DNA of 64,000 nucleotides from Candidatus Poseidoniaceae archaeon (GCA_943789275.1 CALSTM010000003.1:515935-579934), one strand, 5' to 3'. Numbered from the stretch's first letter, positions 1-64,000 are shown. Numbers and translations: made by a program. Notes: a model not told the origin generated them from the sequence alone.

Positions 1-1149
1 TGGGTCGCCCGTTCAACCGAACACGACGAACGGACAGGAATCGTAATTTTTTCTGACAACGCAAAATACGCTTTGGAATCTTCTGGAGAGTACACGCAAG
101 GAGCTGGCGGTGGCGCATTGCTCATTCGTCGTAACCCTCGTCTGCTTGAGATTCCAGATTGCATCGGCGTATCGACGACCCCAGTTCACGATTTCTTCAA
201 GCCTCGCCGAGAGGTCAGTATTCGTTCGGTGATTACCAACGTTTTGCAACTTGCCCAAGAAACCGGTCAGACCATGAAGAAGGGATTGATTGAGAGAATG
301 ATTCGCCACCTACCTGAATCCACCGTTCGTAAATTGGGTATTTTTGCTCACGGTGAAGAAAAGGTCAGCGTCCATCGAGACGAACCAATTTTTGACGGAC
401 AATTCTCCAATCGTTGCTACCAATCAGCTGTTCGCCAAGCGTTCCACAATTTTGCTGAGAAGGCAGAAAAGCAAGGCCGATATACACACGGTGAAGATGA
501 GAGGTTGACAGAACAGTGGTCTCGAATCATCATGCACTTACCTTACGCATTCCAAGCCAAGCGAATGTTCCCCGACATTTTCCGACACGACCGCGAAGGA
601 ACCGAAATGTGGGGTTCCATAGCTGAGCAACTCGGCCCAATGCCAGCAGATCATGATACCGATGATGCACAACTCATCGAGATTTGGGAGAAAGCAATGG
701 ACGGATATCGACGTGCAATCTCCAAGACTCCAGAATACCTTAACTTCCACGCAAGTCGAATTGAGAAAGGACAGCGTGCGAGCAGTTTGATTGGAAACCA
801 ATACACCGGTTCTATTTTCCTTGCCTTGATGTCGACGTTCGAGTCTGATTTGGAAGAAAACAGCAACCTGGACAATTTGTTGTTCGGTCTGTGCGGTTAT
901 GGCTCTGGGGCTAAAGCCAAGGTGTTTGAAGCCAAAGTTAGCCCGCGCTGGAGAGAAGTCGTTTCTCGATGGCATCTGTTTGAGCGTTTGGCTGGACGAG
1001 TCGCTATCGACCATATCACCTACGAAAACCTCCACAAGGGCTTGCAAGACGACAGCGTCGTAACGCCTCAAGGTGAATTTGCGCTGGTTGAAATCGGCGA
1101 CGAAGGTGTTGACGAAGGTGCTCGACGCTACAAGTGGATTGGCGCTTAA
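1..1149 (+). CDS. hydroxymethylglutaryl-CoA synthase, 5'-truncated by the window edge; the frame is open from base 1
   Basis: C-terminal motifs match HMG-CoA synthase/thiolase-like condensing enzymes (LFGLCGYGSGAKA, ALVEIGDEG...GARRY). The frame reads through from position 1 (VIFSDNAKYALESSGEY...). The track ORF start at 73 is a TTG. Confidence 0.65.
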   Translation, partial: WVARSTEHDERTGIVIFSDNAKYALESSGEYTQGAGGGALLIRRNPRLLEIPDCIGVSTTPVHDFFKPRREVSIRSVITNVLQLAQETGQTMKKGLIERMIRHLPESTVRKLGIFAHGEEKVSVHRDEPIFDGQFSNRCYQSAVRQAFHNFAEKAEKQGRYTHGEDERLTEQWSRIIMHLPYAFQAKRMFPDIFRHDREGTEMWGSIAEQLGPMPADHDTDDAQLIEIWEKAMDGYRRAISKTPEYLNFHASRIEKGQRASSLIGNQYTGSIFLALMSTFESDLEENSNLDNLLFGLCGYGSGAKAKVFEAKVSPRWREVVSRWHLFERLAGRVAIDHITYENLHKGLQDDSVVTPQGEFALVEIGDEGVDEGARRYKWIGA

Positions 1150-2201
1150 TCGAAGTCCAAGACAACTTTACCGCATTCTCCAGCAATGGCTAACTCGACG
1201 GCTTCCTCGAACGATTCAATCGGCATACGGTGTGTCAGAACGGCGTTGACATCAATCAATCCACGTTCCAAAAGGTCGTGCATGGTATCCCATGTGGACC
1301 ACATTTTTCTGCCGTTGATGCCTTTGATGTGGAGGTATCGGAACACAACATCGTTCATCGGAACTTCCGGAGTAGCGTTTCCGTATACGGAGAGAATGTT
1401 GACATAGCCACCCATTCGAGTACTGTGAATGGTGTTGGCTAAGGCTTGAGGGGAGCCTGAGAACTCACAGGAGTTGTCCACGCCTCTTCCATCGGTTGCA
1501 GCCAAGATTTCAGCGACGACGTCATCGTCTTTTCCGAGCACAAGGTCAGCTCCAAGCGTTTTTGCTAAGTCCATTCGGTAGGTGTTGTCCCAATCGACTG
1601 CAATGATTTTGTTAGCCCCCATGGCTTTTGCAGCGTTGACGGCAAACAATCCAATTGGGCCAAGACCGTGAATGGCGACGGTTGACCCTTCGACCGGGCC
1701 ACCGGTGAGGGTATGAATCGCGTTTCCAAGCGGGTCCTGTATGGACGCATGACCGGGGTCAAGCCCCTTTGGAATTGGACGGGCGTTCACTGACGGAGCC
1801 ACAAAATACGGCCCGAAAGCACCGTTCGTATGCACGCCAAAGATTGAGCCGTTCTCACAGATGTGCGCATTTCCTTCGTCGCATCGAGGGCAATTCCAGC
1901 AGGCAAGGTGGCATTCAATGGCAACCAAATCGCCAATCGAATGGGATTTCACGCCAGGACCGAGAGCGACCACTTCGCCGCAGGTTTCGTGGCCGGTGAT
2001 GGTTCCTAACGGTACGTTTTCACGACTCCACTGGTCCCATTTCCAAATGTGAATATCGGTACCGCATACGGATGTCGAGTGGGTTTTAATCAGAACTTCA
2101 CCTTCGCTCGGTGTTGGGACAGGGTGCTCTATTCGGCTGAAACCACCCACGGTGTCAGCAGTTTTTGTCCATGCAAGCATGGTTTCTGGAACTTCCCTCA
2201 T
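1146..2201 (-). CDS. tdh: L-threonine 3-dehydrogenase (zinc-dependent alcohol dehydrogenase family)
   Basis: Colinear with archaeal TDH: EVLIKTHSTSVCGTDIHIW, GHETCGEVV, LQDPLGNAIHT, GLGPIG, WSTWDTM, GKVVLDF. The 444-aa track ORF is over-extended at the N-terminus. A start at M94 (2201) or M77 (2252) fits TDH length. Confidence 0.8.
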   Translation of the reverse strand: MREVPETMLAWTKTADTVGGFSRIEHPVPTPSEGEVLIKTHSTSVCGTDIHIWKWDQWSRENVPLGTITGHETCGEVVALGPGVKSHSIGDLVAIECHLACWNCPRCDEGNAHICENGSIFGVHTNGAFGPYFVAPSVNARPIPKGLDPGHASIQDPLGNAIHTLTGGPVEGSTVAIHGLGPIGLFAVNAAKAMGANKIIAVDWDNTYRMDLAKTLGADLVLGKDDDVVAEILAATDGRGVDNSCEFSGSPQALANTIHSTRMGGYVNILSVYGNATPEVPMNDVVFRYLHIKGINGRKMWSTWDTMHDLLERGLIDVNAVLTHRMPIESFEEAVELAIAGECGKVVLDFD

Positions 2202-2331
2202 GCTTCCCCTCTCTTTGGTTTCTGCGCACCCACTCTTTGATTCTTCGCTCATTTCGTCATGAGTGTCTTTTTCAATTTTGAGAGGTATGTTGATAGGGGA
2301 GGCGCGACGGCCTAAAAGCCCGTTGATGTGC

Positions 2332-3963
2332 ATGAAGTACGTTGTTGTTAGCGGAGGAGTCCTTTCTGGATTAGGAAAGGGAGTGACTGCAAGCAGCATC
2401 GGCGTGTTGCTCAAAAGTGCAGGACTGCGAGTCACATCTTTGAAAATCGACCCGTATTTGAACAGCGATGCTGGAACCATGTCTCCGTTTGAACACGGTG
2501 AAGTATTCGTTTTGGATGACGGTGGCGAGGTCGATCTTGACCTTGGAAACTATGAGCGTTTCCTCGATATTAATCTGGGTAAGGACAACAACGTCACAAC
2601 CGGAAAAATTTACTCCAAAGTCATCGAGGCGGAACGCCGTGGTGATTACCTGGGAAAGACCGTTCAAGTCATTCCACATGTGACCGATGCGGTTCAAGAC
2701 TGGTTGGAAGAAGTGGCTCATCGGCCTGCAGACGGCAGCGAATCGCCTCCGGATGCATGCATTGTCGAACTTGGTGGAACGGTCGGTGACATCGAATCCG
2801 CACCTTACATCGAAGCCTTGCGTCAATTCCAATTCCGTGTAGGCAGGGAAAACGTGACCTTTGTACACGTGTCTCTTGTTCCTGTCATGGGGCCAGTTGG
2901 CGAACAGAAAACCAAACCAACCCAACACACGGTGAAGGAATTGCGAGGTTTAGGTATCACGCCAGACATTCTCGTTTGCCGTTCATCAGCACCTCTTACC
3001 AAAGAGACAAGAGAAAAATTGGCTGCCTTTTGCCATGTATCTCCTGAGGCAGTTATGTCAACCCACGACGTCCCAAACATCTACCACGTCCCACTGATGT
3101 TGGAAGAACAGGGACTTTGCGACATCATGAATGTTGATTCTGATGCCACTGACTTGCTGAAGAAGTGGAAAGTCATGGCCCACCACCTTGACACTTTAAC
3201 CGAAGAAGTCCAGATTGCCATGGTCGGTAAATACACTGACTTGTCCGACGCATACCTTTCGGTGATCAAGAGCTTACAGCATGCTGCTATGGCTGTTGAC
3301 CGCAAACTTACCATCAACTGGATTGAAGCGAGTCATCTTGAGTCCGATTGGGAAAACAGCAATGAACGCGACAATGCATGGTCATTGCTCAAGCAGTCCG
3401 CTGGAGTATTGGTCCCAGGAGGATTCGGAGACCGGGGTGTTGAAGGAAAGATTTTGGCAGCGGAATACGCTCGTACAAGTTCAACTCCGTACCTTGGTAT
3501 TTGCCTTGGTCTACAAGTTGCAGCCATTGAGTTCTGTCGAAATGTTCTCGGATTTGAGGATTCAAATTCGACTGAGTTCGATGAGAATTGCAAGAACCCA
3601 GCCGTTGTCTTCATGCCAGAAATCTCCAAAACTCACCTTGGTGGCACAATGCGGCTGGGTAGCCGTCCAACTTTGTGGCAAGTCGATGATTGTAAGATAC
3701 GCCAATTGTACGGCGAAGGGGATTCAGTTGATGAACGTCATCGCCATCGATACGAAGTCAACCCCGACATGATCGAAGCGATTGAATCGGCTGGACTCAT
3801 CTTTGTTGGTAAAGACGAAACAGGTCAGCGTTGCGAAATATTCGAACTTGAAGGCCACCCGTATTACGTCGGCGTTCAATACCATCCCGAGTTCAAGAGT
3901 CGGCCAGGTCGTCCAAGCCCACCGTTCCTCGGTTTGCTCAAGGCATCAACCGGTCAACTTTGA
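2332..3963 (+). CDS. pyrG: CTP synthase
   Basis: N-terminus [17 protein letters not shown], a glutamine amidotransferase class I C-terminus ([15 protein letters not shown]) and full colinearity with PyrG. The true start is the ATG at 2332; the track GTG at 2263 is upstream extension. Divergent from tdh. Confidence 0.95.
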
Positions 3964-3964
3964 T

Positions 3965-5161
3965 TCAGGCCTCTTCGATGCGAATGAGCCGTGTGGTTCT
4001 GAAACCTTGCAGTATTTTGATGAAACGCTTGGTTTGGAACACTTGGTCCAATTCCACCTCGCCGGTGTCGATACGTACGGCGTTGAGTCCAATCAATTTG
4101 GCAGGAGTAGCAACACCGAGAATGTTGTCAATTCCAATCATTCGCAAGACATCTGGAGACAGTTGTAGATTTCCTCTTCCAATGAGGAAACCTTGTCCTC
4201 CCATTGGTGAGAGCAACAGCAATCGTGGCCTTTCATTGCCGCTTTCATCGACGTGCTGCGCAATAACTTCGAGCAGTTGTTGTTCGTTGAGGTCGGTATG
4301 TGCTTGGCGTTCACCGTTTTCAGACGGTCCAAGAACATCGATTCCCAACAGTGTGAGTTCTTCTCCGCAGAACTCTCCCATTCGCCGAAGCGTGCCTCCA
4401 CTGCCCCATATCACCATCAGGTCGTCTTGACTCGAGAGTAAGGATTCGACATGCTGTGCGAGACCTTCGATGGTATCGGCCTCACTTGTCCGTTCTACCT
4501 GTTCTTTAGCGCCTTGCATGAATCGAGGGCTTGAAGGCGTCCATGCTTCACCGTACATTCGGACTTTCCATATGCCTTCTTGGTAGATTTCCTCATCCAA
4601 ATCCATGACTTCTGTGATGGCGCATCGTAAATCGCCAAGTAGGAACGCCAGTGTAACTTCAGCAGCTGCTTTTGGGGTAGTAGCAAAACATCCAGAGTGC
4701 ATTTTGACTCCACCCGGTACACCGATGAGCGGTATTTCTTGAGCATCCTTGCCGATGCTTTCCAGAGTGTTAGCGATGTCTCGTGTCGTGCCATCACCTC
4801 CAGCATACAGAAGAGCTTCTGCACCCCCGTCAACCAAATCACGAACCAGTTGACTTGTTTCTTCGACTGAAGTTTCTGCGGGCGTCGAGCCAATGCTCGT
4901 GAAGGTCATTTTTTCTGATGGTTCGGGTACCCAAGTACCGCCCATACGGCCGCTCCAGCCAAGGCATTCGAGGTCAACATCGCTGCGATTAAGAGAACTG
5001 GATAAGAGCGATTGGAGGGCATCAAGTGCGAGTTTCATACGAGGTCCAGCACGGTCTTCAGCTCCAGCAGCACGGGCTTCTGCAGCACGCCCATCGCTGC
5101 CTTTGAACCCGAGGCGGCCTCCAAGACCAGCGTCTGGGTTGACCACGATTCCGATGCGCAT
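3965..5161 (-). CDS. ATP-NAD kinase/diacylglycerol-kinase-like protein (COG3199-type predicted NAD kinase)
   Basis: N-terminus MRIGIVVNPDAGLGG plus a GGDGT catalytic motif (LLYAGGDGTTRD), ~400 aa. Convergent with pyrG. Confidence 0.5.
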   Translation of the reverse strand: MRIGIVVNPDAGLGGRLGFKGSDGRAAEARAAGAEDRAGPRMKLALDALQSLLSSSLNRSDVDLECLGWSGRMGGTWVPEPSEKMTFTSIGSTPAETSVEETSQLVRDLVDGGAEALLYAGGDGTTRDIANTLESIGKDAQEIPLIGVPGGVKMHSGCFATTPKAAAEVTLAFLLGDLRCAITEVMDLDEEIYQEGIWKVRMYGEAWTPSSPRFMQGAKEQVERTSEADTIEGLAQHVESLLSSQDDLMVIWGSGGTLRRMGEFCGEELTLLGIDVLGPSENGERQAHTDLNEQQLLEVIAQHVDESGNERPRLLLLSPMGGQGFLIGRGNLQLSPDVLRMIGIDNILGVATPAKLIGLNAVRIDTGEVELDQVFQTKRFIKILQGFRTTRLIRIEEA

Positions 5162-5250
5162 GCATGTGGCAGAGTATTCACCTTCAAGAAGACCTGCATT
5201 GAATGCTTAAGCGTCGATGACATCAAAAAACCCCCATTCATCGAAGTGCT

Positions 5251-5991
5251 ATGCGCACCCCGGCACGTCGTCGCCTTGCCCTTGTTCTCACGGTCGGTTT
5301 TACCACACTGTGGCTCGCAGCAGGATACATTACATGGGTGATGAACGGATGTAAGGCTTACATGCCGTTCATTTCAGATTTTGATCTGTATGAGCCGGGT
5401 GATACGATTTTCACCGTTGGGACTTTTGTGACTGGCTATCTTGTGTTTTGGATTATCATGGAGATTCATTCCATGAACATGAAACGTATTCAATCAGCCG
5501 GCCACCATACCTTTTGGCATGGTGTTAACCATCTGGCTGTTTTCCCAGGATTGATTGGAGCGTTCTCGTGCATTCGAATCGGTAGTGTTCCATGGGATAC
5601 CGACGGTCCGATGCACGGTCATTATGCCTTTGACATCTTTACTTTTGGAGTCTATTGGTGTCTGTTGATTACAGCAGTTACGGTACGCATTTGGTGGAAT
5701 CACCCGCGTTTCCGAACCGTCATCGGCCTGCGCATTTTAGCAGCACTCTCGGCCTTTGTCGGATTGTTTCAGTTGATTGCAACACAATCGCAGGTGTGGG
5801 GTCCAGACTTTGACTGGGATACATACAACGCTTTGACCAGTGATATGATGGCTTTCTGCACCAGTTCACCCTATCCAATGCTCAATGTTTCTGCGGTTTG
5901 GGAATACGTCTTGGTGTTTGGAATACTGGGGACCATTCTTTCGTTTTTACCCGAAGTGGACTTTGACGATTCAAGCCTCGAGGAAGAATGA
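5251..5991 (+). CDS. multi-pass membrane protein with a Frag1/DRAM/Sfk1-like signature
   Basis: About 6 predicted TM helices. The motif YMPFISDFDLYEPGDTIFTVG resembles the P-[YF]-ISD-x4-PPE-x2-IF signature of DRAM/TMEM150/Frag1 proteins. Clean ATG start. Confidence 0.45.
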   Translation: MRTPARRRLALVLTVGFTTLWLAAGYITWVMNGCKAYMPFISDFDLYEPGDTIFTVGTFVTGYLVFWIIMEIHSMNMKRIQSAGHHTFWHGVNHLAVFPGLIGAFSCIRIGSVPWDTDGPMHGHYAFDIFTFGVYWCLLITAVTVRIWWNHPRFRTVIGLRILAALSAFVGLFQLIATQSQVWGPDFDWDTYNALTSDMMAFCTSSPYPMLNVSAVWEYVLVFGILGTILSFLPEVDFDDSSLEEE

Positions 5992-6012
5992 ACATCTGAC
6001 GCAAGGATTGAT

Positions 6013-6360
6013 GTGCCCTGCTTACTTTGTCGGAGTATGAACAGAAGCGGGCGTGAGTTGCCGAGTCTCGAGGATACGCTTGCCAAAGGGTTCGCATCCA
6101 TGCATTCAGAAGAGGAGACTGTTGAGGCTGAGCAGCCTGAGGAAATCCACGTTCAGCAAGAACCCGCAGAGCCCGCTGTCAAACCGGATTACAGTAAACC
6201 AACTCAGTTGGTCGAAAACCGTTCAAGTTTTACCGTTTCAAGCGCACAAAAAGTACCCGCCACCGAACCAGCCGACGACGAAACAGCAGCTCCGGATGCC
6301 GTTGAAGTATTGGAGAAGCCGACCAGCACGCTCGGTGATGATTTCGATGTTGAATGGTAG
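6013..6360 (+). CDS. hypothetical small acidic protein (low confidence)
   Basis: Open frame with coding-like codon usage and Glu/Pro/Ala-rich low complexity. No recognisable domain. Start ambiguous. Confidence 0.25.
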   Translation: MPCLLCRSMNRSGRELPSLEDTLAKGFASMHSEEETVEAEQPEEIHVQQEPAEPAVKPDYSKPTQLVENRSSFTVSSAQKVPATEPADDETAAPDAVEVLEKPTSTLGDDFDVEW

Positions 6361-6404
6361 GATTTCATACAGGCACTTATCAGTAAACACCGTTACGGGC
6401 GCTT

Positions 6405-6956
6405 ATGGAAGTCACGCGAAAATTTGTACGAATTTTCATTCTTATCTTTGGGACACTGGTTCTGGTCTCGTATGTTTATGGCCTCTCCCATGCATCGGAC
6501 ACCGAAGCACTCTGGGGTGGAATTCCTTGGTCGCAAGCACAAATGATTGTACCGTTCATGTTCCTGGCAGCGTTCGGTTTTCTGACGTACTGGTGGACTG
6601 TTCTTTACCAAAACGATGTTTCCATGATGGACGCACTGCGATGGCCATGGGGCGAATCTGACGGCGGCGGAGGTGCTCGCTTATTGCTTGCATTTGCATT
6701 GCTGGTCATCCCCTCGGCACTGTGGCTTGAGGCGACCATCTATCACTTGGACAACGATTACAGTTGGACGCCAATTTTAGTGGTGGGTGTTTTGCTGTTG
6801 GCTTGTGTTGGAAACATCATGATGGGTTTACTGGCTTATTCAGCGTATGTCGACGAAGTTCCAGGCGGAAAAAGAATGCTGCTTGGTTCGATATTACTCG
6901 GTATTCAATGCATTCTTTTTGATGGCATTTATTGGAACTTGAAATTCCCGTGGTGA
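6405..6956 (+). CDS. hypothetical membrane protein (4-5 TM helices)
   Basis: Hydrophobic segments (IFILIFGTLVLVSYVYGL, VPFMFLAAFGFLTYWW, LLLAFALLVIPSALWL, ILVVGVLLLACVGNIMMGLLAY). No known domain. Confidence 0.5.
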   Translation: MEVTRKFVRIFILIFGTLVLVSYVYGLSHASDTEALWGGIPWSQAQMIVPFMFLAAFGFLTYWWTVLYQNDVSMMDALRWPWGESDGGGGARLLLAFALLVIPSALWLEATIYHLDNDYSWTPILVVGVLLLACVGNIMMGLLAYSAYVDEVPGGKRMLLGSILLGIQCILFDGIYWNLKFPW

Positions 6957-6960
6957 AGGG

Positions 6961-6994
6961 CTCTCAAACCCGTGCCACTTTTGCCGTTTGAGAG
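6961..6994 (+). terminator. perfect 9-bp inverted repeat hairpin (CTCTCAAAC...GTTTGAGAG) with a T-rich loop after the membrane-protein gene; a second imperfect hairpin follows at 7013-7037
   Basis: Read directly from sequence. Lies between the 6405-6956 CDS and thrS. Archaeal terminators are usually oligo-T tracts, so function is uncertain. Confidence 0.3.
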
Positions 6995-7047
6995 TGATGG
7001 TTTGATGAAGGGCTTCCAACCCCGTAGGGGTTGAAGGAGAGCACCGT

Positions 7048-9072
7048 ATGACACTCATCAACATCACCCTGCCAGATGGAACGGTTAACGAATACGCTGC
7101 AGGCATAACGTGCGCAGAGGTGATTACCGATGCACTGGGCCGTAAACACGGCTGTTTAGCGGCTCGTATAGATGGCGAGGAATGCGACTTGTCTCGCATG
7201 CTCGACACCGATTGTGCGGTCGAAGGTATTCTTACCGATTCGGATGAAGGCATCCACATTCTGCGCCACAGTGCTTCTCACCTTTTGGCCCAGGCAGTTA
7301 TGGCGCTTTATCCAGACGCAAAACCAACGATTGGTCCAGCGATTGATCGAGGTTTTTACTATGATTTTGCCATGGAACCCATCGCTGAGTCTGACCTTAA
7401 GCCAATCCAAAAGAAGATGCAAGAAATCGCTCGAAAGAACTTCACCGTTGAGCGCGTGGAATTAAGCGACGAGGAGTTGCAACAGCACTTTGCTCACAAC
7501 CCGTACAAACTTGAAATCATCAACGATAAAATCGAAGACGGCGGTGGTTCGACCATCTACAAGCAAGACGAATGGTACGATTTGTGCCTCGGACCTCACG
7601 TTCCAAACACTTCTCGATTGATGCATGTTAAACTCACCAGCATCTCTTCAGCGTACTGGCGAGGTGACCAAGACCGAGAGCAACTGGTGCGTATTTACGG
7701 CATCGTAGAACCGAGTAAAGAGGCATTGCGAGCAACACTGACTCGCCTCGAAGAAGCCAAGAAGCGCGACCATCGAAAGTTGGGGAAGGATTTGCAATTG
7801 TTCCACATCGATGAAGAAGTCGGTCAAGGTTTGATTCTCTGGACACCTCGTGGCGCTGTTATCCGTCAAGAGTTGCAGGATTTCATTTCCTATCATCTTC
7901 GCCGCCAAGGCTATTCTCAAGTCTTTACACCGCACGTCGGGAAACTCGACCTGTACCGCACATCCGGCCATTTCCCTTACTATCAAGACTCTCAGTACCC
8001 ACCTATGGTCGAACGAGACTTGATGAACAAACTTGCTGATGAGGGTTGTACCTGTGGTGATTTATCGAATTTGATGAAGAGCGGTGACATCGATGGATAC
8101 ATGCTTAAACCGATGAATTGCCCCCACCACGTCAAGATTTACGCTTCACAAATGCGTTCATACAGGGATTTACCGCTTCGCCTTGCTGAGTTCGGAACCG
8201 TCTATCGATGGGAGCAATCCGGTGAAATTTCGGGTATGACTCGAGTTCGTGGGTTTACTCAAGACGATGCTCACTTGTTCGTCACCGAAGAACAAATCGC
8301 TGAAGAAGTGCTTGGCTGCATTGAACTGGTTCAGATTATTTTTGACAAATTAGGTATGACCGATTACCGTGTTCGAGTTGGTCTTCGTGACCTTGACTCT
8401 GACAAGTATGTTGGCGACCCAGCGCGTTGGGATAAAGCCGAAGACGCTTGCCGTGCAGCTGCAGAATCTCTTGGAGTCCAATGGTCTGAAGAACAGGGTG
8501 AAGCCGCTTTTTACGGTCCAAAAATTGACTTTGTCGTGAAGGATGTTATCGGACGAGAATGGCAACTTGGAACCGTTCAAGTCGATTACAACCTGCCTGA
8601 ACGGTTTGGTTTGGAATACAAGGGAAGCGACGGCGAATTGCACCGCCCAGTGATGATTCATCGAGCACCTTTTGGTTCTATGGAGCGTTTCTGTGGAGTT
8701 TTGATTGAACACTTTGCCGGTAAGTTCCCTACATGGCTCACACCAACACAGTGTCACATTATCACCATTTCAGAGAAGCATACAGCTTACGCTGACGAAG
8801 TTGCTCAACTCCTACGGGACAATGGAATTCGTGTTGAGATCGATAACGGCGACGATACCATTGGTAAGAAAATCCGTACCCACCGCAAGATGCAACCAGC
8901 CTACATGGTCATTTTGGGCGACGGCGAAATCGAATCTCGAAGTGTGAGTCTGCGTGCACGAAACGGCGACCAAGTCAGCGGTATCCCACTGGAGAGGTTT
9001 TTGACCGATTTGAAACATGAAATTGAGGAAAAGGTTTCTCAACCCGCATTGGCAGTCAACAGCGAAGACTGA
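7048..9072 (+). CDS. thrS: threonine--tRNA ligase (archaeal type with N-terminal TGS domain)
   Basis: TGS-like N-terminus (MTLINITLPDGT), class II aaRS motifs (HRKLG, FHIDEE, GPKIDF) and a C-terminal anticodon-binding domain; 674 aa. Confidence 0.95.
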   Translation: MTLINITLPDGTVNEYAAGITCAEVITDALGRKHGCLAARIDGEECDLSRMLDTDCAVEGILTDSDEGIHILRHSASHLLAQAVMALYPDAKPTIGPAIDRGFYYDFAMEPIAESDLKPIQKKMQEIARKNFTVERVELSDEELQQHFAHNPYKLEIINDKIEDGGGSTIYKQDEWYDLCLGPHVPNTSRLMHVKLTSISSAYWRGDQDREQLVRIYGIVEPSKEALRATLTRLEEAKKRDHRKLGKDLQLFHIDEEVGQGLILWTPRGAVIRQELQDFISYHLRRQGYSQVFTPHVGKLDLYRTSGHFPYYQDSQYPPMVERDLMNKLADEGCTCGDLSNLMKSGDIDGYMLKPMNCPHHVKIYASQMRSYRDLPLRLAEFGTVYRWEQSGEISGMTRVRGFTQDDAHLFVTEEQIAEEVLGCIELVQIIFDKLGMTDYRVRVGLRDLDSDKYVGDPARWDKAEDACRAAAESLGVQWSEEQGEAAFYGPKIDFVVKDVIGREWQLGTVQVDYNLPERFGLEYKGSDGELHRPVMIHRAPFGSMERFCGVLIEHFAGKFPTWLTPTQCHIITISEKHTAYADEVAQLLRDNGIRVEIDNGDDTIGKKIRTHRKMQPAYMVILGDGEIESRSVSLRARNGDQVSGIPLERFLTDLKHEIEEKVSQPALAVNSED

Positions 9073-9081
9073 GGTTTTATC

Positions 9082-11634
9082 ATGAGTGCTCCACCAATTG
9101 TCAGCGGATTTACCCCCGCAGCGTTGGTGCCTTATCTTTTGGCTGCTGCTACGGCGTGGCTGTTCTGGACTCGGGTTGTTCCTCGTCAATTGCGAGGGCT
9201 TCAAGTGGCCTTTCAAACCGATGAGAAACGGTATGAGGTTCACCAAATCACTCGTACAACCAAAGATGCCCGAGAGTTGCTGAGTTCCCGTGGAATGGTT
9301 TTTGGTGTAGCATCGTACATTCTTGCTTTGGTTGGAGCCCTTCTGTTGTTCTTTGAATTCATCATGATTCGACTGGATTACTCCGAAGGATACCACACGC
9401 CTTCTCTCAGCATTGCACTGATTTTCATCGCTTTCCCCGCCCTTGTTGCTTCGGGAACATCGCTTGGAGCACAAGTCATCAAACCGATTGGGCAAGACCG
9501 AGCATCGTTGCAAGAATCCAGCATTTGGAGGAGTTATACATTCATCATGCTGACTTTACTGTGGGTCGGTCTCGTGGTTGCGCTGTATCTGTTGCTTGAC
9601 GTAGCTGATGTTCCTGCTTCCAGAAGGTTTAGCATTGCTGCCTTTGCTATGTTTTCTCCATCAATACTTGCCTACGGTCGCGTGCTCGGCTCTTCATGGC
9701 AGGCTTTGCGTCAATCGTCACGCAAAATTGCGAACGGTAAACCTTCACCGTTCCACAACCATGTTCCTAAGGCAAAACAACAAGCCATTGCTCAAATCGT
9801 TAATTTCAACCTTATCGTCATGCCATATGTGGCTTTGAACACACTTGTTTCACTGTTATTGTTGCTGTATGACCCCTCGATGCTTACGCATTCGGACCGG
9901 GTGCTTGAACTTCCTGAATACCGTGTTCAAACGACGTTTATGGAAGAAGGAGGCATTTTGGGATTTGCGTTGATTGAACTGTTCTCGTTCATTCCGCAAT
10001 CGGGAATACGGGTGCCTATTGTGTCGTTTATTCTCTTGTTTTTGCTGCTGAACGTTGCCATAATTGGGTTTTTGTTTGTTTACGAAGTCGCTCGTATTCT
10101 CTTTTTGGATGTTCAAGATGTATCGGGTAAAGGTGGCATCAAACTCGCTGACAGCCGGTTACTGCGAGCAGAACCAACCCAGCAAGCCAAAGTTCTCAAT
10201 TTCTGCTTTACTGGATTTGCCGGCCAATCGATGCTGCTGTTGGCTCTGGCCATGATCACTTTTTGGGACTCAAGTTTCCTACCACAAGGCGCAGCATGCG
10301 GCGAATGGGAGAACACAGTTTGTAAAGTCCTCGAAAAGGATTCACTCGAGGAATTAACATGGATGCTTGCGTCAGGAGGTCAAATTGCTTTCCTCACCAT
10401 CTGGGCCCGCTCTCGCCGCATTGGGTTGAAATTGGAAGACATTTCTTTTGACGCAGCAGTCGGAGAAAATCGAGAACGTCTTTCTGAGATGGCTGATTTG
10501 ATTTACCTTAAGCAAAAGCCGTTCACTGAATTGGTTGCGAAAGACGATTGGTCAAAAGCCATGGACCGTCTTGACAAAGTGACAGAAGGTCACGGCGAAC
10601 AATTGGAAGGCCTCAATCTTGCTCGAAAGACGGATGCTATGATGGAATTGTATGCGGGTCTCGGACGTTGGAATGAGGCTGAACAAGAAGCAGTATCCCT
10701 GCTTGCGTTGCGTGGTGGGCGAGAAGCACAGGTTGCTCGTTTGGTTTTGACCGCTGCTAGTTTGGCACAACGCGATTATGCTGAGGCGAAACCTCGACTC
10801 GTTCTTCTCAATGACGACGACATTGAATCTGCTCGTTTGCAATGGGCAGCGTCTTTGTTCAATCCTAAACATACGAAATTGGCCCCTGAACACAAGTCGC
10901 TCATCTCGATTGACTCCTTGATGAAGCGTAACATCGACCTGGTTGAACGCTACCGTACGGGCCAACCGAAAAGCCAACTCAAGTATCTCAATACTCCAGC
11001 AGGGCGTCTTTTCCTACTCGGAGACGTGGCTCGAATGCGCCTTGCCGGAATTCCGGACAAGGGATTGAACCTTATTGAGGCGTTCATGAAGGATTTTGAA
11101 ATTACCGATTGGACACACGGTGATGTTGTCCGGTCCTTGCTTCACATCGATGCTGGCCGAATCCACACCGGTATCCGAATGGCTGAGAAATTGGCGGATG
11201 AACACCCTCGGCACCCTCACGTTCGCAATTTGGTGGGAGAGTTGTCCCGTGGCGGGTACATGGAAATGTTGCCTTCGGAGGCTACACCCATCGAATGGCT
11301 CAACGATTCAGGGCTTAACTGGCTCGATGGATGGATGCGAAAGCACGTCGTGGCCCCTCCTCCAACCTTCGGAAAGAAATCTCTCATTCAACACGCTTGG
11401 ACTTCGAACGGCTGGTCGGCCATGGATGGTTCAGGTAGCCTTGTTGCTGCTTATGCAAAGAAGTCCAACGGTTGGAAAGGCCTTCAGAAAGTGTGGCCAA
11501 ACGGCCTTCCGATGTGCCTTCATCTTCACTTGACAGGTATTATCGTCACCATCTCCGGAATGCCTGTCGACCTTGGTTTCCCAGGAGCGCTTGATCTCAA
11601 GACCATCGACAAGAAACAACTTCTCGAACTTTAG
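9082..11634 (+). CDS. hypothetical polytopic membrane protein with a large C-terminal helical (TPR-like?) soluble domain
   Basis: About 8-10 TM helices in the first ~480 aa, then ~370 aa helical soluble region. No recognised catalytic motifs. Starts 10 nt after thrS. Confidence 0.5.
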   Translation: MSAPPIVSGFTPAALVPYLLAAATAWLFWTRVVPRQLRGLQVAFQTDEKRYEVHQITRTTKDARELLSSRGMVFGVASYILALVGALLLFFEFIMIRLDYSEGYHTPSLSIALIFIAFPALVASGTSLGAQVIKPIGQDRASLQESSIWRSYTFIMLTLLWVGLVVALYLLLDVADVPASRRFSIAAFAMFSPSILAYGRVLGSSWQALRQSSRKIANGKPSPFHNHVPKAKQQAIAQIVNFNLIVMPYVALNTLVSLLLLLYDPSMLTHSDRVLELPEYRVQTTFMEEGGILGFALIELFSFIPQSGIRVPIVSFILLFLLLNVAIIGFLFVYEVARILFLDVQDVSGKGGIKLADSRLLRAEPTQQAKVLNFCFTGFAGQSMLLLALAMITFWDSSFLPQGAACGEWENTVCKVLEKDSLEELTWMLASGGQIAFLTIWARSRRIGLKLEDISFDAAVGENRERLSEMADLIYLKQKPFTELVAKDDWSKAMDRLDKVTEGHGEQLEGLNLARKTDAMMELYAGLGRWNEAEQEAVSLLALRGGREAQVARLVLTAASLAQRDYAEAKPRLVLLNDDDIESARLQWAASLFNPKHTKLAPEHKSLISIDSLMKRNIDLVERYRTGQPKSQLKYLNTPAGRLFLLGDVARMRLAGIPDKGLNLIEAFMKDFEITDWTHGDVVRSLLHIDAGRIHTGIRMAEKLADEHPRHPHVRNLVGELSRGGYMEMLPSEATPIEWLNDSGLNWLDGWMRKHVVAPPPTFGKKSLIQHAWTSNGWSAMDGSGSLVAAYAKKSNGWKGLQKVWPNGLPMCLHLHLTGIIVTISGMPVDLGFPGALDLKTIDKKQLLEL

Positions 11635-13490
11635 ATAAGCCGACGTAGCCGTTCCATTGCGGTGTCTGCTTGCGATAATTGATTGAGGCAATCTTCGACT
11701 CGACCGACGGCGAGTGCTTCACCAGCCATTGCAATGGCTTGTTCACATGCCCTGCGATTTTCGTTTTCGATGGAGATGTTACTGGCGTCGCATTGGTTGC
11801 GAAGAGTGTGCCATTCTTCAACGACAAAGTCGTACAGTTCGAGTGCTTCCTCGGTCGCTTGACCTTCGTTATCCAAATCGGTTGTGATGGCGTCCAAAAG
11901 CGTGTTTGCACGGCTCCATTGTTTGGTATCCGCAGCATCTTCAACCGACTTCAGGCGCTTTTCCCATTCGTCCTTATCGTCACGGTCTTTGTATTGAGCA
12001 ACCAACTTTTTGCGTTGCTTGAGGCCTCGACGGACGTTGTCCATCGCTGTTCGCTCTGCTTCGATTGAACGTACCACACCGTCAGCTAAACCAATGGCTT
12101 GGCTTGGGCTTCCCGCTTCGATGGCTTGCTCAGCCCGTTCCAATCGCAGTTCCATTTCTTCGGTGTCAAGGCCGTCGGTTTGCTTGAGTTGCCGTGTTGC
12201 TTCTTTCAGGGATTCGAGCGCTCGACCTTGAGCGTCTTCATCGGCCAGTAACTGTTGAGGAATAACTGAGGCGAATTCATATGCTTCTCGTGGTGCTTCG
12301 TTCGCCATCTTCTTCTTCGCATCGGCGAGTAATTCCTTGAGGTGTTGGACGCTTTCAGCATCGTTGCCAGTGAGGAGTCGACCCGCTTCAGCAATGGATT
12401 GTTCTGCAACCCCCCACCATTCGATGATGTCGTTGGCCAACTTTTTCGATTGGCGGAACAGCATTTCGCCTTCTCGTAACGAACCGAGTTTCACTTCTCT
12501 GGCGCCCATGTCAAACGATTTACGGGGGCGCTTTACGGTTGGAGCAATGCTTTCCGCCTTTTGGATTGCCTCGAGGGCATCCGCCTGAATTATTTCCACA
12601 TCACCGCTCAATGACAGCGTTCTTTCGATGTCTTCTTCGGCTTCATCCAGCAGTTTCATGCCGTATTCAGGGTCAATATGCCCCTCTTCTTTGGCGGTCA
12701 TGATCAGGCTTGATGCTTGGTCGACGGCCGCCCCATCTGCCTTGAGTTGCAGCAATTGCGATTCGATGCCGTCCAGGCGCTTGGTGAATATTTTCCGCTG
12801 ACCTCGTTGTTCATCGCCCACGAACCAAATGTATCCGGTAACCACGACTGCAGACCCGAGTGCGGTGAGCGATGCCAACCACTCGTAGGTCATCGATTCA
12901 GGAATGTTTCCAACGAACAGGGAAAAAGCAGCAACACCGCCTAAGCCGGTCATGATGGCTCTCCATCGCAGGACATCCAAACCGCCTTGCAACACGTTCG
13001 CTGAAGTCTGGAAGCACGCATAGGCAACAACAACCAGTAGGCCACTGCCGATAAGAGCAGCGTAATCTTCAACGTTCAAGTGCTTAGCAGCAAGAATCAG
13101 GAGAACCGGCCAAGCAATACAGGCAAACGAACCGATTCGCGTTCTGGCTTTGGCGTCGTCCAAAACCGAGTCTTGCAGGATGAGACCGTAAGCGATGATG
13201 AGCAAAGGATAGCCGAGTCCTTCGAGCAACCCCTCATCGCCTTTGAGAGCGGATTGGAGATTTGGCCACATGAGCCATACAGCGCCAGACAGTATGACCA
13301 GCGAAGAAGCGGTTGTTAGCCGTTCAATGCTTTGTTTTCTGGATTGTCGAGCAGCATCTATTGCTGCATCTACATCCGCCCATGCATCGAGAGCCATAAC
13401 ACTGCTCGGTTGCATCACGGTCATAATCACTCCTATGTTTCGTCCATCACTTTGAAGTCCAAGTTCAACGTATTTGACGGGAATGTTCAT
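11631..13490 (-). CDS. hypothetical membrane protein with a long C-terminal coiled-coil region
   Basis: N-terminal ~230 aa with several TM helices, then ~390 aa Glu/Ala/Arg/Lys-rich heptad-like sequence. 4-bp convergent overlap with the 9082-11634 gene. Confidence 0.5.
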   Translation of the reverse strand: MNIPVKYVELGLQSDGRNIGVIMTVMQPSSVMALDAWADVDAAIDAARQSRKQSIERLTTASSLVILSGAVWLMWPNLQSALKGDEGLLEGLGYPLLIIAYGLILQDSVLDDAKARTRIGSFACIAWPVLLILAAKHLNVEDYAALIGSGLLVVVAYACFQTSANVLQGGLDVLRWRAIMTGLGGVAAFSLFVGNIPESMTYEWLASLTALGSAVVVTGYIWFVGDEQRGQRKIFTKRLDGIESQLLQLKADGAAVDQASSLIMTAKEEGHIDPEYGMKLLDEAEEDIERTLSLSGDVEIIQADALEAIQKAESIAPTVKRPRKSFDMGAREVKLGSLREGEMLFRQSKKLANDIIEWWGVAEQSIAEAGRLLTGNDAESVQHLKELLADAKKKMANEAPREAYEFASVIPQQLLADEDAQGRALESLKEATRQLKQTDGLDTEEMELRLERAEQAIEAGSPSQAIGLADGVVRSIEAERTAMDNVRRGLKQRKKLVAQYKDRDDKDEWEKRLKSVEDAADTKQWSRANTLLDAITTDLDNEGQATEEALELYDFVVEEWHTLRNQCDASNISIENENRRACEQAIAMAGEALAVGRVEDCLNQLSQADTAMERLRRLI

Positions 13491-13529
13491 GGGTGTCTTT
13501 GACCGCCTTTAGAGAAGGAAGGGAGTATT

Positions 13530-14480
13530 GTGGCTGGACTTATCACTATGGACGACTTAACAAACGAACAAATTCTTGAGATTTTAAGTGATGCTGAACG
13601 CCTGTTGCCTGTGGCCCGTGGCGAGTTGTATCTACCGCTCTTGAAAGGACGAATCCTAGGGAACTTGTTTTTCGAGCCAAGCACCCGTACCCGAATGTCG
13701 TTCGAGACGGCCATGAAGCGACTTGGTGGAGATGTTGTCAACTTGGGCGACGTCAAGACATCCTCTGTGGTCAAAGGTGAGACGCTGTTTGATACCATCC
13801 AAATGGTTGACGGTTACACCGACATCATCGCTATGCGTCATCCTCGTCAAGGTGCTGCCCAATACGCACAAGATGCAGCACAAGTCCCTATTCTCAACGG
13901 CGGCGACGGAGCCGGCCATCACCCGACTCAGACGATGCTCGACCTGTTCACAATCCAACAAGCCCACGGACGTCTTGACGGCCTCAAGGTCGTATTGGCT
14001 GGTGATTTGCGTTACGGCCGAACCGTTCATTCGCTTTCTCATGCTCTTGTTAGGTTTGGATGCGACCTTGTTTTCGCAAGCCCAGACTTGCTTCGAATGC
14101 CTGAAGAAATCGTTTCTGATTTGAGGGCGCACGGTGCAAACGTGGTGGAAACCGAAGACTTGTACGGTTCCATGGCGGAAGCTGATGTTGTCTACATGAC
14201 TCGAATCCAGAAGGAGCGCTTCGCTGATGAAGACGAATACGCTCGATGTGCGGGCGCTTACAAACTTCACGCTCGCCACCTTGCTGACATGAAGCAGGAC
14301 ATGATTGTCATGCATCCGCTGCCTCGTGTTGACGAAATCGACCCTTCGGTTGATGTCACGCGACACGCCCGTTATTTCGAACAAGCATTCAACGGTGTGG
14401 TTGCACGTATGGCTTTGCTGTGCCGCTTGCTCGGCGTGAAGGTTCCCGCAGATGTCCTTGCTGAAGGAGGTGCTCTTTGA
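13530..14480 (+). CDS. pyrB: aspartate carbamoyltransferase catalytic subunit
   Basis: STRTR motif (FFEPSTRTRMSFE), HPTQ and HPLPR motifs; 316 aa. Confidence 0.95.
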   Translation: MAGLITMDDLTNEQILEILSDAERLLPVARGELYLPLLKGRILGNLFFEPSTRTRMSFETAMKRLGGDVVNLGDVKTSSVVKGETLFDTIQMVDGYTDIIAMRHPRQGAAQYAQDAAQVPILNGGDGAGHHPTQTMLDLFTIQQAHGRLDGLKVVLAGDLRYGRTVHSLSHALVRFGCDLVFASPDLLRMPEEIVSDLRAHGANVVETEDLYGSMAEADVVYMTRIQKERFADEDEYARCAGAYKLHARHLADMKQDMIVMHPLPRVDEIDPSVDVTRHARYFEQAFNGVVARMALLCRLLGVKVPADVLAEGGAL

Positions 14481-14956
14481 TGTCGAACGAACACAGTATG
14501 CGACGTGTAACTGCAATTCGAAACGGTACGGTCATCGACCACATTCCATCGGGTCAAGCAATGCGTGTCTTGGAAATGCTCGGCATAGGTGGGGAAACTT
14601 CGGTTCCGATTTCGCTGGTCATGAACGTCCCGTCAAAGAAGATGGGCTCAAAAGACATCATCAAAGTCGAAGACCGAGAATTGACACAACCGGAACTTGA
14701 CCGTTTGGCTCTTGTTGCTCCTGATGCTCACGTTGCGATTATCCGTGCGTACTCGGTAGCAGAAAAACTCACCATCAACCTCGGCGAAGAAGTCGTCAAT
14801 GTCGTTCGATGCACCTTCTCGAATTGCATCACAACTAATCTTCGTGAACCTCAGCCGCACCGCTTGCGAGTTATTGAGCGAGATCCGCTTCAATTGCGCT
14901 GCCATTATTGCGGTCGCCCACAAGAGTTGGGAGAATTGGCGAACAACGTCCTATGA
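14477..14956 (+). CDS. pyrI: aspartate carbamoyltransferase regulatory subunit
   Basis: ATGA overlap with pyrB. C-terminal zinc-domain cysteines (CTFSNC...CHYCGR). 159 aa. Confidence 0.9.
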   Translation: MMSNEHSMRRVTAIRNGTVIDHIPSGQAMRVLEMLGIGGETSVPISLVMNVPSKKMGSKDIIKVEDRELTQPELDRLALVAPDAHVAIIRAYSVAEKLTINLGEEVVNVVRCTFSNCITTNLREPQPHRLRVIERDPLQLRCHYCGRPQELGELANNVL

Positions 14957-15958
14957 TTCGTCGTTCATCAGTTGACGCATGTCACACGCTTTGCATTGAA
15001 TGCCTGAAGTGAGTTCACCGCATGTTTGGCACGGCATTGGTGGTGCAGGACGAGCTTCTGAACCTCCCAATTCGATAACTTGGTCACGCAGCAACTTGAT
15101 GTTGTCAGCCATTCGAAGCAAACCGTGGCGAGTACCTGGGACATCTGCCTCCATTTGAGCGACCATTTCACGATGCCTCCAACGCAATGCTCCTTGTGCA
15201 TGTGGGCATTCTTCGTGGTGAAGAGGTAGGTCTCTGTGCAATGCATAGAGGTGGACTTCTTGTTCAGGTATCCAACGCAAGGGAACGATACGTGGCGCTA
15301 ATCCATCCACTGGAGTTGTTGTGTGCGGCGCGAGTCTGAGTGTGCGTTCAACATCACCGTTGGTCATGTTCATGAGAACGGTTTGAGCCATGTCATCGAG
15401 GTTATGTCCCAGGGCAACATAATCTGCGTTAACTCGCTTTGCCAAATGATTGATTCCTTGCCGACGGAATACGCCGCAATAGGAACACGGCATACGAGGG
15501 GCCTCTTTGTTGTCCTTGACAAGGCCGGGGATTTTACTCGCCACTTCATCCATTTCTTTGAAACTCAATTCGGGATAGGAGACGGTGATGAACTCTATTC
15601 CAAGCCGTTCGCACAATTCTTGGGCGCAGACCAGCGATGGAGGACGGTAGCCCTCTATGCCTTCATCGACGGTTCCGGCGATGATGGTGACGTCGGGACG
15701 TTGGCCGACTCGGTCGACCAAACTATCGAGCAATACGGCGGAATCCTTGCCACCGGAGATGGCGACAAAGATCACTGTGTTCTTGTCACGAGGTAAAATG
15801 AGTTGTTGGCGCAGTTCTTTGCCTATTTTTTTGCGAACTGATTTCGCCATGTGTTCGCTGCATAGAATACGCCCGGAGTAGGCTTGTTCAAGGATGGCTG
15901 GTTTGGAGCAACTGTCGCACTTTGGTACGGAAAACAGCGGTTCCCCCTCATGCGCCAT
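14951..15958 (-). CDS. tRNA 2-thiolation PP-loop ATPase, TtuA/NcsA family
   Basis: PP-loop SGGKDS, an N-terminal CxxC zinc finger (CDSC), a central CSYCGVFRR and a C-terminal CQTC...CKAC. Convergent 6-bp overlap with pyrI. Confidence 0.75.
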   Translation of the reverse strand: MAHEGEPLFSVPKCDSCSKPAILEQAYSGRILCSEHMAKSVRKKIGKELRQQLILPRDKNTVIFVAISGGKDSAVLLDSLVDRVGQRPDVTIIAGTVDEGIEGYRPPSLVCAQELCERLGIEFITVSYPELSFKEMDEVASKIPGLVKDNKEAPRMPCSYCGVFRRQGINHLAKRVNADYVALGHNLDDMAQTVLMNMTNGDVERTLRLAPHTTTPVDGLAPRIVPLRWIPEQEVHLYALHRDLPLHHEECPHAQGALRWRHREMVAQMEADVPGTRHGLLRMADNIKLLRDQVIELGGSEARPAPPMPCQTCGELTSGIQCKACDMRQLMNDES

Positions 15959-16134
15959 GGTACTTGGCGTGCACCTCTACGGTTTGAGTTCACCGCTTAC
16001 CATGACCTGATTCCTCACATTGAATCAAGAAGATGAAGTAAATATTTCAATTGCAATTTCGATTTTTCAATTGGAATAATAAACAAATTGCTGAGATATT
16101 ATGCCGATTTTCTCTGTATTTTGATACGAGATTA

Positions 16135-16181
16135 GGCGCGGAAAACAACCGAAGAAACGGTCTCCGCGTCGCCCTTTTTTG
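16135..16181 (+). promoter_or_regulatory. stem-loop (GGCGCGGA...TCCGCGTCGCC) followed by a T6 tract, in the AT-rich divergent intergenic region between ttuA-like and the Roadblock gene; a CCCCCTTTAGGGGG palindrome follows at 16219-16232
   Basis: Seen in sequence. The hairpin plus oligo-T resembles a terminator/attenuator on the + strand, ~70 nt upstream of the Roadblock ORF. Direct TTCAATTG repeats sit at 16050-16080. Confidence 0.25.
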
Positions 16182-16249
16182 AATCTCCAGTTGGAAAATC
16201 TATTTGGGTCTTCAAATCCCCCTTTAGGGGGATAAAAGCGCAAAAGTAC

Positions 16250-16627
16250 TTGAAGGCCACAGCACTGACCGATTGTTTGAGAACCATGCTGCAACGTGCA
16301 TTAGCCGGATTATGCCGCCTTGAAGGCGTCAATCATGCTATGCTTCTCGATGATTCAGGTCAACTCTTGGCCAGTGTTGGAGAGGAAGGTATTTTTGCAC
16401 CTGTTGACCAAGCCGTTGAGATGATGAGCGTCGCTCAAGAAACGGGCCATGCACTTGGCTTGGGTCAAGTGTATGAGGTCTGGTGCGAGAGTACTTCACG
16501 CATGGTTCTTGATGTGGTTGGACCGAATCGCATCATCGTACTCAGCGGAGACGGTGGTCGGTTAGCACGATGGCGACATGCGCTTGACCGCGACCGTCGA
16601 ATTTTAGCGACAACCCCACGAATGTGA
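16250..16627 (+). CDS. Roadblock/LC7 (MglB-like) domain protein
   Basis: About 120 aa with the typical Roadblock pattern (LEGVNHAMLLDDSGQLLASVGEEG ... IIVLSGDGGRLA). The track start is TTG; the first ATG is at ~16286. 4-bp overlap with the next gene. Confidence 0.7.
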   Translation: MKATALTDCLRTMLQRALAGLCRLEGVNHAMLLDDSGQLLASVGEEGIFAPVDQAVEMMSVAQETGHALGLGQVYEVWCESTSRMVLDVVGPNRIIVLSGDGGRLARWRHALDRDRRILATTPRM

Positions 16628-19600
16628 GTGATACCATGTTTAATCTACCCGAAGGAAAACCAATTGAAGGAACAATCAGCGTCGAAAGCGGTTCTATACA
16701 ACCGTTTGACCATGGTGTGATTAGCACCTGGGTTGGTCGACGAAAAACACCTGCTGGACACCGTTTGGTTCGTGCAGGTCGAATCGTTGCTTGGCTTGCT
16801 GAATCTGGTAAGGGCAAACTGTTGCTTGCAGGTAAGGAGGCTCGACTTCGTCTTGAAGACCTTGAATCCACGGAAAACAGCAGGTACATTGCTGGAGAGT
16901 ATTCACTTGCAGGACTCGGAAGCGTCGCTGAAGTTGTTCCTGAAGCGTTTGAGCACGCAGCAGACCGCCAGGGACTTCTTGCACGTGGCGATGCAGTCGT
17001 CCGACTTCTGTCACGAGATTTGTCAGCAGTTCTCCGAACAATGGTTGAACGAGAAACCGTTCGAGGAGCGATTGCCATCGATCAAGGTATGTTGATTGAC
17101 AGCATTGGTGAACTACCGAACGAAGCAGAAACCCTTGCCCGAGAAATCCATTCGACACTGGAAGCGATGAACATCAGTATTGTCGAAGACGACAGCATGA
17201 CCAGCGGTAGCCATTGGACCATGCACCACGAAGGTGGTTCACTTCTTTTGGCTCAAGCAGGAGATGTATCCTTGGGCGTTTGGACCGAAGCCAATACCAA
17301 TCATGCACGACTTATTTCGGCAGCAGCAGCCGTACTGGAAGGCGAACTCGGTGCAGTCGGTGCTTCTGGCGGGCCATTGCCTGAAGGTTTTGTTCTGCGT
17401 GAAGGTCGAGGCGGTCCTGATGCCATTCTTTCCATGTTAACTGCAGGAGTCAAAGAAGAAGTGACCGGTCACCTTCAATCCGGCCAATCATCGACCGCTG
17501 TATCGGTCCTTTTAGCTCGAGGTGTACCTGTTGGAATCTCTGCTCCCGAAGGCCAATCTTTGGAGGAAGCAATGCTCACCTTCACCGATTCATCCCGAAT
17601 CCTCAAACTTCACCGCTTACCTGCAGGAACCATTGTTTCCCGTGACTCGGGTACGGTTGATGAATTCCGACTCGACGATTTCCACGACCTTCTTGTCACC
17701 CTTCGAACACGTTCTGAAAGTCGTCGTGCCAATTTGAAGAGTAAACTCACCGATTTGTTTGGATTTGAAATCGGAATGGAACAACTGCGCAAGAACCGTT
17801 CCAGTGCGACCTTCCCTGAAACAGTAGAAGTGGTCAGTGGAGGATTGCCAGGCGACGCAACTCAACCCTTGGCAGTCGACGCCGGTTTGCGACGCCGATT
17901 GGAATCAGCAGAACACCTCATCAACGATTTGGAAAAAGAAAAAGCCGTCCTCACCAGCCGTCTTGAAGAGGCCCAATCTGGAAAGAAGGCTGCCCAAATC
18001 CTGGCCCGTGAAGCATCCGAATCACGACAAGAGTTCCTTACCAAAGTCGAATCCTCGAATTCTTCTCTCGACTCATTGCAATTGGATGTTGCAGAATCTC
18101 GTGCTGCGGCAGAACAGGCTGAAAACCGAGCAGAACGCCTTGTTAAGCGTGTGAATGAACTTGAACATCAGGTGAGCGTCCGTGCTGCTGAATTGGCTAA
18201 GGCTCTCGGCCATGCAGATTCAAGCGAAACTCTTCGTTCATCCATTGAGGAGTTGGCATTGAAAGAAGCACAACTCAACGGTGACCTCTTGGCAGGAAGT
18301 GAAAGATTGGCAACCATCCGTCAACAATCGGATGATGATGAACGCCGACTTCGAGTTCTTCAAGAACAAGTTGAGGCAACACGAGAGCGTCATACTCGAG
18401 CGCAAGCGGAAGCCATGATGATGGAAGACAAGATCCACTCGAATTCATCTGAATTGGAGGCCATCGAATCGGAAGCGAAAGCGGCCCGCCGCAGAGCAGA
18501 AGAGGATCGCAATCGCTTGGCTACCGACGAGGCACGTCAAGCACAAGTTCAGGCTGAACTTCGTGAATTGATGTCTGAGCGCCGTCAAACGCTACGTGAA
18601 TTGGGTGACCTTGGCGCTCGCAGAGGACATGCTGAGGCCGAACTTGTATCGCTTATCGAGCGTGCTGAAGCACTTTCGCAAGCGCATGAAGAGGCACTCT
18701 CTGATATTCAAGAAGCAGAACGCCTACGAGCAAGACTGGCTGAAGAGCCACTTGCTCAGGCACTGCTTGACGATGCCTCAACGTTCGATGGTCTTGGACC
18801 GGTGCTTGAACGGCTTGAGAATGCCAGAGCATTGGGTTACTCAGTTACACTGCTCGACCGTGCCGTCGAGCGTGGTTTGCAAGTGATTCAATCAACCGTG
18901 GACCATGTTGCGGCAACGCCACGGCATCTTCTTTCCAGTGAAGTCATGACGCTCCTTGAACGACAAGTTCCTCAAACCGCAGGTGCAGTTCGCGGACTCG
19001 CACGCTGGTCAGTTCAACAACGGCTCGAACATCAGTTGGGAGAAACAGTCGGCCATGTGGTTCTTGACCTTGAACATCTGCTGGAAGATTTCGACCGTTC
19101 CATCACGATGTTGCGTCGATTAAGAAATGTCCTTGAACAACTTGTTCGACTCGGAGCACCTCCACACGAAGTGGATGCATTGCTGAACAATTGCACACGG
19201 CCCGAAGCGCTACCAAGTATTGCACAAGCCACTCGTAAACTCATTCAAGTCGCTCTTGATGACATCTATTTGGAAGCGGACCAACGAGATGCAGGTGAAG
19301 CGATTGCCTTGGAAGACACCGCTCGTGTCCTTGAAGAACTGATTACCCAATTGGACGCTTCAGGACTCGCTGATGGCGTCCCAAGCGGTATGCTTTGGGA
19401 ATTCCAACGCGACGGCTTGTTGCCGTATGAACGCAATACAATCCCCGATGCTCAACGAACACCGGTCGAACAGGCGATGTTGAGCGATATGGAACCCTCA
19501 CTTGCCGGACAGGTTCCAGTTTCACTCGATGTTGTTGTCGAAACAGCTGAAGTTGATGAATCAGGTTGGGAGCAAATGCCTACACCTGTTGATGAAGATG

Positions 19601-19803
19601 ACTCTGATACGAAGGAATCAGCCCCGACCAGTACGCCGGTCACGGTCAATGAATCAGAACACAGTGATGAGCGGGCCCAACTTGAGGCTGAATTGGCTCG
19701 ACTTGATGCATCATGGGATCGCAGGAAGGAACCTGCTGTGGAACAGACTACCGACCCAGCTTTGGCTGCTCTTGAAGCACGACTGTCGAATCTTGATTTC
19801 TGA
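16624..19803 (+). CDS. large Roadblock/LC7-domain protein with ~600-aa coiled-coil region and acidic C-terminus (1059 aa)
   Basis: Residues ~125-245 look like a Roadblock domain (VRGAIAIDQGMLIDSIGEL ... GGSLLLAQAGDVSLGVWTEAN). Residues ~400-750 are heptad-rich and charged (EAQSGKKAAQILAREASESRQE..., RERHTRAQAEAMMMEDK...). Translationally coupled to the upstream Roadblock gene. Confidence 0.6.
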   Translation: MSDTMFNLPEGKPIEGTISVESGSIQPFDHGVISTWVGRRKTPAGHRLVRAGRIVAWLAESGKGKLLLAGKEARLRLEDLESTENSRYIAGEYSLAGLGSVAEVVPEAFEHAADRQGLLARGDAVVRLLSRDLSAVLRTMVERETVRGAIAIDQGMLIDSIGELPNEAETLAREIHSTLEAMNISIVEDDSMTSGSHWTMHHEGGSLLLAQAGDVSLGVWTEANTNHARLISAAAAVLEGELGAVGASGGPLPEGFVLREGRGGPDAILSMLTAGVKEEVTGHLQSGQSSTAVSVLLARGVPVGISAPEGQSLEEAMLTFTDSSRILKLHRLPAGTIVSRDSGTVDEFRLDDFHDLLVTLRTRSESRRANLKSKLTDLFGFEIGMEQLRKNRSSATFPETVEVVSGGLPGDATQPLAVDAGLRRRLESAEHLINDLEKEKAVLTSRLEEAQSGKKAAQILAREASESRQEFLTKVESSNSSLDSLQLDVAESRAAAEQAENRAERLVKRVNELEHQVSVRAAELAKALGHADSSETLRSSIEELALKEAQLNGDLLAGSERLATIRQQSDDDERRLRVLQEQVEATRERHTRAQAEAMMMEDKIHSNSSELEAIESEAKAARRRAEEDRNRLATDEARQAQVQAELRELMSERRQTLRELGDLGARRGHAEAELVSLIERAEALSQAHEEALSDIQEAERLRARLAEEPLAQALLDDASTFDGLGPVLERLENARALGYSVTLLDRAVERGLQVIQSTVDHVAATPRHLLSSEVMTLLERQVPQTAGAVRGLARWSVQQRLEHQLGETVGHVVLDLEHLLEDFDRSITMLRRLRNVLEQLVRLGAPPHEVDALLNNCTRPEALPSIAQATRKLIQVALDDIYLEADQRDAGEAIALEDTARVLEELITQLDASGLADGVPSGMLWEFQRDGLLPYERNTIPDAQRTPVEQAMLSDMEPSLAGQVPVSLDVVVETAEVDESGWEQMPTPVDEDDSDTKESAPTSTPVTVNESEHSDERAQLEAELARLDASWDRRKEPAVEQTTDPALAALEARLSNLDF

Positions 19804-19812
19804 GGTGCTCAC

Positions 19813-20055
19813 ATGACTGAACCTTCGACTCTCCTTCATCGAAGCGAATCACCTGGGCGGCGTTATCCCCTGTTTCTTGAACGAATAGTACTGGTTTTGG
19901 TCATCGCTGGAACATGGCTGCTCCACCCGATTGTTTTGGATACGTTGGACGGTGCACTTGGCACACTTGCAGCATGGTGCGGATTACCGTTGCTGTTGCT
20001 GATGTGTGCTGAACTTATTGGACGAGCTCTTCAATCGGTTCTCAACGATGCGTGA
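19813..20055 (+). CDS. small membrane protein (80 aa, 2 TM), likely co-transcribed with the Roadblock genes
   Basis: SD-like GAGGTG 7 nt upstream of the ATG and 10 nt after the stop of the 1059-aa gene. Hydrophobic segments LVLVIAGTWLL and LAAWCGLPLLLLMCAELI. Confidence 0.45.
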   Translation: MTEPSTLLHRSESPGRRYPLFLERIVLVLVIAGTWLLHPIVLDTLDGALGTLAAWCGLPLLLLMCAELIGRALQSVLNDA

Positions 20056-21270
20056 TTAAATATCGACGACTTGCTTTTCTGCGGGTAGTGCATCAGCGTT
20101 CTTTCGAGCGTAGACCAGTCCCCATATTCGCTCCCAAGGTACAAAGAATCGTAACAGTGCCATGATGCTCAAGAACATGGCAGCGGAGATTACCAATCCA
20201 TAGGTAAGCGACAATTCAATCGATTCAGAGATTTGTCCAGCCCATTGACTTCCCGTTGAATCTTCGACAAAACCGAGCAGAACCGTGTGGAAGCCAAGTG
20301 CCACCATTGTTGCGATACCCGTGAGCCCAAGGAATCCAAAGGTGTGTTTGAGGTGTGTGTTGAGGACGTTATCCATTTGTCGGACGTATTCTGGGTCACG
20401 CTTGCACGATTCAGGAAGTCTGTAGGCATACTCGAGATAGCGGATGACACCGTAGGATGATTCTTGGAACACCATGATGAGGACTGCAATCATAATCAAC
20501 GCAAACTGTTGTTTGGTGACCAACATCAATCCGAAAATGCCGATGGTCGGTTCGCTGAATTGAGCACCGATGACGTTGACTGAATCGCCGTACGAGCCCA
20601 GTTGACCGTTGATGAGTGGGAAAGCAAGAATGGCGTGTATTCCAAGAAACAGCAATGTGAATCCAATGGCCCAAGCGATGGAGCGACGAGACAATCCCCA
20701 AATGCCGCGCACACCCATGATAACGGGTAAGAGGTAAAGGAACAGAATCATCAGTGAGAGAATCATGAGCAGTGGCCATTCAAGGGTGCTTAATTCGTTC
20801 GAGTTTGGCAAGCGTAGGTCGAATGAGAACAGCATTCCGGTTAGCCATGACAACAACAACTGTCCGACCAAGACAACGATGAGCGTGACGATGAATCCAA
20901 GTTTGACCCGTTGTTGAACTTTCGGCGTTTGGAAGGCAAGTAATGCCATACCGCCACCCACGACTATTCCGAGGATCAAGGGTACGAAGAATCGAGCCAG
21001 GCCGCTTCTTCCTTCACCGGTCAACCAGTCTCCGATTGGCAGTTGGTCTCCAATCAGTATTTCGATGGTGTCAAACAGCATGGTGTGGTCGATGGAGCCA
21101 ACGACGTAATTTGAGACAACTTCCAGATACATGCCGACAAGTGCCATTGTGGCAATGACCTGCAAGGAGATGATTTGCCACTGCTTTCGAAGGAGTTTGA
21201 GGTGCAGTGTCCTTGGACTTCTTTCACCCGTGACGGTGACGTCTCGTTGCAATCCCACATCATCAGCCAT
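20056..21270 (-). CDS. polytopic membrane protein (10+ TM), last gene of a DUF4350-DUF58 module
   Basis: Highly hydrophobic throughout. Start is 1 nt downstream of the DUF58 gene stop. No identified domain (possibly DUF4129-like). Confidence 0.5.
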   Translation of the reverse strand: MADDVGLQRDVTVTGERSPRTLHLKLLRKQWQIISLQVIATMALVGMYLEVVSNYVVGSIDHTMLFDTIEILIGDQLPIGDWLTGEGRSGLARFFVPLILGIVVGGGMALLAFQTPKVQQRVKLGFIVTLIVVLVGQLLLSWLTGMLFSFDLRLPNSNELSTLEWPLLMILSLMILFLYLLPVIMGVRGIWGLSRRSIAWAIGFTLLFLGIHAILAFPLINGQLGSYGDSVNVIGAQFSEPTIGIFGLMLVTKQQFALIMIAVLIMVFQESSYGVIRYLEYAYRLPESCKRDPEYVRQMDNVLNTHLKHTFGFLGLTGIATMVALGFHTVLLGFVEDSTGSQWAGQISESIELSLTYGLVISAAMFLSIMALLRFFVPWERIWGLVYARKNADALPAEKQVVDI

Positions 21271-21271
21271 C

Positions 21272-22525
21272 TCAATACCCCCTCACTTGCATGAGTGCTT
21301 GTGACAAGTCCATGTCTGGCATCCAATCGATGACCATTGCTCCAGAACCGGCCAGTGTGGTTAGGCGGTTCTGTCGTTCGAGTTTGAGAACTTCATAGGA
21401 CATACGAGGTATTCGGCTCACTAATCGCTCAAAGTCAATGCTTGAAGGCGAGAGTACGGTTACTTCGTGGCCGCGTCCAACGAGATCTCGGACTGCAGCA
21501 GGAACTGTTCCGTCACCCTCACATGAGGAGATGATGAAGACCGGACTGCCTCGGCTGAACCTACCGCTCAATGAGTTGGTAACGGCTTGTAACGGCATGG
21601 TCCCCTTCGGAGATACGCCGGCAAGGGCGCTGAGGATTTTGAAATACTGCTTGTCACCGGTATCCGGTGGGAGATAGGAGAGGTTGTCGTCGAAGATGGC
21701 AAGAGCAACAGAATCTCTTCTCTTGAGGAAAAAGGCCGCAAGACTTGCAGCAGACACGGTTCCCATCTCGAGGGGATTTTTCAGCACTGTACCGATTCGA
21801 GCGATGTCTCTACTGTCCAAAAGAATGTACAAGTCGGTAACAGCATCTCGGCACTTTTCGTTGACCATCAAGTCACCTGTACGGGCAAACGCCTTCCAAT
21901 TGATGTTCTTGAACGGGTCACCCGGTACATATTCTCGCAGTGAGTAGAATTCTGAACCTTGCCCAGGTGTTCGCAGTGTTGTGGCTCCAGTGTACATCTT
22001 TGGTGTGCGGGAGCGAAGGAATGCTTCTTCCACTTCCTTGATTTGTGGGAAGATGACGATGTCGCTGTGGTGGTCGACGTACATTTCGTCGACGCCCAAG
22101 TTGAAGGTGTTGCGTGAACGCAGTGATACCGGCCCAATCGAGAAATGACCTCGCAGCGGGCATCGAAGGACGTAGCGTATTCGAGCGCTTTCTCCGGGTT
22201 TAAGGTTGAGTCTCATTTGGTTAAGCCCGCTTCTCAATTTCATTTCATGCGGAATGTTGTCGTAGACTTCCAAGAGTTGAGTGTTGCGGTTTGAGCGGTT
22301 CGTGACCAGCAGCTCAACGTACAAATCATCGCCTTTGTAGAGATTATCTGCAGAAAGTGTTCGTTGAACTTCGACATCTCCGTGACCCGAAATCCACGAG
22401 TTGACAACAATGAAAGCGATGAACGTCAGTCCAAGAATCATCATCTGGAGATTTGCAATCATCATTCCGATGAGAATAAGTGCAATACCGCCGGTGAATG
22501 TGAAAGATGCCTTACGTGTCCACAT
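21272..22525 (-). CDS. DUF58 family protein (MoxR-associated vWA-like) with N-terminal TM helices
   Basis: DUF58 hallmark EFYSLREYVPGDPFKNINWKAFARTGDLMVNEKCRD...LYILLDSRD. Starts 9 nt after the preceding gene. Confidence 0.7.
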   Translation of the reverse strand: MWTRKASFTFTGGIALILIGMMIANLQMMILGLTFIAFIVVNSWISGHGDVEVQRTLSADNLYKGDDLYVELLVTNRSNRNTQLLEVYDNIPHEMKLRSGLNQMRLNLKPGESARIRYVLRCPLRGHFSIGPVSLRSRNTFNLGVDEMYVDHHSDIVIFPQIKEVEEAFLRSRTPKMYTGATTLRTPGQGSEFYSLREYVPGDPFKNINWKAFARTGDLMVNEKCRDAVTDLYILLDSRDIARIGTVLKNPLEMGTVSAASLAAFFLKRRDSVALAIFDDNLSYLPPDTGDKQYFKILSALAGVSPKGTMPLQAVTNSLSGRFSRGSPVFIISSCEGDGTVPAAVRDLVGRGHEVTVLSPSSIDFERLVSRIPRMSYEVLKLERQNRLTTLAGSGAMVIDWMPDMDLSQALMQVRGY

Positions 22526-22534
22526 AATATCACC

Positions 22535-24214
22535 TCAGGTTCTTCCCCACGCCTTGATTCGTTTAACAACAGCAACCGTCTGTTCAAGAGAGTATTTACT
22601 CGGTTCAATTGCGAATTTTGCTAAGACCGGGTCGTTGATGAGTGAAACCAAATCTCGGGCCGGCATAGCGTGGAACTCTTCCCGTGACAGACCGTTTTGG
22701 TTTCTTACCTTGGAGAGGAATACTTGTCGAATCTTGTCGGTCTTGGCATAGTATGTGTAACGGTTGGCATCGCCAAATCCGTAGTAAATGATGCTGAAGA
22801 CGTGTCGCCATGGTTCTGGGTCTCGCTTCTTGATGAGGACAGCCTCGAATGCGATGAACAGACCGAGGAACAGCAGGAGCATAGCAAGTCCTTCACCGGT
22901 GAAATAGACCAACAAGAAGTAAACGGTGTTGTAGGAGTCTGCCAACAAACCGTTTTGCGGATGTCTTGATTCATCGAAAATAACCATGGCGTTCTCAGAA
23001 GGTTGCCCCTCCTCGCCAATTTTACTGGACATCAACGCTTCAGCAATGAAATCCAGCGCCCATTTTCTGTTGTCGTTTTCAGGAATGCACTTGGTATTGT
23101 TGGTCACGCAGTCGTTTGTTCCGTACAATGGGTTGTTGGGGTCATTGAACCCTTCATAGTCGTAAATAGCATTGATCAGCGCAGAACCATCAGCCACGAA
23201 GACGATTCGACCGCCTTCATCGGGGTCGCATGATTTTCGAGCACATGCTTCGATGCTGAGGTTGAATTGTCCCCAAAGGTCAGGGGTTTCTGAGTTGACT
23301 TCGTTACCGACCCAGATTTCACCGTCACCGTTGACATCAACCGTTGCTTCGTTACTGGTGACTGCACGGATGGACACTTCTGACAATGCCCCGTTAACGC
23401 CAGGAATGAGTTCCAAAGCAGTGATGTTGTTGAGCAACATTTGGTAGGTTGCGTTGTATTCAATCTCACCGCTGTTCCAATGGTGAGCGCACAAACCAGC
23501 ATCTTCCAGCGGCATGGATTGACCGTTCATGAGGCTGCACGGATGTGCTCCTTCTCCGCTGGCACCGCTCCATCGTTCATGGACTGAAATTGTCGTCGGG
23601 TCGATGCTGCTGCCGTTCATGCCACAAGGTGTTGCTTGTACACACATCCAGATGTAGTTGTAATCCAATTCCTGAACATAGGTTGTGTCGAAGAGCTGGT
23701 ATCCCGTGTATCGGACTCCATAGGCCTGTGCAATACTTCCTGCAAATCCATAGTCGTCAAGAACCAGTGCTGTACCACCTGCGTCGACGAACTCAACGAT
23801 AGCATCAATTTCAGACGGTGAATACCCGTCTTCGGAAGCGATGGTAATGAATCCGTCACTGTCGAACTGCGGCAGAGAAAGCGTATCACGTTCAACACCT
23901 GCTAAGATGTAGGTGGTGTTTCGCGGGTCTTCAATGTCCGCAAGAAGAAGTGGACTGCTCACCAATGAGTTGGTTTGAATGCCCATGTCCTTGATGTCTT
24001 GGCGAAACGCAGACATATCGTTCCAGTCGTCATCGTAAGCGGACAATTGGTTGGTGTTGGAAATATTAACGAAATTAATCAAAATACTCAGCAATAAAAT
24101 CAGCATGACCGACCAAAATGCGGCTTGTAGCCCAATTCTGCGATAGTTCAGATTTAATTCCTCAAGCATTGGGCCACCTCTAGAGCACTGTTCCGACATT
24201 CCCACGTGTTCCAT
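22535..24214 (-). CDS. DUF4350-like extracytoplasmic domain protein with N- and C-terminal TM anchors
   Basis: N-terminal TM (AAFWSVMLILLLSILINF), a large outside domain with ITIASEDGYSPSEIDAIVEFVDAGGTALVLDDYG and NAMVIFDESRHP (DUF4350-like), and a C-terminal TM (YFLLVYFTGEGLAMLLLFLGLFIAF). Confidence 0.5.
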   Translation of the reverse strand: MEHVGMSEQCSRGGPMLEELNLNYRRIGLQAAFWSVMLILLLSILINFVNISNTNQLSAYDDDWNDMSAFRQDIKDMGIQTNSLVSSPLLLADIEDPRNTTYILAGVERDTLSLPQFDSDGFITIASEDGYSPSEIDAIVEFVDAGGTALVLDDYGFAGSIAQAYGVRYTGYQLFDTTYVQELDYNYIWMCVQATPCGMNGSSIDPTTISVHERWSGASGEGAHPCSLMNGQSMPLEDAGLCAHHWNSGEIEYNATYQMLLNNITALELIPGVNGALSEVSIRAVTSNEATVDVNGDGEIWVGNEVNSETPDLWGQFNLSIEACARKSCDPDEGGRIVFVADGSALINAIYDYEGFNDPNNPLYGTNDCVTNNTKCIPENDNRKWALDFIAEALMSSKIGEEGQPSENAMVIFDESRHPQNGLLADSYNTVYFLLVYFTGEGLAMLLLFLGLFIAFEAVLIKKRDPEPWRHVFSIIYYGFGDANRYTYYAKTDKIRQVFLSKVRNQNGLSREEFHAMPARDLVSLINDPVLAKFAIEPSKYSLEQTVAVVKRIKAWGRT

Positions 24215-24291
24215 TGGGTTTAGAAGGTTGTTATCATGTGGGTATCAAATGCTCATTGTAATACAGCTCTTGTGATGCCTCTAAAGCAGTA

Positions 24292-24564
24292 CTATCGCTT
24301 CAAATGAACGCGGGAAGCAATGCGTGATACTTCATCAACAGAGATGTGCATCAGGCCTTCAATCATCTCCCAAGGCAGCACCGTCGGGTCGATATCTTGT
24401 TCGACTTTCACTCGGATAGCGGAGATTGAACCGGACTGTTTGTCGAAAACGATATCTCGCAGTGTTCCCAAAAGTACACTGTGTGAGTCAATGACTTCAC
24501 GACCGATGATTTCTCGTGCAAAGACAGCCATAGTTTCACTCCACTTACGGGTTGACCACATCAA
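24292..24564 (-). CDS. PRC-barrel domain protein
   Basis: 90 aa. REIIGREVIDSHSVLLGTLRDIVFDKQSGSISAIRVKV matches the PRC-barrel pattern. Sits between cdc48 and the DUF4350 gene on the same strand. Confidence 0.55.
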   Translation of the reverse strand: MMWSTRKWSETMAVFAREIIGREVIDSHSVLLGTLRDIVFDKQSGSISAIRVKVEQDIDPTVLPWEMIEGLMHISVDEVSRIASRVHLKR

Positions 24565-24599
24565 TGCAGCACATCAATGCGTCGATGTAAGGATAAACC

Positions 24600-26825
24600 T
24601 CACATTGATTCCATTCCGAACCCAGTATCTCTGGAACGCTTGATGTTCGTGAGTCCAGATGTGAGCAGTGTTTCCATCTTCTGGTAGTAAGCGAGCATCT
24701 CAGCGGTGACCGTCGGTCGTACACGTTTGATGGCTTCTTCGAAGTGGGTCTTTGTGACCTTCTTCTTGCCTGCACGCATGCAGATGAGAGCAGCTTCACG
24801 GCAAACCGCTTCAATATCAGCACCGGTGAATCCGTCGAGACCACCGATAACGTCCTTGAGTGAGAACTTGGACAGTGGCATCCCTTCGCTGTGTATGTTG
24901 AAAATGACTTCTCGTGCTCCAGCATCCGGTGGAGGCACGTGAAGAACACGCTCAAATCGACCGCTACGCAGCAATGCTGGGTCAATCATTTCCGGTCGGT
25001 TGGTTGCTGCAACGATGATAACGCCATCCAATGATTCAACGCCGTCCATGCTTGCAAGCAACTGGTTGACGACACGGTTTCCAACATCGCTTCCTTCGGA
25101 ACTTGACGACGAGCGCATGCTTGCTATCGATTCAAATTCATCGAGGAAGATAATTGCAGGAGCCGATTGCTTGGCCTTCTTGAAAATCTCACGGATTCCA
25201 CGCTCAGACTCTCCAACCCATTTAGAAATCATTTCTGGGCCTTTGATACTGATGAAATTGGCTTGAGCCTCGTTTGCAATCGCCTTTGCAAGGAGTGTTT
25301 TTCCAGTACCTGGTGCGCCGAACAGGACAATACCTCTCGGTGGTTTGATCCCGAAATGTTCGAACAATTCCGGCTTGGTGAGCGGCCATTCGACGGATTC
25401 CTTGAGTCGGTCTTTGACTTCCTCGAGTCCACCGACTTCATCCCAAGTGATTTCAGGGATTTCCACGTATATCTCTCGGAGGGCGGACGGTTCAACATCC
25501 TTGATAGCATGTCGGAAATCGTCCATTCGAACTTCCATTTTTTCGAGAACTTCAGGCGGAATGGTCTCTTCTTCTAAATCGATTTCAGGGAGGTATCGGC
25601 GCAACGCCTTCATTGCTGCTTCACGAACGAGTGCAGCAAGGTCAGCTCCGACAAATCCGTAGGTGTTATCGAGAACCCAGTTGATTTCGAAATCATCGGA
25701 AATTGGCATTTGGCGTGTGTGGACGTCCATGATTTCACTGCGTCCATCACGGTCAGGAACGCCAATCTCGATTTCACGGTCGAAACGACCCGGTCTTCGC
25801 AACGCAGGGTCAATCGCATCCCTTCGATTGGTTGCGCCTATGACAACCACATTGTCACGGCCCTGCATCCCGTCCATGAGGGTGAGCATTTGAGCGACAA
25901 CACGCCGTTCAACTTCACCGCTCACGTCTTCACGCTTTGGACAAATCGAGTCGATTTCGTCGATGAAGATGATGGCTGGTGCGTTTTCAGCCGCTTCGTC
26001 GAAAATTTCACGCAGTTGCTTTTCGGACTCGCCGTAATACTTCGAGATTATTTCAGGTCCGTTGATGCTCTTGAAGTGAGCGTTCACCTCGGTGGCAACC
26101 GCCTTTGCAATCATGGTCTTTCCTGTTCCGGGTGGGCCGTGGAGAAGTACGCCCTTTGGTGGGTCAATTCCAAGCCGTCGGAACAACTCCGGGTGCTTGA
26201 GTGGCAGTTCAATCATTTCTCTGACTTTTTGCAGTTGTTGTCCAATGCCACCTACGTCTTCGTAGGTGATGCCTTCAGATTGACCGACATCCACGTCGTC
26301 AACCGCTTCGTCTTTGATGACAATGTCCGTTTCGTTGGTGACCTTGACGATGCCTTTTGGCGTTGTCTGGAGAACGGCGAATGGAAGTGCTTCAGCAAAC
26401 AACGTCATCCCTGGAATGAAGATACGGTCGCCTTGGACAACCGGTCGCTTGGATAATCCTCTGCGTGCAAACCCTTCGATACCGGGCCCGAACTTGACCT
26501 TCTGCTTGTTGGCCATAACAGGTGAGAGGACGAGCTTTGTGCATTCTTTAGCAACAACCTTGCTGACCGTCACTCGGTCTCCCAGGCTCACACCTGCATT
26601 CTTACGAATGATACCGTCAACACGAACGATTTCCATCTTTGCGTCTTCCGGTCGGCTGCGCCAGTAAATGGCAGCAGTTGAGCGCTTTTCGCCCTTAATT
26701 TCAACGATGTCGCCCGGTTTAAGACCAAGGTCATTTTCGCCCGAAATACGGGCTCTGCCGTGTCCAACATCGGACGGAATAGCCTTCGAAACACGCAACG
26801 ACATTGATTTCTCATCTTTTACCAT
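24600..26825 (-). CDS. cdc48: Cdc48/VCP-like AAA+ ATPase (two AAA domains plus N-domain)
   Basis: Two Walker A sites ([16 protein letters not shown]) and two Walker B sites ([18 protein letters not shown]) with second-region-of-homology arginines; 741 aa. Confidence 0.95.
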
Positions 26826-27003
26826 AGTATCACTTCTATCATCGAGTTGTCGAGCCTATTTAATCATCGGCTGACCGCCTCTCCTCAACGGTTCTTGCCG
26901 GTCCCCTTTTAACCTTAAGTCGACATTCGATGGCATCATAGCAGAAATTTTTCCGTTAAAATCACTCCATCAATTTCAAGAGGGGCGTTCCGTTGGGTGT
27001 GTC

Positions 27004-28632
27004 ATGGTTCACGTTCTTGAAACAGGTCTCGAATTTTTAGCAGCAGAAAATCCAAACGGTAAACCGTCGGTGAAAGGATTCAACATCATCAACGGCCAAT
27101 TGACGCTTGCTAGCGATGGTGCAACCTTCACATCCATCAACCCAGCCATCCTCAACGACACGCTCGGCGAGTTCCCGTTGTCGACCAAGGCTGATGTCAA
27201 CGCGGCATTGGACGCTGCTCACGCTGCATTCCCTGGATGGGCTGCAACACCTGCTCCAACCCGCGGTCAAATTATCGGAAACATGGGACGTTTGCTCATG
27301 GAGCACAAAGATGCGATCGTCGCTCTTGAAACCCGTGAAATTGGAAAGACGCTCAAAGAAGCGGCAGGTTCAGTTCAGGAAGCCATCGACACCTGCTTGT
27401 TCTTCCAATCCGAAGGTCGCCGTCTCTACGGACAAACCGTCAATTCTGAATTGCCGGACAAGGAACTGTTCACCTACCGCCGCCCGCTTGGTGTCTGCGG
27501 TATCATCAACGCTTGCAACTTCCCCGCAGCAGTACCGTTCTGGAAGATGATTCCAGCAATCATGTGCGGCAACACCTGCGTTTGGAAGAGTCCACAAGAC
27601 GCACCACTGCTTTCCTTTGCTCTGGCTCGAATCATGCATGAAGCAGGATTGCCAAACGGTGTCATCAACTTGGTTCACGGAAAAGGAAGCGGAGCCGGAC
27701 AACATTTGGTCGACGCCGTTGATGAAGGCCGAGTCAACAAAATTTCCTTTACCGGTTCTACTGAAGTCGGTAAGATGATTGGTGAAGTCTGTGGACGAAA
27801 CCTCGTCTCGTGTTCGCTTGAACTCGGTGGCAAGAATCCACTGGTTGTCATGCCAAGCGCCAACCTCGAAAATGCCGTAGAAGGCGCCTACTGGGGAGCA
27901 TTCGGTACGGCCGGACAACGTTGCACCTCACTTGGAAATCTTATTCTTCACAAGGACATTTACGATGATTTCATGACCATGTTCATGGCAAAGGTCGAAT
28001 CAACAACCATTGGCGATTCTTTGGTTCATGACGGTGTTCTCTACGGGCCTATGCTCTCTGAAAAGTATGCGAAGGATTTCCTTGTCGGTGTTGACATGTG
28101 CAATGCATCTGGTGCAAAGCAGATCTTCGGAGAAGGCCGTATCACAAGCCAGAACAAACCTACAAACTTCCTCAGCAATGCTGAAGATGGCGTTTACATG
28201 TGGCCTCACGTCTTTACTGAAGTGACCGAAGACATGGAATGTTTCCACGAAGAAGTCTTCGGGCCAGCGGTTACCATCTGCAAGGCAGACGACTTTGACC
28301 ATGCACTTCACTTGGCAAACGCAAGCCCTTACGGTCTTTCCTCGGCCATTTACACCAACGACCGACTTGAAGCCTACCGCTACAAGACCGGAATCAAGGC
28401 TGGAATGACCGGAATCAACAACTCAACCACTGGCGCAGAGGCACATTTGCCGTTTGGTGGTGTCAAAGGTTCAGGAAACGGAACTCGTGAATCCGGTATT
28501 TGGGTCATTGAAGCCTATTCGTACTGGCATGCAGTGAACGACGAACTTTCCGGCAAACTCCAACTGGCTCAGATGGATGTCGAAGAAGTCGAGATGGCTG
28601 AAGCAGACGTCGATTGGACGCAACTGGCTTGA
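27004..28632 (+). CDS. NAD(P)-dependent aldehyde dehydrogenase
   Basis: ALDH motifs: FTGSTEVGKMIG, catalytic ELGGKNP, catalytic Cys in GQRCTS, EEVFGP; 542 aa. Confidence 0.9.
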   Translation: MVHVLETGLEFLAAENPNGKPSVKGFNIINGQLTLASDGATFTSINPAILNDTLGEFPLSTKADVNAALDAAHAAFPGWAATPAPTRGQIIGNMGRLLMEHKDAIVALETREIGKTLKEAAGSVQEAIDTCLFFQSEGRRLYGQTVNSELPDKELFTYRRPLGVCGIINACNFPAAVPFWKMIPAIMCGNTCVWKSPQDAPLLSFALARIMHEAGLPNGVINLVHGKGSGAGQHLVDAVDEGRVNKISFTGSTEVGKMIGEVCGRNLVSCSLELGGKNPLVVMPSANLENAVEGAYWGAFGTAGQRCTSLGNLILHKDIYDDFMTMFMAKVESTTIGDSLVHDGVLYGPMLSEKYAKDFLVGVDMCNASGAKQIFGEGRITSQNKPTNFLSNAEDGVYMWPHVFTEVTEDMECFHEEVFGPAVTICKADDFDHALHLANASPYGLSSAIYTNDRLEAYRYKTGIKAGMTGINNSTTGAEAHLPFGGVKGSGNGTRESGIWVIEAYSYWHAVNDELSGKLQLAQMDVEEVEMAEADVDWTQLA

Positions 28633-28651
28633 TTTCATTGACCGATTGTCG

Positions 28652-29722
28652 ATGTTAAAAAAACCACACTTGATATATGGACAGCAGTGGATGGGTGATG
28701 TTGGAGTGGGTCAAGTGCGTTCAAGTTTCCTGTTGAGCAATCAAGATGACGTCGGTATGGCTGAACGCGTTCAATCTGCTTACATCGAATGTGAAGCCAT
28801 TGCCCGGGCAGCCTCGTCTTCGTTTTTCCGTTCCTTCCGACATCTACCAGAACCGAAGCGTAAAGCAGTCAATGCACTCTATGCCTTCTGCCGCCGAGTT
28901 GACGATATCGTCGATGGTGACTGGCTACCAGAAGGTGACTTGAGCCATCTTGATTCGCTCACTCGAACTCAAAGCGAAGTGCTTCTTGAACAACGTAAAT
29001 ACAACTCACTGTTCTCAAAACAAGAACACTTTGAGCGACTGCGTGCTCTCAACTCTTTCCGAGAAAACCTCGACCTTATCGAGGCAGGCAACAAAATGAA
29101 CGAACCCATGTTCATTGCCCTTGCCGATACTCTTCACCGCTATCCTATCGAGGTGGATCACCTCCGCGAACTCATCAACGGCATGGAAGATGATTTGTTT
29201 GAAACAACCTACGAACGTTTTGAGGATTTGCGCCGGTACTGCTACCGTGTCGCTTCTACTGTCGGTCTATGCTTGATTGAAATTTATGGATACAGCGACC
29301 CGAATGCCCGCCGTCACGCCGTCGAAATGGGAATTTTTCTCCAACTGGTTAATGTGCTCCGTGATATTCAAGAAGATTTGTCACGAAACCGCGTTTACAT
29401 TCCTTCAGAAGAGCTCGCTAAATTTGGCATCACCCAATCTGATTTGCGCGACCCAGCACTCGCAGGTACCAAATCCTGGCAGAACTTCATGCGCCACTAC
29501 ATTGACCACATTCACGCTCATCGAAAGAGCGCTCTTGGCCTGCTGCCGTTGCTCGACAAAGATGCCCGACGTTCTCCCCGATTGATGTGCATGGCTTACA
29601 ACGCCATATTGAGTGAAGCAATTCGCCGCAATGGAGATGTCCTGAGCCGTCGACTCACACTCAACTTCTACCGGAAGATGCAAGTTGCCTTCTCAACGTT
29701 GCTTTCGCCAAACTTTGACTGA
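28652..29722 (+). CDS. crtB: phytoene/squalene synthase family protein (likely phytoene synthase)
   Basis: YAFCRRVDDIVDG (first Asp-rich motif), YCYRVASTVG, VNVLRDIQEDLSRNRVYIP. The track ORF overlaps the ALDH gene; a start at M26 (28652) or later (28691/28757) is more plausible. Confidence 0.8.
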   Translation: MLKKPHLIYGQQWMGDVGVGQVRSSFLLSNQDDVGMAERVQSAYIECEAIARAASSSFFRSFRHLPEPKRKAVNALYAFCRRVDDIVDGDWLPEGDLSHLDSLTRTQSEVLLEQRKYNSLFSKQEHFERLRALNSFRENLDLIEAGNKMNEPMFIALADTLHRYPIEVDHLRELINGMEDDLFETTYERFEDLRRYCYRVASTVGLCLIEIYGYSDPNARRHAVEMGIFLQLVNVLRDIQEDLSRNRVYIPSEELAKFGITQSDLRDPALAGTKSWQNFMRHYIDHIHAHRKSALGLLPLLDKDARRSPRLMCMAYNAILSEAIRRNGDVLSRRLTLNFYRKMQVAFSTLLSPNFD

Positions 29723-29894
29723 TGAATCAACGTTGGAGCGAGTGTGAGTCTTGTTCATGCAAAGGGTACGAAACTGCAGATTGTTTTGGTATTCTTGTAA
29801 AGATTTGACCTTGAAACAGTCCATAGATCTACGTGTGTTCGTCTTCAGTTCATTCAATCAAAGACTGAACAGCGTGAATGAAACAAAAAGCGTA

Positions 29895-31268
29895 TCAGTT
29901 CTTCCACTTGCCAAGAGCATCTCTTAGAGCAGGTTCAAGTGTGGTATATTGAAACTCATACCCGCTTTCAGTAAGCCGGTTCGGTCGTATTTTACCGCTG
30001 TCAGTGGCTAGGGTTACGCCCATCTTTCCGAGCAGGAACCAAATGCCAATTGGTGGGACGGGAATAAACGATGGTCGCCACAGCACTTTGCCAAGAATTT
30101 TTGCAAACGTCTTTTGTCGAACGGGGTTCGGAGAACCAAAGTTGTAGACACCCTCACATTCTGGAGTCATCATCAAATGGTCGATAGCGTAGACTTGGTC
30201 GTCCATGGCAATCCAAGAATACCATTGCTTACCCCATCCAATTGGACCTCCGGCACCAAGTTGAGCAGGCAGCAACATCTTCTGAAGTACGCCACCGGTT
30301 GCATCCAGCACGAGGCTGGTACGGCAGTGTACGGTTCGCACACCTGCATCAATAGCGGCTTGCGCTGATTTTTCCCAAGCCACACACATGTCGGGTAGGA
30401 ACCCTTCACCGACAGCTGACTCTTCAGTCAATTCTTCATCGCCACGGCTACCGTAAATGCCCATTGCGCTTGAGACAATGAACACTTCAGGCTTGTTTTT
30501 GAGACCTGCAATGGTTGAAGCAAGGAGACTTGTGCTGTCAGTACGACTTTTTTCAAGAACGATTTTTCGCTGTTTTGTCCAGCGCTTGTCGCCAATACCC
30601 GCACCGCCCAAGTGGATGATGGCGTCAAAACCTTCGAGTTCTTCAGCGTTGATTTCCCCGTCACTTGGACTCCACTTAATTTGGTTTTTACCAGGCTCTT
30701 TACGAACAAGACGCCATACATCATGACCTGCGGTATCAAAGAACGCAATGAGTTGTCGACCAATAAGACCTGATGAGCCAGCAATCAGGATTTTCTTACG
30801 CTTGATGTGTGCGAAGTTGTTGTATCGTTTTGTATCCTTAGAAAGTCGTATTTCACGTGCTTTGAACATGCGTTGCAGCCTTTTACGCACGTTTCCTCCA
30901 CCAAAGACGCGTCCGAGTATACCCATTGGCAGCGTGTATTCAACATGGTCGTCAACTCTGCAGGTTCCGTTTTCTGTTTCAACAAAGGAATGGACGTGGT
31001 GCCACGTCTTGAACGGGCCTTTGATCATGGTATCTTCGAACTTATGCGGTGGTTCGTACCCCGAATGTTCGGCAATCCACTTCATCTTGATTGGGCCCAT
31101 TGGAAATTTGAAGGTGAGCCGTGTGCCGTCCTCCAGCGAAGAGAGTTCACCGACTTGCTCGGCTTTTTCCCACGGCGGCATGAGGCGTCGAAACGCTCCT
31201 TTTCGCTCGTGCCAAGCAAAGGTCTCTTCGACACTGGTCACAACTTCTGTAGAGTGCTTGAATTCCAC
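29895..31268 (-). CDS. fusion of an SRPBCC (START/polyketide-cyclase-like) domain and a YfcH-type NAD-dependent epimerase (TIGR01777/DUF1731-like)
   Basis: The N-terminal ~150 aa are SRPBCC-like. Then a Rossmann KKILIAGSSGLIGRQL and a C-terminal DUF1731-like region (WGKQWYSWIAMDDQVYAI). Convergent with crtB. Confidence 0.65.
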   Translation of the reverse strand: MEFKHSTEVVTSVEETFAWHERKGAFRRLMPPWEKAEQVGELSSLEDGTRLTFKFPMGPIKMKWIAEHSGYEPPHKFEDTMIKGPFKTWHHVHSFVETENGTCRVDDHVEYTLPMGILGRVFGGGNVRKRLQRMFKAREIRLSKDTKRYNNFAHIKRKKILIAGSSGLIGRQLIAFFDTAGHDVWRLVRKEPGKNQIKWSPSDGEINAEELEGFDAIIHLGGAGIGDKRWTKQRKIVLEKSRTDSTSLLASTIAGLKNKPEVFIVSSAMGIYGSRGDEELTEESAVGEGFLPDMCVAWEKSAQAAIDAGVRTVHCRTSLVLDATGGVLQKMLLPAQLGAGGPIGWGKQWYSWIAMDDQVYAIDHLMMTPECEGVYNFGSPNPVRQKTFAKILGKVLWRPSFIPVPPIGIWFLLGKMGVTLATDSGKIRPNRLTESGYEFQYTTLEPALRDALGKWKN

Positions 31269-31277
31269 TTTCTCACC

Positions 31278-32774
31278 TCAATAACGGTATTCTTGAAGGT
31301 ACGGTTTCAAGTCGAACTTGCGTCGCGTGTTTGCAGATGACATATAGCGAATCTTTCCAAAAATTGCACGTTCAGGACCCCATGCTCTGTCGTGTCGGCC
31401 AAGAACCCAGAAAATTCCCGTGTACGAGTTCGGGTCGCGACCGTCCAAAGCATAACAATCGTTGAGTTCAATCATCCATTCAGCAGCGATTTGGGGCGAT
31501 GGAGACCATTCAAGAATTCTTTTCCCCCACAGCATTCTTAGATAATTATGGATGATGCCGTCACGGACCAATTGTCGCTGTGCAGCGTTCCAAATCTCGT
31601 CGTGTGTATCGGCTTCTTTGATTTGTTTGAGGGTGTACTGAACACGTTCGTCGCTTGCGTGTTCCATGAGGGTTGTCTTTGCCCAGTCCGGAAGGGATTC
31701 GTATTGGTTGTGTTCAGGAATATGATAGGCGTTGTTAAACCCAAGTTCTCTCCACGTGATGATTTGGTCGAGGAAGCTTTCAACGGCTCGGTCAAGGTTC
31801 CACCATCCTTCTCTTGAGCCCTTTCGAGGCATCTGGATGGTTTCAGGGTCCCAGTTGTTGGTCACTAAAATTTGCTGAATCACTTCAACGGTGGAGATGT
31901 GTCCGAAGTGGAACCACGGAGAAAGACCACTGGTAGCAGGGGATTTCACTTGATTCCGGTCATCAGCATACCTGTAAAGTCGGTTTGAGAGGAATTCTTG
32001 AAGCATTCGAACAGAGGTGCTTCGACCTCCGCGTGCATGAGGTACGGGCGGTACAGAATGGTCAATGTCGATGGTTGACAATGCATCACGGCCTGAACTA
32101 CCAGGTTCACTGGCGCGCCAGAGCCATTCAAACGGTGTGACGTTGAACTCCCAACGCTCACAAAGCGAGGAGTACAGTTCGTCGTCAAGCCAAAGCGAAT
32201 GGTCTTTGGAAACGGGATTGAATTGAGGCCAAGTTTCCATACATTCGACGAAATTTTGGTGGACGAATCTGCGGAATCCATGGGCCGTTGGATAGGCCCG
32301 CTCAGTCCAAGACATAGGGAACACACCGTTGGAGTCAACAGCGACCATGTTTCGGGCTATTGAACGGCTTGCGTGGCGAACTGCCTTGGATGGGAAGTAC
32401 GTCGGGAAGTCGTCGGTGACAATCATCACGGCCTCTTTGGACAGGTCGTGGAGTTTGCCTGTGTGGCCGCTGAGTGGTGTCTCAACCCACGGCACATATC
32501 GGATGTTGTTGTCTTTGAAAATGCGAATGTTTTCGAGCATGCCCTGAATCATGAATGTGCAAATTCTGTCGTTTGCGTACTGGTGACTGGTGGATATCTC
32601 TTCAAGGACCAGCAAAGGTACGCCGTGTTGCTCGGCGAGGTGTGCTGCGTATTCAAGCGCAGCATTGCTGTTGAATCTTCGGCTGGAAATCATCCAGTAG
32701 AGGACGTATTTCCCTTCGGTGTTTACCGGTTTTTGATTGCATGACCTTACTCGGTCAATGAGTCGAGGGTTCAT
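31278..32774 (-). CDS. phr: deoxyribodipyrimidine photolyase, class II CPD type
   Basis: N-terminus MNPRLIDRVR...KYVLYWMISSRR resembles class II photolyases, with a FAD-binding C-terminal half (WWNLDRAVESFLDQIITWRELGFN, GIIHNYLRMLWGK). A start at M6 gives an ATGA overlap with the Nudix gene stop. Confidence 0.85.
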   Translation of the reverse strand: MNPRLIDRVRSCNQKPVNTEGKYVLYWMISSRRFNSNAALEYAAHLAEQHGVPLLVLEEISTSHQYANDRICTFMIQGMLENIRIFKDNNIRYVPWVETPLSGHTGKLHDLSKEAVMIVTDDFPTYFPSKAVRHASRSIARNMVAVDSNGVFPMSWTERAYPTAHGFRRFVHQNFVECMETWPQFNPVSKDHSLWLDDELYSSLCERWEFNVTPFEWLWRASEPGSSGRDALSTIDIDHSVPPVPHARGGRSTSVRMLQEFLSNRLYRYADDRNQVKSPATSGLSPWFHFGHISTVEVIQQILVTNNWDPETIQMPRKGSREGWWNLDRAVESFLDQIITWRELGFNNAYHIPEHNQYESLPDWAKTTLMEHASDERVQYTLKQIKEADTHDEIWNAAQRQLVRDGIIHNYLRMLWGKRILEWSPSPQIAAEWMIELNDCYALDGRDPNSYTGIFWVLGRHDRAWGPERAIFGKIRYMSSANTRRKFDLKPYLQEYRY

Positions 32775-33262
32775 GCTTCTCCACCCCATGTCTTCGGTAG
32801 CGTGTGAAGCATGTACGGGTGGCCACGGGTGTTCTCGTAATCGATGGTACGCAGTGCCTGATTGGAATTGACAGCGGAGAGTGCCATTGAATGCATGGCA
32901 TCGCTGATCCAGTTGAGAGAGTCGAACTCGTCAGCGTTCACAAATCGTGTTTCGACGACTTCTTCACCAGGGGTCGGGTTTTCATTTTCCTTCAGTTCAA
33001 CCAGGTAGGCTATGAAAATGGCAGGTACGCCCTCAAGCAGGCGCTCTCGAACGGATTGTACACCAACGACGCGGCCATCGACTTCGCATTCTTCAGAAAG
33101 TTCACGCAGGACAGCATGGCTTGGTAGCTCACTCTTGTTGACGTATCCTTTAGGAAGGCCCCAGCAGTTCTTGTAGCGACCGTGCGCCTCTTGTACGAGC
33201 AGAATACTTCGGGATCTGCGGACAATTGCCGCAACTCCTAAATCGCATTCCACGGTGTGCAT
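32771..33262 (-). CDS. NUDIX hydrolase
   Basis: Nudix box GLPKGYVNKSELPSHAVLRELSEECEV. Start likely at M20 (33262); the track start at 33319 is the alternative. Translationally coupled to phr. Confidence 0.75.
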   Translation of the reverse strand: MHTVECDLGVAAIVRRSRSILLVQEAHGRYKNCWGLPKGYVNKSELPSHAVLRELSEECEVDGRVVGVQSVRERLLEGVPAIFIAYLVELKENENPTPGEEVVETRFVNADEFDSLNWISDAMHSMALSAVNSNQALRTIDYENTRGHPYMLHTLPKTWGGEA

Positions 33263-33356
33263 AAAGAACAGTTTTCGAGCAGAGGTTATAAAGAAGTGTT
33301 TTTGGAAATCGAGGTTCAATACACTCTTTTATAATCAGTTTAGCAAACCTCAAATC
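33263..33356. promoter_or_regulatory. divergent AT-rich promoter region (nudix-phr leftward, ribA rightward) with TATA-like TTATAAAG and TTTTATAATC
   Basis: Read from sequence. Archaeal TATA-box-like elements ~25-30 nt upstream of the candidate starts. Confidence 0.3.
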
Positions 33357-33989
33357 ATGAACAAGAACTACAACCTTGATATCAAGAACTATAACCTTGC
33401 CAAAGACATCAAATCAGACGCTATACTTCCTACCGAAGAAGGTAATTTTAGAATGCGCGTCTTCGTTGACGACGCTGGAGCTGAACACAGCATACTCTCC
33501 GTTGGACTTGATGACACGACGAAATCTCCACTGGTACGCATCCATTCTGAATGTTTGACTGGTGATGCATTTGGTTCGCTTAAGTGTGACTGTGGACCAC
33601 AGTTGCGTGCTGCAATGAAGCGTATACAAGAAGAAGGATGCGGTGCTGTTGTTTACATGCGACAAGAAGGTCGCGGTATTGGCCTTGAAGCAAAGATACG
33701 CGCTTACGCACTACAAGACTTGGGAATGGATACGCTTGATGCAAACCTCGCGCTCAATTTGCCGGCCGATGGACGTGAATACGACTTCAGCGCACACATG
33801 CTCAAGCAAGTCGGCGTCTCGAAAGTCCGGTTGATGACCAACAATCCTCTCAAAATCGAAGGGCTTCGTTCAAACGGTATCTCGATCGGTGAACGTGTCC
33901 CTCACATCACCGGTCGATGCAAAACCAACAACCATTATCTTTCCACGAAGGCAAAGCGTATGGGTCACTTAATTCCAGAACAAGCATAG
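33357..33989 (+). CDS. ribA: GTP cyclohydrolase II
   Basis: RIHSECLTGDAFGSLKCDCGPQL zinc/catalytic motif and YMRQEGRGIGL. The true start is likely the ATG at 33357 (MNKNYNL...). Confidence 0.85.
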   Translation: MNKNYNLDIKNYNLAKDIKSDAILPTEEGNFRMRVFVDDAGAEHSILSVGLDDTTKSPLVRIHSECLTGDAFGSLKCDCGPQLRAAMKRIQEEGCGAVVYMRQEGRGIGLEAKIRAYALQDLGMDTLDANLALNLPADGREYDFSAHMLKQVGVSKVRLMTNNPLKIEGLRSNGISIGERVPHITGRCKTNNHYLSTKAKRMGHLIPEQA

Positions 33990-34024
33990 TACTACTTTAC
34001 AAGTACAACTCTTGAGGCAGTGGT

Positions 34025-34504
34025 ATGGGAAACAAACTTGTCGGTCAGACAGCACCCAATTTCACGCTTCCATCGACGACCGAGGAAACCATTTCGTTGG
34101 CCGATTATGACGACAAATGGAAAGTTCTGTTCTTCTATGCTAAGGACGGCTCCCCAACCTGTAAGCGCGGGTGTTTGACGTTCAAGGAACAGTTCGATTT
34201 GTTCCAATCGCTGACCCCTCCGGTCGAAGTGATTGGAATCAGCCAAGATTCTCTTGAAGACCACCGCCGTTTCAAATCTGAACTGAATTTACCTTTTGCA
34301 CTCTTGAGCGACCCTGACCGCGAGGTTGCCGATGCATACGGCGTACCCGTTCACCTCGGTATTTTCCCAAGCAAGTCTTCGTTCCTCATCGGACCGGACC
34401 GCAAGGTCCACTATTGTTACGACTGGCTCTTCCGACCACGCCGTCACGTTGCTCGGATTCTTGATGCATTCAGTTCCCTCTCATCCGGAGGAGAAATGAA
34501 ATGA
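34025..34504 (+). CDS. bcp: peroxiredoxin, Bcp/AhpC-TSA thioredoxin-fold family
   Basis: VLFFYAKDGSPTCKRGC peroxidatic Cys motif; 159 aa. ATGA overlap with the downstream regulator. Confidence 0.85.
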   Translation: MGNKLVGQTAPNFTLPSTTEETISLADYDDKWKVLFFYAKDGSPTCKRGCLTFKEQFDLFQSLTPPVEVIGISQDSLEDHRRFKSELNLPFALLSDPDREVADAYGVPVHLGIFPSKSSFLIGPDRKVHYCYDWLFRPRRHVARILDAFSSLSSGGEMK

Positions 34505-35904
34505 ATTGGACCGAATTGTTCCAAGATGCCGGATTGTCCGAGCGAGAAGCGCGCTCCGTTGTTCTCCTCTCGACCTCAAAAGAACTCAAAGCAAGCGAGT
34601 TGGCAAAGAAACTCGGCACCAACCGCCTTGATGCATACAACTCATTGTCAAGACTCACCGAAATTGGCTTGGTTAGCGTTACTGCCGACCGACCTATGCG
34701 CTTTTCTTGTTCGTCGCTTCCGGTTTTATTCAAGCGCCTCATTAAAGACCAGCGCGAGCGAATTGACCGTACCAGCCAATCGTTTGACAAACTGATGTCC
34801 GGTGCTAAATCCGACTATGAAGAAGAAAAAGACAGTGAATCTGGAGAAACGAACGCTCGATTTGCTGTGCTAAAAGGTCGAGAACACATTCACAAGAAGA
34901 TTGCGAACTTTGCTGATGAGGCCGAAGAGCGCCTCACACTGCTTCTCGGCCGATTTGGCATACTCCATCTCTGCCGTTCATCCGGCCTCGCTGAAGTAAA
35001 TTCAGCCTCTCAACGTGGCGTCGTAGTGACCGTTCTTGCCCAACTTGATCGAAGAACAATACGATTCTACGACCAACTCGATGATGCCATTGAGGTTCGT
35101 CACACCGATGAAATCAATTCCTTGGGTGTTCTGCAGGATACGAACAACGTCATTCAATTCCTCCATGTCGAGGAAAACCCCGTTGGACGAGGCCGAGAAG
35201 ATGCTGCACTGGTCATCAACTCCGATGTATTCAGCAGTTCTCATTCGGATTTCGTTTCCGCAATTTGGAACAAGGCTGTGGATTTTGAAAGTGCAAAGAA
35301 GCGCTTTACTGAAGAGCGAATCGTCGACCCGTTGCGACTTACCGTTGGACAAGGTTCGTTCCTTGATCAATTCCGCGATGCACTTCAAGTCAGTACCGAA
35401 CTTCCCGAAAAAGATACGCCGTTCAACCCTGAATCGTTCCTCGCATCAACGCGTGGCATCAATCAAGCACGTACCGCGTTGCAAGAAGGAACCGTCCAAA
35501 GCCTCAACCAGCTTGGCATAGACATCAACACCATGTTGCGTCAAGTTGGACAACGCATCGGCGAAGAATTGACCTTCAGTCTTCGAAAAATCGAAGGTCA
35601 TGTTGAATACCTCAATGAATTGATGGACTGGTGGGAACATGCTGGGCTGGGAGAACTCGATTACGACAGTGACCCGTTTTTCCACATCATCGTCAAACTT
35701 GCTCACCCTGCAAACACCGATTCGAAAGAGGCATTACCACTTTGGGAACTTGACGACGGAATCATCCAAGGTGCGCTGCTTGCTCGATATCCTGACAACG
35801 GTAATGTCCGTGTTCGCCGAGAAGCCGTCGAAGGTAGCGATGAACCAACATGGCGTTACACATTGATTTTCATCGATGAAGAATTGGACGAAGAATCGGA
35901 TTGA
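34501..35904 (+). CDS. TrmB-family transcriptional regulator (N-terminal wHTH plus large C-terminal domain)
   Basis: N-terminal TrmB-like wHTH (LSEREARSVVLLSTSKELKASELAKKLGTNRLDAYNSLSRLTEIGLVSV). 467 aa. Translationally coupled to bcp. Confidence 0.6.
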   Translation: MNWTELFQDAGLSEREARSVVLLSTSKELKASELAKKLGTNRLDAYNSLSRLTEIGLVSVTADRPMRFSCSSLPVLFKRLIKDQRERIDRTSQSFDKLMSGAKSDYEEEKDSESGETNARFAVLKGREHIHKKIANFADEAEERLTLLLGRFGILHLCRSSGLAEVNSASQRGVVVTVLAQLDRRTIRFYDQLDDAIEVRHTDEINSLGVLQDTNNVIQFLHVEENPVGRGREDAALVINSDVFSSSHSDFVSAIWNKAVDFESAKKRFTEERIVDPLRLTVGQGSFLDQFRDALQVSTELPEKDTPFNPESFLASTRGINQARTALQEGTVQSLNQLGIDINTMLRQVGQRIGEELTFSLRKIEGHVEYLNELMDWWEHAGLGELDYDSDPFFHIIVKLAHPANTDSKEALPLWELDDGIIQGALLARYPDNGNVRVRREAVEGSDEPTWRYTLIFIDEELDEESD

Positions 35905-35946
35905 GAAAAAACATCCTTTGATAAGCCGTTGTCCTGAAAACGGTGT

Positions 35947-37164
35947 ATGCGAGCATTCACTTTCTTTCGCTTTATGCGACAAATTTTGCGGAAGAAACCC
36001 GCTGACCTTGACTGGATTCAACGTCAAGGCCTCATCGCAGTGAAATTAGCTCAAATCTTCGCTCTCCGTCCGGATTTACTCGGTGTCGAAAAATGCCGCC
36101 AACTGCAACAATTGTATCAGCATGCTGCGTCCATTGAATCTGAGAACTTGCACGAAACCATCGCCAAAAAAGCACCGAAAGGTTTCACCGATGCGTTTGA
36201 TTTCATCGACGACCAACCCCTTGCAGCAGCATCGGTAGGTCAAGTCCATCGTGGGCGACTGAAGACGGGCGAAGAAGTCGTTATCAAATTCATTAAGCAG
36301 ACAAACGCCGTTGAATTCAAGAAAGAAGTAACTCGAATGCGTCGATGGTTGCGAATATTCCTCATCTTTGCGCCAAAACTCCGAAAGGTTGGCAACCCAA
36401 TGGCGTTGATCAATCACGTTGCGGATTATACATTGAGAGAACTCGACTTGCGCAACGAAATCAAAGGGGCAGATGAACTCAAGGGCATTCAGACTTCCTT
36501 GTCCAACGACTTCGAAATGTCACTGCTTCGATTCCCAGTGTACTATTCTGAACTGTCCAACCAAGACATCCTTGTCTCTGAATACATCGAAGGAATGTCA
36601 CTGGAAGAAGGCATCGAGGAAAAATCGCTCAGTTGGGATTTCCTGCTTCAGTTCTTCCGCATACACGGTGCTTTCTTGTTCGGAATTGGTACCTTCCACG
36701 GCGACCTTCATCCAGGGAACTGTATCGTGGACAAAGACGGAAAATTCGTGTTCATCGATAACGGAGCAATATGCCATGCGCCGAAACATGTTGCGCACTC
36801 GCTGTTTACTTTCTTCGACCACCTGTCTCGCCAAGAACGGCAAGAGGCATTCACGGCGTTGCTTGCCATGACCGAAGTCACACCAAACGAAAAGAAACTC
36901 AAGAAGTATTATTCGACGATGGGCGAAATATACCACGACTTTGAGAACAAGCCGGTTGGTGAACAAAGCCTCACCCGTATCATGATGAAAACGGTCCGTG
37001 CTGCGGTAGAACACGCAGGAGCGAACTTTGGTGAGGAAGCCTTCCCGATTATTCGAGCGCTGATGTACCTTGACGGTCTTGTCATACGAACACACCCTGA
37101 TGCTTTGCTTATTCAATCGATGGGGCCTTTCTTGGAAGAGTTCAAAGAAAAACTGAACATTTGA
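35947..37164 (+). CDS. ABC1/UbiB-family atypical protein kinase (aarF domain)
   Basis: IQRQGLIAVKLAQIFALRPDLL, AAASVGQVHRGRL, HGDLHPGNCIV catalytic loop; 405 aa. Confidence 0.85.
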   Translation: MRAFTFFRFMRQILRKKPADLDWIQRQGLIAVKLAQIFALRPDLLGVEKCRQLQQLYQHAASIESENLHETIAKKAPKGFTDAFDFIDDQPLAAASVGQVHRGRLKTGEEVVIKFIKQTNAVEFKKEVTRMRRWLRIFLIFAPKLRKVGNPMALINHVADYTLRELDLRNEIKGADELKGIQTSLSNDFEMSLLRFPVYYSELSNQDILVSEYIEGMSLEEGIEEKSLSWDFLLQFFRIHGAFLFGIGTFHGDLHPGNCIVDKDGKFVFIDNGAICHAPKHVAHSLFTFFDHLSRQERQEAFTALLAMTEVTPNEKKLKKYYSTMGEIYHDFENKPVGEQSLTRIMMKTVRAAVEHAGANFGEEAFPIIRALMYLDGLVIRTHPDALLIQSMGPFLEEFKEKLNI

Positions 37165-37170
37165 GGTGGT

Positions 37171-38424
37171 ATGTTGAGCCAATCGATCGCAGTTCTCGGC
37201 GCAGGATTGTCTGGACTTCGATGCGCTGCAATCTTACATGAGGCGGGTTTTGATGTTCAGGTCTACGAAAAAGCAGACCGCATTGGTGGACGAATGACGA
37301 CCGATAAAGTCAACGGATTTTTACTTGACCATGGCTTTCATGTGATGCAATCCGCCTATCCGACTTCGAAGCGTGCCTTTGATTTCCAGAAACTTGGTGC
37401 TCAAGCGTTTGAGCCCGGCGCGGTTGTCGTTCAACGCAAGAAAGGCAAGGCCAAGTTTTGGCGTTTAGCCGACCCTTTCCGACGACCGATCCAAGGTCTT
37501 GCAGGCGGATTGAACGGTTTTGCTTCGCAGTTTGATTTGCTGCGCGTTGCTCGTTTACGCCATTCGGTCCGTCGAGGAAACCTTGAGCGAGTATTTGAGG
37601 GGGACGATAAGGAAACCAGCACCATGCTGCGCAAGAGAGGATTCTCACAATCCATGATTGACCGATTCTTTCATCCGCTTTTTTCCGGTATTTTTCTTGA
37701 AAAGGACCTGCGAACAAACGAGAGAATGTTTCGGTTCGTCTTCAGAATGATGTCGGAAGGTGACATGGTTCTACCAAAAGATGGTATTGCCGCAGCCCCC
37801 CGCTTTTTGGCTGATGTGCTCGGCGACCAACGCATCCATTTGAGCACTGAGGCCGAACTTCTTGATGAGCACACCCTGCGAATTGGTGGTCAGGAAAAAA
37901 CGTTTGACGCCGTCGTTCATGCTTACAATCCTCGACGGAGTGAAAGCAAGCGCCATGTTTGGACGCTGCATTTTGATGCACCCACATCGCCTTTCACTTC
38001 CAACCACATCATGCTCAACGGCGATGTCAAACTCCACAATCAATTGATTGCCCACATCGCCGTTCCCTCCGATGTACAGCCCAGTTATGCACCTGAGGGC
38101 CGTTCACTGGTTACCGTCACCATCGTTGGTGAAACTGCAGATTCCTTGGGCCTCACCGACGCAAACCAAGTGCTTGATGTAGCTACAAAGGAATTACGTT
38201 CATGGTTCGGCTCCGAAGTAGATGCATGGCAAACCTTAGCCACTCAACACATTGAACACGCTTTACCAGAAGTTGCAGCCGGCACTGCACTTACCGGTCA
38301 ATCATCAGCAACCGAAGGTCCGTTCGTATGCGGAGACCACACCGTGCATGGGAGCGTCGAAGGGGCCCTGCTTTCGGCGGAGAAAACTTCTCAGCGAATT
38401 ATTGAGACGTTCTCTTCCAGTTGA
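37171..38424 (+). CDS. FAD/NAD(P)-binding oxidoreductase (amine oxidase/phytoene-desaturase-like superfamily)
   Basis: N-terminal dinucleotide fold IAVLGAGLSGLRCAAILHEAGFDVQVYEKADRIGGRM. 417 aa, shorter than CrtI, so the exact activity is unclear. Confidence 0.7.
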   Translation: MLSQSIAVLGAGLSGLRCAAILHEAGFDVQVYEKADRIGGRMTTDKVNGFLLDHGFHVMQSAYPTSKRAFDFQKLGAQAFEPGAVVVQRKKGKAKFWRLADPFRRPIQGLAGGLNGFASQFDLLRVARLRHSVRRGNLERVFEGDDKETSTMLRKRGFSQSMIDRFFHPLFSGIFLEKDLRTNERMFRFVFRMMSEGDMVLPKDGIAAAPRFLADVLGDQRIHLSTEAELLDEHTLRIGGQEKTFDAVVHAYNPRRSESKRHVWTLHFDAPTSPFTSNHIMLNGDVKLHNQLIAHIAVPSDVQPSYAPEGRSLVTVTIVGETADSLGLTDANQVLDVATKELRSWFGSEVDAWQTLATQHIEHALPEVAAGTALTGQSSATEGPFVCGDHTVHGSVEGALLSAEKTSQRIIETFSSS

Positions 38425-38481
38425 ACAACGGCCATTTTTCCCGACCGATGAAGAAAAGAAGTCGGCCCTCTTGGACAAGGT

Positions 38482-39291
38482 ATGGCCAAGGAGGTGAAGA
38501 TGCTTGGAACGGGTAACGCCTTCATGCCGTACGGCCGATATCACTCGTTTGCACTCATCGATGGCAAGCACATCATTGACTGTCCTCCAACTGCGATGGC
38601 AAGTCTACGTCGTGCTCGCGTTCCTCTCAGCGAGATTGAGACCATCTTCATCACCCATGTTCACGGTGACCACGTGTTTGGATTCCCGTTCTTGTTGCTT
38701 GAACGTCGGTACATTTCCGACCGTGCCATGCTCAAACCTCTCACGGTTGTTGCTGCTGATGGTGTCAAGGAACATCTGTGGAAATTGTGTGAGTTGGCCT
38801 ATCCAGGTAGTTTGGAAGAAATATTTGCGACCGTTACATGGAAATCAGAAGTCGAAGGAGAATTGGATTCCGGACTCTCTTGGAAACGGTTCCGCGTCCA
38901 ACACGATGAATCGGTGGATCCTTACGGCTACCATTTCAATTCTGGTCAAGAAGGAAGCTTTGTTCACAGCGGTGATTCAGGTCCGTGCCAAACGCTCCAT
39001 GATGAAATCTGTTCAGCAAGCATGGCCATCATCGAAATGGGGTATCCTGAATGGGTTGATTCTGACCATCACCACAAACCTTCAGACATTCAAACGCTGG
39101 CAGAAAAGGCAGAATCCGTTCGGTTGATTGTAACGCACACCTACATTGACCAACCCGGTGTTCATTCAGAAGTCACTGTGACCGATGAATATCCAGTTCA
39201 TCCAGCAAATGTCCACCATGCTGAAGACGGACTTTGTCTTCATCGAAGCGGAGAGAATTGGGTTCTTGGAATGAAGAAATACCACGAGTGA
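38482..39291 (+). CDS. MBL-fold metallo-hydrolase
   Basis: HVHGDHVFG (HxHxDH) motif and downstream His/Asp ligands; 269 aa. Confidence 0.75.
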   Translation: MAKEVKMLGTGNAFMPYGRYHSFALIDGKHIIDCPPTAMASLRRARVPLSEIETIFITHVHGDHVFGFPFLLLERRYISDRAMLKPLTVVAADGVKEHLWKLCELAYPGSLEEIFATVTWKSEVEGELDSGLSWKRFRVQHDESVDPYGYHFNSGQEGSFVHSGDSGPCQTLHDEICSASMAIIEMGYPEWVDSDHHHKPSDIQTLAEKAESVRLIVTHTYIDQPGVHSEVTVTDEYPVHPANVHHAEDGLCLHRSGENWVLGMKKYHE

Positions 39292-39526
39292 GTTTGGCGG
39301 GGCTTTCGTTCGGAAAACGACCCAAAAGTGTGTTATTTTTTACTGAAAGAGCGTATAAAGCGAGACCCTTTATAATCTCGTATTTAATTCACAGAACGAT
39401 TGAAAACTCTACCTGCAAATCTCATCGACGGTCATACTTATGAGGGGGACTCGGACTAACGCACATTATCGCGCAAGTCCCGCCCGGAACTTTGACGATT
39501 CGACCAGAACCCAAGAGGCCACCAAC
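39292..39526. promoter_or_regulatory. AT-rich region upstream of orc1 with TATA-like boxes (TATAAAGCGAGACCCTTTATAATC) and a G-string next to TTTCGTT...AAAACGA; possible origin/promoter elements
   Basis: Seen in sequence. GGGGCTTTCGTTCGGAAAACGA weakly resembles the ORB-like 'AACGAAAG + G-string'. Origin function is inference only. Confidence 0.2.
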
Positions 39527-40768
39527 ATGAGCAGAAACATTTTCGATGATTTCCTCTCACGGCAAACTCTGTTCTTAAACAAGGAAAAACTTCGTCACGA
39601 CCACCTCCCCGAAAACCTTCCACATCGGGAGAAGGAAATCGAAGCCATTGCTTTCAATTTGGTTGAAGCTTTGAACGGTCAAATTCCATCGAACATGACT
39701 CTTTACGGCGTCACCGGCGCTGGAAAAACGGCAGTGACAAAATTCGTCTGCAACCAACTCGAAGAAAAAGGCGCAGAAAAGAACCGAGCCGTTCGTTCAA
39801 TCATGGTCAACTGCAGACAAATTGATACCCAATACCGGGTCTTGAGCCATCTTGGGAACTCGTTGCGTGAAGAACACGAAATCGATGAGATTCCATTTAC
39901 AGGATGGCCAACAGACCGTGTGTTTGCGGAACTTGTTCGTCGAATGGACGAAAAAGGCGGCGTTTACATTCTTGTTCTCGACGAGATTGACCACTTGGTT
40001 CGTAAAGCAGGTGACGATCTTCTGTACAATCTCACCAGCCTCAACGCCTCGTTAAAATCCGCTCGAACTTGCGTCATCGGTATTTCGAACGATTTGAAAT
40101 TCACCGATTTCCTCGACCCACGCGTTCGTTCTCGTCTAGGGCAACTTGACATCGTGTTCAATCCGTACGATGCTAGCCAACTTCAGGACATTTTGCGCCA
40201 ACGCTCAGAAGGCTCGCTCAAGCAAGAAATTCTTGATGAAGGCGTTATTGCCTTGTGTGCAGCACTTGCTGCTCAAGAACACGGTGATGCACGATGTGCA
40301 TTGGATTTGTTACGTGTCTCGACTGAAAGAGCCGAACAAAACGGTGATTCAACCGTCACTCAACGGCATGTTCGAATGGCCCAACACCAAATTGAGAGGG
40401 ATCAGATGATTCCAGTGATTTCGTCGCTTCCAAGTCAACAAAAGCTCGTTTTGGCATCCGTCCTCCTCAATGAGAAGAACGGCCTGCGTAATATTCAGAC
40501 TGGAGAGGTGTACGATGTTTACCAACAAGCGTGCCGATACATTGGCCACAATGCTTTGACTCAACGTAGAGTTTCGGGCCTCATTTCGAACCTTGATATG
40601 CTCGGACTGGTCACTGCTCGCACCATAAGTAAAGGGCGATACGGCCGCTCAAAGCAAATCAATTCCTGCATCCCAAACAACGTTGATGCACAAGCGATTA
40701 TGATTGAGTCCGAATCGGAAATGGAAGAAGTTTTCCAACGACCTTATCGCCATCAATCACGACTTTGA
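39527..40768 (+). CDS. orc1: Orc1/Cdc6 replication initiator
   Basis: Walker A GVTGAGKT, Walker B ILVLDEID, sensor and winged-helix C-terminus (LGLVTARTISKGRYGRS). A start at M30 (39527) fits the Orc1 N-terminus better than 39440. Confidence 0.9.
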   Translation: MSRNIFDDFLSRQTLFLNKEKLRHDHLPENLPHREKEIEAIAFNLVEALNGQIPSNMTLYGVTGAGKTAVTKFVCNQLEEKGAEKNRAVRSIMVNCRQIDTQYRVLSHLGNSLREEHEIDEIPFTGWPTDRVFAELVRRMDEKGGVYILVLDEIDHLVRKAGDDLLYNLTSLNASLKSARTCVIGISNDLKFTDFLDPRVRSRLGQLDIVFNPYDASQLQDILRQRSEGSLKQEILDEGVIALCAALAAQEHGDARCALDLLRVSTERAEQNGDSTVTQRHVRMAQHQIERDQMIPVISSLPSQQKLVLASVLLNEKNGLRNIQTGEVYDVYQQACRYIGHNALTQRRVSGLISNLDMLGLVTARTISKGRYGRSKQINSCIPNNVDAQAIMIESESEMEEVFQRPYRHQSRL

Positions 40769-40841
40769 TTGCCTATATAGCGAAACAATACAATTCTGAA
40801 TGCTTCGGTGTGCTTATATCCAAAAGGTAGGTGGGCGGATT

Positions 40842-41408
40842 ATGAGCACAGAAAACAGCGACGCTGACGCCACCATTGTTTCGATGTTGTTGAACCCATC
40901 TCGCACCATGGCAAACTGGTACGCTGGTATCGGTATATTCGGTATCTTCTTGGCCGTATTGAACATCATTGGAATGGTTCATCCAACCTATCACCTTTCG
41001 TGGGGTGGATTGTTTACCTTTGAAGCAATGAATGCGGCTTTTGAGCCAAAATCTGACGGCGTTCAAGTGGTCCTTTCTGACTTCATCTTCATCGGCCTAT
41101 GTATCGCTTTGGCTGGCCTTGGAATTCGAACCTTCGGCAACGACGAATCCGGAATCGCTGGCTGGTTCAAGAGCATCCTTGTCAACGACACCTGGCCTGC
41201 GTTGGTGGACCCAGACATCGGCGGATGGAACAAACTCTTCGGCGCTTGGTCTGTCTTGCTCGGAATTATTTTCTACTTCTATTACGGTATTGTTAACACC
41301 GGATGGATTGATGTTGGAGTTTATTCCGTGAGCATCGCATTGATTGCTTTCGGACTTGGTTTGCTCATGGCTGCCAACGCACCTGAAGGCGATGACAACT
41401 TGGACTGA
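40842..41408 (+). CDS. hypothetical membrane protein (4 TM)
   Basis: Hydrophobic helices (WYAGIGIFGIFLAVLNIIGMV, FIFIGLCIALAGLGI, WSVLLGIIFYFYYGIV, VSIALIAFGLGLLMAA). Start at the internal ATG (MSTEN). Confidence 0.5.
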   Translation: MSTENSDADATIVSMLLNPSRTMANWYAGIGIFGIFLAVLNIIGMVHPTYHLSWGGLFTFEAMNAAFEPKSDGVQVVLSDFIFIGLCIALAGLGIRTFGNDESGIAGWFKSILVNDTWPALVDPDIGGWNKLFGAWSVLLGIIFYFYYGIVNTGWIDVGVYSVSIALIAFGLGLLMAANAPEGDDNLD

Positions 41409-41410
41409 GT

Positions 41411-42538
41411 TCACTTCTGTTGTTGACCGAACATCGGTTTGTGTCCATTCTTCCCTTGAATGGCGTCTTTTATCCCAAGCGCTAATCCTTTCCACAATGC
41501 GATGCTCCAACGCATTGTCAAATTTCGAATTTTGAGAATCTCGAAGATGGAGAACTTACCCGCTTTCAAAGCACCACGGTTCACCACACCCAGCGGTCCT
41601 CGCCACAGAATTATTTCATGAATGACCATGAGTATCAGCGTGAACAACAGCAGCTTTGTTTGCCACCAAGTTTGAGCCACCTCCCACGACCAATCGGGTT
41701 GTGTGATAAACGAAGTGAGGAACGGAATTCCAGAGACAAGGGCCATGAGCCACAGGGGGAAGACCGCAAGCACCACCGTAGAACTCCCGATGAAGTCCAA
41801 ACCTGGGCCCGTTCGCTTTCGTCGAGGATAATGGCGAACGATACGGGTGTGGGCTCGAGCATCTCTGCATCGCTTAGCGAGGAACCTTGAAGATTCAATT
41901 TCAGGAACGTGATGGACAACAGCATCAGGTGCGTAGACAATCGTTCCACCTTCTGCCATTAATCGAAGACTTACCTCCATGTCTTCGGCATGGTACCATT
42001 TCGGATCAAATCCTCCAATTCCGAGTAGACTTTGGCGTTCAAACATCGAACATGGCCCGTTGGCTAAACTGGTTTGTCGTGGCCTTGAACGGTATTTCGT
42101 GGCGATTTCCACCGAACGAACACGGCTGACAATATCGCCCGCATGTTCGAAAACAGTTCGTCCAGTTACAGCGACGACTTTCTCGTTCTCATCGATGGGT
42201 TGGGTGTTTTCGACCAGTTTTGAAATCCAGTCCGGTTCGGGCCGCACATCAATGTCGGTGATGGCAATCCAATCGCCTTTCGATTCATCCACTGCCCATT
42301 GTCTGCCTGACGAGAGGCCTTTGGGTTCTTGCGTCAAGATGCGAGTTGGAACTTCCGCCTCGAGGTCATGCCATGCGAGTAATTTTTTCTTTGAGCCATC
42401 GCTTGAACCGTCATCAACCGCAATAATTTCGATTGGGCGGTAGGTTTGGGCTTTGAGTGATTCGATGCAACCGTCAATCCAATCCACACCGTCTCGCACG
42501 CAAACGGTAAGACTGACCATTGGATTTTGCTCCGGCAT
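41411..42538 (-). CDS. family 2 glycosyltransferase with C-terminal TM helices
   Basis: GT2 N-terminus MVSLTVCVRDGVDWIDGCIESLKAQTYRPIEIIAVDDGSSDGS (DxD region) and a C-terminal membrane segment. Start at M43, forming a TAATG overlap with the upstream gene stop. Confidence 0.8.
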   Translation of the reverse strand: MPEQNPMVSLTVCVRDGVDWIDGCIESLKAQTYRPIEIIAVDDGSSDGSKKKLLAWHDLEAEVPTRILTQEPKGLSSGRQWAVDESKGDWIAITDIDVRPEPDWISKLVENTQPIDENEKVVAVTGRTVFEHAGDIVSRVRSVEIATKYRSRPRQTSLANGPCSMFERQSLLGIGGFDPKWYHAEDMEVSLRLMAEGGTIVYAPDAVVHHVPEIESSRFLAKRCRDARAHTRIVRHYPRRKRTGPGLDFIGSSTVVLAVFPLWLMALVSGIPFLTSFITQPDWSWEVAQTWWQTKLLLFTLILMVIHEIILWRGPLGVVNRGALKAGKFSIFEILKIRNLTMRWSIALWKGLALGIKDAIQGKNGHKPMFGQQQK

Positions 42539-43557
42539 TATACAACCTCGAACAGTGAAAGGAGATGACGGCATCGCTGTTTGACCGCTAAAGTTGTGTA
42601 TTGTAGAACGACACCCGTTCGAGGTTGCCCGTACATGACCACCGTGCCAAGTGGAGCCAAGCAATGAATCACCAACGGCGCCAAATCTTCTTCACCGTCA
42701 ACTTCCAAAACGACAGAATCCTCGGCAACGAGGGCTTGAGCAATGGCCTGATTGAGTGAGGGGGTGAGAAGCCCAGCAGGATTGACAGCAGTCAAATGGT
42801 GATGAAAACGCTTGGTATTCACTTTCAAATCCTCTTCCAATTCCGTACGTTTTGTTTGTCCATCGATGAGTGCAATATCGGGTGTTAAGCCCATGTCAAG
42901 CATTGTTTTCGTGGTAACATCTCCGACCGTAATGATGGCCCCATGGGGTGACGGCAAGCCGTCCAATGCAGCAGCCATTCCGATTTCAGGGTCGTCTTCT
43001 GGCCCTTCAAACAGCGTACCCATCGGTGTTTTGAGTTCATAATCGAGTGCTGCAGCCATTCTGAGATTCGCTTGACGTAATTCAAGTGGCATCCATGGAT
43101 GTCCTTCACGGTCCATGTGTCCGTTTCGGACGGCTGAGGAACTGATGATACCACCTTCGAATCCATCAAGGTGCATGACTTCAATGACATGCAACGGCAA
43201 TAATCCGTTGGAGGCTCGTTGTTCGTTGATCGCATCGCACATGCCGCGAGTCTCAGGAGTCGCTACAATGGCGTCAGCAACCGTATGCTTAGGTGCTGGT
43301 CCGAAGTTATCGTTGAGTTGATGAACGGTAATTTTGCAGCCTGATTGAGCATCAGCCCAATCGAGTAATTCGTTTCGACGGTCCTCAAAGGATTGAACGA
43401 ATAGAGATTTTGATTCGGCCATAAGGTCCGAAGTGATGTGGATTTCGACCTGTTCTGCATCTTTGCTGGCAGCATTCAACAGTAAACGATGACCTGCATG
43501 GAGCCGGTCAAAAGTCCCCCCGACGAGGCAACAGCGAAAACGCCGTGAGGAGGTCAT
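42538..43557 (-). CDS. fusion of a PPAT-like cytidylyltransferase domain and DUF359 (putative GTP-dependent dephospho-CoA kinase); candidate bifunctional CoA-synthesis enzyme
   Basis: The N-terminus CLVGGTFDRLHAGHRLLL is the (H/T)xGH nucleotidyltransferase motif of archaeal PPAT/RibL. The C-terminal half shows DUF359-like IITVGDVTT, IDGQTKR and GEEDLAPLV...VMYGQPRTGVV. Confidence 0.6.
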   Translation of the reverse strand: MTSSRRFRCCLVGGTFDRLHAGHRLLLNAASKDAEQVEIHITSDLMAESKSLFVQSFEDRRNELLDWADAQSGCKITVHQLNDNFGPAPKHTVADAIVATPETRGMCDAINEQRASNGLLPLHVIEVMHLDGFEGGIISSSAVRNGHMDREGHPWMPLELRQANLRMAAALDYELKTPMGTLFEGPEDDPEIGMAAALDGLPSPHGAIITVGDVTTKTMLDMGLTPDIALIDGQTKRTELEEDLKVNTKRFHHHLTAVNPAGLLTPSLNQAIAQALVAEDSVVLEVDGEEDLAPLVIHCLAPLGTVVMYGQPRTGVVLQYTTLAVKQRCRHLLSLFEVV

Positions 43558-43564
43558 AATTCGT

Positions 43565-43900
43565 TGTGGGATAAGCGGCTCTTTGATTGCATCGCCTCAA
43601 AACGAGAAAAACAACGCAGTTTGGCATGAAGTGAAATCAGCAGGAGCTGTACCCCGACGCGTAACGGCCCTTTTCATCGCAATGCTCGAGGGCCTGACCC
43701 AGCGTCAGGGTTTATGCTGTCCAATAGGTTGGTTGTCTCGTGTTCATCCTGTCGTCGCACGAGGACCCATTACCTACCGGTTGGTTTACCGCCTTGCACC
43801 GAAGGTCATTCCCCGAAGGGTCACTTCAGTCTTCGATAGCGGACCGTACCATTGGTATCGGACTTCACAGCAATTTTCACAGTAGCTCTGCCAGATGTTG
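43565..43900 (-). ncRNA. rnpB: candidate structured ncRNA, possibly RNase P RNA (low confidence)
   Basis: A 390-bp region has no credible ORF. The minus strand carries, in RNase P order and spacing: GUGAAGUCCGAUACCAAUGGUACGG (CR-I-like GGAAAGUCCGGGCUCCAUAGGGCAGG), GGUGCAAGGCGGUAAACC (CR-II-like GGGUGCGGUAAGAGC) and CCGCUUAUC near the 3' end (CR-V CCGGCUUAUC), ~300 nt apart. Confidence 0.3.
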
Positions 43901-43949
43901 CGGGTACGGCAATCGATTCCTGCGGCCTACCCCTTTTCAAGTCATCGAA

Positions 43950-46481
43950 TTATTCTAATTTCGATGCAAAGGAGCGGGCATAGAGCAATGCACCGATTTC
44001 AGCATCCCCTTGATGAAGAACATTCAATCCCATTGCGGGCCATGAATCAACCGAGCGAGCGAGCCATCCTACCAGTGGATGCGTGCGTCCATAATGCACC
44101 GATTCATTGCGCTCGGAAGTGGCAAGCATGTCATAGACATCAAGCAGTGCTGGTTTTCCAGCATGGTCCTCAAGCAACAAAATATGCAACACATCATCGA
44201 GCATGATTCGCCGTGAAGGGTAGGAGGTTGACCATGCAGGTAGACCGCCGCGTTCACCGGTTGGACGCGTGAGCAGTGCAGGCCAAGGCAACACTGTCGA
44301 GGCTAACCATCGTCGCCCAGAAGTTGAAGACAACTGAATCTGTAACCATTCACTGGCCCACGCCCTCCACCAAGGAGATGGCAGTAGACTCATGACTTGA
44401 CGCAGGAACTCCGGTGTCATCGGTTCACCCAATTCCATGTGTTGGAGCAAAGTACCCCACACATAGAGTGTTGAATCTTGTGGATGGAGTTTTGCTGCAG
44501 CCTTGCATTTCATCAAACAGTTTTCGATATGGTCCGGCAAAGGGGTGCCAATCGGGAACAGTGATTCCAACACCCGTAAGGTTTGATGCGGGGCATCAAG
44601 CCAACGAATACACGATTGTTCAATCAATTCATGAAACTCTTCTGGCATTTGATTTGCTGCTAAGAGGAGGGAAGTTGCCATCCACGAGCCGAGTTCCTCG
44701 TTTTCCAGGAAGTGTTGATACTTGAGAATGGATTCAACATTGTTGGTAAACCGTTGTCGCGTTTTCTCGAGTGCTCGGAGCGTCCATTCAGGAGACGCTT
44801 TGGGCATGGCGCTGATGAGTGTCGCCGTTTCGCATTGTTCAATGGGTAACAAATCAGCCCAACCTGATGGTAAAACAGAACGCAAACGAATCCAACGTGA
44901 AGTTCGATGCTCCATCGGCGTAGCAATCCATGCTGCTAACGGCGTACTGCTCTCATTCAAATTGGCCCATTGTTCATCTCCCTGTGGATAAAAAGCAAGT
45001 GCTCGCCAAATTGACCGCTGCAGTTCAAGGTTCGATTCTGTTGCTGAAAACAAGTTCTGATCAAAGCCATCGTTTTGGTTCCAAGCAGCAAGCAACTCCT
45101 TGGCAGATAACGGTACACGCTCATGAATCGTTTGCGACGAACGTTCCACGGGTGCTTGCAAAAGTGAGAGAGGGATATTCGTGCCTCTTCGCATCTCAAT
45201 GACGGCTTTCGTCAAGGTCTTTTCACTTCGAATCACGGCGGTGGATGACCTCAATTTTTGATATTCACCTTCGGATGTAACCAGAATACGGCACCTTCCA
45301 GTGGCAAGAACTTGTTCGAGAATCTCTCTGTTCTCTTCGATTGCATACGGCCATTCAATCACACAATCTCTGCTTGATTCAAAAGCGAACCATTCAAGCA
45401 AGGCGTTTGCTCCTTTAGCGGAGACTCCTGAGAAATTCATGGTGCTCATGCTGATTGATTCACGCCATTCTGCTTTACCAAAATCCGTTAGTAACTGCCG
45501 CTGAACGGCCAGAGGGGGTGGCGATTCAGTAGCATTCAGTAAATGCCGACTTAATTCTTTGAACTTCATGATTCTTTTTTCATCGGCCATTCGTGGATGC
45601 CGTGACTGCAACCAGTATTGTATCGCATCAATAGGTAGATAGCGTCTTGAACGCTGTTGCGGACGAGCTTCAAACACTAAGGCTTCTGCACTCATTGCAT
45701 TGAGTGCTAATGAACGGTTGACAGCGACGGTAAGATGAGCATGGATACCTTTTTTTGGAGAGATTCGTAAGTCCGTACCTGTTGCAGTGCCGAGTGTATA
45801 CTCGCCTTGTGTGAGTAGAGACGGTAACTCCGCAGCCTTTTCCGGTTCTTTGAACCATGTCCCTGGGCTCAGCAACCATTCGCTCCTCGAATCGAGTAGT
45901 GTCGCTCGAATCAGTCCAATACGGTCGACTTCTTCGGTCCATTCGGTGAGTGTTCCTCTCGTGGATAGCGAACGAGGGGCTTCTGTCCTCTCAAAATTAG
46001 AGAGCGTGTACCACTGGATCTCTCCACTTCTTTGAACGGCCCAGCGCCCCCCTTGCTTTCCGCTGGAGAAAGAGGACATGCTCCTACGCTCGGTGATGCC
46101 TTGGTTCGGTAGGGAGAGCAGTCTTGAACGGGGGGGTTTCACATAACCAAGCAGGACGTGAGGGCCGTCGAGAGTCAGAACGATGCCCTCCGCTTGGGTT
46201 GGTCGTTGCGACACGAGTTTGCGAGCTCTGGCCAGAGCATCTTCGGTTAATCTGGCTCGCCCTGCTTCGTTGAGTCGATGTTGAGCACCACGTATACTCC
46301 CTTGCTCGTCGCGACTCACTTCTCCTCGCTCCCGCAACTGCCGAAGCGCCAGTGAAGCGTGAGGCATCCGTAAGTTGAGCGACTCGGCTATACTGGAAAC
46401 CGTGCCACTGCCGTCAATCAACCAATTCAGAACACGCCGTTGATGGCCGCTTCGAATCTGTTTTACTGACATCAAAGTCAC
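43950..46481 (-). CDS. large hypothetical protein (843 aa) with N-terminal winged-helix DNA-binding domain
   Basis: N-terminal wHTH (RRVLNWLIDGSGTVSSIAESLNLRMPHASLALRQLRERGEV). The remaining ~750 aa are helical/Trp-rich with no recognised domain. Its upstream region has multiple palindromes. Confidence 0.5.
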   Translation of the reverse strand: MTLMSVKQIRSGHQRRVLNWLIDGSGTVSSIAESLNLRMPHASLALRQLRERGEVSRDEQGSIRGAQHRLNEAGRARLTEDALARARKLVSQRPTQAEGIVLTLDGPHVLLGYVKPPRSRLLSLPNQGITERRSMSSFSSGKQGGRWAVQRSGEIQWYTLSNFERTEAPRSLSTRGTLTEWTEEVDRIGLIRATLLDSRSEWLLSPGTWFKEPEKAAELPSLLTQGEYTLGTATGTDLRISPKKGIHAHLTVAVNRSLALNAMSAEALVFEARPQQRSRRYLPIDAIQYWLQSRHPRMADEKRIMKFKELSRHLLNATESPPPLAVQRQLLTDFGKAEWRESISMSTMNFSGVSAKGANALLEWFAFESSRDCVIEWPYAIEENREILEQVLATGRCRILVTSEGEYQKLRSSTAVIRSEKTLTKAVIEMRRGTNIPLSLLQAPVERSSQTIHERVPLSAKELLAAWNQNDGFDQNLFSATESNLELQRSIWRALAFYPQGDEQWANLNESSTPLAAWIATPMEHRTSRWIRLRSVLPSGWADLLPIEQCETATLISAMPKASPEWTLRALEKTRQRFTNNVESILKYQHFLENEELGSWMATSLLLAANQMPEEFHELIEQSCIRWLDAPHQTLRVLESLFPIGTPLPDHIENCLMKCKAAAKLHPQDSTLYVWGTLLQHMELGEPMTPEFLRQVMSLLPSPWWRAWASEWLQIQLSSTSGRRWLASTVLPWPALLTRPTGERGGLPAWSTSYPSRRIMLDDVLHILLLEDHAGKPALLDVYDMLATSERNESVHYGRTHPLVGWLARSVDSWPAMGLNVLHQGDAEIGALLYARSFASKLE

Positions 46482-46744
46482 CTTATCTCCTGGTTACTGC
46501 CTCTCATTGTTAAATGTTGCACTTTAGTGCATGTAATTGTTACAAATAGTTACACATTTCCACTGGAGATAGTTGGTTTTTACTTACATGTCGAAAAGAA
46601 GGTGTGAAAATAACACCCCATTTGCATACGAAATGTAACTATAATCGATTTTCTACGGGAAGGGTTATATGAGCACCCTCGGTCATCTGTCTTAGTGGCC
46701 CCAACCCTCTATGGGAGATGGCCTCATGACAGGAGGAAATACAC
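46482..46744. promoter_or_regulatory. AT-rich 263-bp intergenic region with palindromes and ORB-like inverted elements flanking an AT-rich core (see findings)
   Basis: Palindromes TGCACTttAGTGCA (46518-46531) and TGTAAttgTTACA (46532-46544). GTTACA direct repeats are 10 bp apart (46539, 46549). TTTCCACTGGA at 46557-46567 reads TCCAGTGGAAA on the minus strand. An inverted partner GAAATGTAAC is at 46630-46639. Confidence 0.35.
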
Positions 46745-47074
46745 ATGAAAACAACCAGAATCAGAGAGAAAATCAAGAAATTCTTAGGAGACCGACCACG
46801 TAACACTGCCGAGATTCTGGAACACATCAACAGCACCATGCGACACGGCACCACCAGCCAACAGCTCGGTAACGTACTCTCCAAGGATAAGGACATCGTC
46901 AAGGTCGGCTACATCAAGCGCTCAGGAATTCTTTCTGGCGGATACGATATCTGCGAATGGGCGACCCGTAACTGGGTTTCTTCGAACTGCCCTGGGTGGC
47001 AAGAAGGCACACCGATCATCATCGATAACGACGGCAACGTTACCACCGGTAACAGCACCGACCGTTCTCTCTGA
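46745..47074 (+). CDS. hypothetical small protein (109 aa)
   Basis: Strong SD (GGAGGAAATACAC-ATG). No known domain. A possible small wH-like N-terminus (NTAEILEHINSTMRHGTTSQQLGNVLSKDKDIVKVGYIKR). Confidence 0.5.
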   Translation: MKTTRIREKIKKFLGDRPRNTAEILEHINSTMRHGTTSQQLGNVLSKDKDIVKVGYIKRSGILSGGYDICEWATRNWVSSNCPGWQEGTPIIIDNDGNVTTGNSTDRSL

Positions 47075-47153
47075 TTCGGGAAATTGGTCGCGCCAGTTTA
47101 CTACCATCACCCTTTGACGAGGGATTCAATAGGGATGAGTATTTGGCCACGGC

Positions 47154-48428
47154 ATGGATAACTTGGATAAGACTGAGAACTACACCGTCCGCGACATCAA
47201 TTTGGCTGACAAAGGAGCACTCCTTGTCGACTGGGCACGAGCCCGTATGCCGGTTATGGCCAAAATCAAGGAAGAAGCTGAGCGCACCAAACCTCTTGCT
47301 GGAATGCGCGTTGCAGGATGCCTTCACGTCACCAAAGAGACTGCAGTTCTCATTGAAACCATCCGGGCAGCAGGAGCAGAAATCTCCTGGTCCGGTTGCA
47401 ACCCTCTTTCAACTCAAGATGAAGTGGCCGCTTGGTTGGCTGCTGAAGGATACTCCGTTCATGCATGGCACGGTCAATCCAGTGACGATTTCTATTGGTG
47501 CATTGACCGAACACTTGAGTTCAAGCCGACCCTCACGCTCGATGACGGCGCGGATCTGATTGTCCGTGTTCACACTGATAAGTTAGAATATGCACCTGGT
47601 GTCATTGGCGGTACTGAAGAAACAACCACTGGAGTTCACCGACTTCGTGCCATGGCAGCTGCTGGCGACCTCCGTTATCCAGTCATCGCCGTCAACGACG
47701 CAGTTACCAAGTGGGATTTCGACAACGTTTACGGTACCGGTCAATCAACCATTGACGGTATTCTTCGAGCGACCTCTGTCCTCATTGCAGGCAAGACATT
47801 CGTTGTTGCTGGTTTCGGCCACTGTGGAAGTGGACTTGCTATGCGTGCTCGTGGAATGGGCGCCAATGTCGTCATCACTGAAGTCGACCCTCTTCCTGCT
47901 CTTCGAGCGGTTATGGAAGGTTACAGTGTGATGACCATGGATGAGGCAGCGAAAATCGGAGACATCTTCTGTACCGCAACAGGAATGGAAGACGTCATCA
48001 CCGGTGCTCACTTTGATTCAATGAAAGACGGAGCCATCATCTCCAACACCGGTCACTACGATTGTGAAATCAAGATTACCGATTTGGAAGAGCGTGCATC
48101 TTCCGTTCGAACGATTCGAGACAACAACGAAGAGTTCCTGATGCCGGATGGTCGACGCATTTTCTTGCTTGCTCGTGGCCGATTGGTGAACCTCGCTGCT
48201 GCAGAAGGCCACCCATCAGAAGTCATGGACATGTCGTTTGCAAACCAGTTCCTTTCGCTTTGCCGCTTGGCCAAAGAAGGTGGTTCGATGGGTAAGGAAG
48301 TGTATGACATCACGAAGGAGCAAGACCAAGATCTCGCAACAACGAAACTTGACACACTCGGTTTCAGTATCGATGTCTTGACCGATGCTCAACTCGCCTA
48401 CCTTGACGACTATACCGTCGGAACATGA
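47154..48428 (+). CDS. ahcY: adenosylhomocysteinase
   Basis: Colinear with SAH hydrolase: NAD-binding GFGHCGSG and conserved GCLHVTKETAVLIETIRAAGAE and DGRRIFLLARGRLVNL; 424 aa. Confidence 0.95.
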   Translation: MDNLDKTENYTVRDINLADKGALLVDWARARMPVMAKIKEEAERTKPLAGMRVAGCLHVTKETAVLIETIRAAGAEISWSGCNPLSTQDEVAAWLAAEGYSVHAWHGQSSDDFYWCIDRTLEFKPTLTLDDGADLIVRVHTDKLEYAPGVIGGTEETTTGVHRLRAMAAAGDLRYPVIAVNDAVTKWDFDNVYGTGQSTIDGILRATSVLIAGKTFVVAGFGHCGSGLAMRARGMGANVVITEVDPLPALRAVMEGYSVMTMDEAAKIGDIFCTATGMEDVITGAHFDSMKDGAIISNTGHYDCEIKITDLEERASSVRTIRDNNEEFLMPDGRRIFLLARGRLVNLAAAEGHPSEVMDMSFANQFLSLCRLAKEGGSMGKEVYDITKEQDQDLATTKLDTLGFSIDVLTDAQLAYLDDYTVGT

Positions 48429-48456
48429 GTTTTCTTCTGTGACTCATCTCCGACAA

Positions 48457-48518
48457 GGGTCGGTTTTTGGCCTACTTCTGCCGCTTCCGGCGTTGAGTTT
48501 AAGGCCAAAAAGGTCGAC
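48457..48518 (+). terminator. oligo-T containing inverted repeat (GGTCGGTTTTTGGCC ... GGCCAAAAAGGTCGAC) just downstream of ahcY
   Basis: T5 tract 30 nt after the ahcY stop, inside a long imperfect inverted repeat. Consistent with an archaeal oligo-T terminator; function inferred. Confidence 0.3.
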
Positions 48519-48526
48519 GTTTCATC

Positions 48527-48817
48527 ATGGTCTCAGAATCAACTGCATTTCTGATTGATGTTGTGATAACTCTTGTCAGTGCAGTACTGATTTTGGGCAC
48601 ATTGTATCAATATTTTTTCAAAAACAAAAATTTTATTCAAGCAATCACCGTTCCTTTTGGTAATCCAACCTCTTTGGATTCGACGGATTCTGAGCCAGTC
48701 GAGTCAGTTGATCAAGTTACATTTACGAAACGCAAAAAGCGGTGGTTGATGGCAATCATTGTAGTCTTTAACATCGTCTTTTTCTATGCTGTATACGTTT
48801 ACGTTCTACCCTACTGA
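48527..48817 (+). CDS. hypothetical small membrane protein (2 TM)
   Basis: Hydrophobic N-terminal (FLIDVVITLVSAVLILGTLY) and C-terminal (WLMAIIVVFNIVFFYAVYVYVL) helices. No known domain. Confidence 0.4.
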   Translation: MVSESTAFLIDVVITLVSAVLILGTLYQYFFKNKNFIQAITVPFGNPTSLDSTDSEPVESVDQVTFTKRKKRWLMAIIVVFNIVFFYAVYVYVLPY

Positions 48818-48869
48818 AGGAATTGAAATGATCAATATCTTCTGGTGAACTGGCATCCACCTGAACGAA

Positions 48870-49796
48870 TCAGTTTCCTTCGAAGATGGCCATGGCCTGT
48901 TCAACCGAGGCACCTTCGCATATGATGGCATGACAAGCCGCAGTCATTCGCACTGCAGACTCAGTATCCCTTTGGTGAATGTTTCGACCGGTCGCAGCAC
49001 CCATGCAGTTGCCAACACTCATTTGAGCGTGAAGGCGTTCCAAGAATTCCAAAGCAGGAAGAGAACCGCCACCTGAGCAAATAATTCCAGTTCGTCCAGC
49101 AGCCTGTGCAGCGATAGCGAGGGATTCCGGCTGGGTCATTCCTTCGAATGCACGAGGATAGTTGACCTTCGCAAAATCAGCACCAATACAGGCAGCAACG
49201 CCAGCAGCACCGGCGATAAGTTGTGGGTCTTTTTCATCGGCGACAGCTTGTCCACGTGGGTACATCCACACAACAGCAATCATACCAAGTTCGTGTGCTT
49301 GGCGAATGAATTGAGCAGCCTCGGTCATCATGTCGTGTTCATATTCACTGCCGATGTAAATGGTGTAGCCAATGCCAACAACGTTGATGCCGTTGTGCGT
49401 CAAAGCCATGACGTCGTCCATTTCCCACATTGCCTGGGACACAGGGTCGCGTTGACTGGTTTTGACCATGTGTGATTTTGAATTGAGTTTCACCAAATAC
49501 GGCAAATCAGGGTAATCTCGGGCATACTGTGAGATGAGGCCGAGTTGCCCTGCAAGAACACCAATGGTTCCAGCATCGTGACAGCGTTGACCGATTTCAA
49601 ACAAATGACCTGGGTCGTTTGAGGTGATTGGTATTTTGTCGCCGCCGTCGTAGAAATCATCGTTGAGGTGTTCGATTTTTTGGTCGCAAGCAAACAGGTT
49701 CATTTTGCCCGTTCCAGCCGTTGCAGCATCCATATTTTGGATATAAATGTCAATCAAGTCGTTCGGCACATCTGCGGGGACATTGTACTTCAACAT
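48870..49796 (-). CDS. class I fructose-bisphosphate aldolase (DhnA/FbaB-type; could alternatively be an ADH synthase)
   Basis: Strong similarity to E. coli FbaB around the Schiff-base Lys (LPYLVKLNSKSHM) and GIGYTIYIGSEYEHDMMTEAAQFIRQAHELGMIAVVWMYPRG. Confidence 0.75.
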   Translation of the reverse strand: MLKYNVPADVPNDLIDIYIQNMDAATAGTGKMNLFACDQKIEHLNDDFYDGGDKIPITSNDPGHLFEIGQRCHDAGTIGVLAGQLGLISQYARDYPDLPYLVKLNSKSHMVKTSQRDPVSQAMWEMDDVMALTHNGINVVGIGYTIYIGSEYEHDMMTEAAQFIRQAHELGMIAVVWMYPRGQAVADEKDPQLIAGAAGVAACIGADFAKVNYPRAFEGMTQPESLAIAAQAAGRTGIICSGGGSLPALEFLERLHAQMSVGNCMGAATGRNIHQRDTESAVRMTAACHAIICEGASVEQAMAIFEGN

Positions 49797-49978
49797 CGTT
49801 CACCTTGAGTTGGGCGAAACGCACTGAGGACTTCAAGACTACGGCAGGATTCTTACGAGTCATTTCCTCTTTTTTTGAGATTTATTGACTTGTGGGGGAA
49901 AAATGTTCATTCGAAAACATGATTCCCGCCTTTCATGACTGGTAAACAGTATTACCTAATGCCGATTAATGTAGGCCT

Positions 49979-52900
49979 ATGCCCAGCATACGCCATGCGA
50001 ATTTCAACCGAGCCGTCGTTTTATCGCTCTTGATGATGATGATGACCCAAGTTGGTTATCTTGAATCCATGAACCCGTGGACAAACGGCGAAGAAACGCT
50101 CGACTCGAACGAAGTGATTTCACATACGTCTGCTGCAACGTCCGTGATGTATGGGAACAATTCGTTGTGGGCTCCTGACGGTAGTCAAATATTCAATGCT
50201 GGCGATGAAATGATGGCCGTTACATCCGATGTTGTGTTTTATATAGGAGCCACTAATCAAAACCCTCAAGACTTTGAGAAATGTTTGGCTGCATACAACT
50301 CCTCCAACATGACGAGATGGATTCCAAACATTGCAGGTCGATCAAATACCTGCTCTAGTAGTGTAGTAGGCCAGTCGATTGCTGAATTCAACTTCATTAC
50401 TCAAGTCGATGGACTCACATTTTTTGTCATGAAGGCCTCCCCAGGCAGGCAACAGATTCATGCCTACAATCCTGCAAACGACACGGTGTATCTTCACGAC
50501 ACCTCCCGTACTGGAAAAACTATTCTTGATAGTGTTGCAATTGGCAGAACAATATACTCACTGCAAAACTACCCCTTTATGATGACAGCATACAACATTG
50601 ACAATGGTTCTTCATGGGATATCTCAACTTCATCCCAATATTTTGTTGGTTTAAACGCCGTAGGAGGCAAAATTCTAGCTTTCAACAACAATACACAACA
50701 ACCATCGGGTCCGAATAATTGCAGCTACACAGGTTCATGTTATGAGCCATGGATTTACGATCCAGCCAACAACACATGGTTCAGGCCAACAAGAGGAAAC
50801 GAAATCATCAACAGGCCCATTGCGACAAGTGATTCCAAAGCCCTTGTCACCAATGGACAGATGTTTTGGGCTGACACTAACTACACCTACGGAATGGGTG
50901 CGTGGGTGTTTGATTCATCCAACAACACATATTGGATGCTTGATGCAAATGCGTCAACAGGGATGTCAACTATCACAACTGGACGATCTTCAGCAATTCG
51001 TTCTGGAACATCAATTTTCTATCTTACCAGACCTGCGTATTCGGTTTCCGGGCAAACCTTGTATGGCCTCGATCTTTGGGGTTACAGCACTGTCAATTCG
51101 TCGAGTTGGCGTCTATCGAACATCACGGAATTGCACCAACCTGATGCTCAATATGGATGTTCACAACAGCTTGCCGGACTCGCCAATGGCGATTTTGTGA
51201 TGTCCTTCGGGCGGGGTACGGGTTGCAACACGGTAGAAGTCGTATTTTATTCTTTAACCAACGACACGGCATGGCAAGTTTCTGGACTCGACTCTCCAAG
51301 CGATACCTCAAAGGTTTATTCTTTTCAGGGAAATGATATGGGACTATTGGGGGTTTATGGGAACACTGTTTATCTGAAGGGTAAAACTGCATACCCTTCC
51401 TATGAGCATGGACTCATTGCTTATGACGCTACGAATGGTTCATCGTATTCAACAACGGTTACGGGAGGATTCATCTCTGGTATTACCAGTAACCAGCCCG
51501 TACTCGGAAACGGGGGTCAATTCGTTTTCACGATGGGAAGTTATACCTGTGACTGTAACCCTTCTTGGGCAGATAGCTCCAGATATTCGTTTGCAGTCTG
51601 GACACCAACCGCTATCACCGTTAGCGATGCATGGAATCTCACACCTGGTCAGCGTATCGATGGACCGATTACAGGAGGTTTGGGCGGCGCATCGGATTCG
51701 GGTGTAGGCGTTCAAAATCTAACTGCCAGTGCCGAAGGTGCAGAACTCATCATCGACGAGGCCATGACCAACATCACCTTCCAATACAATTCCAGTGCGG
51801 CAAGCGGCTCAGGCGGCGGCTCAGGCGGCATGACCAACGTCACCGGTGCAACCTGCAGCGTTTCACCTTCTCTTCCAACCGGCCTATCCATCGACAGCGG
51901 CACGTGCACCATCAGCGGTACACCTTCAGTTGCAACAACGAACACAACTTACACGGTCACGGCGGTCATGAGCGGTGTGACCTACCAGACAACGGTATGG
52001 CTCTCAAGCGCTTACCTCCCACTCACGCCAAGTGTCGAAGGTGCAGAACTCATCCTCGATGAGGCCATGACCAACATCACCTTCCAGTACAACGCCAGTG
52101 CAGCAAGCGGCTCAGGCAGCGGCTCGGGCAGCGGCGGCATGACCAACCTCACCAATGCAACAAGTTGTGTTGCTTCACCAAGCCTACCAACCGGCCTGTC
52201 CATCGACAGCAGCACGTGCACCATCAGCGGTACACCAACGGTTGCGACGACAAACACGACCTACACGGTCACCGCCAACATCAGCAACGTAACCTACCAG
52301 CCAACGGTATGGCTCTCAAGCGCTTACCTACCACTCACGCCAAGTGTCGAAGGTGCAGAACTCATCCTCGATGAGGCCATGACCAACATCACCTTCCAGT
52401 ACAACGCCAGTGCAGCAAGCGGCTCAGGCAGCGGCTCAAATCAATCAAGTTTCGTCAATAACATCGGACTGAGAACCACATCGGGTTCAGCCACTCAAAT
52501 GATCAATGGGACAGCCATCACACCGATTGAATTCTCTCTTGAATGGGACAATTTCTCCCTGCCGAGTAATCTGAGTTCCAATGAAAAGGTGACATTCCCG
52601 TTCGACCATTCGTTCAACGACACATCGTCCACGCCCATGGAAAACTCAACCGCTTCGAACCTCACCTACGACCGACACGGCCGAGAAATGCACGCCCTGG
52701 ATGATGAAATTGAATACGGTTGGAGTGCGACAAATCGCAGTGAATTGGCAATCAATTCAAACACCATTTCACTCTCTCTTTGGGTAAAGCCAACCAATGT
52801 TGGGACAGTGCAAAACATCATCGACAACCACCCACAATACGACCTTAGAATAGATGCAAACGGGGCGCTCAGCTTCAGAATACGTCAAACTGGCAACGGA

Positions 52901-55900
52901 GCGTGGAACGACCATTATTCGAGCATACAACTCGAGAATGATGTGTGGTATCACATTGGCGTATCCGCAACGTACAGCAGCGGTTACGTGGTGAATTTCT
53001 ACGTAAATGGGTCGTCTGATGTCACGCGAACATCATCAGGTACTCAATTTACATCAACGTCAGGGACTACTTTAGGCCTCAGCAGTGCCGATAGTTGGTA
53101 TGATGGCTTTGATGGTGTTCTTGATGACCTGTACATATACGACGGACTCCTCTCTGCATCGAATTTTGCCACACTGATGGATGTCGGTGAAATCACGTGG
53201 GATATTTCGCCCGCTCTTCCGAGTGAATTGTCGCTGGATACAATCACAGGGACAATCACTGGAACACCTCCTAGCTCCCAAGGCGCAGGCCAATACACGG
53301 TGTATGCCAACTCCTCCACGACTTCCTATTCGCGAACATTCAACCTGAGTTTGAATTCATTCATGCCCACCGTCACCGGTGCAACATGTACGGTTTCACC
53401 TTCCCTTCCAACCGGCCTGTCCATCGACAGCAGCACGTGCACCATCAGCGGTACACCAACGGTTGAGACGAGCAACACGACCTACACGGTCACCGCCAAC
53501 ATCAGCAACGTGACCTACCAGGGCAGCGTGTGGTTGTCCACCTCGACGTTCGGCACCATCACCTCAGCGGTGGAAGGTGCGGCGCTCAACTTGGGTGAAG
53601 CGATGACCCCGATCACGCTCAATTACACGGTGAACGTCAACGCTTCATCTGGTTCTTCAGGATCTTCCGGTTCCAGTGGAGGCTCGGGTTCAAGCGGCGG
53701 CTCTTCGAGTTCCTCGTCCTCTGTTTATGCAAACAACAAGCTGTCTGCTGGATCTTCCCACACCTGTGCCATCCTTGACAACGGCGACCTGAAGTGTTGG
53801 GGGCTGGGATGGCACGGACAGTTGGGCGATGGAGGAAGCGGGTTTAGCTACGACACCAACGCACCTTCATCCACCGCCATCAACCTCGGCAGTGGCCGAA
53901 CGGCCGTTGCTGTGTCTGCTGGAGGTTCCCACACCTGCGCCATCCTTGACAACGGCGACCTGAAGTGTTGGGGGTATGACGGCTACGGACAGTTGGGCGA
54001 TGGAGGAAGCAACACGAACACCAACGCACCTTCATCCACCGCCATCAACCTCGGCACGGGCCGCACGGCCGTTGCTGTGTCTGCTGGAGGTTCCCACATC
54101 TGCGCCATCCTTGACAACGGCGACCTGAAGTGTTGGGGGCGGGACAATTACGGACAGTTGGGCGACGGTGGAAGCAACACGGACACCAACGCACCTTCAT
54201 CCACCGCCATCAACCTCGGCACGGGCCGAACGGCCGTTGCGGTGGCTGCTGGATCTTACCATGAGTTTACCTGTGCCATCCTTGACAACGGCGACCTGAA
54301 GTGTTGGGGGCGGGACACTTCGGGACAGTTGGGCGATGGAGCAGGCACCAATAACCTCAACGCACCTTCTTCCACGCCGATTGACCTTGGCAGTGGCCGA
54401 ACGGCCGTTGCGGTGTCTGCTGGAAGTGCCCACGCCTGCGCCATCCTTGACAACGGTGACCTGAAGTGTTGGGGGTCTAACTCCTTTGGGTCGTTGGGCG
54501 ATGGAGGAAGCCACGCGTACACCAACGCACCTTCATCCACCGCCATCAACCTCGGCACGGGCCGAACGGCCGTTGCTGTGTCTGCTGGAAATGGCTTCAC
54601 CTGCGCCATCCTTGACAACGGTGAGGCGAAGTGTTGGGGGTATGACTACAGTGGACAGTTGGGCGATGGAGGAAGCAACACGAACACCAACGCACCTTCA
54701 TCCACCGCCATCAACCTCGGCACGGGCCGAACGGCCGTTGCGGTGGCTGGTGGAAATGGCCACAACTGCGCCATCCTTGACAACGGTGAGGCGAAGTGTT
54801 GGGGGTATAACTCCCAAGGAGAGTTGGGCGACGGTGGAAGCAACACCAATCAGGGTTCACCGGTAGCTGTTTCTGGCAGCAACACCTGGGATGCCACGAC
54901 CACCATCGCCACTTGGGAAACACACCCTGCTTTACCAGCGGGCATGAGCATCTCAGGCGGTACGATCAGCGGCACACCTTCGGTCTATGCGACCAATCAA
55001 ACCTACACGATTTACGCCAATAAGAGCGGTTATTCAACCACGCACGAGTTGTACTTTAGCGTGGATACAGACAATGCGCATACCGTCGTTGAAAATCAGA
55101 CGATTGATCCAATTGGCTTCCATCCTCCGTTCTGGAACGGTACGACCGCTTGGACGGTCTCACCTGCCTTGCCGGGCAACCTCTCCATCAACGGAAGCAC
55201 CGGTGAAATCACCGGAACGGTCAACGGAACGCTGACCAACACCACCTACACGGTGACAGCGACGCACAGTGGCTCAGGCGCTGCAACGGAAACCTTCTCG
55301 TTCAACTTGCAGAGTCTTGCTGATTACGATGGCGACGGTCTTGCCAACGACTTGCCAAGCGATTACGATGCAGCTGAAGGGCCAACCTCTGGTCTTGTTG
55401 CTGACGATGATGACGACGGCGACGGCCTTGCCGACAGCATCGAAACGAATACTGGAACCTACATTGACGCCAGCGATACGGGCACCGACCCATTGAATCC
55501 AGACACCGACGGTGATGGTATCTGCGACGGACCAAATGCAGTACCTCCAATCTGTGTTGCAGGTCCAGACATGGACCCGAACGGTGAGAGTTTCCCACCA
55601 ACCTTGGTGGCCATCAACAACACCGCCATCTCAACGCTTGCTCCATACTTGGCAGTAAGCGGTGGAACGTACGAAATTGCACCCGACTTGCCAGCAACCC
55701 TGTCACTTGACCCCGCAACCGGTGAAATCACCGGTACACCGACCGAAACCATCACCAACACGACCTTCACCATGTGGTCGAACAACTCCAACGGTGATTC
55801 TCTCTCGTGGAACTTCACCATTGAAATCTTGGAAGACAGCGACGGCGACGGAATGCCAAACGAACTTCCGGGCGATTATGATCCAACCAACCCTGATGCA

Positions 55901-56881
55901 CCTGGCCTTGTGGAAGACACTGACGATGATAACGACGGACTTTCCGACACCAACGAATCAGAGATTGGCACCAATCCACTCAACCCAGATACAGACGGCG
56001 ACGGTATGTGCGACGGACCTGTGGCTTCGCCACCAGACTGCGTTGCTGGCCCTGACGCCTTCCCGCTTGACCCTGCTGGCGACACCGATACAGACGGCGA
56101 CGGCAACCCAGACACGCTTAACCCTCCTTCAAACAGCGACCCTGCTTTGGTTGAGGACTTGGACGACGACGGTGACGGCTTGGACGACGTGAACGAAACG
56201 GGCACGGGCATCTACAACAGCAGCACTGACACGGGAACCGACCCGCTTGACCCAGACACCGATAACGACGGTATTTGCGACGGACCGAACGCTGTCTATG
56301 ACGTTCAAGGCAACCTCATCTGCGTTGCTGGACCTGACGATACACCGTTTGGCGAAGCTGCGGAAGGGGTTGTGTATGGCTTGAACAACACACAGTTCTC
56401 AAGTCTCGTACCGCCTTACCAATTGCCTGGTGCAACATGGAGTATTTCTCCAGACTTGCCTGATGGACTGAGCATTGACCCAGTCAGCGGAATCATCAGC
56501 GGAACACCGACTGAAGTGATGGACAACATCACCTTCACCATTTTCGGCATCGCTCTGATACCTCATCCATCACCTTTGATTTCAACTTGCAAATTTTGGA
56601 AGACACTGACCGCGACGGTCTGCCCAACGACCTGCCCGACGATTATCCGGTTGACGGAGAACTCATCGAAGACTTGGACGACGACGGTGATGGTGCTTCT
56701 GACCTCTCAGAAACCGGTACTGGAATCTACAACGGAACGGATGACATGGGTACAGACCCGCTTGATCCTGATACGGATGATGACGGAATCTGTGACGGTC
56801 CAAACGATGTTCTGCCGCAATGTATCGGTGGTCCTGACTCCAATCCGTTTGGTACTGGACCGCTCGGGCCTACAGTTTTAG
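49979..56881 (+). CDS. giant cell-surface adhesin-like protein, N-terminal 2300-aa segment (frame A) of a gene apparently broken by frameshifts
   Basis: Signal peptide (VVLSLLMMMMTQVGYL), an NxS/T-rich Kelch-like region, three ~103-aa near-identical CADG/He_PIG-type Ig-like repeats (SPSLPTGLSIDSSTCTISGTPTVATTNTTYTVTA), a LamG/ConA-like lectin domain (SLWVKPTNVGTVQNIID...), a Ser/Gly linker, seven RCC1-like repeats (CAILDNGDLKCWG..GQLGDGG), more He_PIG domains and TSP type-3-like Ca-binding repeats (DTDGDGICDGPN, DDDDDGDGLAD). Confidence 0.8.
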   Translation: MPSIRHANFNRAVVLSLLMMMMTQVGYLESMNPWTNGEETLDSNEVISHTSAATSVMYGNNSLWAPDGSQIFNAGDEMMAVTSDVVFYIGATNQNPQDFEKCLAAYNSSNMTRWIPNIAGRSNTCSSSVVGQSIAEFNFITQVDGLTFFVMKASPGRQQIHAYNPANDTVYLHDTSRTGKTILDSVAIGRTIYSLQNYPFMMTAYNIDNGSSWDISTSSQYFVGLNAVGGKILAFNNNTQQPSGPNNCSYTGSCYEPWIYDPANNTWFRPTRGNEIINRPIATSDSKALVTNGQMFWADTNYTYGMGAWVFDSSNNTYWMLDANASTGMSTITTGRSSAIRSGTSIFYLTRPAYSVSGQTLYGLDLWGYSTVNSSSWRLSNITELHQPDAQYGCSQQLAGLANGDFVMSFGRGTGCNTVEVVFYSLTNDTAWQVSGLDSPSDTSKVYSFQGNDMGLLGVYGNTVYLKGKTAYPSYEHGLIAYDATNGSSYSTTVTGGFISGITSNQPVLGNGGQFVFTMGSYTCDCNPSWADSSRYSFAVWTPTAITVSDAWNLTPGQRIDGPITGGLGGASDSGVGVQNLTASAEGAELIIDEAMTNITFQYNSSAASGSGGGSGGMTNVTGATCSVSPSLPTGLSIDSGTCTISGTPSVATTNTTYTVTAVMSGVTYQTTVWLSSAYLPLTPSVEGAELILDEAMTNITFQYNASAASGSGSGSGSGGMTNLTNATSCVASPSLPTGLSIDSSTCTISGTPTVATTNTTYTVTANISNVTYQPTVWLSSAYLPLTPSVEGAELILDEAMTNITFQYNASAASGSGSGSNQSSFVNNIGLRTTSGSATQMINGTAITPIEFSLEWDNFSLPSNLSSNEKVTFPFDHSFNDTSSTPMENSTASNLTYDRHGREMHALDDEIEYGWSATNRSELAINSNTISLSLWVKPTNVGTVQNIIDNHPQYDLRIDANGALSFRIRQTGNGAWNDHYSSIQLENDVWYHIGVSATYSSGYVVNFYVNGSSDVTRTSSGTQFTSTSGTTLGLSSADSWYDGFDGVLDDLYIYDGLLSASNFATLMDVGEITWDISPALPSELSLDTITGTITGTPPSSQGAGQYTVYANSSTTSYSRTFNLSLNSFMPTVTGATCTVSPSLPTGLSIDSSTCTISGTPTVETSNTTYTVTANISNVTYQGSVWLSTSTFGTITSAVEGAALNLGEAMTPITLNYTVNVNASSGSSGSSGSSGGSGSSGGSSSSSSSVYANNKLSAGSSHTCAILDNGDLKCWGLGWHGQLGDGGSGFSYDTNAPSSTAINLGSGRTAVAVSAGGSHTCAILDNGDLKCWGYDGYGQLGDGGSNTNTNAPSSTAINLGTGRTAVAVSAGGSHICAILDNGDLKCWGRDNYGQLGDGGSNTDTNAPSSTAINLGTGRTAVAVAAGSYHEFTCAILDNGDLKCWGRDTSGQLGDGAGTNNLNAPSSTPIDLGSGRTAVAVSAGSAHACAILDNGDLKCWGSNSFGSLGDGGSHAYTNAPSSTAINLGTGRTAVAVSAGNGFTCAILDNGEAKCWGYDYSGQLGDGGSNTNTNAPSSTAINLGTGRTAVAVAGGNGHNCAILDNGEAKCWGYNSQGELGDGGSNTNQGSPVAVSGSNTWDATTTIATWETHPALPAGMSISGGTISGTPSVYATNQTYTIYANKSGYSTTHELYFSVDTDNAHTVVENQTIDPIGFHPPFWNGTTAWTVSPALPGNLSINGSTGEITGTVNGTLTNTTYTVTATHSGSGAATETFSFNLQSLADYDGDGLANDLPSDYDAAEGPTSGLVADDDDDGDGLADSIETNTGTYIDASDTGTDPLNPDTDGDGICDGPNAVPPICVAGPDMDPNGESFPPTLVAINNTAISTLAPYLAVSGGTYEIAPDLPATLSLDPATGEITGTPTETITNTTFTMWSNNSNGDSLSWNFTIEILEDSDGDGMPNELPGDYDPTNPDAPGLVEDTDDDNDGLSDTNESEIGTNPLNPDTDGDGMCDGPVASPPDCVAGPDAFPLDPAGDTDTDGDGNPDTLNPPSNSDPALVEDLDDDGDGLDDVNETGTGIYNSSTDTGTDPLDPDTDNDGICDGPNAVYDVQGNLICVAGPDDTPFGEAAEGVVYGLNNTQFSSLVPPYQLPGATWSISPDLPDGLSIDPVSGIISGTPTEVMDNITFTIFGIALIPHPSPLISTCKFWKTLTATVCPTTCPTIIRLTENSSKTWTTTVMVLLTSQKPVLESTTERMTWVQTRLILIRMMTESVTVQTMFCRNVSVVLTPIRLVLDRSGLQF
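51725..52440 (+). repeat. about 2.4 copies of a 303-312-bp near-identical tandem repeat encoding CADG/He_PIG-like domains
   Basis: AGTGTCGAAGGTGCAGAACTCATCCTCGATGAGGCCATGACCAACATCACCTTCCAGTACAACGCCAGTGCAGCAAGCGGCTCAGGC recurs at 52031 and 52343. Antisense ORFs 51712-51945 and 52012-52257 are near-identical. Confidence 0.8.
53741..54870 (+). repeat. seven tandem RCC1-like repeats (156-159 bp each) with high nucleotide identity
   Basis: Recurring GCCATCCTTGACAACGGCGACCTGAAGTGTTGGGGG...GGACAGTTGGGCGATGGAGGAAGCAAC. Seven blades fit an RCC1-type beta-propeller. Confidence 0.8.
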
Positions 56882-59157
56882 TCAACAATTCGATGACTGC
56901 ACCAATTCCTCCAGCAAACCCAGTACCAGGTGCAGTTTGGGAAGTCTCTCCTGACTTGCCGGATGGCCTCGTGCTCGACCCAGCAACGGGAATCATTACC
57001 GGAACGCCAACACAATCAATGGACAACACGACGTTCACCATGTGGGCCAACACAACCACGCCAAGCATGTCGATTATCTCGACGTTCTGGCTTGAAGTGC
57101 TTGAGGACAGCGACGGTGATGGAATGCCAGACGCACTTCCAGACGATTATCCTGACATGAATCCACCTTACGATTTGGTCGAAGATTTGGACGACGATAA
57201 CGACGGTATGTCGGATGACGATGAAGCAATCATTGGAACCGACCCTACCAATCCTGATTCAGACGGCGACGGATTCTGTGATGGTAACGGAACGGGCGAT
57301 GGCGACTGCTATGCAGGACCTGACTCCTCACCGCTTGACCCAGCACTGCCAGCCAATACTGATGGTGATGCGTATCCTGATGACGACCCAGACGGTGAAG
57401 GCGGCTTAGTTGCTGATACCGATGACGACAACGATGGTTTCCTTGATACCCGTGAATTGGAGTGTCTATCTGACTCTCTCGATGCGACAGACGTGCCTGA
57501 AGACCTTGATGGTGACGGGGAATGTGATGCATTAGACGACGATATTGACGGTGACGGATTGATCAACGATCTTGAATCCAATACTGGTGTTTACAATCCA
57601 CCTTTCGAAACAGGAACAGACCCTCGTAATGCTGACACCGATGGTGACGGCGTTTGCGATGGCGACGAATCTCCACCGAACAACAATTGCACTGCAGGAC
57701 ACGATGCGTTCCCGCTTGACCCTGCAGCTCACGCAGACACTGACGGTGACGGGTTCCCTGACGAACTGTTCGGAAATTCAACCAGCACTCCTCCACTCAC
57801 GCTCGATATGGACGATGACAACGATGGATGGACCGACGTTGATGAAACGGCGTGCGGCACAGACAGTTTGGATGACGCAAGTACACCCGTTGATACCGAT
57901 GTAGACGGCATTTGTGATGCACTGGATGACCTGTTGGATCTACCGTTTACGATGACATACCCAACCCAAAATCTAACCATTGGAGTTGGCGAAGAAATGA
58001 TCCCTTTCCTGCCGAATATTACCGGTTTAGGAGAGGTTGCAACGTGGGAAATCAGTGGAGAATTGCCCGATGGCCTCACCTTTGGTTGGAGTCCTGCTCG
58101 AGATGCCTTGTTGGATGGAAGTATTCGCGGAACACCACTGAATGCCTCGGAAATGAGCAACCTCACCATCTGGGCGAACAATTCTGCTTACAGTCAATCG
58201 TTCGAAGTGTCTCTCACCGTCAACGATGTTGTTTCAGATGACAGTGATGGTGATGCTGAATCCAGTCTCAAGTGGGGTTACATCTGTTGTCCTTTACTGC
58301 TGTTGATTTTGCTTGCAGTGTTCTTAATCTTCATGCCAAATGAAAAGACCGTTTTGAAAGATGCAGAGCCTGAACATACGGTTGTGAAACCAAGAACAAA
58401 GAAAGGCAGTGGAACAGAAGATGATCCGTTTGTGTTGAAATCGATTAAGGGTGTAAAACCTGGAAGTCTTGTTTACAGCAAAGAAATCATCACAATCGAT
58501 GAGATTTCCCCGAACCTTTTGATTAAGTGTGAAGACCGTAACAGTTCTTCGAAGTTCCAAAGCATGAAATTGTCAAATGAACTGCTTGAAACAGACAGTG
58601 AAGAGGATGAACCAGCACTGATTTCTACAGCAATTAATGCGACTGAACACGGTGTCATTCGTTTCAAGTTGGTCTACGATGACAGCGAATTGCCAACATT
58701 TGCAGGCCAGACCGTCAAGGCCTTGGTTAAGGTTGGTAACAATTCTGTCTACTTCCTTTGGGAAATTGAAATCAAGAAAGATTCAGATTGGCAGAAAAAG
58801 ATGGCTGCGAGTGATGCAGAATCCGACGATGAATCTGGAAACGCTGTCGTCGAGTACGTCACTGAAAAAGCGACGGTTGCCAAAGAGAAAACGCACTCCG
58901 TTCTTGATATGGATGGCGACGGTAAACTCACCGTTGAAGACGTTAAGCGCGGTGCTACTCAAATGGCAGAAAACGCCAAGAAGGGCGTTGAAATCGTCAA
59001 AGAGAAGGTTGTTGCTGCTAAGGTTGCGACCGACGCCAAGCTTGCCGAAAGAAAAGCTGCTAAGGAAACCAAGGCTGCCAAGCAAGCCAAGGCCCAAGCC
59101 GATGCAGATGCCAAGGAAGCCAAAGCTGCAGAACAGAAGGCTGCGCAAGGAGGCTGA
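56587..59157 (+). CDS. same giant adhesin gene, middle segment (frame B): TSP3-like Ca-binding repeats, He_PIG domains, TM helix, cytoplasmic region with EF-hand-like loop
   Basis: Continues the domain series of the upstream segment after a frame change at ~56545-56590 (FTIFGIA | SDTSSITFDFNLQILEDTDRDGLPNDLPDDYP parallels earlier FTMWSNNSNGDSLSWNFTIEILEDSDGDGMPNELPGDYDP). TM helix WGYICCPLLLLILLAVFLIFM (~58270-58335). EF-hand-like LDMDGDGKLTVEDV. KA-rich helix begins. Confidence 0.7.
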   Translation: MQILEDTDRDGLPNDLPDDYPVDGELIEDLDDDGDGASDLSETGTGIYNGTDDMGTDPLDPDTDDDGICDGPNDVLPQCIGGPDSNPFGTGPLGPTVLVNNSMTAPIPPANPVPGAVWEVSPDLPDGLVLDPATGIITGTPTQSMDNTTFTMWANTTTPSMSIISTFWLEVLEDSDGDGMPDALPDDYPDMNPPYDLVEDLDDDNDGMSDDDEAIIGTDPTNPDSDGDGFCDGNGTGDGDCYAGPDSSPLDPALPANTDGDAYPDDDPDGEGGLVADTDDDNDGFLDTRELECLSDSLDATDVPEDLDGDGECDALDDDIDGDGLINDLESNTGVYNPPFETGTDPRNADTDGDGVCDGDESPPNNNCTAGHDAFPLDPAAHADTDGDGFPDELFGNSTSTPPLTLDMDDDNDGWTDVDETACGTDSLDDASTPVDTDVDGICDALDDLLDLPFTMTYPTQNLTIGVGEEMIPFLPNITGLGEVATWEISGELPDGLTFGWSPARDALLDGSIRGTPLNASEMSNLTIWANNSAYSQSFEVSLTVNDVVSDDSDGDAESSLKWGYICCPLLLLILLAVFLIFMPNEKTVLKDAEPEHTVVKPRTKKGSGTEDDPFVLKSIKGVKPGSLVYSKEIITIDEISPNLLIKCEDRNSSSKFQSMKLSNELLETDSEEDEPALISTAINATEHGVIRFKLVYDDSELPTFAGQTVKALVKVGNNSVYFLWEIEIKKDSDWQKKMAASDAESDDESGNAVVEYVTEKATVAKEKTHSVLDMDGDGKLTVEDVKRGATQMAENAKKGVEIVKEKVVAAKVATDAKLAERKAAKETKAAKQAKAQADADAKEAKAAEQKAAQGG

Positions 59158-60152
59158 AGCAAGCCAAGGCTGCTGAAGAGAAGGCTGCTAAGGAAGCCAA
59201 AGCACAAGCTGATGCTGACGCAAAGGCTGCCAAGCAAGCCAAGGCTGCTGAAGAGAAGGCTGAGAAGGAAGCTGAGAAGCAAGCCAAGGCCCAAGCCGAT
59301 GCAGATGCCAAGCAAGCCAAGGCTGCTGAAGAGAAGGCTGAGAAGGAAGCTGAGAAGCAAGCCAAGGCCCAAGCCGATGCAGATGCCAAGGAAGCCAAAG
59401 CACAAGCTGATGCTGACGCAAAGGCTGCTAAGGAAGCCAAGGCTGCTGAAGAGAAGGCGGCTAAGGAAGCCAAGGCTGCTGAAGAGAAGGCTGAGAAGGA
59501 AGCTGCTGCCAAGAAGAAGGCTGAGAAGAAACCAGCATCGAAGGAAGTCAAGAAAAAGGAAGAACTCAAGCGGGTTCAAGAACGCTCGGAAACGATTGAC
59601 TTTTCGATTCTTGGAACAGCCAAGGCAAGCGACAAAGACGACCTTCAAGTCATGAAGGGTATTGGCCCATTCATTGAAGAAAAGCTCAATGCGCTCGGAA
59701 TCTACACTTACCTACAAGTCTCGAAGATGACCTCAAAACTTGAAACAGACGTCAACGAGGCCATCGAGTTCTTCCCTGGCCGTGTCAAGCGAGACCAATG
59801 GGTCAACCAGGCGAAGATTTTGCTCGGTGAGGACGTGAAACTCGATGAGAAGGCACTCAAGCAAGCCGAAGACCTCGAACGAATCTCCAAGAAGGCTGAG
59901 TCAATTGACTTCGCTACGCTTGGTGTTGCAAGCGCTTCCGAGAAGGACTCGCTGCAGACAATCAAAGGGATTGGTCCGTTTATTGAAGAGAAGTTGAATG
60001 CGCTTGGTATTTACACCTTCGAACAAGTTGGAAACATGACGCCTGATATTGAAGAACAGGTCAACAAGGCCATCGAGTTCTTCCCAGGCCGTGTCAAGCG
60101 AGACCAATGGGCGAAGCAGTCAAGGGCTCTTCACGAACAAACTACTAAGTGA
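59157..60152 (+). CDS. same giant adhesin gene, C-terminal segment (frame C): KA-rich repeat linker plus two HhH (DUF4332-like) repeats
   Basis: The KA-rich frame (KQAKAAEEKAEKEAEKQAKAQADADAK...) runs without stops from ~59157 into the track ORF 59652-60152. That ORF has two repeats of [I/M]KGIGPFIEEKLNALGIYT[Y/F].QV..MT......V..AIEFFPGRVKRDQW..Q (HhH/DUF4332-like). The junction is a 1-nt deletion (GCTGAAGCAAGCC versus paralogous GCTGAGAAGCAAGCC). Confidence 0.5.
   Translation, partial: KQAKAAEEKAAKEAKAQADADAKAAKQAKAAEEKAEKEAEKQAKAQADADAKQAKAAEEKAEKEAEKQAKAQADADAKEAKAQADADAKAAKEAKAAEEKAAKEAKAAEEKAEKEAAAKKKAEKKPASKEVKKKEELKRVQERSETIDFSILGTAKASDKDDLQVMKGIGPFIEEKLNALGIYTYLQVSKMTSKLETDVNEAIEFFPGRVKRDQWVNQAKILLGEDVKLDEKALKQAEDLERISKKAESIDFATLGVASASEKDSLQTIKGIGPFIEEKLNALGIYTFEQVGNMTPDIEEQVNKAIEFFPGRVKRDQWAKQSRALHEQTTK
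59233..59388 (+). repeat. perfect 78-bp tandem duplication (26 aa: AKQAKAAEEKAEKEAEKQAKAQADAD) within a longer degenerate KA-rich repeat tract (~59000-59560)
   Basis: 59233-59310 is identical to 59311-59388 (AGCAAGCCAAGGCTGCTGAAGAGAAGGCTGAGAAGGAAGCTGAGAAGCAAGCCAAGGCCCAAGCCGATGCAGATGCCA). Confidence 0.9.
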
Positions 60153-60207
60153 TTAAACCCGTTATGAAAGGCTTCAAAACCTTTATGCAATAAGGGGTCG
60201 AAGAATC

Positions 60208-63200
60208 ATGCACGGTGCGGATGCTTTGCTCCCTCTAACATTAAAAGCGAACAAGACTGCCTCGAATGGCTCGAACTCGCTAAAATCGGTGATTTTGTCG
60301 CTCTTGATGATTTCAATGTCCCTCTCAGCGGGAATTGTTCAATCAAGTCCTTCCCACGAGACTCTGGAAAAGTCTTCGAGCGAACTGAGCTTGTCGACAA
60401 TTTCTGACTCCGTCTCATCAGGCCTTGCTGAACTGAGCAGCTTGTTGGGGTTGGTTGAAGATCAGCCAGCCGAACTTGAACAATCCAATGCTGATGCGAT
60501 GTTGACTGGGGGTCGCTCCGTTCCTTCAGTATCGTATTCTCCCAGTACGTTCAACCTCGTTCGTAACACAGCAATGAGCGACCAAACGCCCACCTCATCT
60601 GGGGGCACGGTAACTTCTTGGTCTATTTCGCCGACTCTTCCTTCAGGTATTTCGATTTCATCATCGACGGGTACAATCTCCGGAACGCCGACTGTAATCA
60701 GCGCATCGACCTCCTACACTGTGACAGCAACCAACGGTGCCGGCAGCGATACTGCAACCATCACCATCTCCGTTACCGATGCTTTGCCGGTTATCGTTTA
60801 CTCTCCGAACACATTCACCGAGGCTGTGGGCACTGCAATGACGTCGGTCACACCGACATCGTACGCAGGTACGGTCGATTCTTACTCGATTTCTCCGTCG
60901 CTACCTCCGGGTTTGTCCTTGGATACCAGCACGGGTACCGTTAGCGGAACGCCAACTGCCGTCTCTTCATCAACATCCTACACCGTAACGGCGACCAACT
61001 CCGCAGGTACAGACACCGCCTCCCTCACTATTGTCGTCAATGACGTTGCACCAACTTCGATCAGTTACTCTCCGAACACATTCACGTTAACGAAGGGGAC
61101 ATTGATTTCTACGGTCACGCCGACCTCAAGTGGAGGGGCTGTCACATCATGGACCATTTCACCGTCTCTTCCAGCAGGACTTTCTTTGGCCTCTTCCGAT
61201 GGTGCAATCAGCGGAACACCGACTGAAGTGTCATCGTTACAAACTTACACCGTGACAGGTACGAACACTGGCGGGAGTGCTACTGCAGAGATCACGATTC
61301 AAGTCAATGATGTTGCTCCAATCATCGGTTACCCTACGACTTCTTACACCCTGGTCAAGGGTAGTGCCATGTCGAGCCCTGCAACACCTACCTCAACCGG
61401 TGGTACAGTTGTTACTTGGGATGTATCCCCTACCCTTCCATCAGGCCTCACTATTTCCAGTTCCACTGGTGTTATTTCAGGAACACCCACAACCGTTACT
61501 TCTTCTGCAGTCTACACCGTTACTGCGACCAACACCGGAGGCACAGATACAGCAACTGTGACCATTCAAGTCAATGATGTACAGCCGCTTATCGGTTATT
61601 CTCCGAGCTCTATTTTGTTGTCAAAGGGTACGACGATGTCGCCTGCCAGTCCAACGTTGTACGGCCAAGGACAAGTAGACTCATGGTCCGTCTCACCTTC
61701 TCTCCCCGCTGGAATAAGTCTTGACTCATCAACTGGTATCATCACCGGGATGCCTACCACTATCAGTCCCTCCGCTACGTACACCATCACTGCAACGAAC
61801 ACCGGTGGTACCGATACTGCAACCCTCACCATTACCGTCAATGATGCTACACCTTCAATTGCATTCTCTACGAATTCATTTACCCTGACCAAAGGCACTG
61901 CGATGACAACTACTACTCCATCATCAACCGGAGGAGCAGTTGTCACATGGTCTATCTCTCCATCGCTCTCGGCGGGGCTCTCTTTTGATTCTTCGACAGG
62001 AACACTTTCTGGAACACCAACCGTGGTTTCAGCCTCTACAGTCTACACGATTACTGCAACCAACACTGGCGGCAGTGATTCGGCTACCGTAACCATCGTT
62101 GTCAACGATATTGCTCCATCCGCTATAGCTTACAGCCCAAGTTCCTTCACCCTGACCAAGGATTCGGCTATGACTGCTGCCACACCTACCTCGAGCGGAG
62201 GTACAGTCGTCTCTTGGGCTGTTAGTCCATCGCTCCCAGCAGGTCTCTTATTGGATACCTCAACAGGTGAGATTTCTGGAACACCTACAGCCGTGACCTC
62301 TTCTGCCACCTACACCGTTACTGCAACCAACACCGGTGGCGATGCTACAACCACCGTGACCATCGTTGTCAACGACGTGATTCCATCTTCAGTTTCGTAC
62401 AGCGACAGTCCGTTTACTTTGACGAAAGATTCCCTCATGACGGCTTCTACGCCAACATACAGCGGAGGGACAGTCATCTCTTGGGCTGTTTCTCCATCGC
62501 TCCCAGCAGGTCTTGCCTTCTCTACCTCGACCGGTGAAATTTCAGGTACTCCATCGGCCGTCACTTCTTCGGCAACCTATACCATTACGGCAACCAACAC
62601 CGGTGGTGACGCTACGACCACCGTGACCATCGTTGTCAACGACATTATTCCATCTTCAGTTTCGTACAGTGGCAGTCCGTTTACCTTGACGAAAGATTCC
62701 TTGATGACGGCATCTACACCAACTTACAGCGGCGGAACAGTCATCTCTTGGGCAGTTAATCCTTCGCTCCCAGCAGGTCTTGTTCTCGATACTTCTACCG
62801 GAGAAATTTCCGGAACGCCTACAGCCGTGACCTCTTCTGCAACCTACACCATTACAGCCTCCAACACCGGTGGCAGCGCTACGACCACCGTGACCATCGT
62901 TGTCAACGACATCATCCCATCATCGGTTACTTACAGCCCGAATTCATTCACCCTGACCAAAGACAGCAGCATGACTGCTACTACACCAACCGCAAGTGGC
63001 GGTCCAGTCGTATCTTGGGCTGTTTCTCCATCGCTACCTGCTGGCATAGTCATCGATTCATCCACCGGTGAGATCAGCGGAACCCCAACAGCTGTGACCT
63101 CTTCGGCAACCTACACCATTACAGCCACCAACACCGGTGGTAGCGCTACGACCACTGTTACCATCGTTGTCAACGACATTATTCCATCATCGGTTGCCTA

Positions 63201-64000
63201 CAGCCCGAATTCATTCACCCTGACTAAAGACAGCAGCATGACTGCAACTACGCCTACTTCGAGCGGCGGTCCAGTCGTTACTTGGACAGTCTCTCCAACG
63301 CTACCTGCTGGCATAGTCATCGATTCATCCACCGGTGAGATTTCTGGAACCCCTACAGCCGTCACTTCTTCGGCAACCTACACCATTACGGCCACCAACA
63401 CCGGTGGTGACGCTACGACTACTGTTACCATCGTTGTCAACGACATCATCCCATCATCAGTTTCGTACAGTGACAGTCCGTTTACCTTGACGAAGGGTAC
63501 AACCATGACGGCCTCAACCCCGACCTCGAGTGGCGGTACCGTCATTTCCTGGGCTGTTTCTCCATCGCTCCCAGCAGGTCTTGCCTTCTCTACCTCGACC
63601 GGTGAAATTTCAGGTACTCCATCGGCCGTCACTTCTTCGGCAACCTATACCATTACGGCAACCAACACCGGTGGTGACGCTACGACAACCGTGACCATCG
63701 TTGTTAACGACGTGATTCCGTCTTCAGTCTCTTACAGCGGAAGTCCGTTCACATTGACCAAAGACTCGGCTATGACCGCAGCCACACCTACTTCCAGCGG
63801 CGGTACCGTTGTATCGTGGGCAGTCTCTCCTTCACTCCCTTCGGGCTTGGTTATCGATTCATCAACCGGTGTGATCAGCGGAACACCTACAGCAATCACT
63901 GCTTCAGCAACCTATACCATTACAGCCACCAACACCGGTGGAGACGCTACGACAACCGTGACCATCGTTGTCAACGACATTATTCCATCTTCAGTTTCGT
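60208..64000 (+). CDS. second giant surface protein, 3'-truncated by the window edge: signal peptide plus more than 13 tandem CADG/He_PIG (dystroglycan-type cadherin-like) domains
   Basis: Not in the ORF track because it runs off the window. The frame is open from the ATG at 60208 (after an in-frame TAA at 60154) to 64000. N-terminus SVILSLLMISMSLSAGIV (signal/anchor). Repeats of ...SYSPNSFTLTKDSxMTAxTPTSSGGxVxSWAVSPSLPAGLxxDSSTGEISGTPTAVTSSATYTITATNTGGDATTTVTIVVNDIIP. Confidence 0.8.
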   Translation, partial: MHGADALLPLTLKANKTASNGSNSLKSVILSLLMISMSLSAGIVQSSPSHETLEKSSSELSLSTISDSVSSGLAELSSLLGLVEDQPAELEQSNADAMLTGGRSVPSVSYSPSTFNLVRNTAMSDQTPTSSGGTVTSWSISPTLPSGISISSSTGTISGTPTVISASTSYTVTATNGAGSDTATITISVTDALPVIVYSPNTFTEAVGTAMTSVTPTSYAGTVDSYSISPSLPPGLSLDTSTGTVSGTPTAVSSSTSYTVTATNSAGTDTASLTIVVNDVAPTSISYSPNTFTLTKGTLISTVTPTSSGGAVTSWTISPSLPAGLSLASSDGAISGTPTEVSSLQTYTVTGTNTGGSATAEITIQVNDVAPIIGYPTTSYTLVKGSAMSSPATPTSTGGTVVTWDVSPTLPSGLTISSSTGVISGTPTTVTSSAVYTVTATNTGGTDTATVTIQVNDVQPLIGYSPSSILLSKGTTMSPASPTLYGQGQVDSWSVSPSLPAGISLDSSTGIITGMPTTISPSATYTITATNTGGTDTATLTITVNDATPSIAFSTNSFTLTKGTAMTTTTPSSTGGAVVTWSISPSLSAGLSFDSSTGTLSGTPTVVSASTVYTITATNTGGSDSATVTIVVNDIAPSAIAYSPSSFTLTKDSAMTAATPTSSGGTVVSWAVSPSLPAGLLLDTSTGEISGTPTAVTSSATYTVTATNTGGDATTTVTIVVNDVIPSSVSYSDSPFTLTKDSLMTASTPTYSGGTVISWAVSPSLPAGLAFSTSTGEISGTPSAVTSSATYTITATNTGGDATTTVTIVVNDIIPSSVSYSGSPFTLTKDSLMTASTPTYSGGTVISWAVNPSLPAGLVLDTSTGEISGTPTAVTSSATYTITASNTGGSATTTVTIVVNDIIPSSVTYSPNSFTLTKDSSMTATTPTASGGPVVSWAVSPSLPAGIVIDSSTGEISGTPTAVTSSATYTITATNTGGSATTTVTIVVNDIIPSSVAYSPNSFTLTKDSSMTATTPTSSGGPVVTWTVSPTLPAGIVIDSSTGEISGTPTAVTSSATYTITATNTGGDATTTVTIVVNDIIPSSVSYSDSPFTLTKGTTMTASTPTSSGGTVISWAVSPSLPAGLAFSTSTGEISGTPSAVTSSATYTITATNTGGDATTTVTIVVNDVIPSSVSYSGSPFTLTKDSAMTAATPTSSGGTVVSWAVSPSLPSGLVIDSSTGVISGTPTAITASATYTITATNTGGDATTTVTIVVNDIIPSSVS
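60520..64000 (+). repeat. 267-bp (89-aa) tandem repeat array with a higher-order ~1068-bp periodicity; the last ~8 copies are near-identical
   Basis: Antisense ORFs 62310-62564 and 63378-63632 differ by 3 aa and lie 1068 bp (4 x 267) apart. The protein shows repeated 89-aa units ending in VTIVVND. Confidence 0.85.

Follow-up and report, generated by a model that had tools for sequence, protein, structure and literature searches.

The window, a stretch of 64,000 nucleotides from a Candidatus Poseidoniaceae (Marine Group II) archaeon (GCA_943789275.1 CALSTM010000003.1:515935-579934), ends inside a giant gene that follows a paralogue of the same family. Translation showed that the frame opened by an ATG at 60208 is stop-free to 64000 (1264 codons), as a sequence-only reading of this DNA had proposed, and the nearest in-frame stop 5' of the ATG lies at 60154. 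The frame is part of a real gene, namely the 5' quarter of one of ~17 kb. A partial protein that matches the window at 100% (P0019) is named Candidatus Poseidoniaceae, all eight genome loci belong to Poseidoniales/Thermoplasmatota (CM001443.1 among them), and an archaeal CDC48 is also encoded in the window. The features are as follows:

49979..60152, plus strand: upstream paralogue of the same family, with an RCC1 propeller, He_PIG units, TSP3 repeats and the transmembrane (TM) segment ICCPLLLLILLAVFLIF
Tail of the upstream paralogue, plus strand: predicted cytoplasmic beta-domain, K/A/E-rich repeats (59056-59547) and two helix-hairpin-helix (HhH) modules
60153..60207, plus strand: 5' spacer of 55 nt, from the paralogue stop TGA (60150-60152) to the ATG
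60208..60342, plus strand: start codon and signal-peptide-like N-terminus, aa 1-45 (translation, hydropathy scan)
60343..60513, plus strand: Ser/Glu/Leu-rich linker, aa 46-102 (translation)
60514..62109, plus strand: He_PIG units 1-6, mutually diverged (55-65% nt identity), starting at 60514, 60781, 61045, 61312, 61579 and 61846
62110..63978, plus strand: He_PIG units 7-13 (74-90% nt identity), onset of a lineage-specific homogenised block, starting at 62110, 62377, 62644, 62911, 63178, 63445 and 63712
63979..64000, plus strand: first 22 nt of unit 14, where the gene exits the window
62482-62618, plus strand: copy 1 of a 137-nt exact repeat, the longest exact intragenic repeat
63550-63686, plus strand: copy 2 of the 137-nt exact repeat, at lag 1068 from copy 1
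63225..63298, plus strand: patch 1 of strain differences, in unit 11
63841..63981, plus strand: patch 2 of strain differences, in the last third of unit 13 and the first bases of unit 14
62310..62564, minus strand: antisense ORF of 84 aa
63378..63632, minus strand: antisense ORF of 84 aa, 76/84 identical to the preceding one

The spacer carries the motif AACCCGTTATGAAAGG at 60156-60171, which is common to loci L001 and L002 and partly to L003, as well as a purine-rich AAGGGGT at 60192-60198; these may represent an archaeal promoter or ribosome-binding site, and a sigma-70 and terminator scan gave no match. At the N-terminus of the product, a hydropathy scan placed a Lys-containing n-region before a hydrophobic h-region, SVILSLLMISMSLSAGIVQ (aa 27-45, nt 60286-60342), and the MSLSAG/A-[IV]V motif is kept in the orthologues P0008, P0006, P0001, and P0037. 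The linker that follows has no recognised domain, and no Pfam family covers it; once secreted, it would be the membrane-distal tip of the protein. Pfam recognised no ligand-binding head domain at this tip, which consists only of the 57-aa linker and He_PIG units. The visible product is rich in Ser and Thr (39.5% together), contains no Cys and very few charged residues, and has no N-glycosylation sequons in its visible mature part. The upstream paralogue is broken by two frame switches in the window, and such switches in neighbouring genes make some pseudogenisation or assembly error possible in the region.

Beyond the linker, 13 complete units of 88-89 aa occupy the frame and a 14th starts at 63979, in agreement with the earlier count of at least 13 consecutive 89-aa domains. 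Most units are 267 nt long (89 codons), while some are 264 nt (88 codons). In a Pfam scan of the 1264-aa product (E<=0.01), the expected family, He_PIG (PF05345), was matched in 13 separate stretches with 446.3 bits against a cut-off of 24 (E=9.4e-137). The proposed period of 267 bp was also recovered, as TRF reported 6.8 copies of this length over 62182-64000 (score 1886, 80% matches), and self-identity was 62% at lag 267, compared with ~33-47% at lags outside the multiples of 267. The two antisense ORFs, which differ at 8 of 84 residues rather than the 3 reported before, are by-products of the repeat and not genes; the He_PIG homology lies on the sense strand.

Divergence and selection of the repeat units

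The last ~8 units had been described as sharing >90% nucleotide identity, with units four apart almost identical, and neither description survived pairwise comparison. Identities between units 7-13 are 74-78%, apart from the four pairs 8/12 (89.9%), 10/11 (88.8%), 8/9 (85%), and 9/12 (80%), and the last third of each of these units is 83-98% conserved. Only units 8 and 12 are close at a distance of four (7/11 76%, 9/13 78%), and mean identities at lags 4 and 1 are 81% and 79%, respectively. With the extension provided by contig L012 (see below), the lag-4 pairs are 76, 90, 78, 74, and 88% identical, and the means at lags 4, 5, and 6 are 81.3, 81.8, and 81.4%. The reported 1068-bp signal is present, but its source is a single tract smaller than a unit, the 137-nt exact repeat, and not a regular period. 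Identity by lag is likewise flat in the 37-unit array of a sister strain (L013) and in two orthologous arrays of 50 units each (L002 and L003), and we therefore found no regular 4-unit higher-order periodicity in any of them. The closest unit pairs in L013 are 8/14 (99.6%, lag 6) and 11/20 (96.6%, lag 9).

Synonymous divergence between the window units is high (median pS 0.52; dS 0.34-1.5), and dN/dS lies between 0.08 and 0.17. Together, these values indicate that the units are old and under selection, and the dS range does not fit the very recent block duplications that had been proposed within the window. Window units 2, 3, 4, and 5 find their best matches in units 2, 3, 4, and 5 of L003, respectively, and units 1-6 of L002 and L003 are reciprocal best hits at offset 0. 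Judged by sequence comparison, units 1-6 are thus positional orthologues across other Poseidoniales lineages, and the homogenised block is lineage-specific. The array is laid out as six diverged, positionally conserved units, then the homogenised block, then diverged units. We suggest that the array changes through in-frame recombination and gene conversion among its 267-bp units, in which the strongly conserved last third of each unit would supply the homology and purifying selection would keep each unit folded. These results call for some caution in genome scans, as visually “near-perfect” protein repeats can conceal synonymous divergence that has reached saturation, and what looks like a higher-order period may come from one unit pair.

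Strain variation and assembly of the array

Two contigs confirm that the gene continues beyond the window. L012 is 100% identical over its overlap and adds 744 nt to the window gene, while L013, an independent contig, is 98.97% identical over 59920-64000, confirms the array seen in the window, extends it by 6.5 kb, and keeps the ORF open to at least 3,428 aa (10.3 kb). Between 59920 and 63224, L013 departs from the window at a single position, and 40 of the 42 differences between the two fall in the two dense patches in units 11 (14 differences) and 13 (26 differences), after which the arrays diverge. The patch 1 segment of L013 is identical to the homologous segment of its unit 10, which resembles the pattern left by a conversion tract, and L012 exactly matches the window version of patch 2, as well as the window variant of unit 13 over 263 nt. 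The differences are synonymous-rich and leave every unit intact. Near-identical co-occurring strains can therefore differ chiefly in the mosaic that makes up their central repeat block, which is relevant to surface microdiversity and virus-host dynamics.

The region had been expected to be a hotspot of copy-number and phase variation. The mosaic patches are in keeping with a hotspot of sequence variation, but copy number is not obviously unstable, as two distant orthologues have 50 canonical units each and near-equal total lengths. Phase variation finds no footing here, since copy changes would be in frame (267 = 3 x 89 nt), and 60100-64000 is free of homopolymers of >=7, of dinucleotide runs with >=5 copies and of 4-5-mer runs with >=4 copies. 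The warning of an assembly-risk region, by contrast, was strongly confirmed by contigs that break in the array. In a related strain, the short-read contig stops at 62481, just one base short of the 137-nt exact repeat, many public contigs begin or end inside the array, and the Iverson MG-II chromosome has Ns in the orthologous gene. Giant He_PIG-array genes are systematically broken in short-read MAGs, and they are consequently under-counted and under-described.

Full-length architecture in orthologues

The C-terminus of the window gene is predicted from orthologues at 66-71% identity. Two of these, on nanopore+pilon contigs with one frame switch each, give full lengths of ~5,642 (L002) and ~5,665 (L003) codons after one frame correction in each, and have ~50 canonical and ~5 divergent units each. 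The expectation of a giant surface protein built of He_PIG units is thus supported by orthologues of ~5,640-5,665 aa. A third orthologue (L004) runs from array to stop in a single uninterrupted frame of 4341 aa; its only TM segment, at aa 3729-3747, is followed by RRRDK, and its tail is 68% identical to and colinear with that of L003. The same order of parts recurs in many C-terminal fragments, and L008, P0146, P0211, and others resemble L004 in their TM segment. Pfam matches in the orthologues are He_PIG, TSP3_bac, HHH_5, and Cdd1.

Acidic residues precede the TM segment of the orthologues and Arg/Lys-rich sequence follows it, which fits an N-out, C-in topology, and the signal-like hydrophobic segment at the N-terminus of the window gene, conserved in orthologues, is what would be expected of a type I single-pass protein. 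The TM segment is followed by ~350-600 residues ending in HhH modules, which is unlike a PGF-CTERM/archaeosortase anchor, and the Pfam matches of the orthologue C-termini include no RTX family, nor is a T1SS signal seen there. The two HhH modules that end the predicted cytoplasmic tail match the C-terminal regions of NF009040, NF008966, NF008916, and NF045508, and are preceded by a K/A/E-rich low-complexity stretch. The upstream paralogue displays this C-terminal module of the family inside the window. Several genes of the giant He_PIG kind stand in tandem.

Fold of the repeat units

Units 8-9, modelled with AlphaFold2 at a pLDDT of 94.5, form two tandem beta-sandwiches in an all-beta structure, and Foldseek matched this model to titin Z1Z2, NCAM, contactin, SraP, and cadherin-23 with probability 1.00. 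The closest solved relative by sequence in a profile search of the PDB is SraP (4m03_A, E=4e-9, query positions 6-174), with two tandem modules aligned over 169 positions; Foldseek gave 26% identity. The Ca2+ ligands of SraP are Asp573/661, Asp601/690, Asn602/691, and Asp645/734 (PMC4047093). In a HMMER alignment, only one of four side-chain ligands is conserved, the linker Asp (D of VND), while D601/N602 align with Ser-Ser and D645 with Thr in the consensus unit. As these ligands are not conserved, the rod is only putatively rigid. The description of the units as CADG or cadherin-like therefore fits only loosely: the fold is similar to that of cadherin-like modules, but none of the Pfam cadherin models matched the 1264-aa product at E<=0.01, and the SraP-type calcium ligands are not conserved.

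Proposed function and alternative explanations

Our preferred reading, to which we assign a probability of roughly 0.75, is that the ~17-kb gene encodes a type I membrane surface fibre of ~5,600 aa, presumed to act in attachment. In this model, an N-terminal Sec-type signal would be followed by a rod of ~55 He_PIG Ig-like beta-sandwich domains, acidic TSP3-type calcium-binding repeats near the membrane, one transmembrane helix, and a cytoplasmic tail of ~350-600 aa with a beta-sandwich domain, a K/A/E-rich helix, and one or two HhH modules. From typical Ig-domain dimensions, the ectodomain would most likely form an extended fibre of ~200 nm, which may place the N-terminal units 1-6, conserved by position, at a distance from the cell, with the homogenised middle units acting as a spacer. 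Such a fibre could attach the cell to particles, algae, or other cells.

The composition of the protein also permits a possible, if less probable, role in a structural envelope or coat, in which many Ser/Thr-rich fibres would form a hydrated brush or glycocalyx-like layer instead of an adhesin. This layer might space the cell or shield it from viruses and grazers, and strain-specific mosaics would alter the exposed surface. The abundance of Ser and Thr, the lack of Cys and near-lack of charge, the missing head domain, the tandem arrangement of several such genes, and the confinement of differences between near-identical strains almost entirely to the unit mosaic all suit this idea. It sits less well with the conservation of the distal units 1-6 by position across lineages, which suggests specialised and not generic roles, and with a visible mature part that is free of N-glycosylation sequons. 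We regard as a long shot the idea that the family is a transmembrane coupling device and not a passive adhesin, with a fibre of ~200 nm connected by one TM helix to a cytoplasmic beta-sandwich domain, a long K/A/E helix, and two HhH modules like those on NuoE, ribosomal proteins S2 and L21, and phasin PhaH; if so, the HhH end would dock with nucleic acid or some large assembly in the cytoplasm, linking surface attachment or tension mechanically or regulatorily to the nucleoid or translation machinery.

Other explanations concern the array itself. It is unlikely that the unit order and sequence past ~62480, in the window or in L013, are chimeric and the strain differences artefacts. Short-read contigs do break exactly at the 137-nt repeat, L013 contains exact repeats of 260 nt and 146 nt that are hard for short reads, neighbouring genes in the window have frame switches, and Ns interrupt the gene in the Iverson chromosome. 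A chimera is nonetheless hard to reconcile with a frame that stays free of stops for 3.8 kb in the window and for 10.3 kb in L013, the near-complete agreement of the two up to 63224, the exact recurrence of the unit 13 variant in L012, and differences that are synonymous-rich between units that are all intact. Least probable, and largely refuted, is that the array is satellite-like and expanded recently, with a higher-order repeat of 4 units, rapid copy-number change, and on/off switching of expression. The 8/12 pair and its 137-nt tract speak for it, and the near-identical pairs in L013 imply some recent duplication or conversion in the lineage, but those pairs lie at lags 6 and 9, the other lag-4 pairs in the window reach only 76-78%, identity shows no trend with lag in three long arrays, and the window units are synonymously diverged. 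Equal canonical unit numbers in both distant orthologues and in-frame units devoid of slippage-prone tracts point the same way.

The proposed attachment fibre is of interest beyond this locus. Marine Group II are among the most abundant planktonic archaea and are uncultured, and their contact with particles, algae, and viruses has been deduced almost wholly from genomes. The reconstruction offered here (signal, ~55 He_PIG units, TSP3, TM, and HhH tail; ~5,650 aa) is a concrete, testable model.

Comparison with known systems

The window gene belongs to a known kind, the giant Ig-like repeat surface proteins. Its units match the He_PIG proteins that NCBI calls “putative Ig domain-containing protein”, a name borne by the identical partial protein P0019. 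In an exhaustive search, He_PIG-type arrays in proteins of 2,000-7,000 aa proved widespread, with 22,326 representatives at E<=0.001. Our literature search found no paper that connects Poseidoniales or other archaeal surface proteins with He_PIG. Thrombospondin genes have been reported as widespread in Ca. Poseidoniales and linked to cell adhesion (Rinke et al. 2018, PMC6461757), and the TSP3_bac repeats of the orthologues and the upstream paralogue are a feature shared with those genes. That survey used KO-level annotation, and neither He_PIG arrays of giant size nor the TM anchor and the HhH tail are described in it (PMC6461757).

In SraP of Staphylococcus aureus (PDB 4M03/4M00), tandem CDHL modules build a fairly rigid stem that holds a binding module outward (PMC4047093). 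We propose the same stem role for the Poseidoniales array, although the Poseidoniales protein, with its predicted ~55 modules and no recognisable head, contrasts with the two modules and lectin head of SraP.

MpIBP, LapA, and SiiE have a central extender of near-identical Ig-like repeats flanked by diverged domains that are presumably specialised, carry calcium-binding repeats close to one end, and are exported by T1SS with N-terminal retention in the outer membrane. The homogenised extender, diverged flanks, and calcium-binding repeats near one end are common to both designs, while the Poseidoniales protein differs in its N-terminal signal, its predicted C-terminal TM anchor in the archaeal membrane, and its large cytoplasmic tail. 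A K/A/E-rich linker with HhH is also found at the C-terminus of alphaproteobacterial NuoE, ribosomal proteins S2/L21, and the haloarchaeal phasin PhaH, whereas here the cassette would stand on the cytoplasmic end of a giant surface protein. Finally, the top-scoring He_PIG giants are bacterial and have leucine-rich repeats, an autotransporter barrel, or dockerin-like tails as heads or anchors, and the Poseidoniales family is set apart from them by its combination of array, TSP3 repeats, a single C-terminal TM segment, and a predicted cytoplasmic HhH tail.

The target gene and its repeat units

The target gene starts with an ATG at position 60208 and remains open for 1264 codons on the forward strand, up to base 64000, and the closest in-frame stop 5' of this ATG is at position 60154. 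The stop codon of the preceding gene lies at 60150-60152, leaving 55 nt to the target start. The product begins with a Lys-containing segment followed by a hydrophobic stretch, SVILSLLMISMSLSAGIVQ (aa 27-45), and a 57-residue Ser/Glu/Leu-rich linker then leads to 13 complete units of 88-89 residues each, with a 14th starting at 63979. All 13 units match the He_PIG family (PF05345; 446 bits, E=9e-137 in Pfam), Tandem Repeats Finder reports a period of 267 over 62182-64000 (6.8 copies, 80% matches, score 1886), and self-identity reaches its maximum of 62% at lag 267. Because of the open frame, the Pfam match, the Tandem Repeats Finder result, and the lag-267 maximum, the basic repeat observation is real and far beyond chance, which confirms the open frame of tandem He_PIG units at a 267-bp period that had been proposed from the sequence alone. 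The features around the gene are as follows:

49979-60152 (+), upstream paralogue, a giant gene of the same family
59056-59547 (+), Lys/Ala/Glu-rich tandem repeats with periods of 15, 18, 33, 78, and 198 nt
59502-60149 (+), two HhH modules at the end of the upstream paralogue
60156-60171, candidate archaeal promoter element, about 45 nt 5' of the ATG
60208-64000 (+), target gene, open-ended
62482-62618 and 63550-63686, 137-nt exact repeat

The window also encodes an archaeal CDC48-type ATPase and other housekeeping genes. The candidate promoter element, AACCCGTTATGAAAGG, is common to two contigs with related genes (L001 and L002) and partial in a third (L003), while the remaining intergenic sequence differs. 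A scan for sigma-70 promoters and terminators around the start, which is not suited to archaea, returned none, and tRNA and Rfam scans of the whole 64-kb window gave no matches. G+C content is 0.53-0.57 with negative GC skew across the upstream giant and the target gene (52000-56000), compared with about 0.49 in the rest of the window; this probably reflects a coding composition rich in Thr, Ser, Gly, and Asp.

Full-length architecture of the family

Part of the target protein is already public under a generic name: a 758-aa partial protein, 'putative Ig domain-containing protein, partial [Candidatus Poseidoniaceae archaeon]', has 100% BLASTP identity to 60% of the window product. The contig that carries it (L001, GCA_028411295.1) has 98.9% identity to window 59388-62481 and ends at the equivalent of position 62481, one base short of the 137-nt exact repeat. 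Five further proteins (P0008, P0006, P0001, P0037, and P0074) have this N-terminus in common with the window product, and their diverged early units are arranged in an identical order. Among GTDB species representatives, which do not include the source contig of the window, a scan gave eight loci, all from Poseidoniales/Thermoplasmatota, including the original MG-II chromosome CM001443.1, whose record has Ns within this gene. In two protein searches none of the matches listed was longer than about 1.75 times the query, so that no full-length protein was returned. When the N-terminal 634 aa were used for an exhaustive search of representatives, bacterial He_PIG giants, similar in the repeats only, made up the bulk of the matches, and no complete orthologue was obtained.

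The length of the gene can be estimated from two nanopore+pilon contigs, L002 and L003, in which it was called as two pieces that overlap at a single frame switch. Once joined, these give about 5,642 and 5,665 codons, respectively, for a whole gene of about 17 kb, and a nucleotide profile of the window units finds 50 canonical 267-bp units in each, followed by about five divergent units and then acidic DxDxDG repeats. Searching with the unique C-terminal region of the L002/L003 gene recovered many C-terminal fragments with the same order, in which an acidic stretch precedes a single TM helix (for example, YYLCCLPLLLLLLLLLWLGRRK) and the chain continues with a cytoplasmic domain of some 170 aa, a segment rich in K, A, and E, and finally one HhH module or two. 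L004, a Poseidoniaceae contig free of Ns, carries one unbroken frame of 4341 aa from within the array to the stop, with its sole TM at aa 3729-3747 and, in its last 1500 aa, Pfam matches to He_PIG (six), TSP3_bac, HHH_5, and Cdd1. Its tail is colinear with and 68% identical to that of the L003 orthologue, compared with only 34% identity to the upstream paralogue in the window. With acidic residues ahead of the TM and an Arg/Lys cluster behind it, the protein would probably have an N-out, C-in topology.

N-x-S/T sequons cluster in the membrane-proximal half of the L004 frame (ORF 2-13024, aa 1500-4000), where the divergent units have recurrent NNT and NIT motifs, and there are none in the visible mature part of the window gene; judging by this distribution, N-glycosylation may be limited to the base of the stalk. 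Modelling of P0211, a complete C-terminal fragment, gave a structure of modest quality (mean pLDDT 59) in which the TM helix can be recognised together with a cytoplasmic domain made entirely of beta strands (pLDDT 72-87), one long helix, and a pair of helical HhH modules. The fold matches of this tail are weak and generic beta-sandwiches (a GH123 N-terminal domain and PapD-like proteins), and we drew no functional inference from them.

The upstream paralogue, read as a single gene, encodes an RCC1 propeller, He_PIG, and TSP3 domains, with the TM, cytoplasmic domain, K/A/E repeats, and two HhH modules behind them; because it has the same C-terminal module, giant genes of this family stand in tandem here. 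A comparable arrangement is present in another Poseidoniales MAG (L007, 7868-10966 and 10758-14936), where a gene with a signal peptide and RCC1-like repeats adjoins a He_PIG giant and starts 18 nt past its stop; the giant surface genes of the family thus form tandem clusters. The 59056-59547 repeats encode the low-complexity helical linker of the cytoplasmic tail of the upstream gene. This gene has two frame switches in the window, at ~56545-56554 and ~59064-59157, the latter at the start of the repeat region, and over the same region the related strain L001 has one continuous ORF of 2215 aa. Either the gene is a pseudogene, or the window assembly contains indel errors here.

Layout and age of the array

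The near-perfect regularity first ascribed to the array does not hold at the level of individual units. Units 1-6 have 55-71% nucleotide identity to all other units and 55-65% among themselves, and units 7-13 are mostly 74-78% identical to one another, with exceptions at pairs 8/12 (89.9%), 10/11 (88.8%), 8/9 (85%), and 9/12 (80%), so that the >90% identity proposed for the last eight or so is wrong. Units four apart had also been described as almost identical, yet only one of the three lag-4 pairs available in the window is raised (8/12; 7/11 is at 76% and 9/13 at 78%). The 1068-bp signal is present in the sequence, but it stems from one tract, the 137-nt exact repeat, and not from a regular period. 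Two antisense ORFs, said to differ by 3 aa over 84, in fact differ at 8 of 84 residues; we rejected them as genes, since the repeat itself gives rise to them. Conservation inside a unit is 83-98% over the last third, and the first two-thirds are variable.

The units of the window are old and individually maintained by purifying selection, because synonymous divergence is high (for units 7-13, a median synonymous difference of 0.52 per site, or a dS of about 0.9) and dN/dS is only 0.08-0.17 (Nei-Gojobori). Even the closest pairs, 8/12 and 10/11, have a dS of ~0.34, which contradicts the very recent block duplications that the sequence-only reading had seen here.

The array continues past the window end, as that reading had anticipated, in two JGI metagenome contigs found via a 32-mer specific to unit 13. 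One of them (L013, Ga0209603_1001970, reverse-complemented), covered over 10,573 of its 20,056 bp, is 98.97% identical to window 59920-64000 and keeps the frame open for another 6.5 kb, for a product of no fewer than 3,428 aa and 37 units; the other (L012) is identical to the final 263 nt of the window and runs on for 744 nt. As both match the part of the array that the other assemblies do not cross, this part is independently supported. No regular four-unit period emerges from the longer arrays: mean identity by lag is flat in L013 (70-74%), likewise in L002 and L003, and in the window plus its L012 extension it is 81.3, 81.8, and 81.4% at lags 4, 5, and 6.

The layout that these sequences trace is a three-part one of diverged units 1-6, a middle block, and distal diverged units. 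Units 1-6 are positional orthologues across lineages: each one in L002 has its reciprocal best hit in L003 at offset 0, and units 2-5 of the window match units 2-5 of L003. The homogenised block of L013 spans units 7-21 and mixes four or five subtypes irregularly, with the highest identities at pairs 8/14 (99.6%, lag 6) and 11/20 (96.6%, lag 9). Units of the middle block are up to 100% alike within L013 and at most 73% identical to units of other lineages, and beyond unit 7 positional orthology between L002 and L003 was not established, as identities are near-tied at ~70%. Such a pattern would be expected if expansion and homogenisation were specific to each lineage and restricted to the middle of the array.

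Strain differences

There are 42 differences between the window and L013, and just one of them falls in the first 3.3 kb (59920-63224). Nearly all the others lie in two patches:

63225-63298, unit 11, patch 1: 14 of the 42 differences
63841-63981, unit 13, patch 2: 26 of the 42 differences

In patch 1, L013 is identical to the homologous segment of unit 10, the pattern that a conversion tract leaves, and in patch 2 the window version is matched exactly by L012. Past base 64000, where L012 represents the window strain, identity to L013 in register is only 84%. Given these patchy differences and the divergence past 64000, two otherwise near-identical strains appear to carry differently arranged middle blocks. 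A caveat is that repeat-induced assembly chimeras could produce such differences; the exact L012 match speaks for the window version, with the proviso that L012 is possibly from the same sample as the window. Pair 8/14 of L013 includes a 260-nt exact repeat (2440-2699 and 4042-4301, reverse complement) that the window lacks, its units 8 and 14' having 89% identity; the likely source is either a very recent duplication or conversion event in the L013 strain or an assembly collapse. On a longer time scale, the equal canonical count (50) and near-equal total length of two distant orthologues, L002 and L003, speak against rampant copy-number change. Phase variation, also suggested earlier, finds no footing: the unit is an exact multiple of three, and 60100-64000 contains no slippage-prone tracts.

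Proposed function

The target protein is best read, from its predicted architecture, as a type I membrane-anchored surface fibre. An Ig-like domain is about 4 nm long, so that a fibre of 55 domains would span roughly 200 nm. In such a fibre, the distal units 1-6, conserved by position, would be candidates for specific contacts, the homogenised block could act as a spacer, and the TSP3 repeats may form a calcium-binding, membrane-proximal module. An adhesive role would agree with the particle-association and 'thrombospondin gene' arguments that have been made for Poseidoniales (PMC6461757). The target protein has no recognisable head domain, and a coat or brush instead of an adhesin is a serious rival for the role of the fibre.

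Comparison with known systems

AlphaFold2, given units 8-9 with an alignment of the window's own units, predicts two tandem beta-sandwiches (pLDDT 94.5), for which Foldseek returns tandem domains of the Ig and cadherin types, namely titin Z1Z2, contactins, NCAM2, SraP, cadherin-23, and LigA. In sequence, the nearest solved structure is 4m03_A, the cadherin-like tandem stem of SraP from S. aureus (E=4e-9, 26% identity). The earlier label 'cadherin-like' thus stands as a fold-level resemblance and not as family membership, because no Pfam cadherin model matches the window product. The SraP stem is reported to be rigidified by one Ca2+ per module and to project a lectin head outward (PMC4047093). 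In an HMMER alignment, one of its four Ca2+ ligands is kept in the window units, the linker Asp, which is the invariant D of the VND motif closing each unit; Ser, Ser, and Thr stand at the remaining three, and we therefore rejected SraP-type calcium binding by the units.

According to the exhaustive representative search, giant arrays of He_PIG units are common among bacteria, and we found no description of the giant He_PIG genes of Poseidoniales in the literature searched. Within that literature, the full family architecture with TM anchor and cytoplasmic HhH tail, the three-part organisation of the array, and the patchy strain differences all appear undescribed, and they raise the interest of this gene somewhat above that of an ordinary repeat protein. 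The HhH modules (also P0211 aa 443-612), with the motif DDLQxIKGIGPFIxEKLNALGI...EFFPGRVKRDxW, belong to the same domain that extends the C-terminus of alphaproteobacterial NuoE and ribosomal proteins S2 and L21, and of the haloarchaeal phasin PhaH (NCBIfam). From these likenesses, the HhH domain looks like a promiscuous cassette, here placed at the cytoplasmic end of giant surface proteins.
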